Shown: piece after piece, positions 1 through 38,307 of the stretch
Layout of the letters: each line of letters opens with the position of its first letter
How positions within the stretch are numbered: the first letter of the stretch is position 1
Source: a virus
Taxonomy: Duplodnaviria; Caudoviricetes
Length of the DNA stretch: 38,307 nucleotides
Reading direction: 5' to 3' (one strand)
Virus record (IMG/VR): IMGVR_UViG_3300018018_000019
Span: 1-38,307 of that record
Program-made: the position numbers and the translations under genes
Notes under the pieces: model-generated
Told to the model about the DNA's origin: nothing
Database searches by the model: none
What the model saw: the letters and a program-made list of their open reading frames with translations, nothing else

Positions 1-138
1 AATTTTTTTTATTCCTTACGGCATAAGGACTTAAGTGCATTTCGGGGGGTTCTGAAAACTGTTTTTTTGGTCAAAAGCGCGCAAGTTCGCGCCATAGGGT
101 AGAGAGACATATTGGTCTCTCGGTGTAGATTCGCAGAA

Positions 139-301
139 ATAGTGGCAAATATTTGCAGAAGATGGCAATAAGATTTATCAGTAAAGCAGCAAAGAGTTAG
201 ATGGAAATTAAAAACCAGCAAAAAAACTTAAAAAAACTGCAAAAAAATAAATTTTCAAAAATTCTTAAAATACTTTTAAACGCCTGTTAAAATGGGCAAT
301 A
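139..301 (+). repeat. Left-end motifs, candidate transposase-binding sites
   Basis: ATAGTGGCA 139-147, ATGGCAATA 162-170, TGGGCAATA 293-301; inverted copies occur at the right end. Confidence 0.45.
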
Positions 302-305
302 AACT

Positions 306-2315
306 CTATTTCTGCGAGGCCATTTCTTTCCACACAGCCCTGTAATCACCCCAAGATTTTAAACTCTCAAAATATATGCCTTCTCTATCCCCTGTCCAGT
401 TGCCTTTATGCCGGATATCAACCGATGGCTGAATCGCCCGGTATTCCTCAATGTAATATTTTGGTCCCTTCGGCTCAAATTTTGGCTGAGGCCTGCGTGC
501 CTGCCTTGCCGATTCTCGTGGTGGATAAATGATTGACCAGTCCGAGGTAAAGTCCCCGATAGTCGGTTCGCACCTGTCAATCTCTCCGCCGGCGTCGATA
601 TGTTTTATACGATGCGTAAGCCATTCAATAAGCAGCTCCCTCGGCGCCACCATCATACTGAGCAGTTCGCCAGGTGATTCTTTGATGTATCCCCGCCGAG
701 TCAGCCAGACAACATTCAAATCGAAATAAAACGTATCATCTCTCGGAGGCATGAAAGCGAAATGCGAAGGGTGATAAAGAACATCGTGCTCGGCGATATA
801 AATAAATCTCGCATCTTCCGCATCGCTTACGCCCATCAGAAGTTGCTCATAATAAGTCCTGTGGCACGGCTGCTTGTTATTGTCGCGCGGCACAAATATC
901 ACTCGCTTGTCAATCGGCATATTTTTCAAATGCTCGATGCAGGTCTCGATGACTGATTTTTCGCCAAGTCCCGATGTGCAGCAGACAATCGTCGGCCCGC
1001 CTGAGCCATATACGATTGCCTTTGTATCCCATTCCGGCAGCGGCATAAATTGCGCTGCTAACCATCCGATTCTGTCGTGGTATTTTTCGACCATTCGCAA
1101 TTTGAATTCCCCGACAGGCAGAATTTTCGCATCGTATAATTTATGCTCGTGATTTGTCCCGAATATATGCCAGCAAATCACATCTTTTCTTAAAACCACT
1201 TTGCCGTCTGTATCGAGTTGAATTTTGAAGGACCATTCCGGACCATCGTAACCATATTCACCAAGCGATTCATCGTAACCTCCTAATCGTTCGAAATCCG
1301 TTTTACGTATCATCCAGGCGCATCCGGTGAATCCCATCATCGGCTCAATAAGGTCTCCGCCCGTCGGCATTTTCGAGGTATGCCATTTCTCCTGGCAATC
1401 CGGGCTGATATATACGAACCCGTAATCCCCCGGCAGTTCCGTCTCGAAATCCTCCGCCATTGATTTGATTCTGGCGACCGCTATTGTGTTTTCATCGCAG
1501 GCGCATTTCAGGCGCGTGTCCCATCCTTCACTCATTCGGCAGTGTGCATCGATGATAAATATATAGTCCCCCGTCGCCCGCTTCACCGCATCATTGATTC
1601 CCTTGCGCCTCCCTTGCGGTATCGGATGTGTAATAACTTTCAATTCTCCCCACGATGCAAGCGGTTTTATAGGGTCGGCAAACCCATCAACAATTACGAT
1701 TATCTCTAATTTGCCAGTTGCAGTTCCAAACAAACTTGTAATCGTCTTATTAAACCACTCCGCATTTTCATTTCTCCCGATTATAATCGCCGAGGTCTTA
1801 GCCCCGACCACCTCCCAGAAGTTCCTCGGCGGATATTTTTTGAGCTTCGGATAAGTGGTCGGGTTCGGGCAACCCTTCTCGCTTTCTAATTTGTTCTTCA
1901 CGCCAAGATAACACTCGCAATATGGGCATCTGTCAATCCCCCCGCACGTCGAGCAGCAGACAATCCGCTCTGCGAATACCTTTTCATCGACTATCGCAAA
2001 ACCTTCTTTTACCGCCCTTTTCGCAGCCCCGAACAGTTCCGAGGCCAGCGTTCTAAGGCCAAGTGTATTCTGCATCATCGCCTGCTGACGAACAGGAATT
2101 ATTGGATTGATTAATTTTTGGCGGCTGATGTTTATTCCGCGTGCTCTTAAAAGATTTATCCTCTCATCATTTAACGGCATTGGCGCGACTACCATTCCTG
2201 CCGGATTTATTGTCTTGCCATCCCAGTTGCCCTTACATACATTATCACACCACGACACAGGCACGTGTTTCTTTACTATTTCACAATAACCATTTTTTAA
2301 TTCGCAATTTCTCAT
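306..2315 (-). CDS. Multidomain glycosyltransferase: Cys-rich N-terminus, GT-A domain resembling polypeptide GalNAc-transferases, second GT-A-like domain
   Basis: IIIGRNE, IIVIVDG, ATGDYIFIIDAHC (DxH), FERLGGYDESLGEYGYDGPEWSFK, ICWHIF; second domain IYIAEHDVLY; N-terminal ERIVCCSTC...CPYCECY...CP. Confidence 0.85.
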   Translation of the reverse strand: MRNCELKNGYCEIVKKHVPVSWCDNVCKGNWDGKTINPAGMVVAPMPLNDERINLLRARGINISRQKLINPIIPVRQQAMMQNTLGLRTLASELFGAAKRAVKEGFAIVDEKVFAERIVCCSTCGGIDRCPYCECYLGVKNKLESEKGCPNPTTYPKLKKYPPRNFWEVVGAKTSAIIIGRNENAEWFNKTITSLFGTATGKLEIIVIVDGFADPIKPLASWGELKVITHPIPQGRRKGINDAVKRATGDYIFIIDAHCRMSEGWDTRLKCACDENTIAVARIKSMAEDFETELPGDYGFVYISPDCQEKWHTSKMPTGGDLIEPMMGFTGCAWMIRKTDFERLGGYDESLGEYGYDGPEWSFKIQLDTDGKVVLRKDVICWHIFGTNHEHKLYDAKILPVGEFKLRMVEKYHDRIGWLAAQFMPLPEWDTKAIVYGSGGPTIVCCTSGLGEKSVIETCIEHLKNMPIDKRVIFVPRDNNKQPCHRTYYEQLLMGVSDAEDARFIYIAEHDVLYHPSHFAFMPPRDDTFYFDLNVVWLTRRGYIKESPGELLSMMVAPRELLIEWLTHRIKHIDAGGEIDRCEPTIGDFTSDWSIIYPPRESARQARRPQPKFEPKGPKYYIEEYRAIQPSVDIRHKGNWTGDREGIYFESLKSWGDYRAVWKEMASQK

Positions 2316-2325
2316 ATTCTCATAT

Positions 2326-3057
2326 TTATGACATCAACGGATGAAGGCCAACACTTCCTCCAGTTACCGGGCCGCTACATGATATACATCCGGGATAAAG
2401 TCCGCAGCCATCATATTCTGTGCATTGTTCATAACACAATCTTGCATCTTCAGGAACGTCCTCATGAGAAAAAGACGGATAACCACAACACTGATTACTT
2501 CCGCCGAAGAAATCACAAAAATTTGGAGTATCCATTCTAAAAAAGGTTCGGTTATGATTATACGTGTGTGTAATATCGACCATTCCATAATATACAACCT
2601 TTGTAAATTCGTAAAGATTAGATACATACCAATATACGGTAGGGCCATAATACTCGTAGGTTATTCCGAATTGTTCACAATCTCCCTCTAAAATAAAACT
2701 GCCATTTAATAAATTTGCTCCATCATAATAACCGGGAAGCGAAGGGGGCCAACCAGGGCATGGGCAATCGTTAAAGGTTCCCGGATACGCACATATAGTT
2801 GGGTCAAGTGGATCGCATTTGACGCTTACAGGAAGAGGAGGATGAGCGCAATTGCCTATATCTGACGCCTCTAACAGAATATATCTTGGAACACCGTATG
2901 GGAAAGTATCGGCGCATACGGGGCATTCCGTAAGTGTTTCATAAGTCGTTGTCCCAGTCGTGGTAGTCGTGGTAGTCGTGGTGGTAGTCGATGAGCAGCA
3001 GGTTTTGCACCGCTTGCCATCCTTCATCAGTCGCTTATTGTCTTTCCTATATATCAT
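2326..3057 (-). CDS. Cys-rich protein with N-terminal poly-Thr tract, probably virion-associated
   Basis: 243 aa, many Cys, CCSSTTTTTTTTTTTGTTT; tightly packed between neighbours. Confidence 0.7.
   Translation of the reverse strand: MIYRKDNKRLMKDGKRCKTCCSSTTTTTTTTTTTGTTTYETLTECPVCADTFPYGVPRYILLEASDIGNCAHPPLPVSVKCDPLDPTICAYPGTFNDCPCPGWPPSLPGYYDGANLLNGSFILEGDCEQFGITYEYYGPTVYWYVSNLYEFTKVVYYGMVDITHTYNHNRTFFRMDTPNFCDFFGGSNQCCGYPSFSHEDVPEDARLCYEQCTEYDGCGLYPGCISCSGPVTGGSVGLHPLMS
2956..2990 (-). repeat. 9-bp tandem repeat encoding the Thr run
   Basis: (AGTCGTGGT)x3 on the + strand. Confidence 0.8.
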
Positions 3058-3059
3058 GT

Positions 3060-3956
3060 TTAACAGGTTGTCGCGTCATCGATTATCAGGTTTGGCGCCG
3101 TCCACGTGCCATCTAATTCGTGCAGAACCGTAAGTGTATCACCGGCGGTCAGTTTCGGGTCAACATTGCCTGAAAGTGCATTGCTTCCGAGAATTATTTG
3201 GGGAGAGACTGTTATTGTAGAGGCCGCCAAAGACCAACTGCCGCCGGTATATCCCCATAATTTGCAGGTAAATGAGGATGCCTCTACCGATTGAATTTGT
3301 GCGGTGCGCGTAGCTCCTGCTGCGGTATCTGGGATGCCAATCCATTTGAAGCTACCGCCGAATAGTTCGACTGTACCGCTATCGTCTATCTCTACTTCTG
3401 CTCCCGCCTGCGACCACCCTAAATACGTCATTTCAGCATCGCTGAAGACATCAGTTAGCACAAATGTCCCGTTAAGAGTTTCATCTGATACACCGGCTAC
3501 TGTAATAATTTGTCCTTCTTCAAAGGCGGTATTTAGAGCTATCGCTGCCTCCACAAGGCCGCTGCCATCTCTGGCTATTACTATGATATCAACTCCGCCG
3601 ATAGGCAATTTTGTGGCCAGTAGTCTAACCTCGACGTCGAGGTTATGTTGGTCTTCTTCTGTAGGACAATTCTCATATAGGTTTAAGACTTCGACAATTT
3701 CTTCTGGGTCGCCATCTTCCTCAAACTTATCGACCGGGCCGCCGAGCCAATTCTCTGCCACTAATTTAAGCTTCTTACAGTTATACACGCCTGAACCGGC
3801 AGCATTTGATACGACCTCAAATACCTTGGTATTTTCTGCATCGGAGAGTGGATATCTTATCGCTCGCATGGCCTGAACGAATTCGCCGGGGGCGAGCTGC
3901 TCGTGCCTGGCAGCCAGGTCAATCTTGTCGATTTGATGTTGAGTTTCCGGTCTCAC
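3060..3956 (-). CDS. Putative tail/structural protein
   Basis: Acidic, beta-rich; FEEGQIITVAGVSDETLNGTFVL resembles a small beta domain of phage tail proteins; 4-bp overlap with upstream gene. Confidence 0.55.
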   Translation of the reverse strand: MRPETQHQIDKIDLAARHEQLAPGEFVQAMRAIRYPLSDAENTKVFEVVSNAAGSGVYNCKKLKLVAENWLGGPVDKFEEDGDPEEIVEVLNLYENCPTEEDQHNLDVEVRLLATKLPIGGVDIIVIARDGSGLVEAAIALNTAFEEGQIITVAGVSDETLNGTFVLTDVFSDAEMTYLGWSQAGAEVEIDDSGTVELFGGSFKWIGIPDTAAGATRTAQIQSVEASSFTCKLWGYTGGSWSLAASTITVSPQIILGSNALSGNVDPKLTAGDTLTVLHELDGTWTAPNLIIDDATTC

Positions 3957-5563
3957 GGGATTTGCTCCACGGTTGCGGTCAGGCCGGCGATAGCATCGGG
4001 GCCAAGGGCGTCGGCGATGGCGGCGGCGTAATCGGTATTCTGCGACTCGCCGAAGTTAGCGGCGAAACTTCGCACGCAGAATTTGCGCCTCGAGCCGTGG
4101 GAATAGGCCGGGCTTTCCCACTGAAATTCGCCGTGGCCTCTGAGACCGTAATCGATAACGGCATCGGGCGCCGCGAAATTGAAGCCGGCGCCTGAATCGA
4201 TATAAACATTGAAGCCCGTCGGTGCGATTTCCTGGTCTGTTGGCGTGTATCGCCAGCGGAGAAGCACCTTGCCGCCCGCCAGGGGCATCGCCATCAAAGA
4301 TAACGGCTTATTAGGAGTCAACGTCCGCATTTCGCCGTCGGCGTCGATTTTAATGATGCAGACCGGGGAGTCGTGGCTTTCAAGTCCGCACGGAGCGACC
4401 TGGCGGCGGATAAAATGCCAGATAGTATTAGCCGGCAAGGTCTGACTCGGTATTGCGACCTGCGTGTCGTTGAGGTTCATCATTGCCACGGCCTGATAAT
4501 CGCCGGCTCCGTCCTGCCTTCGATAAATCCGGTGCCCGCCGATAAAAACGAAATTTGCAATTAAGGTGTAGTCATCGTCAACGGTAACGGTAATCGTTGC
4601 ATTTGATGGGTCTGTTGTTTTCCCCGCAGATACTGCGGTGCCGCTCCATCCTGTGAATTTATATCCTTTATGCGCAGTGACTGTTAGCTCGATTTGGCTC
4701 CCTTTATTCACTTCAATTACGCCGTCCTGCGGAGCGACCGACCCATGCTCGGATGTTACCGTTAAAATACTATGAGGAAATGATTCCACAGAATCTGAAA
4801 CTCCCCCATCTTCCATAGACCACTGACCAAAAAAATTGTATTGTTGGAGATATGCTTTTATTTCTCCCCATATATCCCAGACGCCGTCCGTCAGTGACTT
4901 AAACAGGAATGTTTCCGCTAATGTCTCGGTATCGCTTATGGCTGAATCGTCGTCGTTAAATTCCAGATAACATCCGTCGTTGCACATAACAGCAAATGCC
5001 TCTGGGTTTACAGTGGCACCATTGCCATTATTATAAATAGCAGAAATTTCATCCTGAGATAAAATTTTGTCTTTATAATACCTGAACTGATCAAAGTAAG
5101 TAGTATTTAGGTGCGTATGGGGGTTGCCGCCATGATTGAACTCTATCAAAGACGGAGTTATTACTGTTGCGGCAAGCGATGATATGTCCGCAGAACCAAT
5201 GAGAATTCCATTTATATATAAATTCATAAGCCCATCGCGGTTGAAAGTGGCAACCACGAAGATATTTGTATTGTTAACATAAGAACTGCTGGTAATTTCT
5301 ATATAATTGGCCGGGTTGTCGTCCTGACTCATTATGCATCGCCATACACCTCCACCCGTATCAGGGTCAAACCAGATCATAACCAACGGTCCGCTGTTGC
5401 CTATCCCCTGCCTTAACTGAAATAGGGTATAATCGGTCCCCTGGCATCCTTCGTTGTTGTTTTGCCACCAAAAACACATGCTGAAGTCGCATAAATCTGG
5501 GTTAAAAAAATCTTCATAAAGGAAGATTTCACCGCTGATTCTGGCCTTTATTCTTTTACCCAT
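3953..5563 (-). CDS. Putative adhesin: LamG/ConA-like lectin + InlB B-repeat-like + FN3-like domains
   Basis: FVVATFNRDGLMNLYING...FDQFRYYKDKILSQDEISAIYNNG (LamG); GYKFTGWSG...DYTLIANF (B-repeat); VLLRWRY...GFNVY...KFCVRS (FN3). Confidence 0.75.
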   Translation of the reverse strand: MGKRIKARISGEIFLYEDFFNPDLCDFSMCFWWQNNNEGCQGTDYTLFQLRQGIGNSGPLVMIWFDPDTGGGVWRCIMSQDDNPANYIEITSSSYVNNTNIFVVATFNRDGLMNLYINGILIGSADISSLAATVITPSLIEFNHGGNPHTHLNTTYFDQFRYYKDKILSQDEISAIYNNGNGATVNPEAFAVMCNDGCYLEFNDDDSAISDTETLAETFLFKSLTDGVWDIWGEIKAYLQQYNFFGQWSMEDGGVSDSVESFPHSILTVTSEHGSVAPQDGVIEVNKGSQIELTVTAHKGYKFTGWSGTAVSAGKTTDPSNATITVTVDDDYTLIANFVFIGGHRIYRRQDGAGDYQAVAMMNLNDTQVAIPSQTLPANTIWHFIRRQVAPCGLESHDSPVCIIKIDADGEMRTLTPNKPLSLMAMPLAGGKVLLRWRYTPTDQEIAPTGFNVYIDSGAGFNFAAPDAVIDYGLRGHGEFQWESPAYSHGSRRKFCVRSFAANFGESQNTDYAAAIADALGPDAIAGLTATVEQIP

Positions 5564-5569
5564 TATTAT

Positions 5570-6772
5570 TTATGCAACCCTCATGCATTCGATGAAGACT
5601 TCCACGTCGGCCAGCGAGCCGTCGCCGGCGACTGATAATGTCCCGTTAACAGCGATTATATTGTAGGTGTTGTCAATACATCCGACCCAGCAAAATCCGT
5701 GGGTTTGCTGAACTGCGATTGCGTCAGTTATCGCATTGGCGCCGTTTTTAACCTGGAAGGTTCCCTGGTCTTCGCTCAATGGGATGCCCCAGACGTTGAT
5801 GACCTTGAATTTGAACGGCGCATTTGCATTATGGATAATAACGGTATTACCTGCCGTCAGTGTGGCTGTCAGAATAAATGATAGTCCGCCGTTTGCGCCG
5901 ATATTTGCAAGATTAAAGCCGTTAAGAAAATCGCTTTTCGCGACCCCGGAATTATCCCGCATGAGGACCTTATTGGCATCGCCGGATACCGTTTTGATGC
6001 TCGTTACAGCTATATTGCTCAGCGTATTGCTATCGCCGTCGATTGTCTTATTGGTCAGGACCTGTGATGCCGTGGTAAATACCAGCGAGCCTAGATTGGT
6101 TAAGGTTCCCGCGATCATAGCGCTAAAGCCGATTGTCGCCGCTTCCGTGCCGTCCGCGACCGCCGTAAGCTTTATAATCAGTCGCCCGTATTCGATTTTT
6201 TCGGATGCCGCATTGCGGCCGTAGAACGGGATGCGGATTTCGTCATTGGCAGCCGGCGTCGTCTTGTCCCAAAATATCGGCAGCATTTCCGCCGAGGTCC
6301 CGGTTTCGGCGGTAACATTTTTGAGATATTGCAGTAGGGTTTCGCCCCGAAGGTCCCGGATGGCAGTAATAATGCCGTCCTCGTCCACATCGATTTCGGC
6401 AAGTTTGATATGTTCGGCTGTCGGCCAGCCGGTCCCGTCAATTGCTGACCCGATTGTGTTGTCGGCTGCCATCCAGATATAAGTTGTGTCGTTATCGGTC
6501 GGGTCAATCGCCTCGCCCGTTGTGAATGTTTTAACTGTAGTCTTGAAAAGATATTTCCCGCCGCGAATGTTGACCGTCGCCGGCGTCGGGCAGTAAATAC
6601 CCAAGGCCGTAACCCAATCCACGGCGTTAATAATGCCATAAATCAGTTGCTTGAATTCTTCGAGGAAATTCGGGTTATGCGGTGTTAATAGTTCAATCCC
6701 ACGAGCTGCAAGAAAATCGTCTATATCTGCCGAAGCAGGATAACCGCCTGTCATTGCTGAGTCAAAAGACAT
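5570..6772 (-). CDS. Putative tail fibre protein
   Basis: Thr/Ala/Gly-rich; SQVLTNKTIDGDSNTLSNI is a common fibre-shaft motif; TTYIWM...IKLAEIDV...ITAIRDLR resembles fibre attachment domains. Confidence 0.6.
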   Translation of the reverse strand: MSFDSAMTGGYPASADIDDFLAARGIELLTPHNPNFLEEFKQLIYGIINAVDWVTALGIYCPTPATVNIRGGKYLFKTTVKTFTTGEAIDPTDNDTTYIWMAADNTIGSAIDGTGWPTAEHIKLAEIDVDEDGIITAIRDLRGETLLQYLKNVTAETGTSAEMLPIFWDKTTPAANDEIRIPFYGRNAASEKIEYGRLIIKLTAVADGTEAATIGFSAMIAGTLTNLGSLVFTTASQVLTNKTIDGDSNTLSNIAVTSIKTVSGDANKVLMRDNSGVAKSDFLNGFNLANIGANGGLSFILTATLTAGNTVIIHNANAPFKFKVINVWGIPLSEDQGTFQVKNGANAITDAIAVQQTHGFCWVGCIDNTYNIIAVNGTLSVAGDGSLADVEVFIECMRVA

Positions 6773-6789
6773 TTTTGTCCCTTTCTAAA

Positions 6790-7065
6790 TTATCGGCGCC
6801 AGTGTGATATCGCCGATGATGATTTGCATTTGAGTTTATGGACCAGGACAATAAGTTGCGAAAGCAGGACCTCGCCTTCGAGCGGCCAGTTCTTGGGCAA
6901 TTTGAATCCCAAATCTGATTCATTTAGCATAATCCAAATATGTTCTCTGCCGCAAAGCATCAATTCCTTATCGCTTTTCGCCTTGGCAAATCCCGTTAAA
7001 ATATCGAGAGCTAAACGTTCGCGGAGTTGTTTTATCAACTCGATTTTTACTATTTCACCGTCCAT
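6790..7065 (-). CDS. Hypothetical protein
   Basis: 91 aa ORF, AGGAG RBS, overlaps the upstream gene. Confidence 0.6.
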   Translation of the reverse strand: MDGEIVKIELIKQLRERLALDILTGFAKAKSDKELMLCGREHIWIMLNESDLGFKLPKNWPLEGEVLLSQLIVLVHKLKCKSSSAISHWRR

Positions 7066-7360
7066 CGTTTTTTCTCCTCTGATTTTTGAATCTTGTTATA
7101 ACGGCCCGCAAGGCCGCCCGTTGCCTCTCCAAAGCCAGGATGTTTTCCTGTCGCCTTTTCATCGCTTCGCTTTTTGCTTTAACTATCGTCTCGAGTTGGG
7201 CAATCCTTTCATTCGCGATCTCAAGATCTGATTTTCCCGGATAATATTGCCTGTGACCGTTCGGACAAAAAAAAGATTTATGTGACCTTCTGAATTCCGC
7301 ATGCAGGACATCCGGCATTGCAAAAACAATGCCGCATTCTATACATGTTTCCTGTGCCAT
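7055..7360 (-). CDS. Zn-binding + coiled-coil hypothetical protein
   Basis: CIECG...FFCPNGH then coiled coil; start set at the TGATG overlap at 7360. Confidence 0.7.
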   Translation of the reverse strand: MAQETCIECGIVFAMPDVLHAEFRRSHKSFFCPNGHRQYYPGKSDLEIANERIAQLETIVKAKSEAMKRRQENILALERQRAALRAVITRFKNQRRKNDGR

Positions 7361-7740
7361 CAATTTCCCCCCATCGTCGCTACGCCGCACGGGATGCGGT
7401 TATCGAATAATATTCCCTGCCCGGTTTTGTCGATGAATTTCTTGCGTAATGATATCTCCGCAAGCATCTCTTTAGCATCGATTGCCCGCCCCTCGTTATA
7501 TGCCTTCCATTTTTCGATGTCCGCAGTGAGATAGTAGCCGTCCCGGCTGTTGGCGACAATCATTTCGCCGTTGTCGCGGAGCTGCTTGACCAGCGCCCGT
7601 ATATGCCGCCTTTGCGACTCGTGGCAGCCGGCGATTCCGAGGTGCACGGCGATTTCTGCAGCCGTCATAAACTTATCGGCCCGCTTTAAAATCCCCAGGC
7701 ATTCCGCCACCTGGTCAGTTGTTATATTCGGCTCATTCAT
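7360..7740 (-). CDS. Winged-HTH DNA-binding protein, possible middle/late regulator
   Basis: MTAAEIAVHLG...RHIRALVKQLRDNGEMIVANSRDGYYL; ATGA overlap start at 7740. Confidence 0.75.
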   Translation of the reverse strand: MNEPNITTDQVAECLGILKRADKFMTAAEIAVHLGIAGCHESQRRHIRALVKQLRDNGEMIVANSRDGYYLTADIEKWKAYNEGRAIDAKEMLAEISLRKKFIDKTGQGILFDNRIPCGVATMGGN

Positions 7741-8543
7741 GCGACTTTCACCTTGCTCTGCTCGGTAATTCCGCTGCCGCATTTCGGACAACGGTCTAAC
7801 GGCGGCCTGCTATCGGATGACCAGCCGCATTGAAAACATTCGAATCGGGCGGGCCTTTGAAATTCGTGGCCATTGGATAACTTCCGAATCAAGGTGTTTT
7901 GCTTGCGATGTTCAACGGCCCTCGCGTGAGCATATAACCGGACCTCAGGTGAATGACCATTTCGTCTCAGGTTACCTGCCCGGTCAATCAGGATAAGATT
8001 ATTCGGATCATCGTTCATTGTATCCTTGTCGGCGTGGATCGGGAAAAATCCTCGCGGTATCGGCCCGTATGTCTTTTCATAAATATACCTGGCATATTGA
8101 ATCCACCTGTCTCGCGGCCTGCCATCGTCTTTAATCTTTATCCATTGAGACGGAACCTTCCTTCTTCTGCCGTGCTTTTCGCCGTTGAGTTTTGACTTAT
8201 GATAACGAACGGAAATAAAACCAATATGCCGATATTTCTGTGCGGCGTTGCCTCTTATTTGGCCTGGCTTAAATCGTGTCTCTGCCGAGCGACCGCCTGC
8301 GCAGAAATGCGTCCCTTTATTCCACATTTTATGGCCCGGCTGCCATCGATATTCTTTGCCGGCACGACTTAAATGCAATCGGCGAATCCGGTCGAATTCC
8401 TTTTTGGTTAACCGGCTTAACAGGATGTTGTGAATTGTGTCGTAACCTGTTTCGTATTTGCGCCTAAGCGAATCGACACCGACGCCCTCGACCCATTCAC
8501 AGGCAATCTTCGCTGAATCAACTATGGCATCCTTTTTACTCAT
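7737..8543 (-). CDS. HNH-like protein with C-terminal Zn ribbon
   Basis: WQPGHKMWNKG, TRFKPGQ, RYIYEKTYGPIPRG...HADKDTMNDDPNNL; CFQCG...CPKCG. Confidence 0.7.
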   Translation of the reverse strand: MSKKDAIVDSAKIACEWVEGVGVDSLRRKYETGYDTIHNILLSRLTKKEFDRIRRLHLSRAGKEYRWQPGHKMWNKGTHFCAGGRSAETRFKPGQIRGNAAQKYRHIGFISVRYHKSKLNGEKHGRRRKVPSQWIKIKDDGRPRDRWIQYARYIYEKTYGPIPRGFFPIHADKDTMNDDPNNLILIDRAGNLRRNGHSPEVRLYAHARAVEHRKQNTLIRKLSNGHEFQRPARFECFQCGWSSDSRPPLDRCPKCGSGITEQSKVKVA

Positions 8544-8561
8544 GTGCCTTTTTGTATCCGT

Positions 8562-9077
8562 CTAATTCAAATGGTCCGCCGCTTTTGTTGATAACGGCTC
8601 GACGAAAAACGCATCCTTGGTTTTTCGCCGGGCCTTTACAGTAGCCAGTTCATCATCCGTGAATTTGGCCAGCGCTTCTTTATCCACTGATTCCTTGACG
8701 CGGATGCACGCCTTCTGTTTAGCCGGCGTGAAAAACTGTTTGATTCGTTCAAGCGTGGTCCCGGCCGTCTCGATTGCCGTGCTGAGCCGCCAGCCGAGAA
8801 TTCCGAAATCTAATTTGCGGCTGCGTGCCTCGCCGAAGTCCTTTGTGTGGGCCAGGGCGAATTCCTCGAGTGATTTAACGAGCAGGTGTGACCGCCCCTG
8901 TAGTTGCTCGACCCGGCCTTCGAGGTCGGACTTGACGACATTGATATCGGCGGTTGCCTGTTGTTCCGCCGCCTTGATAGTTTGCTCGATTTCGCCGATT
9001 TCCTTGATGAGCTGGTCCGCGTGCTGCCAGTCCTTAACATTTACAAGCGGCTGTTCATTCGATTTGATTCGAGTCAT
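8562..9077 (-). CDS. gam: Mu Gam-like host-nuclease inhibitor
   Basis: DWQHADQLIKEIGEI, RSRKLDFGILGWRLS, IRVKESVDKEAL, DAFFVEP; early operon position. Confidence 0.9.
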   Translation of the reverse strand: MTRIKSNEQPLVNVKDWQHADQLIKEIGEIEQTIKAAEQQATADINVVKSDLEGRVEQLQGRSHLLVKSLEEFALAHTKDFGEARSRKLDFGILGWRLSTAIETAGTTLERIKQFFTPAKQKACIRVKESVDKEALAKFTDDELATVKARRKTKDAFFVEPLSTKAADHLN

Positions 9078-9582
9078 GTTGGAATTCCTTTTCCTCGCCT
9101 GCTATCGCGGCGATATCATCCAGTGTTTTGCAGTTCGTTCCGTTTTTGCGATTGAACATCGCCTTAAGCGCCTCGATGATTTCGTAACCTTCTCGCGGCG
9201 TTAATTCGATAACGGTATATGCCCGCTGCTTGGTTTGGCTTGCGATAAAATTATGCAGATGTGTATTGTCCCAGCCGAGATCGCCCGCCAGGTACCTGAT
9301 TGCCTCGCTTTGAGCAAAACTGATTACGTGATCGCCGGCGGCGACTTTTTTACGATAAAAATCCTCCGCCTGATTCGGCATTCGCCAGCCGTATGATTCG
9401 CAGATAGCGAGCAAATCCTCGAGCTGCGAGTTATTGAGTTGTTTGCAACTCGTAACCTTTCGGCCATCCGGCTGAGTATATTTAGTCAGCAGCAGCCGAT
9501 ACCGGCCGTCGAAGTTCGATGTCCGGATTCCCGCGACTTTACAGGCGATTTGAACAAGTTTTATTTGCTGATTATTCAACAT
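9055..9582 (-). CDS. gemA: GemA/gp16-like (DUF1018) protein
   Basis: QIKLVQIACKVAGI, YRLLL, TSCKQLN, LTPREGYEIIEALKAM. Confidence 0.75.
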   Translation of the reverse strand: MLNNQQIKLVQIACKVAGIRTSNFDGRYRLLLTKYTQPDGRKVTSCKQLNNSQLEDLLAICESYGWRMPNQAEDFYRKKVAAGDHVISFAQSEAIRYLAGDLGWDNTHLHNFIASQTKQRAYTVIELTPREGYEIIEALKAMFNRKNGTNCKTLDDIAAIAGEEKEFQHDSNQIE

Positions 9583-9593
9583 TTAAACACCTG

Positions 9594-9896
9594 TTATTCG
9601 CCCCCTGCTTCGGACCTTGCCAGGAATTTATCGTGCCCTTTTTTCGCTTGTTTGGTTTCCCGCATCCGGCTTAACTGCAATCGCATCTTTTCGTTTACCG
9701 GCCTTTTATTTGCTGATTTGCGGTCCTGAATTATCGTCCACAACGTTTCAGCCAATTGCGACATCGAGTCCGCTTTGAGCAGGAAGCACAACCTGTTGAT
9801 TTCGCCTAAGGATATATTCCTGAGGTGAATCCACAGGCCCGCTATCGTTTGGCAGGCCGGGCTATCGAGATGATGGTTTAGTATTTCCTGCGTCAT
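9594..9896 (-). CDS. Hypothetical protein
   Basis: 100 aa ORF filling the gap between muB and gemA. Confidence 0.6.
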   Translation of the reverse strand: MTQEILNHHLDSPACQTIAGLWIHLRNISLGEINRLCFLLKADSMSQLAETLWTIIQDRKSANKRPVNEKMRLQLSRMRETKQAKKGHDKFLARSEAGGE

Positions 9897-9901
9897 AATT
9901 T

Positions 9902-11011
9902 TTAAGCCGATTTCTTCATTGCCTGTGTTTCTTCGTTCTGGTCTTCCAGTATCTCCACCGGCAGCCGGCTCTTTACGGGCAGGTCAAGCTGCTTGATTGC
10001 TTTGTATATTAATGCCGCAGTTATCTGGGCAACACCGGCCGTGTGTAAAGCGGTTATGATATATTGACATGTCCGCATCCGGCCGGAACCCGGCGATTTG
10101 CATATTTGCCTCAGCAGTGATATTGCATCCTGGGTCAGCCGAACGCCGCCGTATTCATAGAGTTTACGAATGTCCTCAGGCGTATATAATCCGCCGTCCT
10201 TATTGCCCGCCAGGGCCGACAGGTCAAGTATGCCTGTGAGCCGGGACCGCAACTGGTCCAGCGACTCAAATCCTCTCCGGGTCGTCGGCAAAAGTATCGT
10301 CTTGGCAAGATCGCCATTACCCGCCAGTATCAAGGGACATCTTGATTTACATACGATAATCTGCCTAAGCTGATTGAGTTGTGAGACATTGAGAGAAGAT
10401 GACTCGTCTAAGATTATGATTATGTGCCTGTTTTGTAAATGCTCAACAAGTCGTTGCGTCACGGTCGCAAGCGACCCGGACGAATCGAGGTGTAATTCTT
10501 TTGCCATTGCGGCGAAAATCAATGTTGAATACATTGTCGAATCTAACTGAACGTAGATGCTGTTTTTATTTGCCTCGGCGTATGCTTGTAAACAGCGTGT
10601 TTTGCCGCTTCCCGCGTCGCCGATGATGACTGCGATTTTACCTTCGTCGTCGCATGCCGCTTCGGTATTGGCGATCAGGGCGCCTATTTTTTTCGCAATT
10701 GCGGTATCAACGAATTGCGGGCCTCTATCCTGCCTGCTCTTACGGTCATAGGAGTTGATGAGGTTTACAACCTTGTTCACTAATTCATCGAGGTTGCCCG
10801 GATATTTATTAGCCAGGAATTGACTTATTTTAGAACTGCTGACATCCAGCATCCGGGCGATATCCGCCTGGGCAAGATTTTGTTCGTTCATGAAAAGGCG
10901 AAGTGCATCTGCTTTTTTCGCGGCTTCTGCCTTTGTCATATCCATCGGAATCCTTTCTCTGATTATCTGAGCATCCTGCTCTAATTTGGTTCGAATGCTC
11001 TTATCTTCCAT
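9902..11011 (-). CDS. muB: MuB-like AAA+ transposition ATPase
   Basis: N-terminal HTH (QADIARMLDVSSSKISQFL), Walker A GDAGSGKT, Walker B IIILDES; directly follows the transposase. Confidence 0.93.
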   Translation of the reverse strand: MEDKSIRTKLEQDAQIIRERIPMDMTKAEAAKKADALRLFMNEQNLAQADIARMLDVSSSKISQFLANKYPGNLDELVNKVVNLINSYDRKSRQDRGPQFVDTAIAKKIGALIANTEAACDDEGKIAVIIGDAGSGKTRCLQAYAEANKNSIYVQLDSTMYSTLIFAAMAKELHLDSSGSLATVTQRLVEHLQNRHIIIILDESSSLNVSQLNQLRQIIVCKSRCPLILAGNGDLAKTILLPTTRRGFESLDQLRSRLTGILDLSALAGNKDGGLYTPEDIRKLYEYGGVRLTQDAISLLRQICKSPGSGRMRTCQYIITALHTAGVAQITAALIYKAIKQLDLPVKSRLPVEILEDQNEETQAMKKSA

Positions 11012-13001
11012 TTTTTAATTTTGAAAAATCAAAATTGATTTCGGTCGTATCTTCCTTTGATTTTAATGATGAAAAGTCGATATCCAGCACCGTTTCTACT
11101 GATTCCGCCCCGGCCGCCCTTCGCACGTGCTTGAGCACTTCGAGCCGTTTGTGTTCCGATACCTGGTTGTTTAAAGGCGTGATGACTGGTCTTATCGCCG
11201 CCTGCGTTGGATTGATTTCGGAGCGAAGCGCAGACCTCACAGTCGTTTGTAATTTTTCGGAGGAAAATTCTTGCGAGGCACGTCTCGCTCTGATGGCGAG
11301 GTCCGTCAAATCCATAGTCGCGGTTAATGATTTGTCGCGGAATTGTTTTGCGATATTGACTGCCCGGCGCTTCTCGGTCGAGGCCTCGCGTAAGTCCTCC
11401 TCCGCGACGCCGGCGCCGTATTGAACTAACCGTGCCTGCTCGGCGATTGTGATTAACCGCAGCGTCGCCGAATCGTAAACGTAAATCCGGGACATATCCG
11501 CCGGGTCATAACAGCAGCGGACCTTCTGGCCCTTATGTGCTGCTAATTCCATATCGTATTGGCCGAAATATAGTCCCTTGAATTGCACGCCGTTTTTGCC
11601 GACGATCAATTCCGGCGACCATACCCGCATCAATAAATCCGATACGCCTTCCTGCATAATTCGTCGGCTGGTCCGCGTATTGAATATCTGCATCGGCGTC
11701 CGGTCTTCCATTCCCCAGCCGGTATGGAGCGAGTGATTATATGTCTCGACGTATTTGGCGAAGACCTGCTCGAAACTATCGAGGGTGTAAGCCCCGACTA
11801 TTGTGCCGGGGTCGCTCAGCGTTTCCCGCAAATCATCTGGCTTGTCATCCGCATATTTGCCGGCGTAAGTTGCGATTGTCTTTGTGAACTGATTATCGAC
11901 GGTGTCAAACCAGCGTTCGAGAATACCCTTTGATTGCGGGTGATATGGGATTGCGAATGATACCGCGACATTCATATATCCCCACAGCCCGGCTAACCAT
12001 TGCTCATCAAGATACCCTCGGCCCAGGGCACGTCGCTGCTTCTTAGTTTGTCCCGTCCACATTTGAGAATCATAGTCGCGGCCGTTGTCGATCTTGACCG
12101 AGTCGGGCAGGCCGTATTTATCCACGGCATTTTTCGCGGCTAATAGAATTGTCGTCTGATTAGGCGAGGTCGATATATGCCAGCCGACTAAGGCCCTCGA
12201 GCGCATATCCATCCAGGCCGTAACCCAGGGACGCACCCACTGGTTACGATATCGAATCCAGCAGTTGAATTCCGCATGGTCGCCCACCCAGATTTGCCCG
12301 GGCGCTATTGAGTCGGGGTCAGTGATTATATAAGGGGCGAATTTCGCCTCGTATGCCGCCATCCCTTCACGCAGCAGGGTTTGAACGTATGCCGGTATCG
12401 CCTTATCGACGAATCGATACATCACGTTAAGGGATGGTATCTTCCAGTTTTTTTGCTGGTCCCGGTTGATAAAACTGACCGTTTGCCAGCACATTTTAAC
12501 CGTCTGTTTTTGTTTGGTCAGATACAGCGATTTAAAATATTCCCAGGCATCGGGTGAGATTACATCGTTTACGTTCGGCCTGCCTCGTTTATCGACTAAG
12601 CCGAGGATACCCTGCTCTTTATAAAGCGATATCCAGCGATGCAGCGTCCGGACGGGTATTTGTTTTTGCGTGGCGAAATCAATAATCGCATCGAGCCGGT
12701 TCTTGCCTTCGCGTTTGTAAGCGGCCGCGAATTTCTCACATTCGGCAATTATTCCCAGCCGCTTGATTGCCTCGTCTCTTTTAGGTGCTGCGATATCCTT
12801 CAGTTCTTCCGAATTACGAGCGACCAGTGACGAGTCACTTATTAGGTTGGGATGCGAATCAGCCGGTATCTGCCAGTCACCATTCCTTTTAAACGCTCCG
12901 GGCAGTTTGTTCTGGGCGGCCAACTGCTGCACTCGCCCGATACAATATCCCAGGCGGTTTGCGGCCTCAGTCACTGTCAACATAGCATTAGTCATTGCCA
13001 T
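11001..13001 (-). CDS. muA: MuA-like DDE transposase
   Basis: N-terminal excisionase-type HTH, RTLHRW, WVGDH, KIDNGRDY, SKGILERWF, Mu C-terminal CYDPADMSRIYVY. Confidence 0.95.
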   Translation of the reverse strand: MAMTNAMLTVTEAANRLGYCIGRVQQLAAQNKLPGAFKRNGDWQIPADSHPNLISDSSLVARNSEELKDIAAPKRDEAIKRLGIIAECEKFAAAYKREGKNRLDAIIDFATQKQIPVRTLHRWISLYKEQGILGLVDKRGRPNVNDVISPDAWEYFKSLYLTKQKQTVKMCWQTVSFINRDQQKNWKIPSLNVMYRFVDKAIPAYVQTLLREGMAAYEAKFAPYIITDPDSIAPGQIWVGDHAEFNCWIRYRNQWVRPWVTAWMDMRSRALVGWHISTSPNQTTILLAAKNAVDKYGLPDSVKIDNGRDYDSQMWTGQTKKQRRALGRGYLDEQWLAGLWGYMNVAVSFAIPYHPQSKGILERWFDTVDNQFTKTIATYAGKYADDKPDDLRETLSDPGTIVGAYTLDSFEQVFAKYVETYNHSLHTGWGMEDRTPMQIFNTRTSRRIMQEGVSDLLMRVWSPELIVGKNGVQFKGLYFGQYDMELAAHKGQKVRCCYDPADMSRIYVYDSATLRLITIAEQARLVQYGAGVAEEDLREASTEKRRAVNIAKQFRDKSLTATMDLTDLAIRARRASQEFSSEKLQTTVRSALRSEINPTQAAIRPVITPLNNQVSEHKRLEVLKHVRRAAGAESVETVLDIDFSSLKSKEDTTEINFDFSKLKNGR
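11236..11278. repeat. Palindromic REP-like element, copy inside the transposase CDS
   Basis: CCTCACAGTCGTTTGTAATTTTTCGGAGGAAAATTCTTGCGAGG matches copies at 16590 and 26083. Confidence 0.8.
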
Positions 13002-13470
13002 CGAACATCTCGTCGATTTTCTTTAGAAGATTGCCGAGTGCGCCTTGCATCACTTTTATATTTGTCCTGAATTGACTCAATTCAGGCGTGATTTCTTTTA
13101 TGAAGTCGCCGCCGGGGCCTGTGATTATCGGCGCAGGTCTCGGCAAATCGGTAAGAATGGTCCATTCGTCCTGCGGCTGGCATTTATCAATCTTCATGCC
13201 GCAGACATCGATAAGGTGCCCGGATAGTGTGTATTCTTTGTATTTGTGTATTATCCAGTGTTGTCCCTTGGCGAACTGGATTACGGCATACCCGCAATTG
13301 CATTCGAAGCACCAGCCGAAATATGTGCGTATTTTGTTCCCGTGTTTATCGATCTCGTGCGATATGACCTGCGGATAGGGCAGGCCGCCGAAACATATCG
13401 GGCAACGGATATCCGATGTTATTTTCGTCGCCGTCTTTACTTCTAACGGATTATCGTATTCTATTGGCAT
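12988..13470 (-). CDS. Hypothetical Zn-binding protein
   Basis: CPIC...CFEC; start moved to MPIEY just after the upstream stop. Confidence 0.7.
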   Translation of the reverse strand: MPIEYDNPLEVKTATKITSDIRCPICFGGLPYPQVISHEIDKHGNKIRTYFGWCFECNCGYAVIQFAKGQHWIIHKYKEYTLSGHLIDVCGMKIDKCQPQDEWTILTDLPRPAPIITGPGGDFIKEITPELSQFRTNIKVMQGALGNLLKKIDEMFDGND

Positions 13471-13472
13471 CG

Positions 13473-13877
13473 TTAACTTGCTATTTTGTGCAAAAAGGTA
13501 TCTCCTGTTTCTAAAAAACAATCCCCAAAACACCAAGTCATTCGTATATCTGATTTTATGCTTTTTAGTAGTTCAAGAAATTCGATTTCTGCATCTATAA
13601 AAATTTTCTCTCCTTTTGTTACGAGAAAATCTCCATCATATTGCATTTGTCTATATCTTTCATGAAACAGCATATCGTCGATATCCCAATAATAGGATAA
13701 AACGCCATCTTTTTCACGTCTATGCTTTTCAGTATCAATATTGGCTAAAGCAATTTTGGCTTGACTTTGCAATTGACGACCTTTTTCTATGAGTTCATTC
13801 GATTCTTTTATCTTGGCCAATCTACCCATCCAAGACAAATCTAATATTCTTTTTTTTGCTGCGTTAATTTCCTTCAT
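13473..13877 (-). CDS. Hypothetical protein, AT-rich
   Basis: In-operon ORF; start uncertain (13877 or 13895). Confidence 0.6.
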   Translation of the reverse strand: MKEINAAKKRILDLSWMGRLAKIKESNELIEKGRQLQSQAKIALANIDTEKHRREKDGVLSYYWDIDDMLFHERYRQMQYDGDFLVTKGEKIFIDAEIEFLELLKSIKSDIRMTWCFGDCFLETGDTFLHKIAS

Positions 13878-13911
13878 GTACCTAAAATCCTTCATGTTCT
13901 TCGCGATAAAA

Positions 13912-14049
13912 TTACCCCGCGATAAATTTATAAAGAGCAAAACCTAATACTGCCCAAAAATAAATACAGATGGCCGTCATTCCCAACATCAGCAGCGGCA
14001 TCCACCAGTCGATTCGTCGTTCGTTTTTTGTATTTAGTATTTCGTTCAT
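13912..14049 (-). CDS. Small membrane protein (45 aa), absent from the ORF track
   Basis: Hand translation MNEILNTKNERRIDWWMPLLMLGMTAICIYFWAVLGFALYKFIAG; ATGA overlap with the upstream gene. Confidence 0.7.
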   Translation of the reverse strand: MNEILNTKNERRIDWWMPLLMLGMTAICIYFWAVLGFALYKFIAG

Positions 14050-14369
14050 TTCCTCGCCTCCGCATATTTACTATTTGCCATTTGCTTTATACTTTGCTTA
14101 AAGTGTTGCTCGCATTGCCAGCGATTCAATGCCTGGCAGAATTTCGGTCCTGCCTGATATTTGGGCGTTCCGCAGTCGTAACCGAGCGATTCAAGATATT
14201 GAACTTGCTCTTCGATTGTTGGTTGTTTATATGCTTTCGACTGGCATTCATAACCGCCTCGAAGCGCCCACCCCATCCACGTAAATAGACAGATAATCGC
14301 CAGCCAGCCGGCTATTTGCAAAAGCCCTTTAACCGCCTCATAACACGTTGTTATTGCATTTTTATACAC
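14046..14369 (-). CDS. Membrane-anchored protein with a possible peptidoglycan-binding domain
   Basis: TM segment, then QVQYLESLGYDCG...AGPKFCQALNRWQ resembling PG_binding_1. Confidence 0.55.
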   Translation of the reverse strand: MYKNAITTCYEAVKGLLQIAGWLAIICLFTWMGWALRGGYECQSKAYKQPTIEEQVQYLESLGYDCGTPKYQAGPKFCQALNRWQCEQHFKQSIKQMANSKYAEARK

Positions 14370-14449
14370 AATTCAAACCTTCGTTAATTTCGCGTAATCA
14401 GCGTAGCGCAGCGAAGTCTCGTGAGTATTGGCGAGTGAGATGGCTAAAA

Positions 14450-14953
14450 AAGGGAAGGGCGACTCCAAGCCGCCCTTCCACCACACCGTATTAGGAGAAA
14501 ACGAAAAAGTCCATTCGCCCATCTCTGGGCGAATTTGCTCACGCGCCCTTGCCTGACCATGCCTGGCGGTCGCAGACCTCAACAGATTATCGAATCGAAA
14601 ATAAAGGTGAGGGCTTGCGCCCGGGGGGAGATACAAGCCCTCTTGGGGAGAACGGGATGATTGCTGGCCGGGATGGACCCACACCCTAAGTCCATCCCGT
14701 GCCTTCAGGAGGTCCCTGCCCGTGAGGGCAGGAATGAGGAAAAGAACCAAAACAGAAAGGAAGAGAGTTATCTTCAAATCACCAATCAGCAACCGGTAAT
14801 CGAAAATCTTCTTGACTTGTGTCCCGTTATTTGTTATCATATTCCCATTCACGGAGGAGACCTCATATTTCAAAGCCCGGAACCATTCCGGGGTTATTAA
14901 CTATCCGGCGGGCTTCCCGGCCCGCCGGTCAAAATCAGCCGCACGTCGGCTGA
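14450..14953. other. Array of about eight GC-rich stem-loops, candidate structured RNA
   Basis: Inverted repeats near 14452, 14513, 14609, 14669, 14715, 14876, 14905, 14936. Confidence 0.6.
14812..14840 (+). promoter_or_regulatory. Sigma70-like promoter antisense to the early operon
   Basis: TTGACT-N17-TATCAT with TGn extension. Confidence 0.6.
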
Positions 14954-15153
14954 GTAGAACTAAAAGTAATATTGTTTTGTTTCATATACTCGTCGCATTT
15001 TTCATGGAGGAATTTCTTGGCAAGGGTATTAACTTTAATATGACCAATGTTCAATGCAACCTTTTGCAATTTGGCGATAATCATCAAATCGTTTTTTCCT
15101 GCGGCGGCATTTATTCTGACGTTTTCACCTATCTCGTTTTTTGCCTTTGCCAT
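14935..15153 (-). CDS. First early gene, small regulator in the Ner/Cro position, possibly RHH
   Basis: 72 aa, AGGA RBS, divergent from the 15321 gene; beta-helix-helix pattern. Confidence 0.55.
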   Translation of the reverse strand: MAKAKNEIGENVRINAAAGKNDLMIIAKLQKVALNIGHIKVNTLAKKFLHEKCDEYMKQNNITFSSTQPTCG

Positions 15154-15182
15154 TTTCAATTCCTAAAATTCTCTTATTCAAC

Positions 15183-15210
15183 AATCTACACTTATCTCGG
15201 CATACGTCAA
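15183..15210 (-). promoter_or_regulatory. Putative early leftward promoter
   Basis: Minus strand TTGACG-N16-TAGATT about 30 bp upstream of the 15153 start. Confidence 0.55.
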
Positions 15211-15320
15211 GAGAAAATGGAAGAAATTTACGCCTTTTTATGCCACATAAAAGAAAAATACTCCTAACTGTTTGGTAATAAAGAACTTGCGATATGCAAA
15301 ATATTTGCGAAAATCTTGTT

Positions 15321-15689
15321 ATGAAGGAAAAATTTAAGACATCAATACACATAACCGGCCCAGCCATCGAGGCGTATCAACGATTGATTCGCCGATACAG
15401 TGCCAAGTTGGCTGTTTCGGCCGCCATATATGCCTTTGAAAAAATCGGCGCCGATGAGCAATTGAAATATATCGACCTCGTCTCTGGAGAGCAAATTCCT
15501 GCGGAGGCCTCGCCTGGTTCACGACAACAACTAAGAAACGCTATGATCCAATTGAAGGAAATGGTCGAAATCGAACGGCAGCAACCGGGCACGATTTACC
15601 ATGTTCTCAATCCTGAAGAGCAAAAGGTGCTCGATGACTTCCGCAAAATAATGACTCTCAAAGAACCGCAAAAACAAAAAAGAGCATAA
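15321..15689 (+). CDS. Putative repressor, possibly with an RHH N-terminus
   Basis: Divergent position; KTSIHIT strand followed by two helices; start may be 15294. Confidence 0.55.
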   Translation: MKEKFKTSIHITGPAIEAYQRLIRRYSAKLAVSAAIYAFEKIGADEQLKYIDLVSGEQIPAEASPGSRQQLRNAMIQLKEMVEIERQQPGTIYHVLNPEEQKVLDDFRKIMTLKEPQKQKRA

Positions 15690-15696
15690 ATTTTCC

Positions 15697-15724
15697 TTGA
15701 CTCTCCCCATAAGCGGTTTAGAAT
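15697..15724 (+). promoter_or_regulatory. Putative promoter for the 15758 gene
   Basis: TTGACT-N16-TAGAAT, AAGGAG RBS downstream. Confidence 0.55.
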
Positions 15725-15757
15725 GCCTCTATAATCGTTTTTTAAGGAGTTGAGAAA

Positions 15758-16384
15758 ATGAAAAACAAAATCTTCTTTGTTTTAGTAATTTTGTGCATCT
15801 TCCTTCCTTGTTTCGGAAGCGAACCCAATGAACCCAATGGGCCAGACAACGGCTTAAACAATGATTATAGCTCAATGGAAGCACGTTTAATTGCGCTCGA
15901 TGAACGACTTGACGCGTTGGAGGATAGAATTATTCAACTCGAGTCCGGTTCTTTGGATTCGGAATCGAACGATGTAAAATGTGCGACCGGTGTTTCCAAA
16001 GACCCGAACAAAATCGCCTTGCGGATAGAACGGGCAAAAAAGCAAATCCAGGATTCACAAACTGCCATTATTCTCGCTCAAACAAATATAGAGAGTTTGC
16101 CTTCGCCCCCACGTCCTTCCCTGGAAGATAAATTGAAAATACTCGATGACCAATGGAAATTATTAACCCAAATAGAAGTTAATTATCAAAAGATAATTCG
16201 GTGTGCGAAAAAAAATCCTGAACTTGCCGTCGATACCATTTCAATCCAAAAAAGCATTGTTGAGTGCCAAAACCAAAAAAAACAGGTTGAACTTGATAAA
16301 CAGCGAATCCTTGATATAATGCAGAGAAACGCCAATGCATATCACAATCGCGCAAAGACGGCCCCGGTTAATGTGAAAAAATAG
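15758..16384 (+). CDS. Secreted coiled-coil protein, moron-like
   Basis: Signal peptide MKNKIFFVLVILCIFLPCFG, EPNEPN, long heptad helices, own promoter. Confidence 0.75.
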   Translation: MKNKIFFVLVILCIFLPCFGSEPNEPNGPDNGLNNDYSSMEARLIALDERLDALEDRIIQLESGSLDSESNDVKCATGVSKDPNKIALRIERAKKQIQDSQTAIILAQTNIESLPSPPRPSLEDKLKILDDQWKLLTQIEVNYQKIIRCAKKNPELAVDTISIQKSIVECQNQKKQVELDKQRILDIMQRNANAYHNRAKTAPVNVKK

Positions 16385-16473
16385 TAATGACAAACTTTGC
16401 TATTATCCGATAACTACTTTTGTTAAGATAATTTATTGACGATTGTTCCCGCAGTCGTCAAACGAGCAATATC

Positions 16474-16520
16474 ACGCTCGTCGGCTGAGTAGAATCAGTT
16501 GGCGAGCGTTGTTTTTTGTT
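16474..16520 (+). terminator. Intrinsic terminator/attenuator ahead of the late operon
   Basis: ACGCTCGTCGGCTGA...TCAGTTGGCGAGCGT followed by TGTTTTTTGTTT. Confidence 0.65.
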
Positions 16521-16589
16521 TGTGACAAAAACTCAATTCTTGCCTCAAAAACAAGGATTATTAGCGAAGTTCCACTGTATGGAACGTAG

Positions 16590-16632
16590 CCCCGCAGTCG
16601 TTTGAATTTTTCGCAGGAAAATTCTTGCGGGG
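16590..16632. repeat. Palindromic REP-like element
   Basis: CCCCGCAGTCGTTTGAATTTTTCGCAGGAAAATTCTTGCGGGG. Confidence 0.8.
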
Positions 16633-16645
16633 GAAAGGAATCCGT

Positions 16646-17146
16646 ATGAAGCGTTTTCTTCTTCTCGTTCTCATAATCTTCACGGCAGGGCCGCTGATTA
16701 TCCAGCCGGCTCATTCTGCCTGCTCGACTGACCCGAATAGCCCCACCATCTTGCCCGGATTTACCATTACTGCCGGGAAAACAATTAATTGGCGAGTGAG
16801 GGCGATTGACTCGGACTATGGTATTTACGGCGGCTATGTCGATGTTGTGGCGGGCAGCAATCCGGTGTGGGTAATATTCGGACCGAGAATAGCTCCTGAT
16901 GTGAATCAATATGTTTTCGCACCGAAAAATCTTACCTGCGATGGCAATATGGCGGACCCAAACACCACGCTAATCGTATCGAGGCAAATTACAATATCGC
17001 CACCTGTAATTTTTACGGGTAATTCCGCGATCAACTTTTCAACAACAGATGCCAATGGAATCAGTTATTGGCGCATCCCTTTCGCTGTAATCCCCCCGCC
17101 GAGAATAGGCATGTCGGGGGATGCGGGGGCTGACCAAAACAAATAA
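16646..17146 (+). CDS. Secreted Ig/cadherin-like protein
   Basis: Signal peptide ending AHSA; FTITAGKTINWRVRAIDSD; six D-x-N motifs; AAAGGA RBS. Confidence 0.7.
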   Translation: MKRFLLLVLIIFTAGPLIIQPAHSACSTDPNSPTILPGFTITAGKTINWRVRAIDSDYGIYGGYVDVVAGSNPVWVIFGPRIAPDVNQYVFAPKNLTCDGNMADPNTTLIVSRQITISPPVIFTGNSAINFSTTDANGISYWRIPFAVIPPPRIGMSGDAGADQNK

Positions 17147-17149
17147 AAG

Positions 17150-17464
17150 ATGTTTAAGAAGTGCCCGGATTGCGGCAATGAATATGAAGTCAATGAAGAA
17201 AATTTTTATCACACTGAATACACCGGCAACGGCCTTACGGATATTTGCAAGGGATGCTGTAAAAAACGCAGTGTGGCATATCATAAATTGCACCCGGAAA
17301 AATACAAATACTCACCAAAGCCGACAGCCAACCGGATCCGTTATTACCGCAGGGGATTTAGTTGGCTTGGAGTGTTTCAATTTTATGGAAGGAATTTTGC
17401 TTTAAGAAGTAACGGCCAGCTCGGCCACTTGGAAAGAATGAATATTTATATGAAAACTCAGTAA
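17150..17464 (+). CDS. Zn-finger protein
   Basis: KKCPDCG...ICKGC. Confidence 0.65.
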   Translation: MFKKCPDCGNEYEVNEENFYHTEYTGNGLTDICKGCCKKRSVAYHKLHPEKYKYSPKPTANRIRYYRRGFSWLGVFQFYGRNFALRSNGQLGHLERMNIYMKTQ

Positions 17465-17530
17465 AGGATTAGGCGAAGTCCCGTTTTATGGGGCGAAGTC
17501 CCGGCAAAGCCGGGGGAAAGGATTCTAATT

Positions 17531-18283
17531 ATGTTTCATAAAAAACAAATCCGTGTCAATCCGTGCAATCCGTGGTTAACGATTCTCTGTGCTCTCTGTG
17601 TCCTCTGTGGCTTGACTTTCTTCGTTGGCTGCGACCAAACCTCCGCCCAGCGAATCGCCGAGGTAAAGGCAGTCGTCGATAAGGCCAATATCCTCAATCA
17701 ATCCGTCGATGCCGGGATTACTGAGTTACAAACCGTGGCGCAGGCCAGCCAGGCGTTACTGCTCGATCCTAACGTCCCGGAATCGATGAAGCCGGCGATA
17801 TCGCAGGCACTGCAAACAGCTTCGGCGAAAATTACTCAGTTGCAGCAGCAGAAGGCAAAGATAACCGCATCCCTCGCTCAATGGCAGGCAATTTTGAATC
17901 AGACGGCCGCCGAAGGCAACGATATCGGCTTGACTCAGGAAATTCAAACTTATGCCTCGATGACCAATGTTTCTGCGTCTTATTTGCCAGCGCCTTACAA
18001 CGGCTATGTTTATTTAGGCAGCGCTTTAGCAGCCATTTTAGCCGGCCTCATTGCCTCAGTAATCAAAAATCTCCAGCAGAGCGGGCAGATTAACAGTTCA
18101 AAATCGGTTTTGACCGACCTTGTGATCTCCGTCGATTCTTTGCTTGACCCCAAAAACGCCGTGATTCCGCCTGATAAAGTCGAGGCGGCCAAAATTGTTC
18201 TGCAGCAAAATCAGACCGGCTCGACTCAGGATGCCGTCGATGCCATCCACGACCCGATGAAAAACACCGCCCCGACGAATTAA
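17531..18283 (+). CDS. Lipoprotein with coiled coil and downstream TM helix, candidate spanin/lysis protein
   Basis: Lipobox FVGC, helical body, TM YLGSALAAILAGLIASVI; lysis-gene position before gp25. Confidence 0.65.
   Translation: MFHKKQIRVNPCNPWLTILCALCVLCGLTFFVGCDQTSAQRIAEVKAVVDKANILNQSVDAGITELQTVAQASQALLLDPNVPESMKPAISQALQTASAKITQLQQQKAKITASLAQWQAILNQTAAEGNDIGLTQEIQTYASMTNVSASYLPAPYNGYVYLGSALAAILAGLIASVIKNLQQSGQINSSKSVLTDLVISVDSLLDPKNAVIPPDKVEAAKIVLQQNQTGSTQDAVDAIHDPMKNTAPTN
17548..17612 (+). repeat. Short tandem repeats (AATCCGTG x3; CTCTGTG x3)
   Basis: Seen directly; related copies at 19023-19082 and 36642-36660. Confidence 0.8.
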
Positions 18284-18301
18284 AACGAGAAAGGATTCTC
18301 C

Positions 18302-18712
18302 GTGGAAAAATTCCCGTGGTCTCTCGTTGTTACTGTTGTAGGCGCCCTGATGTCGCTTATCGGCGCCCTGATACTTTACAATCTTCAATCAATCAAGGCC
18401 TGCGTCCGCAAGGTTACTGAGCGGCTCGATAAGCAGGATTCAGCCATCGATAAGCAAAATGACAATATCGCCTCCATCAAGGAAAGTAACGATGTTCTCG
18501 TCAATTCGCTGGCCAACTGCAAAGTTGATTGTCACCGAAATTTTGTCACCGGCGAGGCATTTCTGCGAGAGACCGGCTTTATGCGTCGCACCCTTGAGAC
18601 ACAGACAGCGTCTCTGAATCGAATGGAAGGCCAGTTGACCATAACCGAAAAGTTGCCGGAAATCGTCGGCGAAATCAGCCGCAATATCGTCGCGGAGATG
18701 AAGAAAGGGTAA
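18302..18712 (+). CDS. Mu gp25-like TM + coiled-coil protein
   Basis: N-terminal TM, coiled coil, synteny before gp26/gp27. Confidence 0.65.
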   Translation: MEKFPWSLVVTVVGALMSLIGALILYNLQSIKACVRKVTERLDKQDSAIDKQNDNIASIKESNDVLVNSLANCKVDCHRNFVTGEAFLRETGFMRRTLETQTASLNRMEGQLTITEKLPEIVGEISRNIVAEMKKG

Positions 18713-18715
18713 AAA

Positions 18716-19021
18716 ATGAGCGATCCTGAAGCAACTATTTACAAGCAGATACTCTTGTTCGTTCTCGACTGTCTTAATCGCGTTTACCCATCTCCTTTGC
18801 AGGTTAGAACATTATACAGAGTCGTCATCGGCTTATTTAACAACTATAGCAAATCACTGATGAACAAAGACATCGCCTTCCTCAAACAAAAGGGCTATAT
18901 CGAATATGTCGATTCAAAAATTGATAGTGATCCTGAGTTTATGGATAAATGTGTCGGTTTGACCGCCAAGGGCAAGGAAATAGCAATGCGTATTCAGACC
19001 GACCCGGCGCTGGAGATTTGA
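18716..19021 (+). CDS. Mu gp26-like winged-helix protein
   Basis: DIAFLKQKGYIEY...LTAKGKEIA; synteny. Confidence 0.7.
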   Translation: MSDPEATIYKQILLFVLDCLNRVYPSPLQVRTLYRVVIGLFNNYSKSLMNKDIAFLKQKGYIEYVDSKIDSDPEFMDKCVGLTAKGKEIAMRIQTDPALEI

Positions 19022-19022
19022 A

Positions 19023-19082
19023 CCACAGATTATGCAGATTTTGCAGATTAAACTCTATGGTCTCTGTGTCCTCTGTGGCTAA
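19023..19082. repeat. Intergenic short tandem repeats
   Basis: CCACAGATTATGCAGATTTTGCAGATT followed by CTCTGTGTCCTCTGTGG. Confidence 0.75.
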
Positions 19083-19114
19083 AAAAAAGGTGAAAAAAAA
19101 GAGAAAGGATTCTT

Positions 19115-19621
19115 ATGTTAAAGGACACAAAAATTGACATCGGCCTGGTTGTGATGTGCTTACTCATGCTTGTCGCTAATTTACTCTTCGGCTCCACGAC
19201 CTTCACAACCTCGAAAAACAGTTACTTCGGCCGCGAATCGTCCGTTGAAAAATTGACCGTCTCTGTTGTCCCTGTTCACAAACAGGACGTCAACGATCAC
19301 AACGATGTTAATTCGACCGCTACCGATGGCAATTCAATCTATGGTGAGCTGCGGCGGATTACATTATCGGCGACCGGCACCGATGTAAATTTCACGGTCG
19401 CTGTAAAGGATGACAAGGGCATAACGCTTTTCTCGAAGACCGACTGTAATACGGCCTTGCTGCCTTTGAGTTATGCCCTCGATATGAATAATTCGATTGC
19501 CACGCGGTATCCGGGTATTTATGTCGCCGGTCCTTTGACGGTGGAGACAAATTACGTTGACCCGAACACTGTAACCGGCCTGACCGGAATAAATGTAACA
19601 TTCTACTACCAGCGATTTTAA
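19115..19621 (+). CDS. Secreted/anchored beta-rich protein with D-x-N motifs
   Basis: Hydrophobic N-terminus; eight D-x-N motifs; TAATG-coupled to gp27. Confidence 0.75.
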   Translation: MLKDTKIDIGLVVMCLLMLVANLLFGSTTFTTSKNSYFGRESSVEKLTVSVVPVHKQDVNDHNDVNSTATDGNSIYGELRRITLSATGTDVNFTVAVKDDKGITLFSKTDCNTALLPLSYALDMNNSIATRYPGIYVAGPLTVETNYVDPNTVTGLTGINVTFYYQRF

Positions 19622-20187
19622 TGGCACAAAGAAGAACACATAGTTCGCTCGATAAATTGCCCGCCTCGCTGAAAGACGAGCTGATTCGTATGCTCGTTGA
19701 CAACGAGTATCCGATTGAATTCGCGGGCGATAAAACCGGCAAGCCCAAATACGAGGACATCGTCGCCTATTGCAAGCAGCGGGGCCACATCGTCTCACGT
19801 TCGGCGGTTGGGCGGTTCGGTATGACGATGCGGACGATTAGCAGGATGAAGCAGGCGGGCCTGATTACACGGGAGGTTATGAAAGGCCTTACCGACGAAA
19901 AGGCCTCGGCAACACAAAAGGCCGTCGCGGAAATGGTTACGGCTGTAGGTATTGAGTTCATCAGTTCGAATGAAACTTTTACTGCCAAGGAAATCAGTGA
20001 GGTCGCCAAGGCCATCAAGGATTGTGCTGCCGTGGCTATCGCCTCGGACAAATACACCCGCGAGCAGCTCACCAAGAAAGTCGCCGCAGCGACCGAATCG
20101 ACGAAGGCCAAGCTCACAAAGGCCGGCGTTGACAGGAAACTGATTCAGGAAATCATAGATGAGCATTTGGGAGTCGTAAAATCATAG
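19621..20187 (+). CDS. Mu gp27-like (DUF3486) putative small terminase
   Basis: HSSLDKLP...GHIVSRSAVGRF; immediately precedes the terminase. Confidence 0.85.
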   Translation: MAQRRTHSSLDKLPASLKDELIRMLVDNEYPIEFAGDKTGKPKYEDIVAYCKQRGHIVSRSAVGRFGMTMRTISRMKQAGLITREVMKGLTDEKASATQKAVAEMVTAVGIEFISSNETFTAKEISEVAKAIKDCAAVAIASDKYTREQLTKKVAAATESTKAKLTKAGVDRKLIQEIIDEHLGVVKS

Positions 20188-20204
20188 AGACCCAGGCCAA
20201 TACG

Positions 20205-21554
20205 TTGCCGAAAGGTTATTTCCTGCCATATCAGCAGGACTGGATTCTCGACCAGTCCAACGCGAAGATATCGGAGAAGAGCCGTCGTATAGGTATGACT
20301 TACGCGGATAGTTACGAGACCTGCCGTGAGCGAAACCTTATCGACCATCGCCGCGACTTATGGTTCTCAAGCGCAGATGAATCGGCTGCCCTCGAATATG
20401 CCCTTTATTGTAAGCAATGGTGCGAGCTGATGGATATCATTATCAGGGAAATCACCGAGCAGCTCGAAGATGAGAAAAAGCAAAAGTATAATAACTACGT
20501 CATCATATTTCCCAACGGCTCCCGCGTAAACTGCATGACCAGTAATCCCCGCCGATTCAGGTCCAAGGGCGGGGATGTGGTCCTCGATGAATTCGCCTGG
20601 CACGATGAGCCGGGCCTGATGCTCGATGCAGCTCTACCCACGACGACGTGGGGTTATAATATCCGGGTGCTGTCAACTCATAACGGCGAGGAGTCGGAGT
20701 TTAACCGGATAATTTCGCTGGTCAATAAAGTCAAGAATGGCGAATTGTCTTTTGACGAGGCGCATTCTCTTCACTGGTCATTGCACAGGACGACGATTCA
20801 GGACGCCGTCGCCCAGGGTCTCGCTGAAAAGGTTTACAAGCTCGACCACGTTGACCAGGTTGCACGTCAAAAGTTTTTGAAAGAATGTCGTGCCCGCTGC
20901 CGCAACGAGGATGCCTGGAATCAGGAATATATGTGCAAGCCCTCGACGGCCTTGCTCGCCCTTATCCCTTATGAATTATATCAATCGTGCGAGGATGCAA
21001 ACTGCCTGCAGGAACTTGTCCCGCATACAAAAGAACGCCGTGAATATTATCTCGGCGGCGATATCGGCAGGGTGCATGACAGGACGGTCTTCTGGATTGA
21101 TGAGAAGGTCGCCGACCTGATGATTTCCCGCAAGGTAATCAAGCTGCATAAAACTCCGTATCATGCCCAGTTGCAGATGCTTTGTGATTTGCTCGTCAAT
21201 CAGAATATCCGTCGCGCCTGTATAGATGCGACAGGTATCGGCGATATGCTCGTCGAGGAGGCGCAGAGGATTCACGGCTCATATCGTGTGGAGGCGGTCA
21301 AATTCACTAATGAAATCAAAGACCATCTCGCCTCTCTCGGTCGCGGTTTATTCGAGGACCGAAGGTGTCGTGTCCCCGATGATCGCGAAATCCGTGATAG
21401 TTTTCATACCGTCCGCAAAATTATGACCTTATCCGGCAATATCCGTTACGATGCTGCCTCGACCGAATCCGGCCACGCCGACGACTTCTGGGCATTTAAC
21501 CTGGCCAAAGAAGCCGCGAGGACATCCGTTACGCCTGAATGTATTTTGCTATGA
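20205..21554 (+). CDS. terL: Mu gp28-type terminase large subunit
   Basis: FLPYQ, EKSRRIGMT, VVLDEFAW, STHNG, GGDIGR, IDATGIG, GHADDFWA. Confidence 0.95.
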   Translation: MPKGYFLPYQQDWILDQSNAKISEKSRRIGMTYADSYETCRERNLIDHRRDLWFSSADESAALEYALYCKQWCELMDIIIREITEQLEDEKKQKYNNYVIIFPNGSRVNCMTSNPRRFRSKGGDVVLDEFAWHDEPGLMLDAALPTTTWGYNIRVLSTHNGEESEFNRIISLVNKVKNGELSFDEAHSLHWSLHRTTIQDAVAQGLAEKVYKLDHVDQVARQKFLKECRARCRNEDAWNQEYMCKPSTALLALIPYELYQSCEDANCLQELVPHTKERREYYLGGDIGRVHDRTVFWIDEKVADLMISRKVIKLHKTPYHAQLQMLCDLLVNQNIRRACIDATGIGDMLVEEAQRIHGSYRVEAVKFTNEIKDHLASLGRGLFEDRRCRVPDDREIRDSFHTVRKIMTLSGNIRYDAASTESGHADDFWAFNLAKEAARTSVTPECILL

Positions 21555-23965
21555 CAAAATCCAAAACAAAAAGCGGAGCCCTTGGCGGAGTCTCGCTTCG
21601 GCGAGATAAATCACGTTCTAAAGCGTCTCGCTCAGCAAGGACCAAATCGGCCGAGAGCAAATCTATGCCGTGGTGGGATATCTTTTTTGGCGCCGATGAA
21701 ATTGCGAGATCCGAGAGTAAGGCGAAGGCGCCTTACAAGCAGGTATCGCTCGTTTATACATGCGTTAATGAGCTTATAAAAGGTATTCAATCGCTGCCCC
21801 TGGTATTGTCAACTATCGATGAACGCATCGTGGAATCCGGCCCTGTTTATGATTTGCTTTTTAACGGCAAACAATCCTGGCAGCATTTTGTCGAGCAGAC
21901 CATCGGCCATTTCGCCTTGTCGCATGATGTCTTCTGGATTTTTCTCGATGACCAGGGCAATCCCGATATAGGCGGCGTCGGCTCGAAGACCAGGGAAATC
22001 TACGTCGTCAGCGGCACACAGATGCGGGCAATGACGGATACCGGCTCCGAATCCGGCAATCTCATCGGCTGGGAATATTTCGGCCGTAACGGAGAACATG
22101 CACTATTTACGCCGGCCGAGGTCTGGCAGTGGAAAGGTTTTGACCCTTATAGAAAATTTCACGGTCTCGCCCCGATAGTCGCGGCCGCTAATGATATCAA
22201 TTACACCTTTGCGGCCTCGCTTTATAACGCCAGCACGCTTGCCAACGGAGCAGAACCCGGCGCTATTCTGACAACGCCCGGCAAACTCGATGATGACCAA
22301 ATCCGAATGTTGCGAGAGCAGTTCGATGCCCGCCACAAAGGCGCAGGCCAGACCAAGCGAACCGCACTGCTTACGGGCGGTCTCGATATTAAAACAATCG
22401 CGATGAAGCTTGCGGACCTCGAAGTCGCCGAAATAACAAAGATGAGTGACGCCAAAATCTGCTCGACCTTTGGCGTTCCCCCCGGCGTCGCGGGCCTGAT
22501 AACCGAAGCGCAGTACTCCCACGGTCCTGCGATGCGACAATTTATTTTTAATACTATATTGCCTCTGGCTGGCTCTTTCGCCGGCAATATTGACACCGGC
22601 ATTATTTCCCGATTCACATCTTCAAAATTATTTGGCGAAAATTTCCCCGCCATTGCCCGAGCGCAGGCCAAGTTCTTTACGGGCAGCCGGTCGCTGCCCA
22701 TGACGCGCAATCGCTTCTATCGCGAATCACTTCAAAAGGCAGTCCGTTCCCAGGGCAAGGTCTTTGCCTGGTTTGATGCCAATCAGCATCCCGTTGTCCA
22801 GGAGGCGATGCAGGAATCCGCCGAAAAGGCGTTGAAGCATACCACGTACGGCGTCAAACTCAATAACATCATCGAGGCCTACGATTTGCAGTATGAGACG
22901 GTCCCTTGGGGCGATGATTGGTGGATTGCTATGGGGCAGATTCCGGCGCGTTACACCCTCGAAGCAGGCCCCGGTGGAACAGCTAATCCGCCATATCCCG
23001 GCGAGACGCCGCCTGAGACAGAACCCCTGCCTGAACCAGAGCCGGGCAAATCAGTTAACGAACATCGAGTATCCAGTATCGAGAATCAAGAATCGAAAGC
23101 AGATGATGCACGCCGCCTGCGGATATGGAATAACTGGAAAATCTCCTGGGCAGGCATCGAGCGGGAATACAAAGAGCAGCTTCGAATCCTTTTCGTTCAT
23201 CAGCAAAATGAACTGATAAAAAAACTCCGCTTGGCTGCTATGCTTCCAAACAAAGGCGTGGAATCAGTGTTTAAACTTTCCCCTGATGAGATAATTGCCC
23301 GCGTCGTTTTCGATTTGACCATCGAAGACAACAAAGTCCGCGTCATCAATCAGACCTTTTTCGACAAGGCCTCTGAACTTGGCATTCGCCAGGTCTTCAA
23401 TGAAATCGTCGGATTGACCGGCGATAAGCTCAATGAGCAAACGCAGGCCGCGAAAAATTCTATCTGGCTAAAAGGCAAACTGTTAATCAGCTCGCAAAAA
23501 ATAACCGGTATCAATCGCACTACCCAGAAGTTGGTGGCCAGCCAGCTCAAAACAGGTCTCGAATCCGGCGAGACCGTAAACGATCTTGCTAATCGTATCG
23601 GTCATGTCCTCGGTGAAAACCGGGGACGCGCCCTGAATATTGCCCGCACACAGACGGCGGGCGCCGTGGGATCTGGCAGGCACACGGGAATGAAGGCGGC
23701 CGGTGTCGAATTGAAGTCGTGGTTAACGGCCGGTGATGAGACGGTCCGCTCGGCTCACCGCGAGGCGGGACAGAAATACGCCGACGGCATCGCCGTCGAT
23801 TTGCCGTTCGTTGTAGCTGGCGAAACCCTGATGTTCCCCGGCGATCCCTCCGGCTCGGCCGGAAATATTATCAACTGCCGCTGCGTCGAGCTGGCCAAAC
23901 TTGCCGGCGGCAAATCATTTGACTTGGCCTATTATGAAAATGTTAATTTTGCGGTTAGGAGCTGA
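21551..23965 (+). CDS. HK97-type portal fused to a Mu gpF-like minor head protein
   Basis: GLAPI...NGAEPGAIL...ICSTFGVPP (portal); Pro/Glu linker; RALNIARTQT, KSWLTAGDETVRSAH, PGDP...INCRC (gpF). Confidence 0.9.
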   Translation: MTKSKTKSGALGGVSLRRDKSRSKASRSARTKSAESKSMPWWDIFFGADEIARSESKAKAPYKQVSLVYTCVNELIKGIQSLPLVLSTIDERIVESGPVYDLLFNGKQSWQHFVEQTIGHFALSHDVFWIFLDDQGNPDIGGVGSKTREIYVVSGTQMRAMTDTGSESGNLIGWEYFGRNGEHALFTPAEVWQWKGFDPYRKFHGLAPIVAAANDINYTFAASLYNASTLANGAEPGAILTTPGKLDDDQIRMLREQFDARHKGAGQTKRTALLTGGLDIKTIAMKLADLEVAEITKMSDAKICSTFGVPPGVAGLITEAQYSHGPAMRQFIFNTILPLAGSFAGNIDTGIISRFTSSKLFGENFPAIARAQAKFFTGSRSLPMTRNRFYRESLQKAVRSQGKVFAWFDANQHPVVQEAMQESAEKALKHTTYGVKLNNIIEAYDLQYETVPWGDDWWIAMGQIPARYTLEAGPGGTANPPYPGETPPETEPLPEPEPGKSVNEHRVSSIENQESKADDARRLRIWNNWKISWAGIEREYKEQLRILFVHQQNELIKKLRLAAMLPNKGVESVFKLSPDEIIARVVFDLTIEDNKVRVINQTFFDKASELGIRQVFNEIVGLTGDKLNEQTQAAKNSIWLKGKLLISSQKITGINRTTQKLVASQLKTGLESGETVNDLANRIGHVLGENRGRALNIARTQTAGAVGSGRHTGMKAAGVELKSWLTAGDETVRSAHREAGQKYADGIAVDLPFVVAGETLMFPGDPSGSAGNIINCRCVELAKLAGGKSFDLAYYENVNFAVRS
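23063..23097 (+). repeat. Heptamer tandem repeat in the portal-gpF linker
   Basis: CATCGAG TATCCAG TATCGAG AATCAAG AATCGAA. Confidence 0.7.
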
Positions 23966-23968
23966 AAT

Positions 23969-24676
23969 ATGGATCCGAAATTCAATTTTTTCATAGTCAA
24001 GGCCATCGACACTGAAAAAAGAACTGTAGATGCTACCGCATCCACCGGCGATCTTGACAGAGACAACGAACGGATTTTGCCTTCCGCCTTTAATGATATC
24101 GATTCGTTTAAATCTAACCCTGTCATTCTGGCTACTCACCAACATCGCCTCCCAAGCGGCTCCTCTCCGGTCATCGGTTCGGCTATCCCTGAATCAATCT
24201 CGATTGGTGCGAATGAAGTCACCTTTAAAATGCACTTCGCCGAGACGCCGCTGGGCGAAGAGTACTGGAAGCTTTACAAAGATAAGCACATGCGCGCCTT
24301 TTCAATCGGATTTATTCCCCTCGAGTGGAAGGACGATAAAGACGTCCGGACATACACCAAAATTGAGCTGCTTGAAATCTCGGCAGTCCCCGTCCCCAGC
24401 AATCGCCGTGCGCTGGCACGCGCAAAAGGTTTCTTCGATAACGAGGACAACAAGGAAACTATTGCCGCTGCAATTAAAGAGCAGTTCGATGACCTCAAAC
24501 AATCCATCGAGCAGCAGCTCGATGATATCAAATCGATGATTATCGCCAATCCGAACGAACTGGCGGATTCCCTGCTCAGTGGGAATTCCGAACTGTCCGC
24601 TCCTGGTGGCGACACAATTAAAAACGCTGAGCATCATTTAAACAGAATCAAAAAAGCATTTGGAAAGGTTGACTAA
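23969..24676 (+). CDS. HK97-family prohead protease
   Basis: DRDNERI, NPVILATH, AFSIGF, LLEISAVPVPSN. Confidence 0.92.
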   Translation: MDPKFNFFIVKAIDTEKRTVDATASTGDLDRDNERILPSAFNDIDSFKSNPVILATHQHRLPSGSSPVIGSAIPESISIGANEVTFKMHFAETPLGEEYWKLYKDKHMRAFSIGFIPLEWKDDKDVRTYTKIELLEISAVPVPSNRRALARAKGFFDNEDNKETIAAAIKEQFDDLKQSIEQQLDDIKSMIIANPNELADSLLSGNSELSAPGGDTIKNAEHHLNRIKKAFGKVD

Positions 24677-24677
24677 T

Positions 24678-26075
24678 ATGCCTCCAACATTAGAACAAAT
24701 CGAGCAGCAGCTTAAAACGACTGCTGACACGATTGAAGCAGGCGTTAAGGATATTAACGCCAACAAGGCCAGCAAGCAGGAAGTCGTCGATAAGATTAAC
24801 GAGCTGACAAAAGTCGACAAGGAATTAATCGGCAAGGCACAGGCCGATATCACACAGCTCAACACCGGCATCGCCGAGGTCACAAAAACAATCGGCGACC
24901 TGAGGACGCAGATATCGAATTTCCGGTCTGCCAAGTCCTCGATATTATTTGAGGGCGGCAGATACAACGGCAATTTCTCCTCGCCGAACGAAGCCAAGGC
25001 ATTTGCCTTACTGGTCCTGACCGCCGCGACCAGGGGAACCAAGGCCGAAACCAGATTCGACTGGGCGAAAAAGGCGCTCGATGCCATGGGCATCGAACCG
25101 TACCTCGTTGACGGCAACGGCCATAAAGCGATGGTCGGCTCATCGCAGACAGGCGGCGGCTCGCTTGTCGGTATCGAGCAGATACCTTCCGTCAAGATGA
25201 TGTTCGAGACCTACGGCGTCGCTCGTTCCGATTTCCAGATTATGCCGATGGGCGCTGGGCAAACCCTGATGCCCAAATGCGACAAATTGCTCGATGTTAC
25301 TTGCCCCGGCGAAGGCAACGAAATCGACGATACCGATCCGAAGATTCCCATCATCGCCTTGACGCCGAAAACGCTTTGTGCCTTGACCACCTACGGCATG
25401 GAGCTGGAGGAAGATTCACTGGTCGCTCTCGGTGAATTGCTTGCCGGGCTGTTTATTCGGTCATTCGCGTACGCTGAGGACAAAATCGGTTTCCTCGGCG
25501 ACGGCACGAGCACGTATTTCGGCTTTAAGGGTATCGTCGGTGCTCTGATGGCGGTTAGCGGCACGATATCCAAAATCAGGTCGCTGATTGTGGGCTCCGG
25601 CAACGCCTACAGCGAATTAGTCCTCGGCGACTTCGAGAAGGTCCCCGGTATTCTACCGGATATGGCGGATGACGGATTCGCCAAGTGGTACTGTCACCGG
25701 TATTTCTATTGGACCGTAATAGTGCGTCTTGCTCTCTCTGCCAGCACCGGCTCCGCACAGGAAATCCTTTTGGGCGAGGCGACCAGGCAGCGCGGCTTCC
25801 TGTCCTATCCGGTCAAGTTCGTCCAGGTAATGCCCAAGGCCGAGGCCAACAGCCAGATAGCGGCATTGCTGGCCAACTTGAAGATGGGCGCCATTCTCGG
25901 CACCCGTGGCGGCATCGAATTCGCCCAGTCATCCGAGCGCTACTTCGAGAAGGGCCTTATCGCCGTTCGCGGCCGTAACCGTGTGGCAATTAATGCCCAC
26001 GGTGTCGGCGATTCGACCGATGTTACCGACGGCAACGCCGGCCCAATTTGCGGGCTGATTACGGCTGCATCTTAA
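24678..26075 (+). CDS. HK97-fold major capsid protein with N-terminal coiled-coil scaffold domain
   Basis: GGGSLV, EGNEI, ELEEDS, FLGDGT; follows the protease. Confidence 0.9.
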   Translation: MPPTLEQIEQQLKTTADTIEAGVKDINANKASKQEVVDKINELTKVDKELIGKAQADITQLNTGIAEVTKTIGDLRTQISNFRSAKSSILFEGGRYNGNFSSPNEAKAFALLVLTAATRGTKAETRFDWAKKALDAMGIEPYLVDGNGHKAMVGSSQTGGGSLVGIEQIPSVKMMFETYGVARSDFQIMPMGAGQTLMPKCDKLLDVTCPGEGNEIDDTDPKIPIIALTPKTLCALTTYGMELEEDSLVALGELLAGLFIRSFAYAEDKIGFLGDGTSTYFGFKGIVGALMAVSGTISKIRSLIVGSGNAYSELVLGDFEKVPGILPDMADDGFAKWYCHRYFYWTVIVRLALSASTGSAQEILLGEATRQRGFLSYPVKFVQVMPKAEANSQIAALLANLKMGAILGTRGGIEFAQSSERYFEKGLIAVRGRNRVAINAHGVGDSTDVTDGNAGPICGLITAAS

Positions 26076-26082
26076 TGCAGCC

Positions 26083-26128
26083 GCCCCGCAGTCGTTTGAA
26101 TTTTGTTAAGGCAAAATTCTTGCGGGGC
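26083..26128. repeat. Palindromic REP-like element
   Basis: GCCCCGCAGTCGTTTGAATTTTGTTAAGGCAAAATTCTTGCGGGGC; diverged relative at about 26742-26782. Confidence 0.8.
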
Positions 26129-26263
26129 CAGGCGAGCGATGCTCTTTGATATTTGTAATTTGATTTACCCCTGCCTGGTTCGACAGGCCGGGCAGGGTAT
26201 CTGTAAAATCGGGAAAGTTTAGTTCGGATTCGATTTTATTAACGATATTTGAAAGGCAAAAAA

Positions 26264-26722
26264 ATGGACCTTAGAGCAATGTTAAAGGCATTGAAGTTTA
26301 CACAGCTTCTGCCTACAGAAAAATTCAAAAACAATAGCGCTTTCGGGGGCAATACCTACGTCGATACTTTGGGGTTATCGGCGATATTGTTCCTGTTCGA
26401 TTTGGGGACTACAGATGTCATTGTCGGCTCCGGAGGCACTTCTTTGCCGCCATTCATCGAGGAATGCGACACGACAGGCGGCTCATATACGGCCGTCGAT
26501 GATGCCGAATTGGCTGCCGTGCTTGCAGCCAATGGCGACAGCAAGCTGCGGGGAATATTTATTGACCTGACCAAAACGCACAAGCGTTATATGCAGGTCA
26601 ATGCCCCGACAGCCGGCAATGCCACCGGCGCCAATCTGAGCATCCTTGCTATCGGATTCCCATCCGACCAGATGCCGGGGTCGGCAGCGGATATGGGCCT
26701 CGCGGAATTGATAGAAGTGTAG
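26264..26722 (+). CDS. Putative head decoration/minor capsid protein
   Basis: Beta-rich, VDTLG, EECDTTGGSYT, KRYMQV; directly after the capsid gene. Confidence 0.65.
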   Translation: MDLRAMLKALKFTQLLPTEKFKNNSAFGGNTYVDTLGLSAILFLFDLGTTDVIVGSGGTSLPPFIEECDTTGGSYTAVDDAELAAVLAANGDSKLRGIFIDLTKTHKRYMQVNAPTAGNATGANLSILAIGFPSDQMPGSAADMGLAELIEV

Positions 26723-26796
26723 TCCCGCTTTGCGGAACGAAGTCCAGGCGCCGTTTGATTTTTGTAAAAAATCTGCCGGGACGTAGTAGATTTCTC

Positions 26797-26820
26797 CCCG
26801 CCCCTTCGGGGGCGGGTTTT
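26797..26820 (+). terminator. Intrinsic terminator after the head genes
   Basis: CCCGCCCC-TTCG-GGGGCGGG-TTTT. Confidence 0.75.
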
Positions 26821-26867
26821 GCTCTCATAAAATTGAAAGATGAATAGAATTTTTTAAGGAATAAATT

Positions 26868-27392
26868 ATGTGGGTAAAAATTAACGAAGCTTACGCAGGC
26901 CCGCTGGGTATATTCATTGCCGGCCAGAAATACGACATTTCCGGTCCTCTCAAAGATAAACTTATCAAAGCTCTCGGCAAAGGCGCCGTCATCCCCACTT
27001 GTGCTCCCTGGGAAGAAAAAATAGATACAAAAGCAATCGAGGCCAACAAACTGAAGGCCCAGGCAAACGAGGCGATATCGCAGGTCGAGCATTTGTGGGC
27101 GAAGATTAAATCTTGTGTGGATCACTTGAATGCTTATACCGACCAAGCCAAATCAAACAAGGAAGCTCTCGATAAAGCTATAAAACATAAAGCCAAAAAC
27201 CAGAATGAGCTTCACGTTAAATGCAAAATTGGGATGGGCTATTCTTTGATTGCCGAAGGCGAACTCGCCCTGGCTGAATTGGAGTTAAAAGATGCAGAAC
27301 AAACAGCAACCGAACTCGCGGCAAAAGCCGGAATTGAGTTCAAGCCGGCAGGAGCCGCAGAAACAAAAGCAGCAGGAAACGCCCAAAGATAA
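26868..27392 (+). CDS. Hypothetical coiled-coil protein
   Basis: 174 aa, AAGGA RBS, Ala/Lys/Glu-rich helices. Confidence 0.7.
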   Translation: MWVKINEAYAGPLGIFIAGQKYDISGPLKDKLIKALGKGAVIPTCAPWEEKIDTKAIEANKLKAQANEAISQVEHLWAKIKSCVDHLNAYTDQAKSNKEALDKAIKHKAKNQNELHVKCKIGMGYSLIAEGELALAELELKDAEQTATELAAKAGIEFKPAGAAETKAAGNAQR

Positions 27393-27547
27393 GCAGTTCC
27401 GGACAGATAGAAATTCGGATTACGTAACGAAGTGAAGTCTCGCATAGCGAGATAAAACAAAATAGTGAAGCGAAACAAAGTGTGAAGCCTTGCAAAATCT
27501 CGGCTTCCGAGAAAGCCCCGACAGCCGGGTGAAAAGGAATACGAATT

Positions 27548-28093
27548 ATGAAAAAGATACTTATTCTGGTAGCGATGGTGTTGATGCTTTTTGTTTGCCG
27601 GGCACAGGCGGCCTACGACAAAACGGGTTTTCAAACTTCCGAAGCCAGGAAGGCAATATCAGAAGACATAACCGGACTTGAATACGACTCAAGGTTGGGT
27701 ATTTTCAGACTGACCTCCGGTTATTTTATCCCAACTGACGCCAACACAAAACAGTCACAACTTACTAATATTACTGATGTCAATGTGAGGGATATCAACG
27801 CCCGCAATATCGATGCTTGCGATGTGAATATAAAAGGGACATTGATAGGCGTTACGGCGGCGAATTTAAGAACATTATTGGGCGAGGTAAGAGGCGCTAC
27901 CGGCGCATTGACTGGCGATAAAGTAATAACACATGGATTAGGGGCTGATCCTAATGTCATTGCACAGACGCCGGACCCGAATGTTAAGATAAAAGTTATA
28001 GCTCATGATGCCACCACATTTACTCTTCGGCCTTTGGATGTTAACGATATAAATATTGCCGCTACAAATGCCTCTTGGATTGCATGGAAATGA
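27548..28093 (+). CDS. Secreted fibre-like protein with D-x-N motifs
   Basis: Signal peptide MKKILILVAMVLMLFVCRAQA; eight D-x-N plus one DAC; VITHGLG...TTFTL fibre-tip-like end. Confidence 0.75.
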   Translation: MKKILILVAMVLMLFVCRAQAAYDKTGFQTSEARKAISEDITGLEYDSRLGIFRLTSGYFIPTDANTKQSQLTNITDVNVRDINARNIDACDVNIKGTLIGVTAANLRTLLGEVRGATGALTGDKVITHGLGADPNVIAQTPDPNVKIKVIAHDATTFTLRPLDVNDINIAATNASWIAWK

Positions 28094-28857
28094 AAATATA
28101 TACAAAATTATTTTTGGTTTTTTTGATCATTCTGTGTTTGTTCAAAACCCAGCCACTTTTCTCAATAGCGAATCCTGCAGGGCCAAGCGGCTCACGATGG
28201 GGCAGCATCCGGGGCGATATCAACGACCAGAATGATCTGAAAACTACCTTAAACGCAAAATTGTCCGGCGTGCCGGATGCCTGTGCTTCACTCTGGAATG
28301 GCAAGACGACTATTGCTGATGCCTGCCAGACCTTATGGAACAGCAAAACCGCCATAGCAGACGCCTGCCAAATATTGTGGAATAATAAAATTTCCGGCGT
28401 GCCGGATGCCTGTGCTTCGCTTTGGAACGGCAAGACAACAATCGCTGATGCATGCCAAACCTTATGGAACGGCAAAAAAGATGTGAATTTATATGATGGC
28501 GATGAGCATCTTCTGGCTACCGTTTATGATGTGAATATGACGGCAGGCGCAGCCGCAACCACTCTTTATACCGCGCCGGGCGATGCGAATTTTATCCCGA
28601 CAAGAGTTTTAATTTACAACGTCAATAACTCTTTGGCGGGAGGATCTTCGTATACTTTTACTGGATTGCCAGCGGGGCAAAATCTCATTTCTATGACCAC
28701 ACCATATACACTGTATCGAATCTTAACTTTGCTCCCCGGTGGCTCTATGGTTACTACTGTCGTCGCCGCCGGAAATCCATTCACAATTACAATAACAACG
28801 GGTTCGACCGCAACTGCATTGGCTACAATCAAAGTTTACGGAGTGCTGATACGATAA
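28090..28857 (+). CDS. Secreted protein with five 14-15 aa DAC..LWN repeats and a beta-rich C-terminus
   Basis: Signal-like N-terminus, WGSIRGDINDQNDL, repeats with synonymous DNA changes; ATGA-coupled. Confidence 0.75.
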   Translation: MKIYTKLFLVFLIILCLFKTQPLFSIANPAGPSGSRWGSIRGDINDQNDLKTTLNAKLSGVPDACASLWNGKTTIADACQTLWNSKTAIADACQILWNNKISGVPDACASLWNGKTTIADACQTLWNGKKDVNLYDGDEHLLATVYDVNMTAGAAATTLYTAPGDANFIPTRVLIYNVNNSLAGGSSYTFTGLPAGQNLISMTTPYTLYRILTLLPGGSMVTTVVAAGNPFTITITTGSTATALATIKVYGVLIR

Positions 28858-29801
28858 TGGCTAAAGAATCGATATATCAGGCCGATGCACTTGAAACAAT
28901 AGATGCCGTTCTTCGTAATGCCCAGACCGGGCAGGTTTGCGTGGTTTCAACCGGCTCATTTGAGGTCTGGGGAACATCTGGTCATACGCGAACTAATTAC
29001 GCAATAGCGCATACAAGCGATGGCGGCTTACTTTATACGGCCGATATGCCTGACAATGTCCCGGTTGGCGATTACTTTTTCGTATATACCGCCCGGCAGG
29101 GCGACTTACCCGCCGATGATGACCCATACAGGGGCCAGTCGCAAGCCAAACACTGGAACGGCAGCGCACTGGTCGATATCCCGGAGGAATCCGGCCGCCA
29201 TCTTTGTCTTCTCGCGGATGTCAAGACCCGCCTGGGCGTAAGCAATACCGATAATGATTTAATCATCGAATCAATCATCGCCGGTATCGACGGCGCCTTC
29301 GATAATTATGTTAATCGGACTCTATTGATGACCGACGCCGACGTAACTGAATATTTCGGCGCTGATCCCGGCTGGCAGCGATTACTCCTCAAGCGATATC
29401 CGATTATCTCGATTACGTCAATCAAGGAGGCCGCCAACTACGACTTCGATTCAGCCGAGGCGCTGGTCGTAAATGAGGATTACCGAATCGTTAACAGTGG
29501 TTTAAACGGCATTATATACCGCATAGACGGCCGCTGGCTCGCGGGGGAGGACGTAATCCAGGTTATTAGTCGCGGCGGCTACTGCGGGGCAGGCGAGACG
29601 CCTTCCACAGGCGAACACGCGATTCCTAATGAATTACGAGAGGCAGCAATCCTGCAGGCGACCTTTATGTTTAAGCGCAAAGACGATATCGGCCTCAATT
29701 CCGTTTCCACGATGGGCGGCTCAATATCGAAATTCGCCGACGTGGAGCTGCTGCCGTTGGTTAAGCAGGTTCTCGACAAATATAAACGACCTTCTTTGTG
29801 A
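28857..29801 (+). CDS. Head-tail connector (gp6-like) with an extra N-terminal domain
   Basis: LCLLADVKTRLGV...DNDLII...LKRYPIISITSI...IPNELREAAI...VKQVLDKYK. Confidence 0.8.
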   Translation: MAKESIYQADALETIDAVLRNAQTGQVCVVSTGSFEVWGTSGHTRTNYAIAHTSDGGLLYTADMPDNVPVGDYFFVYTARQGDLPADDDPYRGQSQAKHWNGSALVDIPEESGRHLCLLADVKTRLGVSNTDNDLIIESIIAGIDGAFDNYVNRTLLMTDADVTEYFGADPGWQRLLLKRYPIISITSIKEAANYDFDSAEALVVNEDYRIVNSGLNGIIYRIDGRWLAGEDVIQVISRGGYCGAGETPSTGEHAIPNELREAAILQATFMFKRKDDIGLNSVSTMGGSISKFADVELLPLVKQVLDKYKRPSL

Positions 29802-30409
29802 GATTGATGCAGATTCAATTAGAACTTGGTCCTGAATTTCAAAAGACACTCGCTGAGTTGAGCGGTCTCGGTGATGCCGTCTCTCGCGCCTGCGGTATCG
29901 GTCTCGGCAAGGCGGTCAAGTTTGCAGCCAACAATGTAATTAAAAATTATCTCACCGGTCAGGCCTTAAAGACCAGGTCTGGCATGTTAAAAAAAGCAGT
30001 TGATGGTTGGCCGGTCAGTGACACTGAAGCTATTGTCGGAGTGCAGCCGAATTCCGCCGTCGATAAATATGCCTGGCTTTTAGGTGATGAGCAAAAAACA
30101 ATTACTCCTGTCAAAGGCAACGCGCTGACAATTCCCATCGATGAGGCACTTACCGGGGCGGGTGTCGCAAAATATCAATCGGTTATGCAGGCCAAACAGA
30201 TGCTCGGCGTCGATATTTTCCGGCTCCCCGGCACAAACGTTCTTGGTTACAAGGTCGGCAAGAAAGGCAAATTCCGTGCCTTATTCATCCTGGTCAAATC
30301 TGTCCTCGTCCAGGGCTCCGGCGCTCTGGCGGATGGCGTCCTCGAATCGACCGACAATATGACAAGTATAATCCAGGAGGAAATCGATAAGGAGATGGGT
30401 AATGGCTAA
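29798..30409 (+). CDS. Neck/tail completion protein (HK97 gp10 or Mu gpG-like)
   Basis: LKTRSGML, KYA, TITPVKGNALTIP; synteny. Confidence 0.65.
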   Translation: MRLMQIQLELGPEFQKTLAELSGLGDAVSRACGIGLGKAVKFAANNVIKNYLTGQALKTRSGMLKKAVDGWPVSDTEAIVGVQPNSAVDKYAWLLGDEQKTITPVKGNALTIPIDEALTGAGVAKYQSVMQAKQMLGVDIFRLPGTNVLGYKVGKKGKFRALFILVKSVLVQGSGALADGVLESTDNMTSIIQEEIDKEMGNG

Positions 30410-30884
30410 CGATGGCGGCTTAGTTGCGATTCTCGCCCAGTGGTTAGCCGATACCCTGAAGGTGTTGACCTATGGCGATGATGATACACTCGTTTTCAAG
30501 ACCGTCGATATCTGGAAGCACCAGGTCGGTATTACCGAAAGTGGCATGGAAGCATCTCTTCGATATTTTCCTTTTGCATTTGTCGGCGCCGGTGATGAGG
30601 ATACCGCCCGCGAGGGCGATAATGACCTGCGAAGGATTTTTGATTTTAAAATAATCGTTGGTGTTGACTCAAAAGAAGATGGTGTTGCCCTTTGGGGCGA
30701 TGCGAATCATTTAGGCACAAGCAAAATCCGCGATCTGGTTATTGCCGCATTCGATAAGAAACGGCCGGATGGCACGAATATTACCTGTGACGAATTTTAT
30801 TATGCCGGCGGTCTGGAACTTCTTGACCAGCCGAAACGTCACTGGATTCGATTAACTTTTGAAGTAAGTCAAATGAAATATTAA
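30402..30884 (+). CDS. Putative tail terminator
   Basis: 160 aa, FPFAFV motif, just before the tail tube gene. Confidence 0.6.
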   Translation: MANDGGLVAILAQWLADTLKVLTYGDDDTLVFKTVDIWKHQVGITESGMEASLRYFPFAFVGAGDEDTAREGDNDLRRIFDFKIIVGVDSKEDGVALWGDANHLGTSKIRDLVIAAFDKKRPDGTNITCDEFYYAGGLELLDQPKRHWIRLTFEVSQMKY

Positions 30885-30910
30885 TCTTTTAGGATTTTAG
30901 GAGTCCGATT

Positions 30911-31819
30911 ATGACAACAATAAACAGACGTGTTTTCAGTCCTCAGGCGATGACGATTAACGGAATCGCCGTCGGCGGAATATTGACTGTCGCAATCTCA
31001 GAAGGTCACGATAATGCCGCCCGCAGCTCGCCTGATGGTTTTCAGGTCCAGGTCGTTGATAAATTCGACCAATTCTGCCGTGGGACAATTACCGTCCAGG
31101 ATTGGCCCGATGCGATATCGCTTTTGACTGGCACGCTCAGCACCTGCGTTTTCTGGGAGAGAAAATCTGGCACTCCCGACGCGACGGGTTATATCAAGCA
31201 CACGCTTACCAATCCCGTCATTCACAAGATTGCGATATCCATCAATAAGGGCGGTTACGCGACGGTTTCAGCCGATTTCGAATGCCGAGCCGCCTCCGAC
31301 ACGGATACGCTTGCCGTTATGCACGCGATGCTCGATTCACAGGCGGCCCCAACCGCTCTCGTGCCGGCGCTTGGCGGCTGGCGTGTCGTCTCGGCCGTTT
31401 ACGGCGGAACGTTAAATCTTTATCACGTTACCGGCTTTAATTTCTCAATTACGTTGCCGTTAATCAAGGATAGCAACGATGCCGACCTTGCATATACCGC
31501 CGTCGATGCCTGTCTCGACGGCATTCAGGCGACCGGTTCAATCAACTTCCAGGATTCCGGCATTGCCACTACCGAACTTACCAGCCAGCAGTTATTGCTC
31601 GCCGCCCTCGGCAATCTTGTAATCACGGTAAAGCAGGCGCAAGGCGCTACCAATAAAGTTATTACTATTATGAGGACTACTTTTCTTACCGACAGTGGTA
31701 ATTCAGGCGGAAATGTTTACGCCGGCCATTCGATTCCCTTTGAGGTCACCAATAATCTGACAACCCCGTTGACCCTGGCCGGCACGAACAAGATTATTGT
31801 GATATCCGATGCGGCGTAG
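30911..31819 (+). CDS. Major tail tube protein
   Basis: Thr/Ala/Gly beta-rich, AGGAG RBS, between terminator and tape measure. Confidence 0.7.
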   Translation: MTTINRRVFSPQAMTINGIAVGGILTVAISEGHDNAARSSPDGFQVQVVDKFDQFCRGTITVQDWPDAISLLTGTLSTCVFWERKSGTPDATGYIKHTLTNPVIHKIAISINKGGYATVSADFECRAASDTDTLAVMHAMLDSQAAPTALVPALGGWRVVSAVYGGTLNLYHVTGFNFSITLPLIKDSNDADLAYTAVDACLDGIQATGSINFQDSGIATTELTSQQLLLAALGNLVITVKQAQGATNKVITIMRTTFLTDSGNSGGNVYAGHSIPFEVTNNLTTPLTLAGTNKIIVISDAA

Positions 31820-31867
31820 GCCGTCTGAGTGGCCGGAGTCTCGTGAGCCGAATGTAGGCGAATGAGG

Positions 31868-31907
31868 CGCTAAACGCTAAATACTATCGACTATTGACTA
31901 ACGACTG
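31868..31907 (+). repeat. Heptamer tandem repeat
   Basis: CGCTAAA CGCTAAA TACTATC GACTATT GACTAAC. Confidence 0.65.
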
Positions 31908-31908
31908 A

Positions 31909-33498
31909 ATGGCTAAAGACGTAAATATACACGTTAAAACGGAAGGCACGCAACAAGTCCAACAGGACTTACAAGGCCTTAATCAAGATGTCAACAGAGT
32001 CGGTGATAACATCGAGCAGATGGGCAGCCGTTCCTCGCGTGCGATGGAATGGTTTGGCAATGGCCTAAAATCTCTTGCCGGTCCTCTCGGCTTTGCTGCG
32101 CTTATAGGAGTTGTTTCAAACGCAGCAGGTAAAATATCGCAATTTTTTGAAGACCTGAAAAACCGTTGCGATGAATCTGTTAATAAACTCCAAAATCTGC
32201 GAAAAGGTTTTGAAGGCATTTTTGAAGCAATGGGTGCCTTTGATGAAAAAGGCCGTAAAGATATTACTAAAGGGACGATTGAGCTTCTTAACAAAACTGC
32301 GGTTTCGCCGGAAATCGGCTTACCTGTTATTGAGGCATATACTCGACAGTTTAAGGGACTTGTTCAAAGCGGTAAATTATCTCCCGAACAATACCAGCAA
32401 GGATTAGAGGAAATGCTCGGTTATTCGGCTCGTCGCGGCCAAGGCGGTGCCACTCCAGAATTAATTACCTTAATGGCTGGTTTGGGTATGAATACCCCTG
32501 AGCAACAAGGCACATTTAGAAGGCAGATAGGGGCAGTATCAAAAGCCACCGGATTGAAGGATGCGGAAATAATTGAATCTTTGGGTCGGTCATCTCCTAC
32601 CGCAAAAGTAATGGGCTGGCAGCCGGATGAAGCGCTTAATGCTATCGGTATAATTGCGGGCGGTGAAATTGGCCGTAAAAGATTGACATTGCCTGCCGCC
32701 ACACTCGAAGCCCTTGTTAATCCTCAATTACAAAAAGAAGATTTCCTAAAATATAGAATCTCGCCTCAGCAGGCAGAAAATCCGGCTCAATTATTCGCAT
32801 TATTGGCGGCGAAACAAGGAACAATGGACGAACAGTCCTTTGGCCGAATGCTCAAGAATGTTTATGGTCCTGAGGGCGCCGCTGGGGTATATAAATTACT
32901 CAAATCACCTGGTGGAGGGCTTACCGAGGCAATAAACGGGGCTGCGACGCCGCAAGCTGCTTCCGCAGAAATGGCCGATGAAATAGCGTCCCGTCAGACA
33001 AAAGAACGCCTTGCAGCAAAAACGCAAATGACAGCGGCGGGAATATACGAAACGCCCGGCAATGAATTCTTTTATAAAAAACAAGTCAGAGAGATAGGGG
33101 CGGAAGAATTAGAAAAGCTACGCATTGAGCATCCTTATCTTCAAAAAATATTTGAAATTCTGAATCCTGGTTATGCTGGCGGTATTATCCCAGGAAAAAT
33201 AACCGGCATTTTCAAAACAGAAGAGATAAATAAAGAAAACGCTGCTTTTGTAAAGTGGTTTTTGAGTCTTAGCGATGAAGAAAAACAGGAAATACTTAGT
33301 AAAACAAAAGCACCTTTAGGCGGCATTGGCGGAGACGTTTTGCAATTAAAAAATTATTATAACAGTATGACTCCACAGGAACAATATCAGGATTTGACAC
33401 GACAGGGTGATATGCACATTCATTACCACAACGATATGATTATCCAACCAAACATCAACCCAATCGAGAAAGAGCGAAACGATAGAAGTTTTAAATAA
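31909..33498 (+). CDS. Tape measure protein, short
   Basis: MAKDVNIHVKTEG start, helical Ala/Gly-rich body, C-terminal MHIHYHND. Confidence 0.75.
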   Translation: MAKDVNIHVKTEGTQQVQQDLQGLNQDVNRVGDNIEQMGSRSSRAMEWFGNGLKSLAGPLGFAALIGVVSNAAGKISQFFEDLKNRCDESVNKLQNLRKGFEGIFEAMGAFDEKGRKDITKGTIELLNKTAVSPEIGLPVIEAYTRQFKGLVQSGKLSPEQYQQGLEEMLGYSARRGQGGATPELITLMAGLGMNTPEQQGTFRRQIGAVSKATGLKDAEIIESLGRSSPTAKVMGWQPDEALNAIGIIAGGEIGRKRLTLPAATLEALVNPQLQKEDFLKYRISPQQAENPAQLFALLAAKQGTMDEQSFGRMLKNVYGPEGAAGVYKLLKSPGGGLTEAINGAATPQAASAEMADEIASRQTKERLAAKTQMTAAGIYETPGNEFFYKKQVREIGAEELEKLRIEHPYLQKIFEILNPGYAGGIIPGKITGIFKTEEINKENAAFVKWFLSLSDEEKQEILSKTKAPLGGIGGDVLQLKNYYNSMTPQEQYQDLTRQGDMHIHYHNDMIIQPNINPIEKERNDRSFK

Positions 33499-33501
33499 AA
33501 A

Positions 33502-33894
33502 ATGGCAACTGCCCTGACAACTGCTTTTGGTTTTGAGATAAACGTCTCCGACCAGCCGAGAATCGCCGAGATTCAGTTTGTCGGTTTCCCCGGCGCCCAC
33601 GGTGTTACCTCGATGCACTTAGGCACTCGAGGCAGGCCGTTTAAAATTACCGGCAAGCTCGCAACTACCGGCAACGGCTTCGATGCCGCATTAGCCAATC
33701 TCAAGACCTGGATTGCCGAGCTCGAGCTTTTAACTTATTCACCCGCCGCCGATTACACATATCACGGACAGACCTTCAGCAATCTTCAGTTTATCAAACT
33801 GGACATCATCGCCGACGGATCAGGCAGGCAATATCATTTTACTTCAGCCAACGTATTTTGTAATTTCGTTATGCACGGGCATATCCTGATATGA
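33502..33894 (+). CDS. Distal tail protein-like
   Basis: FPGAHG...GTRGRPFKITGKL; follows the tape measure. Confidence 0.6.
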   Translation: MATALTTAFGFEINVSDQPRIAEIQFVGFPGAHGVTSMHLGTRGRPFKITGKLATTGNGFDAALANLKTWIAELELLTYSPAADYTYHGQTFSNLQFIKLDIIADGSGRQYHFTSANVFCNFVMHGHILI

Positions 33895-36161
33895 CAACAC
33901 CGGATTCTAAAACTTTAAGCAGGACAGGCCAGCGGCTCATCGTCGAGTATCGTAAGGCCTTCGGCAACCCGCCCAAATATCCGCCCGCGTGGCAGCCGCT
34001 CTGGGATGTCAAGGTTGACCGTATCGAAATCAATCAGGGTGCAAAGCCGTCAGTTGCGACAATCTGGTTTCCCGACACTCGCTGGGATAAAAATCCTCCT
34101 ATTTCACTCGGCGACACTATTCATATTCGGACCGACCAGCAAAATCCTGAAAATCGGACGATTCTTTTTGTCGGCTATGTCACTAATCACCCCGTCGAAT
34201 TTTCAGGCGGCTCTGCAAGTCCGGGCGCCGGCTTCGAGCGTAACGCCCTTGTCTGTATGGATCATCGCTGGGTTTTCGCGGCCTGCTCGATTATATTCGG
34301 TCAAATCAGCCGCAGCCCTGATGATTATATGGTATTTACGCCTTCTGAACCGATTCCCGACAGATACACATATTTGACCGGTCAGCGCTTGATTTTCAAT
34401 CCCAACGGCAAATCAAATATGGACCCGCAGGAATTGACCAGCGATTTAAGGCCGCCTTTCCCCGATATGCCGATTTTCTGCAATCCCGGCAATAAGACGG
34501 CGTTATCCTGGACCGCACGCGATATGATTCGCTATATATTGTCCCCTCGCTGGCGTAAAATCTCACAATATCTCCCCATCGAAGACCCCGCCGCCATAAC
34601 AGGGCTTGAGGTTATGGCCGATAGCTCCGAGGACAAGAAAAATTGGGGCAAAATCCTTAAACATATTGTTATCGATGGTATCAATACCATCGAGGCGCTC
34701 GAGGTCGTATGCCGGCACGTCGGCTGGGATTTCCGGCTCGATTACACAAATGATGGCTCGACCAATTTTGTTTTTTACAAAGTCGGCGTCCGTGACAAAT
34801 TAGAACGGTCAGATAGTCCCGTTATAAGCCATTCTCTTCACGCCCCGGCCGTAGGCGAAGATATATCCGCCGCCGTCGCCGAAGGCCGCAAAATGCTCTG
34901 CTCGATGTCTTTGAGTCAGGATATCGCCCCTGTCATAAATAATCCCTTCGCTCTCGGAGCTCCTCATCGTTTCGAGTTCACCGCTGAATTGGTCCCGGCC
35001 TGGATGGATTATTATCTGGCGTTTGATATACAGGACCTCTCCAAATTATTTTATACTGATGCCGACCTGCAGAAGATTTCCAATCCCGATTCACTTACGT
35101 ATTATTCTTTTTATCATTCTCGCGGCTCACATTACAATCAAAATGCTAATTACCGCAACGTCGGCCGCAAATGGGCGCTCAATGAAGCCGGAACTTATAC
35201 CGACCCATTTACCGTCCCTGACGATGGCAAGCAGCATTATGATCGCGGACAACCCTTCGATTGGGATACCGTTCTGCCCGCCGATTATATTCTTGATAAA
35301 ATAACCGGCCGGCGTATGTTCGCCCGTTATAATCGCCGTTTGCTTCCCTGCCTGACTGTCCTGCAGGATGGCCTTAGCTCGGTCGGAATCAAGCTCGAAT
35401 TCAGTTTCGATGGTGGAGTAAACTGGCAGATCATTCCCTGCTCGGTTCGTCTATTAGATAGCGAATGTGGAATTTATATTGATGAGCCAAATATTGCCGA
35501 AATCGTCGACAAGGCCGAAGGATTTTTACCCAGCGGTTCCGCTGGCGGTATCCTGCATGGACAATCGTTAAATTTGTTCACGTCGCTTTGCGATGACCGG
35601 GTCAATACCAATGATTTTTTGACCGGCCTTCCTCTCGGTCATAATCGCCGATTCAAGGATGGCCAGTGGCGCACCCGATGCCGTATTACAGCCAGCGTCC
35701 AGATGGACCTGCGCGTTATCGCTATGGGGATTCCCTCGCCTTCCTCCGGCTCTCCTTTCGACCAGTCCCAGATTTACGACTGGAGTGATAAATACGGTCT
35801 GTCCAAGCGAGCCGATTCCAGCACTTATAAATCCAGTTTTCTTAATGCCCGCGAGGTCGATTCCCGCGATGAGGCGACCGCCCACGTGGACGCTATTCGC
35901 CGCAATAATGAAGATATGTCAATCAGCGGCCGCTTTACGCTGGATAGATTGTGGTTGGGAGATGGCCAAGGTGTCCCGGCTTTTATGGTTGGTGACGCCG
36001 TAAGCGGCATTACCGGCCGGGAGTATATGCTTGATAATTTGACCTTTGAGGGCGGCAAGACCTCGCCGGAAATTATTCAGATTATTTATCTGCCCGAAAT
36101 GCAAAAACAAGTCCTGATTACCCGCGACCTTCGTTATGCGGCCAATAAAGTTGACGTATGA
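33891..36161 (+). CDS. Baseplate hub/tail tip protein
   Basis: 756 aa; LGDTIHI, ILFVGYV, TIEALEVVC, FMVGDAVSGI hub-like motifs; synteny. Confidence 0.65.
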   Translation: MTTPDSKTLSRTGQRLIVEYRKAFGNPPKYPPAWQPLWDVKVDRIEINQGAKPSVATIWFPDTRWDKNPPISLGDTIHIRTDQQNPENRTILFVGYVTNHPVEFSGGSASPGAGFERNALVCMDHRWVFAACSIIFGQISRSPDDYMVFTPSEPIPDRYTYLTGQRLIFNPNGKSNMDPQELTSDLRPPFPDMPIFCNPGNKTALSWTARDMIRYILSPRWRKISQYLPIEDPAAITGLEVMADSSEDKKNWGKILKHIVIDGINTIEALEVVCRHVGWDFRLDYTNDGSTNFVFYKVGVRDKLERSDSPVISHSLHAPAVGEDISAAVAEGRKMLCSMSLSQDIAPVINNPFALGAPHRFEFTAELVPAWMDYYLAFDIQDLSKLFYTDADLQKISNPDSLTYYSFYHSRGSHYNQNANYRNVGRKWALNEAGTYTDPFTVPDDGKQHYDRGQPFDWDTVLPADYILDKITGRRMFARYNRRLLPCLTVLQDGLSSVGIKLEFSFDGGVNWQIIPCSVRLLDSECGIYIDEPNIAEIVDKAEGFLPSGSAGGILHGQSLNLFTSLCDDRVNTNDFLTGLPLGHNRRFKDGQWRTRCRITASVQMDLRVIAMGIPSPSSGSPFDQSQIYDWSDKYGLSKRADSSTYKSSFLNAREVDSRDEATAHVDAIRRNNEDMSISGRFTLDRLWLGDGQGVPAFMVGDAVSGITGREYMLDNLTFEGGKTSPEIIQIIYLPEMQKQVLITRDLRYAANKVDV

Positions 36162-36634
36162 GCGCCAATATAACCTTACAATTCGTTGCACCTTTCGATT
36201 CGCAGCCGGGCGATTACGCGGAGTTATGCGGTAATGGAGGCGCTGGCGATATCGATTACGAAGCGCCGCTTCTCGGCGGCCGCAGGTTCGATTTATGCCC
36301 GCAGGGTGGCGGCGTTTATGGCTGGGGCTTTGCCCCTTGGGGAGATTTTCCATGGGGCGACTGCCTGGCTGTTCGATGCCTCGGCTGGGGCGAATTGCCG
36401 TGGGGATTTTTCCCGTGGGGTTATGGCGGCATTCTGATTGAGGCGATTGTCAAAGTCGATTTCTGCGGCGACTACAAATTCGCCTTTGCCGCCTTCGATT
36501 CTTTGGACAATCCCGACGTGGGCGACCCGGAGGAAATAACTGTCGAGGTCCACACCGCCCCGCCCACCCCCACGGGCCTGCGTAAAGTAAGTTATGACCC
36601 GGATACCGATATCCTGGTCCTGGAGGCCGCGTAA
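36158..36634 (+). CDS. FN3-like tail protein with a Trp-Gly repeat insert
   Basis: GWGFAPWGDFPWG...GWGELPWGFFPWG; YKFAFAAFDSLDN; PPTPTGL. Confidence 0.65.
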   Translation: MSANITLQFVAPFDSQPGDYAELCGNGGAGDIDYEAPLLGGRRFDLCPQGGGVYGWGFAPWGDFPWGDCLAVRCLGWGELPWGFFPWGYGGILIEAIVKVDFCGDYKFAFAAFDSLDNPDVGDPEEITVEVHTAPPTPTGLRKVSYDPDTDILVLEAA

Positions 36635-36685
36635 TTTTTTTAGACACAGATTAACACGGTTCTTTAAAAAGTTAAGAGAGTTTGA

Positions 36686-36719
36686 TAAAAAAAAGGCCGC
36701 CGATTATTCGGCGGCCTTT
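36686..36719 (-). terminator. Intrinsic terminator, possibly bidirectional, between convergent units
   Basis: AAAAAAAAGGCCGCCGA-TTAT-TCGGCGGCCTTT. Confidence 0.85.
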
Positions 36720-36738
36720 GGGGACATTCCTTTGATTT

Positions 36739-37059
36739 TCAGAATTCGTCATTTTCTTCCTCTTCTCCTTGTCTCGCCTTCAAGTCGTTAATTCTGTCAT
36801 ATTTGGTCAATGCTTTACCAGCCGCCGTCATCAGCCGGGCGTATTTCATCGGGTCCCGTTTGGTCCAGGCGAATTGCGCCTCCTGGCTCATCGGCTCAAG
36901 CATCATTGTATGGCCGTCCGGGAATCCGATTCGCTGCGTGCCCTCGTCGTCCTCTAAAATTTCCGCGATGAATTGCGGCTGACTTGTGTGAACCATAAAC
37001 CATCTCTCGCACTTGACCTCTTCGGCAATCAGCCATTCAGGTAATCGTTTAGATTCCAT
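36739..37059 (-). CDS. Acidic hypothetical protein (moron gene 2)
   Basis: 106 aa, overlaps the upstream gene, RWFMVHTSQPQFIAEI. Confidence 0.75.
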   Translation of the reverse strand: MESKRLPEWLIAEEVKCERWFMVHTSQPQFIAEILEDDEGTQRIGFPDGHTMMLEPMSQEAQFAWTKRDPMKYARLMTAAGKALTKYDRINDLKARQGEEEENDEF

Positions 37060-37636
37060 ACGCCACCGCCTCTTCGACCGAGTACCCCTCGAACCACTTT
37101 TTAATTTGAGCGACTATCCCGCACGGGTCAGCAGGCACGCCCGCAGCCATCGCCTCTGTTATTTTTTCCTTTGTGATTTTCATCGCGGAACAGCGAGTCG
37201 TCAATGTGAGAGACTTGTTTTTTTTGCACTCATCCAAATAAACTTCGCGGCGGGCGGCCTCTTTTTTTTCCGCTTCTAATTTCGCTGCCAGTTTTTTGGC
37301 TTCTCGCGTCGCCGCTGCTTTTGCCTGAATTTGCTCCCGGCGAGCTAATCGAGCATCAATCATCTCATTGGTAAGTTCGTACCTCTCCTTCGCCAATTCG
37401 ATGGCATCATCGATATCATAATAATCAACAAGGTTGGCGTATTTGCTCACATGATGTGCCTCGCACGGCCCGATCTCTTCGAGCAATTCGCGGGCCTGCG
37501 CCTGCGTGATACCCGTGTGGGCCGCGAGCCGTAGAATCCCCCGGCTTAATGGTCTGCGGCCTTCACGCTCGGCCCCTCCTGCCCTGACCGAATAGCTGCT
37601 GCCTATATAACCAGATTGATTGTAGCTGACTGTCAT
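37049..37636 (-). CDS. Hypothetical protein (moron gene 1)
   Basis: AGGAG RBS; GYIGSSYSVRA...EAHHVSKYAN...YYD. Confidence 0.8.
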   Translation of the reverse strand: MTVSYNQSGYIGSSYSVRAGGAEREGRRPLSRGILRLAAHTGITQAQARELLEEIGPCEAHHVSKYANLVDYYDIDDAIELAKERYELTNEMIDARLARREQIQAKAAATREAKKLAAKLEAEKKEAARREVYLDECKKNKSLTLTTRCSAMKITKEKITEAMAAGVPADPCGIVAQIKKWFEGYSVEEAVAYGI

Positions 37637-37771
37637 AATTATTCTCCTAAAGGTGGCCCCGCCCGCCGCCGTCGCGGACGCTTGCCAGCAACCGCGAGCA
37701 AGCGACGGACTAAGGCCGTTAAGTTTTTTGGGAATTTTGGCAAGCGTTTTTAGTTTTCAAATAACGCAATC

Positions 37772-37799
37772 ATTATAACAGATTGATTTTTTTTGTCAA
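37772..37799 (-). promoter_or_regulatory. Consensus sigma70 promoter for the right-end moron
   Basis: Minus strand TTGACA-N16-TATAAT with TGn extension. Confidence 0.85.
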
Positions 37800-38133
37800 G
37801 CTCTTTTTTGCGATTTTTTAAAATATTTTTTCGGCCCGCATGTAGCAAACGGCGTGCCAGAGTGTAATTTAAGACATAGCCCCGCCTGGATTGCGGGGAG
37901 GCCAACCGGCGAATTGACTTGAAAACAAGCCAAAACCGGCCGTGGATTTTTTGTCCCTGTGGCTTTTCGTTCAGTTCTTGGCTAACCTGTCGCCAGGGTT
38001 ATTTGGTTTGTGATTTGGTATTAGGTTTTGAAATTTGGTTTTGGAAGGTCTTTTTTGTGATTCGTAATTTACGTATAACTGCCATTTCGTTACAGTTTAA
38101 ACGTCTTTTAAACACTTTGCAAGGCCGGGCGTT

Positions 38134-38307
38134 TATTGCCATATATATTGCAAGTATTTTTCAAATCCTCTGTTTTGTGCCACTATTATTTCATCCCGCC
38201 CACGTTCGCCTGATGTCGCGTAACCCCTTATAATCCCGCCGTTTGCCGTCGTTTCCCGCCCATTCCCGCCGTGTTGCGTCTATTGCCATTTATACGGTGA
38301 GTTAACA
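38134..38307 (-). repeat. Phage right end with candidate transposase-binding repeats and terminal CA
   Basis: TATTGCCAT 38134 and 38281, TGCCACTAT 38178, TCCCGCC 38194/38234/38254/38264, ends GTTAACA. Confidence 0.65.

Follow-up and report, generated by a model that had tools for sequence, protein, structure and literature searches.

A candidate phage O-glycosylation system: a GT27-like glycosyltransferase encoded beside a poly-Thr predicted tail-tip protein

The window analysed here, a stretch of 38,307 nucleotides from an uncultured, Mu-like tailed phage (IMG/VR record IMGVR_UViG_3300018018_000019), encodes a Cys-rich protein with a mucin-like threonine run, P0002, and next to it a three-domain glycosyltransferase, P0001 (Table 1). 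Judging from sequence comparison, we propose that the transferase probably O-glycosylates the Thr run of its gene neighbour, which is predicted to be the phage's own tail-tip protein. We consider the core of this proposal likely, that is, the run beside the enzyme, a first catalytic domain resembling polypeptide GalNAc-transferases (ppGalNAc-Ts), and the transfer of a first sugar to Thr/Ser.

Table 1. Features of the candidate glycosylation block and their positions in the window
Feature	Position	Strand	Basis
Three-domain glycosyltransferase P0001, 669 aa	306..2315	-	ORF; Pfam PF00535 E 1.8e-14; model pLDDT 77
N-terminal Cys-rich domain, aa 1-168, 11 Cys, second half DUF6171-like	1812..2315	-	alignments A6, A9
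Domain 1, aa 170-432, ppGalNAc-T-like GT-A catalytic, D256/H258/H383, W311, F385, E360	1020..1808	-	phmmer, profile, VIA, residue table
Domain 2, aa 436-669, GT-A / nucleotide-diphospho-sugar-transferase fold	309..1010	-	predicted model, fold matches, conservation
Cys-rich predicted tail-tip protein P0002, 243 aa, likely acceptor	2326..3057	-	ORF; 41-42% identity to L333 partner
Mucin-like tract SS-T11-G-TTT in P0002	2944..2994	-	sequence; shuffle test
Predicted tail-tip adaptor, precedes tip gene also in relatives	3060..3956	-	BLASTP E 6e-8 to L001:3850-4539; E 6e-6 to L333 gene
LamG + InlB-B-repeat protein, predicted tail-associated adhesin	3953..5563	-	Pfam PF13385, PF18998
First gene of block, short motif common to many phage proteins	5570..6772	-	related-locus search

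The genome combines Mu-like genes (MuA, MuB-like, Gam, GemA) with those of tailed phages (terminase, portal, protease, capsid). The candidate glycosylation block comes last on the early (MuA/MuB) strand and lies outside the late operon. In the gene maps of five related Mu-like phages (L387-L391) its first gene comes after the early operon, and the C-terminus of the LamG protein is akin to a gene upstream of the L342 transferase locus (E 4e-8); similarity between window positions 33891-36161 and L342:2872-5013 was not significant. PHROGs gave zero matches for the five block genes, and a promoter and terminator scan stayed at chance level. Contigs from two further sequencing runs (X2 and X3) span the 10-nt gap between the P0002 gene and the P0001 gene without mismatches, and one X3 contig crosses the Thr run without differences; over the part of the stretch that they cover, these contigs are identical to the window.

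The poly-Thr run that the preliminary description had read in the Cys-rich gene immediately upstream of the transferase occupies residues 22-38 of the 243-aa ORF, which contains 19 Cys. It packs 17 Ser/Thr into 20 residues, a density that none of 5000 protein shuffles reaches (maximum 13), so that a chance origin is ruled out. A single-base assembly slip is likewise excluded because the Thr codons vary (ACT/ACC/ACG), as is an assembly artefact because contigs of other runs match both the run and the gene junction. Reading the ORF lists of the window by eye, we saw no further Ser/Thr tract.

The run stands directly after an N-terminal L..DG..C..CC motif that P0002 shares with the tips of related phages, and is absent from that position in the L391, L462 and L463 tips. 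Partner genes close the tail or baseplate operons in L001, L002, L333, L006 and L007. Homology of P0002 to these tips is argued from position, the common motif and 41-42% identity to the L333 partner (alignments A5, A8): pairwise BLASTP found no significant similarity to the L001 and L002 partners, a profile built on four partners drew no further members, and a homologue search with P0002 returned itself only. No match to P0002 was obtained in Pfam or PHROGs, nor a usable one in the Atlas, and a hydropathy scan detected no hydrophobic segment. The tail-tip position predicted from the partners in relatives agrees with the earlier view of the neighbour as a virion protein, and it is quite likely that P0002 is located in the virion.

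Turning to the enzyme, the motifs claimed for its first transferase domain are all in place on the minus strand: IDAHC...GW (D256-H258, window 1542-1550), GGYDESLGEYGYDGPEWSFK (residues 345-364, window 1224-1283) and WHIF (residues 382-385, window 1161-1172). Pfam assigns the domain to PF00535, the GT2-like GT-A domain, with 54.5 bits against a curated cut-off of 23.3, a model too broad to specify the acceptor. More specific searches point to ppGalNAc-Ts, the GT27 family: phmmer finds them at E 4.7e-8, the best 15 profile matches are all GT27 (E 9e-25 to 4e-15; next 2e-10), the top 29 PDB entries in VIA-align are all ppGalNAc-Ts, and so are the Foldseek matches throughout, among those listed. 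The catalytic fold is shared with GalNAc-T1 (1xhb/8v9q), GalNAc-T2 (6e7i) and Toxoplasma GalNAc-T3 (8ujg), at Z 26.2 and 2.8 A rmsd over 262 aligned residues and about 20% identity, and the next family follows at Z 20.2. Structural comparison, which had been suggested as a check, thus places domain 1 nearest GT27 and not GT2.

At the level of residues, a DxH motif and a distal His for Mn2+ characterize ppGalNAc-Ts (PMC11074326, accessible text), and both are present in domain 1, where D256 is kept in 77/77, H258 in 76/77 and H383 in 76/77 domain sequences. In the alignment, W311 and F385 correspond to W282 and F361 of GalNAc-T2, the residues that make up its +1 peptide pocket (10.1101/2020.06.25.171371, accessible text); two of the three peptide-groove aromatics F280/W282/F361 are therefore kept, the F280 position being E309. 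K281, E147, D176 and E337 of GalNAc-T2 also have equivalents, whereas R201, R208, E334, N335 and R362 are changed. The eukaryotic WGGENxE block reads YGYDGPE, identical only at the G332 and E337 positions. By count from the profile alignment, R201, R208 and R362, which we take to be donor contacts of GT27, correspond to P233, I240 and G386, and an invariant R237 lies nearby. Eukaryotic ppGalNAc-Ts possess a membrane anchor and a lectin domain, and P0001 has neither: its highest 19-residue hydropathy (1.41) falls inside the catalytic domain, and its C-terminal part takes an alpha/beta GT-A fold in the model, not that of a ricin-type lectin domain. The earlier claim of a ppGalNAc-T-like enzyme hence stands for fold, sequence, metal site and two groove aromatics, and fails for anchor, lectin and several GalNAc-contact residues. 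Since anchor, lectin and these residues are missing, the enzyme is GT27-like rather than GT27, and we hold GalNAc to be somewhat less likely than not as its donor sugar.

In further contrast to GT27 enzymes, P0001 carries an N-terminal Cys-rich domain and a second transferase domain. The former shares the pattern ER..C..C....C..C.C....K....CP with DUF6171 (PF19668), which is also the Atlas lead for this domain; the Pfam model matches 5/25 aligned relatives (best E 1e-7), and the copy in P0001 falls below its threshold. DUF6171 is usually a small stand-alone protein but is fused here to a transferase. In phages without the transferase (L467, L391) the domain is a stand-alone gene behind Cys-rich tip genes. 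In general, relatives in viral contigs were recovered with alignment queries, a single-protein query giving zero matches. Because three of six transferase-less phages with a similar tip keep the domain as a separate gene, it is likely to be an older partner of the tip protein that now carries the enzyme, and likely to act as a targeting or chaperone module. We slightly favour the idea that it docks the enzyme on the tip protein, for which its stand-alone occurrence behind the same kind of tip provides indirect support.

The second GT-A-like domain, described earlier from its IAEHDVLY motif, is present (E509-D511, window 783-791), and its model (pTM 0.83) bears out the GT-A-like fold. The best fold match reaches Z 11.6 (rmsd 3.2, 159 aligned), and the top matches, both GT-A enzymes and IspD/MobA-type nucleotidyltransferases, lie within 1 Z unit of one another; neither Pfam nor the homology searches gave a sequence match. 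Like GT-A enzymes, the domain has an E-x-D following its fourth strand and a His late in the sequence, with E509/D511 conserved in 68/68 sequences, H636 in 64/68 and Y514 invariant. It is fused in only 3/31 close clusters (many truncated), missing from most of them including the closest locus, the Thr-run locus L001, and absent from P0005 and P0010, and the C-terminal domain of P0009 is of a different kind; in other relatives separate glycosyltransferase and sugar-synthesis genes occupy its place. Among distant clusters, it accompanies domain 1 in 37/47 (25 fused, 12 separate), compared with 0/80 and 0/74 control loci, and it occurs without domain 1 in 2/185 fetched proteins, a set biased to domain 1. 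Two GT-A domains per chain are also found in E. coli K4 chondroitin polymerase (2z86) and Pasteurella heparosan synthase (8vh8), which match the whole P0001 model at Z 18-20. These polymerases extend a glycan primer; P0001 instead combines a GT27-like domain 1 with an optional domain 2. A role of domain 2 in extending the glycan chain is weakly supported; we are nearly undecided on it and lean slightly towards doubt.

The association of enzyme and Ser/Thr tract was surveyed in clusters at 70% identity, leaving out the window and taking about 6 kb on each side of distant loci; the tract filter was fixed after the first loci had been inspected, and clusters are not independent events. A same-strand tract lies within 500 nt in 12/13 close clusters carrying the N-terminal domain, and 37/47 distant clusters have a tract within the locus, never on the opposite strand only; the corresponding figures for controls are 0/74 tail-region and 3/80 poly-Gly loci. 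A survey of co-occurrence with Thr-run genes had been suggested as a check in the preliminary description, and the co-occurrence is supported. Seven of the ten distant exceptions, including both complete genomes, show S/T-P repeat matches in other parts of the record, as do four of 17 control records, there as scattered singles only. Tips with a transferase bear a Thr run in 4/4 cases and similar tips without one in 0/6, from which we conclude that run and enzyme travel together and that related phages mostly appear to have both or neither. The pairing spans 40-kb phages up to 300-350-kb contigs, and the enzyme family comprises 251 clusters at 50% identity (E at most 1e-30; uncultured phages). 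In the enzyme tree, built from phage sequences only, a 99% branch separates a side with Ser-Pro repeats (37/47) from one with pure Thr/Ser or Thr-Pro tracts (15/19). At L342, exceptionally, a full enzyme with the N-terminal domain adjoins a Cys-rich poly-Pro protein without a Ser/Thr run, and three of the five close clusters without the N-terminal domain lack a tract, two of these three lying among non-structural genes. In the reverse direction the association is weak: the enzyme family is near only 2/80 poly-Thr loci, and any Pfam glycosyltransferase lies downstream of a poly-Thr gene in only 4/32 cases, against 0/36 controls.

We propose the following mechanism. The observed arrangement places the SS-T11-G-TTT protein gene 10 nt upstream of that of a soluble three-domain protein, whose domain 1 has, by comparison, the ppGalNAc-T fold, its metal site and two of three groove aromatics. 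In the host cytoplasm, domain 1 would, with the help of Mn2+, transfer a first sugar to Thr/Ser hydroxyls from a nucleotide sugar of the host, probably a UDP-HexNAc. The N-terminal Cys-rich domain would bring the enzyme to its substrate, replacing the animal lectin and Golgi anchor, and domain 2 might add a second sugar. The glycosylated run would then act as a rigid, protease-resistant stalk that links the N-terminal anchor motif to the distal Cys-rich module of the virion tip. We consider unlikely the fullest version, a self-contained phage mucin-type pathway in which a lectin-less cytoplasmic GT27-like enzyme is aimed by a DUF6171-like chaperone, a new GT-A family extends the glycan on tail-tip Thr runs, and the family, as the closest non-eukaryotic kin of GT27, may mark the origin of animal mucin-type initiation.

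Other readings of the locus deserve consideration. The enzyme might act on a surface glycan, a glycolipid or a protein of the host, or on phage DNA, leaving the Thr run incidental: Pfam files domain 1 as GT2, polysaccharide and teichoic-acid transferases are as good a match to domain 2 as any other, the phage is a temperate Mu-like one in which the block comes after the early operon, the L363 and L366 relatives sit among non-structural genes, and phage glycosyltransferases usually serve to glucosylate DNA or to convert the serotype (PMC12619734, accessible text). Such a target is nonetheless improbable, given that domain 1 is nearer peptide-modifying GT27 than any GT2 by 6 Z units, that P0001 has no membrane segment, and that run and enzyme are paired in 12/13 clusters versus 0/74 controls and jointly absent from six similar tips. 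We attach similarly low credence to the run being an unmodified spacer that hitch-hikes with the transferase on one swappable cassette. The enzyme is kept while its partners at different loci are unrelated to one another (T runs, S runs or SP repeats on different scaffolds), tract type tracks enzyme clade, and in the distant clade the tract may lie kilobases off or elsewhere in the genome; these patterns speak against hitch-hiking, even though kin have cassettes in common, poly-Pro stands at the same place in L342 and L217, and 28/32 poly-Thr phage genes are not directly followed by a recognisable glycosyltransferase gene.

A stronger contender, to which we give appreciable but less than even credence, is that the partner is glycosylated while domain 2 does not extend the chain (serving another acceptor, a non-sugar cap or donor activation) and/or the sugar is not GalNAc. 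This alternative agrees with the preferred explanation up to the docking of the enzyme. It would account for the tie with nucleotidyltransferases, for the absence or replacement of domain 2 in P0005, P0010 and P0009, and for donor-contact residues unlike those of GT27; the GT-A-type E-x-D and late His, the company that domain 2 keeps with domain 1 in distant clusters and not in control loci, and the glycosyltransferase and sugar-synthesis genes at the same place in other relatives argue for extension. Least probable of all is an acceptor that is not part of the virion, for instance one acting on the host surface during lysogeny. P0002 lacks the hydrophobic segment that export would call for, its partners come last in tail or baseplate operons of five relatives, and the late operon of the window, ending at 36634, has no P0002-like tip gene of its own; the early-strand location of the block and the missing Pfam, PHROGs and Atlas assignments would fit the non-virion reading.

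The preferred reading, glycosylation of a virion protein by the adjacent transferase, resembles known systems in part. Toxoplasma GalNAc-T3 glycosylates Thr stretches and thus, like P0001, has a Thr-run partner (PMC11074326, accessible text). In the mycobacteriophages Che8 and Rita, the C-termini of capsid and tail-tube proteins are glycosylated, and the glycosyltransferase genes lie far from their targets (Freeman et al. 2023, as cited in accessible text of PMC11256854 and PMC12619734). The idea is the same, phage-encoded glycosyltransferases predicted to O-glycosylate the phage's own structural proteins; the system described here differs in its dedicated Thr run in a predicted tail tip, adjacent gene and GT27-like enzyme. 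A tblastn search of 50,697 GenBank phage records gave no match. We found no paper on a phage ppGalNAc-T-like enzyme, a poly-Thr phage substrate or DUF6171 in the literature accessible to us, and subscription papers, CAZy tables or supplements may hold one.

Altogether, if the proposal is true, it would give mucin-type O-glycosylation a counterpart in phages, with enzyme and acceptor both named and an assay at hand, where virion glycosylation in tailed phages has so far been shown in mycobacteriophages, as far as the accessible literature goes. It would also give DUF6171-like proteins and a new GT-A family a testable role, and offer small soluble enzymes, free of anchor and lectin, with which O-glycoproteins could be made in the cytoplasm of bacteria. 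Finally, it would bear on the origin of GT27.

The SS-T11-G-TTT run in the predicted tail-tip protein P0002 and the motifs assigned to the neighbouring 669-residue enzyme P0001 were all found where the preliminary description had placed them. The run holds 17 Ser/Thr per 20 residues, a density reached in none of 5000 shuffles, and contigs from two further DNA runs confirm both the Thr run and the junction of the two genes. The proposed ppGalNAc-transferase likeness of the enzyme's first glycosyltransferase domain (domain 1, residues 170-432) is borne out by sequence, profile and fold. The top seven PDB sequence matches are all ppGalNAc-Ts, and a profile built from 46 relatives ranks 15 chains of GT27, the ppGalNAc-T family, first (E 9e-25 to 4e-15), the first non-GT27 glycosyltransferase following at 2e-10. 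For the AlphaFold model, every listed Foldseek row is a ppGalNAc-T, and VIA-align returns ppGalNAc-Ts as its top 29 entries (best Z 26.2, rmsd 2.8 Å, 262 aligned residues; next family 20.2).

Residue equivalences to GalNAc-T2 were counted from the alignment of the 46-relative profile. E147, D176, D224, H226, K281, W282, G332, E337, H359 and F361 are kept in the enzyme; R201, R208, F280, W331 (Tyr), E334 (Asp), N335 and R362 are altered, and among these we take R201, R208, R362 and E334 to be donor contacts. The enzyme shares with GT27 the fold and the metal triad; of the peptide-pocket residues, W282 and F361 are kept and F280 is not. It lacks several donor-contact residues and has neither a membrane segment nor a lectin domain. 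Because of these differences, domain 1 is best described as GT27-like but outside GT27, and is therefore predicted to work like GT27 without being a member of it. The metal triad agrees with that of ppGalNAc-Ts (PMC11074326), and the +1 peptide pocket of GalNAc-T2 is built from F280, W282 and F361 (10.1101/2020.06.25.171371).

The enzyme family belongs to uncultured phages: no family match was found among 50,697 GenBank phages. A word-based search returned 37 family proteins, and 1.84 billion representatives contained 251 family clusters at E <=1e-30 and 9,097 at E <=0.001. Matches lay in 508 viral stretches, of which the best 80 were used, and family loci were also found in metagenomes (38) and in GTDB (2).

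The expectation that homologues would have Thr-rich neighbours was largely borne out in a survey of Ser/Thr tracts. A plain count (18 Ser/Thr in 30 residues, taking every 100-aa ORF on both strands) found tracts in 8/8 close loci, 32/74 distant loci and 9/80 poly-Gly control loci. Next, 121 loci were reduced to 78 clusters at 70% identity, leaving out the window's own record; the clusters retained for having at least 1 kb of upstream sequence were 13/21 close clusters with the enzyme's N-terminal domain, 5/10 close clusters without it and 47/47 distant clusters. With a tract filter picked after the first data had been viewed, tracts were present in 12 of these 13 (each no more than 500 nt away on the same strand, in a partner with 2-10% Cys), 2/5 and 37/47 (17 within 500 nt), respectively, against 3/80 poly-Gly controls and no tracts or transferases in 74 tail-region control loci (905 kb). 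Seven of the ten distant clusters without a local tract show Ser/Thr-Pro repeat matches elsewhere in the record, and the records of the other three, which show none, are 11-35% complete; among the 17 of 20 control records searched, four had matches, only scattered single ones. Exceptions are L342, where an N-domain enzyme adjoins a poly-Pro, Cys-rich gene, and L357, L363 and L366, which have no tract near the enzyme. In a quick tree of 66 rows, loci with Ser-Pro repeats and loci with pure runs fall on opposite sides of a 99% branch, a single split between sets from different scans that does not prove co-evolution. The link from poly-Thr loci back to a glycosyltransferase is weak: the family occurs in only 2/80 of them, and any Pfam glycosyltransferase within three downstream genes in 4/32 versus 0/36 controls (p 0.04).

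Several related loci show further arrangements. In the distant clade L009-L082, the catalytic domain contains an insert with four Cys and the N-terminal domain is lacking (A2 alignment consensus). This clade is paired with Ser-Pro repeat proteins; a single complete genome has as many as 108 pattern matches. On the contigs L003 (350 kb) and L005 (298 kb), the transferase is flanked by paralogous Cys-rich genes; Ser runs, reaching ~140 residues, are present in some of these genes and missing from others. Gene content suggests larger glycan-building clusters in L006, L007 and L336 (table).

Tips with and without transferase offer a natural control. The second gene before the tip in L001, L002 and L333, used as query, returned eight loci; two were L001 and L002 themselves, and L466 was dropped for its different layout. 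The remaining L462, L463, L465, L467 and L468, together with the Mu-like relative L391, have a Cys-rich tip gene with neither Ser/Thr run nor transferase; the four sister loci of L391 were left uncounted, the locus being incomplete or the tip gene not seen. The L391, L462 and L463 tips start with an L..DG..C..CC-type motif like that of P0002, after which the run is absent. Four tips thus have both run and transferase and six have neither, with a p of 0.005 that is inflated because the four are kin and came from searches with the enzyme.

In L467 and L391 (profile matches) and in L463 (alignment), the gene after the tip encodes the N-terminal domain alone. Across 25 relatives, seven positions in the second half of this domain are invariant; five of these relatives match DUF6171. 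Stand-alone copies also lie in control loci L217, L281 and L094, each following a Cys-rich gene that has a poly-Pro or poly-Thr run; thus, the N-terminal domain appears to track the tip and not the transferase. The simplest reading of these arrangements is that it would be a tip accessory factor (folding, metal loading or assembly), and that its fusion to the transferase would have accompanied the gain of the run. The gene row of L094 is possibly a second route, perhaps via hydroxyproline.

Domain 2 (residues 436-669), modelled separately from 68 sequences (pTM 0.83), adopts a GT-A/nucleotidyltransferase fold with no clear top family (best Z 11.6), and sequence searches named none. E509, D511 and Y514 are conserved in 68/68 sequences and H636 in 64/68. 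It accompanies domain 1 in 37/47 distant clusters and only 4/31 close ones (three fused, one separate; many contigs are incomplete), and is absent from the complete Thr-run locus L001. Sugar-chain extension is a plausible, putative role of domain 2.

The window, an entire virus record of 38,307 nt with an estimated completeness of 75%, is a Mu-like tailed phage. Its minus strand encodes MuA transposase, an AAA ATPase, Gam and GemA; the genes for terminase, portal, protease, capsid and tail lie on the plus strand. Five related Mu-like phages carry the first gene of the tail-tip block in the same position; to our knowledge, such a block on the early strand is uncommon among Mu-like phages. The host is likely a planctomycete, since the nearest GTDB relative of the enzyme comes from a Planctomycetota bin, where its contig measures 40.6 kb. 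The stretch is present in three DNA runs labelled peat metagenome, one of which may be its source. A 50-nt element occurring three times (copies 62-100% alike) may serve in late regulation or may be a small palindromic element of the repeated kind.

Features of the window and of related or control loci
Record	Positions	Feature	Remarks
Window	306-6772 (-)	Predicted tail-tip block of five genes, running from 6772 down to 306	After the early genes, closing the early (MuA/MuB) strand; late operon on the other strand; final two genes are the transferase/tip pair; start of layout common to L387-L391
Window	7737-8543	HNH endonuclease with C-terminal zinc ribbon	Within early operon
Window	11235-11284	50-nt element	In frame within 3' part of MuA
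Window	16589-16638	50-nt element	Intergenic, hairpin-forming (z -1.5)
Window	26083-26132	50-nt element	Intergenic, hairpin-forming (z -4.5)
Window	28075-28857	ORF with tandem ~14-residue repeats (DAC..LWN.KT.IA)	DNA repeat D1; no match in PHROGs search
L006	7053-11851	Genes after transferase	In L006, L007 and L336: further glycosyltransferases, methyltransferases, UDP-GlcNAc 2-epimerase or GDP-mannose dehydratase-like gene
L007	6820-12466	Genes after transferase	As L006
L336	7049-9286	Genes after transferase	As L006
L342	5427-7047	Cys-rich tip gene, poly-Pro replacing Thr run	N-terminal domain next, fused to transferase
L217	5665-6881	Cys-rich tip gene, poly-Pro replacing Thr run	N-terminal domain next
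L281	4930-6866	Cys-rich tip gene, poly-Pro replacing Thr run	N-terminal domain next
L094	838-4863	Cys-rich poly-Thr tip gene, stand-alone DUF6171-like gene, radical SAM, PF11397 GlcNAc-transferase, 2OG-Fe(II) oxygenase	In a row

Most likely, the N-terminal domain would guide domain 1 to its substrate, and domain 1 would glycosylate the Thr run while assembly proceeds in the cytoplasm. A second sugar may be attached by domain 2, and the tail tip would end up with a stiff, glycosylated stalk. We consider the core of this mechanism quite probable. A literature search found no report of this phage system. The virion glycosylation reported in mycobacteriophages is the closest known system.

What the first reader, a model, noticed from the sequence alone, without database searches (positions are those of the whole stretch)
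16646..28857. Signal-peptide proteins loaded with D-x-N / D-A-C motifs embedded in the morphogenesis operon
Seen: 16646, 19115, 27548 and 28090 all have export-type N-termini and contain 6, 8, 8 and 5 D-x-N tripeptides (DPN, DVN, DAN, DIN), plus 1 and 5 DAC in the last two; by eye the cytoplasmic proteins lack this density. 19115 is coupled to gp27 and the 27548-28090 pair to the head-tail connector, and their mature parts look like fibre/decoration beta domains. Known: tailed virions assemble in the cytoplasm; the Campylobacter PglB sequon is D/E-x-N-x-S/T, which only some sites fully match (DVNST, DVNFT, DMNNS, DVNMT). Inference: virion decoration proteins are exported, modified in the periplasm by a host system recognising D-x-[N/C], and added to particles at lysis, giving a second route to a modified virion surface.
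Basis: partly seen in the sequence, partly recalled or inferred. Interest (0 to 1): 0.85.

Follow-up and report, generated by a model that had tools for sequence, protein, structure and literature searches.

The report
Exported phage proteins carrying host tag
A Mu-like phage puts export-type leaders on four late proteins (three with decoration- or fibre-like parts) and loads them with a short D-x-N/C motif that is also the most over-represented motif in the exported proteins of its likely host order, so the motif is likely a host modification tag, probably for sugars, and the proteins would join the virus particle only after the cell bursts.

Summary
The four genes carry hydrophobic leaders and 6, 8, 8 and 5 D-x-N (27 against 3.4 expected).

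The motif is not phage-specific. In exported proteins of the bacterial order that hosts close relatives of this phage (Phycisphaerae, likely Sedimentisphaerales), DPN (100/23) and DPC (34/5) are the two most enriched of 8,000 tripeptides. Cytoplasmic proteins and control Planctomycetota show little or no excess. Proline is absent after the Asn/Cys (0 of 208), there is no Ser/Thr preference at +2, and no PglB was found, so this is not the Campylobacter sequon. The refined motif is [D>E]-[P/A/V]-[N/C]-not-P. I found it in none of ten literature searches.

The 19115 family is phage-associated, leader-bearing (20 of 20 in phage loci), a predicted jelly-roll, and lies just after the capsid gene in unrelated phages. 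Leaderless homologs of neighbouring domains lack the motif.

Export is well supported by sequence. Modification, the enzyme and return to the virion are inferred. Leader-bearing, MS-annotated structural proteins of Cellulophaga phage phi10:1 are a precedent for the last step.

The parts
16646..17146 (+). 166-aa leader-bearing protein, 6 D-x-N; no family, 2 homologs; first gene after a terminator-like site
19115..19621 (+). 168-aa leader plus predicted jelly-roll, 8 D-x-N; phage-associated family; stop overlaps the Mu gp27-like start
27548..28093 (+). 181-aa leader protein, 8 D-x-N and 1 DAC; fibre-like with a Gp53-like_C/H-lectin-type tip (lead only, score below 0.9)
28090..28857 (+). 255-aa leader protein, 5 D-x-N and 5 DAC in a tandem repeat; fibre-like by recalled N-terminal motif; coupled to 27548 and to the connector
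   Evidence: AF2 model unusable
28258..28477 (+). two 91-nt direct repeats (88% identical) encoding the DAC repeats
15758..16384 (+). 208-aa leader protein with EPNEPN and DPN; same motif, outside the late block
17531..18283 (+). 250-aa lipoprotein-like protein with one DPN, conserved in Mu-like relatives
16474..16509 (+). terminator-like hairpin upstream of 16646
19621..20187 (+). context: Mu gp27-like / small terminase
24660..26075 (+). context: HK97-type major capsid protein
28857..29801 (+). context: head-tail connector with an N-terminal extension; no leader, 0 D-x-N

Best explanation
The phage's late accessory proteins 19115, 27548 and 28090 (and 16646) begin with export-type leaders and carry the [D/E]-[P/A/V]-[N/C]-not-P motif that is enriched in the exported proteins of the likely host order; they are likely sent through Sec into the periplasm, likely modified there on the Asn or Cys by a host general glycosylation system that is not PglB, and would bind finished particles as optional decoration or fibre parts when the inner membrane breaks at lysis. 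Shown: leaders (by heuristic), motif enrichment in phage and host exported proteins, Pro exclusion, no +2 S/T bias, gene position. Predicted: jelly-roll fold of 19115. Inferred: cleavage and export (about 0.9), an enzyme-read tag (about 0.75), glycosylation of Asn/Cys as the chemistry (about 0.6), virion attachment for at least one of the three (about 0.55; weaker for 16646).
For: Host tag: DPN 100/23 and DPC 34/5 rank first and second of 8,000 tripeptides in 324 exported proteins from 10 genomes of one order. DP[NC] is 134/28 in exported, 40/25 in cytoplasmic (16/17 without G096) and 3/4.2 in 81 exported proteins of 8 control genomes. Pro follows 0 of 208 D[PAV]N vs 72 of 1087 [^DE][PAV]N, p=3.5e-6. 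In 28 orthologs of a SurA-like PPIase the sites fall at shifting positions in Ala/Pro-rich linkers and one loop (DPN 35/1.3, EPN 29/2.3, DAN 19/2.6, DVN 19/1.5; 0 of 117 followed by Pro). N and C are used differently by genome: G096 has 19 tandem (D/E)PN pairs and 0 tandem DPC, G442 has 16 tandem DPC. Prophages with 62% and 54% identical capsid lie in G001 and G002 of that order. Phage side: 53 leader proteins have D-x-N 190/52, 159 cytoplasmic ones 111/126. The 19115 family has leaders in 20 of 20 distinct members from phage loci (one is the window's own) and lies within three genes after the capsid gene in phages of three PHROG capsid families. Its C-terminal extension matches major-tail and sheath PHROGs, and two leaderless putative tail-tube genes carry that domain with 0 motifs. 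L106_11396 (leader, 9 motifs) has a leaderless homolog L108_11782 with 0. L285_11446 (leader) and leaderless L288/L321 homologs fill the same post-capsid slot. Precedent: phi10:1 gp091-094 have leaders and are annotated as structural from MS/MS.
Against: No mass spectrometry or virion exists for this phage or host. No enzyme is identified; PMT_2-type GT-C genes are as numerous in controls (5-25) as in the order (12-22). I recall no oligosaccharyltransferase that uses both Asn and Cys. The fold match is unspecific: KHP40 cement Z 9.0 (rmsd 2.9, 106 aligned) ties with dopamine beta-hydroxylase Z 9.6 and PHM Z 8.9. The genes are dispensable: 19115 is missing in 10 of 17 other loci spanning its slot, and 27548/28090 in 15 of 15 spanning theirs. 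Envelope-type leader proteins (barrel-like by eye: L107_4301, L214_2994, L275_11304; LamG protein L106_9831) sit in the same neck modules, so position does not prove virion residence. Three of 10 order genomes showed no excess in small samples (G209 2/1.6, G409 0/0.7, G422 0/0.0), G096 also has excess in its 'cytoplasmic' set (24/8.7, at least 7 from two proteins that look like fragments of secreted ones), and Pro after D[PAV]N is also low in the order's cytoplasmic set (2 of 107).
Confidence: 0.45

Rival explanations
1. The proteins are exported and tagged like host proteins but stay in the envelope or are released free, as morons, superinfection blockers or receptor decoys recycled from virion domains; they are not virion parts.
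For: Patchy presence; barrel-like and LamG leader proteins in the same modules; the motif also marks 15758 and 17531; 16646 has no virion-type homolog.
Against: No sigma-70-like promoter on the + strand between 26324 and 29200 and tight coupling to the connector; the family recurs just after the capsid gene in unrelated phages; leader and leaderless homologs share one slot; phi10:1 precedent.
Confidence: 0.3
2. The motif is real and host-wide but is not a glycosylation site: it is another modification (for example a radical-SAM cross-link or a lipid or phospho-form addition), a sorting signal, or a favoured Asx-turn or Ca2+-binding loop.
For: Asn and Cys interchange is hard to fit to known oligosaccharyltransferase chemistry (recalled); PglB core and GT41 not found in 5 of 5 genomes; a radical-SAM-matured periplasmic protein with tripeptide repeats exists (HXS, PMC13128918, abstract); some D-L/I/V-N sites lie in dockerin-like loops (by eye).
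Against: A purely structural preference should not be confined to one lineage or form tandem DPN/DPC runs; +1 Pro exclusion and location in Ala/Pro-rich linkers of periplasmic housekeeping proteins resemble glycosylation sites (the resemblance is recalled knowledge).
Confidence: 0.2
3. The sites are ordinary PglB-type N-glycosylation sequons (D/E-x-N-x-S/T).
For: An acidic residue at -2 and Pro exclusion at +1 match PglB; 4 of 27 window sites are full sequons; 5 of 121 order genomes pass the STT3 cut-off.
Against: S/T at +2 after host DPN is 14 of 99 vs 12.5 expected; full sequons 116 vs 108.5; Pro at -1 is the main form; the STT3 hits are partial N-terminal matches and the three scanned also match PMT/PMT_2; PglB core 0 of 5.
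Confidence: 0.04

Closest known systems
Campylobacter PglB N-glycosylation, sequon D/E-X-N-X-S/T with X not Pro (PMC4894442, passages read)
   Same: Extracytoplasmic substrates; acidic residue two before Asn; no Pro after Asn.
   Different: No S/T at +2; Pro favoured at -1; Cys appears in place of Asn; no PglB found in the order's genomes searched.
Cellulophaga phage phi10:1 gp091-gp094 (GenBank KC821618; annotation and sequence checked)
   Same: Late genes of a tailed phage with export-type leaders, annotated as structural proteins from MS/MS.
   Different: Other host phylum; no D-x-N excess (1-4 sites vs 1.0-5.2 expected); no homology tested or claimed; the underlying MS data were not seen.
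Jelly-roll capsid cement and spike-base proteins: KHP40 (7dou), Pam1 (7eel), BPP-1 (3j4u), RcGTA Rcc01079 (PMC7296036, passages read)
   Same: Small jelly-roll (19115 model, Z 7.2-9.0 for the three cements); optional head decoration; RcGTA pairs a jelly-roll base with a fibre.
   Different: The passages read on RcGTA mention no signal peptide; the Z scores tie with non-viral folds; the window has another candidate cement gene (26249, inferred from position) with no detectable homology to 19115.
Mycobacteriophage virion glycosylation (Freeman et al. 2023, seen only as a citation in PMC12691614; mechanism recalled)
   Same: Glycans on a tailed-phage surface.
   Different: There, phage-encoded glycosyltransferases act on leaderless capsid or tail proteins (recalled); here a host extracytoplasmic system is inferred. 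The window also has its own GT2 gene (306-2315).

Membership tests
PglB/STT3 N-glycosylation substrates | Ser/Thr at +2 of the Asn | tested here: not met
   14 of 99 vs 12.5 after host DPN; 35 of 189 vs background 0.169 in phage leader proteins; 4 of 27 in the window
PglB/STT3 N-glycosylation substrates | No Pro at +1 | tested here: met
   0 of 208 and 0 of 34; 0 of 112 in phage leader proteins; 0 of 117 in PPIase orthologs
PglB/STT3 N-glycosylation substrates | No Pro at -1 (CjPglB) | tested here: not met
   DPN is the most enriched form, 100/23; rule from PMC4894442
PglB/STT3 N-glycosylation substrates | Host encodes a full STT3/PglB | tested here: inconclusive
   Only partial N-terminal hits in 9 of 121 genomes; core domain 0 of 5; genomes are incomplete and a divergent enzyme could be missed
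PglB/STT3 N-glycosylation substrates | Glycan on the Asn | not testable with these tools
   needs mass spectrometry
Cytoplasmic NGT/OGT (GT41) substrates | Host encodes a GT41 | tested here: inconclusive
   0 of 5 incomplete genomes
Sec/SPase I exported proteins | Basic n-region, hydrophobic h-region, small residue at -1 | tested here: met
   heuristic only; 64 of 75 family hits have a hydrophobic N-terminus, most others look truncated or spurious; SignalP not available
Jelly-roll capsid cement/decoration proteins | Single jelly-roll fold | tested here: met
   19115 model pLDDT 86.6; KHP40 cement Z 9.0, rmsd 2.9, 106 aligned, tied with non-viral folds
Jelly-roll capsid cement/decoration proteins | Sequence family membership (Pfam, PHROGs, NCBIfam) | tested here: not met
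   no hit for 19115 at E<=0.01
Jelly-roll capsid cement/decoration proteins | Present on the mature capsid | not testable with these tools
   needs virion proteomics or cryo-EM
Phage fibres with Gp53-like_C/H-type lectin tip (27548, 28090) | Fibre shaft plus lectin-type tip, trimeric | tested here: inconclusive
   Atlas leads at 0.83-0.87 and TM 0.42-0.52; no Pfam hit; 28090 model pLDDT 41; trimer not tested
Mu-like transposable phages (the window) | Mu transposase, B-type ATPase, Gam, GemA, gp27 | tested here: met

The most novel reading that the evidence does not exclude
Sedimentisphaerales have an undescribed general extracytoplasmic modification system, a non-STT3 transferase that reads [D/E]-[P/A/V]-[N/C]-not-P and attaches a glycan to either an Asn amide or a Cys thiol with no downstream Ser/Thr; several unrelated tailed phages of this order route decoration and fibre proteins through Sec to collect that host tag and coat their particles with it at lysis.
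Probability: 0.3. Interest if true: 0.92.

Novelty: new variant of a known kind. Interest (0 to 1): 0.76.

Why it matters
A lineage-wide motif that tops all tripeptides in exported proteins, excludes Pro at +1 and swaps Asn for Cys points to a protein-modification enzyme with a recognition rule unlike N-x-S/T. If it is a transferase it would widen the known chemistry of bacterial glycosylation (N- and S-linked from one motif) and be useful for glycoengineering; cultured members of the order exist, so one MS experiment tests it. The motif also works as a sequence marker of which phage proteins leave the cytoplasm, giving independent support that virion-type proteins with leaders really are exported, which tailed-phage assembly models do not include.

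Tried and rejected
Complex prediction of capsid (146-465) with 19115 (28-168): no answer, score 0.00, uninformative. AF2 of 28090 as a single sequence: pLDDT 41, not used. Profile-profile comparison of the 19115 family with two cement-slot families and with connector N-terminal extensions, and of connector extensions with L012/L015 leader proteins: no homology, probability under 1%. The 19115 profile found nothing in 401 phylum and 41 order genomes, and the L106 member nothing in 50,697 GenBank phages. Avoidance of D-x-S/T as the cause: DPS 34/28 and DPT 27/27 are not depleted. A DNA-level motif: rejected, in-frame with varied codons. GT-C gene counts do not separate the order from controls. 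A Wzy_C+TPR protein next to a GT4 initiating transferase in G434 is a lead only. Sequencing runs: three peat DNA runs, no RNA holder listed; contigs showed no clean deletion of the four genes. 'Dockerin-like' and 'barrel-like' are by-eye labels; Pfam gave no such hit at E<=0.001. G097 and G005, used as controls, belong to another small order and do have tandem DPN pairs, so they are imperfect controls. More sequence from the DPC-rich genome G442 could not be obtained, so N-for-C exchange in orthologs is untested. PMC10945688 and PMC11557425 (passages) gave nothing on the motif.
Full report
What the window is. The 38.3-kb record is a Mu-like transposable phage: Mu transposase, B-type ATPase, Gam, GemA and gp27, followed by terminase, portal-MuF fusion, HK97 protease and capsid, connector and tail tube. 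No host genome is attached.

The observation. The four genes have 6, 8, 8 and 5 D-x-N against 0.7-1.0 expected from shuffles; none of the other 40 of 44 ORFs is significant. Pooled, 27 vs 3.4. All four start with a basic-then-hydrophobic leader (heuristic; no SignalP). 19115 overlaps gp27, and 27548-28090-connector overlap in turn. The five DAC arise from a tandem duplication. Only 4 of 27 sites are full PglB sequons, which is chance level. 15758 and 17531 also have leaders and the motif.

The host. Capsid relatives (62% and 54%) lie in genomes G001 and G002, which fall in the same order as G096. A 48% identical 19115 homolog and its capsid come from a MAG named Phycisphaerae bacterium, and another family member from 'Planctomycetes bacterium GWC2_45_44' / Phycisphaerales. 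Some labels disagree: Pirellulales for the G001 contig, Marinimicrobia and Dehalococcoidales for the L118 capsid cluster. The order name Sedimentisphaerales is my inference from these labels and recall; no call printed it for these handles.

The motif is a host trait. I sampled 1.77 Mb from 10 genomes of that order and 8 other Planctomycetota, called ORFs and sorted them by a hydrophobicity heuristic. In 324 exported proteins DPN (100/23) and DPC (34/5) are the two most enriched of 8,000 tripeptides; neither is in the top 25 of the order's cytoplasmic set or of either control set. DP[NC] is 134/28 in exported, 40/25 in 527 cytoplasmic (16/17 without G096) and 3/4.2 in 81 exported control proteins. 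Seven of 10 genomes show the excess; three small samples do not. G096 and G209 were chosen for tandem DPN matches, a selection bias; the other eight were not, and without G096 the ratio is 86/16. DAN (59/37), DVN (49/32) and EPN (36/18) are weaker forms; phage proteins use DAN and DVN more (63/6 and 64/6 in 72 family members). Pro never follows D[PAV]N (0 of 208 vs 72 of 1087, p=3.5e-6), though it is also scarce in the cytoplasmic set (2 of 107). There is no S/T preference at +2 (14 of 99 vs 12.5). In 28 orthologs of a SurA-like PPIase, recovered from the 30 best-scoring loci among 91 matching genomes and found with a motif-rich query (so biased upward), sites recur at shifting places in Ala/Pro-rich linkers and one loop, with 0 of 117 followed by Pro. 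Tandem DPC-DPC occurs in 17 of 151 order genomes (16 copies in G442), whereas G096 has 19 tandem (D/E)PN pairs and no tandem DPC. I infer an enzyme-read motif, [D>E]-[P/A/V]-[N/C]-not-P.

It is not the PglB system. CjPglB needs D/E-X-N-X-S/T with neither X Pro (PMC4894442, passages). STT3 gave only partial N-terminal hits in 9 of 121 genomes, the three scanned also match PMT/PMT_2, and neither the PglB core nor GT41 was found in 5 of 5 genomes; these genomes are incomplete. GT-C candidates are many but equally many in controls. Glycosylation remains the likeliest chemistry by analogy (acidic -2, Pro exclusion, flexible linkers of periplasmic proteins); Asn/Cys interchange is unexplained.

The phage proteins. 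19115 has 75 relatives; 64 have hydrophobic N-termini, and 72 (three spurious or fused hits dropped) hold 295 D-x-N vs 59 expected. Several sites are gained independently: the column that is DTS/DTA/DTD in 26 of 45 rows reads DVN in the window and DPC in another. The model is a jelly-roll (pLDDT 86.6); cement proteins of KHP40, Pam1 and BPP-1 are among the matches but tie with non-viral folds. Atlas look-alikes are 90-100% viral. In Mu-like relatives it sits before gp27 in 7 of 17 other loci that span the slot (further partial loci). In unrelated phages it lies within three genes after the capsid gene, often extended by a domain matching major-tail and sheath PHROGs. All 20 distinct members in phage loci have a leader. 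27548 has no near-length homolog and only sub-threshold fibre-tip leads. 28090 has two homologs, both with leaders and 11 and 6 motifs. Neither gene is present in 15 of 15 loci spanning capsid to connector. 16646 has two homologs and no family.

Leader and motif travel together. Across 25 selected phage loci, 53 leader proteins have D-x-N 190/52 and 159 cytoplasmic ones 111/126. Leaderless homologs lack the motif: putative tail tubes L268/L291 and L108_11782 vs L106_11396. Export can occur without it: L285_11446 has a leader, no excess, and leaderless homologs in the same slot; 121 of 159 loci with those capsid types had no leader gene on the + strand.

Do they return to the virion? For: slot, coupling, no own promoter, virion-type domains, and phi10:1 gp091-094, which have leaders and an MS/MS-based structural annotation. 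Against: dispensability, and envelope-type leader proteins in the same modules. I put attachment at about 0.55. Earlier AI notes of this scan report the same pattern in other phages (35 word matches, 8 shown); they are leads, not support, and they mean the export part is recurrent rather than unique. Searches of those notes for the motif or the 19115 sequence found nothing.

What is in print. Ten searches (listings only unless stated) found no description of the motif or of exported decoration proteins of tailed phages; most subscription journals are not covered. Read as passages: PMC4894442, PMC7296036, PMC10218006, PMC12691614, PMC10945688, PMC11557425; abstract and outline: PMC13128918. No supplements were read.

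Verdict. A real and strong signal whose main content is host-level: a candidate new modification motif of an order of Planctomycetota, adopted by exported phage proteins.

Noticed in passing
L011:12008-12979: One open frame joins a leader, a dockerin-like segment (by eye) and a CBM-like segment to a homolog of the window's 30402 tail-completion-slot protein; internal starts exist, so a cytoplasmic short form is possible.
   Followed up: partly
window 17585-17621 and 19053-19080: A short-unit repeat shared with many other contigs of the peat runs; one copy is translated as part of the 17531 leader.
   Followed up: partly
window 16589-16638 and 26083-26132: Two copies of a 50-nt element, upstream of 16646 and just after the capsid gene; possibly regulatory.
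   Followed up: no
window 306-2315 (-): 669-aa protein with a GT2 glycosyltransferase domain and a Cys-rich N-terminus at the genome end; a candidate phage-encoded, cytoplasmic glycosylation route.
   Followed up: no
window 28857-29190; L001, L003, L005, L008, L026 connectors: The head-tail connector has a ~110-aa N-terminal extension that differs between the window and five relatives, and is absent in others (200-aa form).
   Followed up: partly
L107:4301-5029, L214:2994-3677, L275:11304-11984: Leader-bearing proteins that look like outer-membrane barrels (by eye, no Pfam hit) directly after the head-tail adaptor gene.
   Followed up: partly
G097 and G005: A second, four-genome order of Planctomycetota has tandem DPN pairs (14 and 6 copies), so the trait may extend beyond the host order.
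   Followed up: no
L183:12589-15946 (G434): A Wzy_C+TPR ligase-like gene next to a GT4 initiating transferase; a 770-840-aa Wzy_C frame occurs in 5 of 5 order genomes searched. Candidate transferase, untested.
   Followed up: partly
window 3953-5563 (-): 536-aa protein with LamG-like and InlB B-repeat domains but no leader and no motif, similar in part to the motif-rich L108_9866.
   Followed up: no
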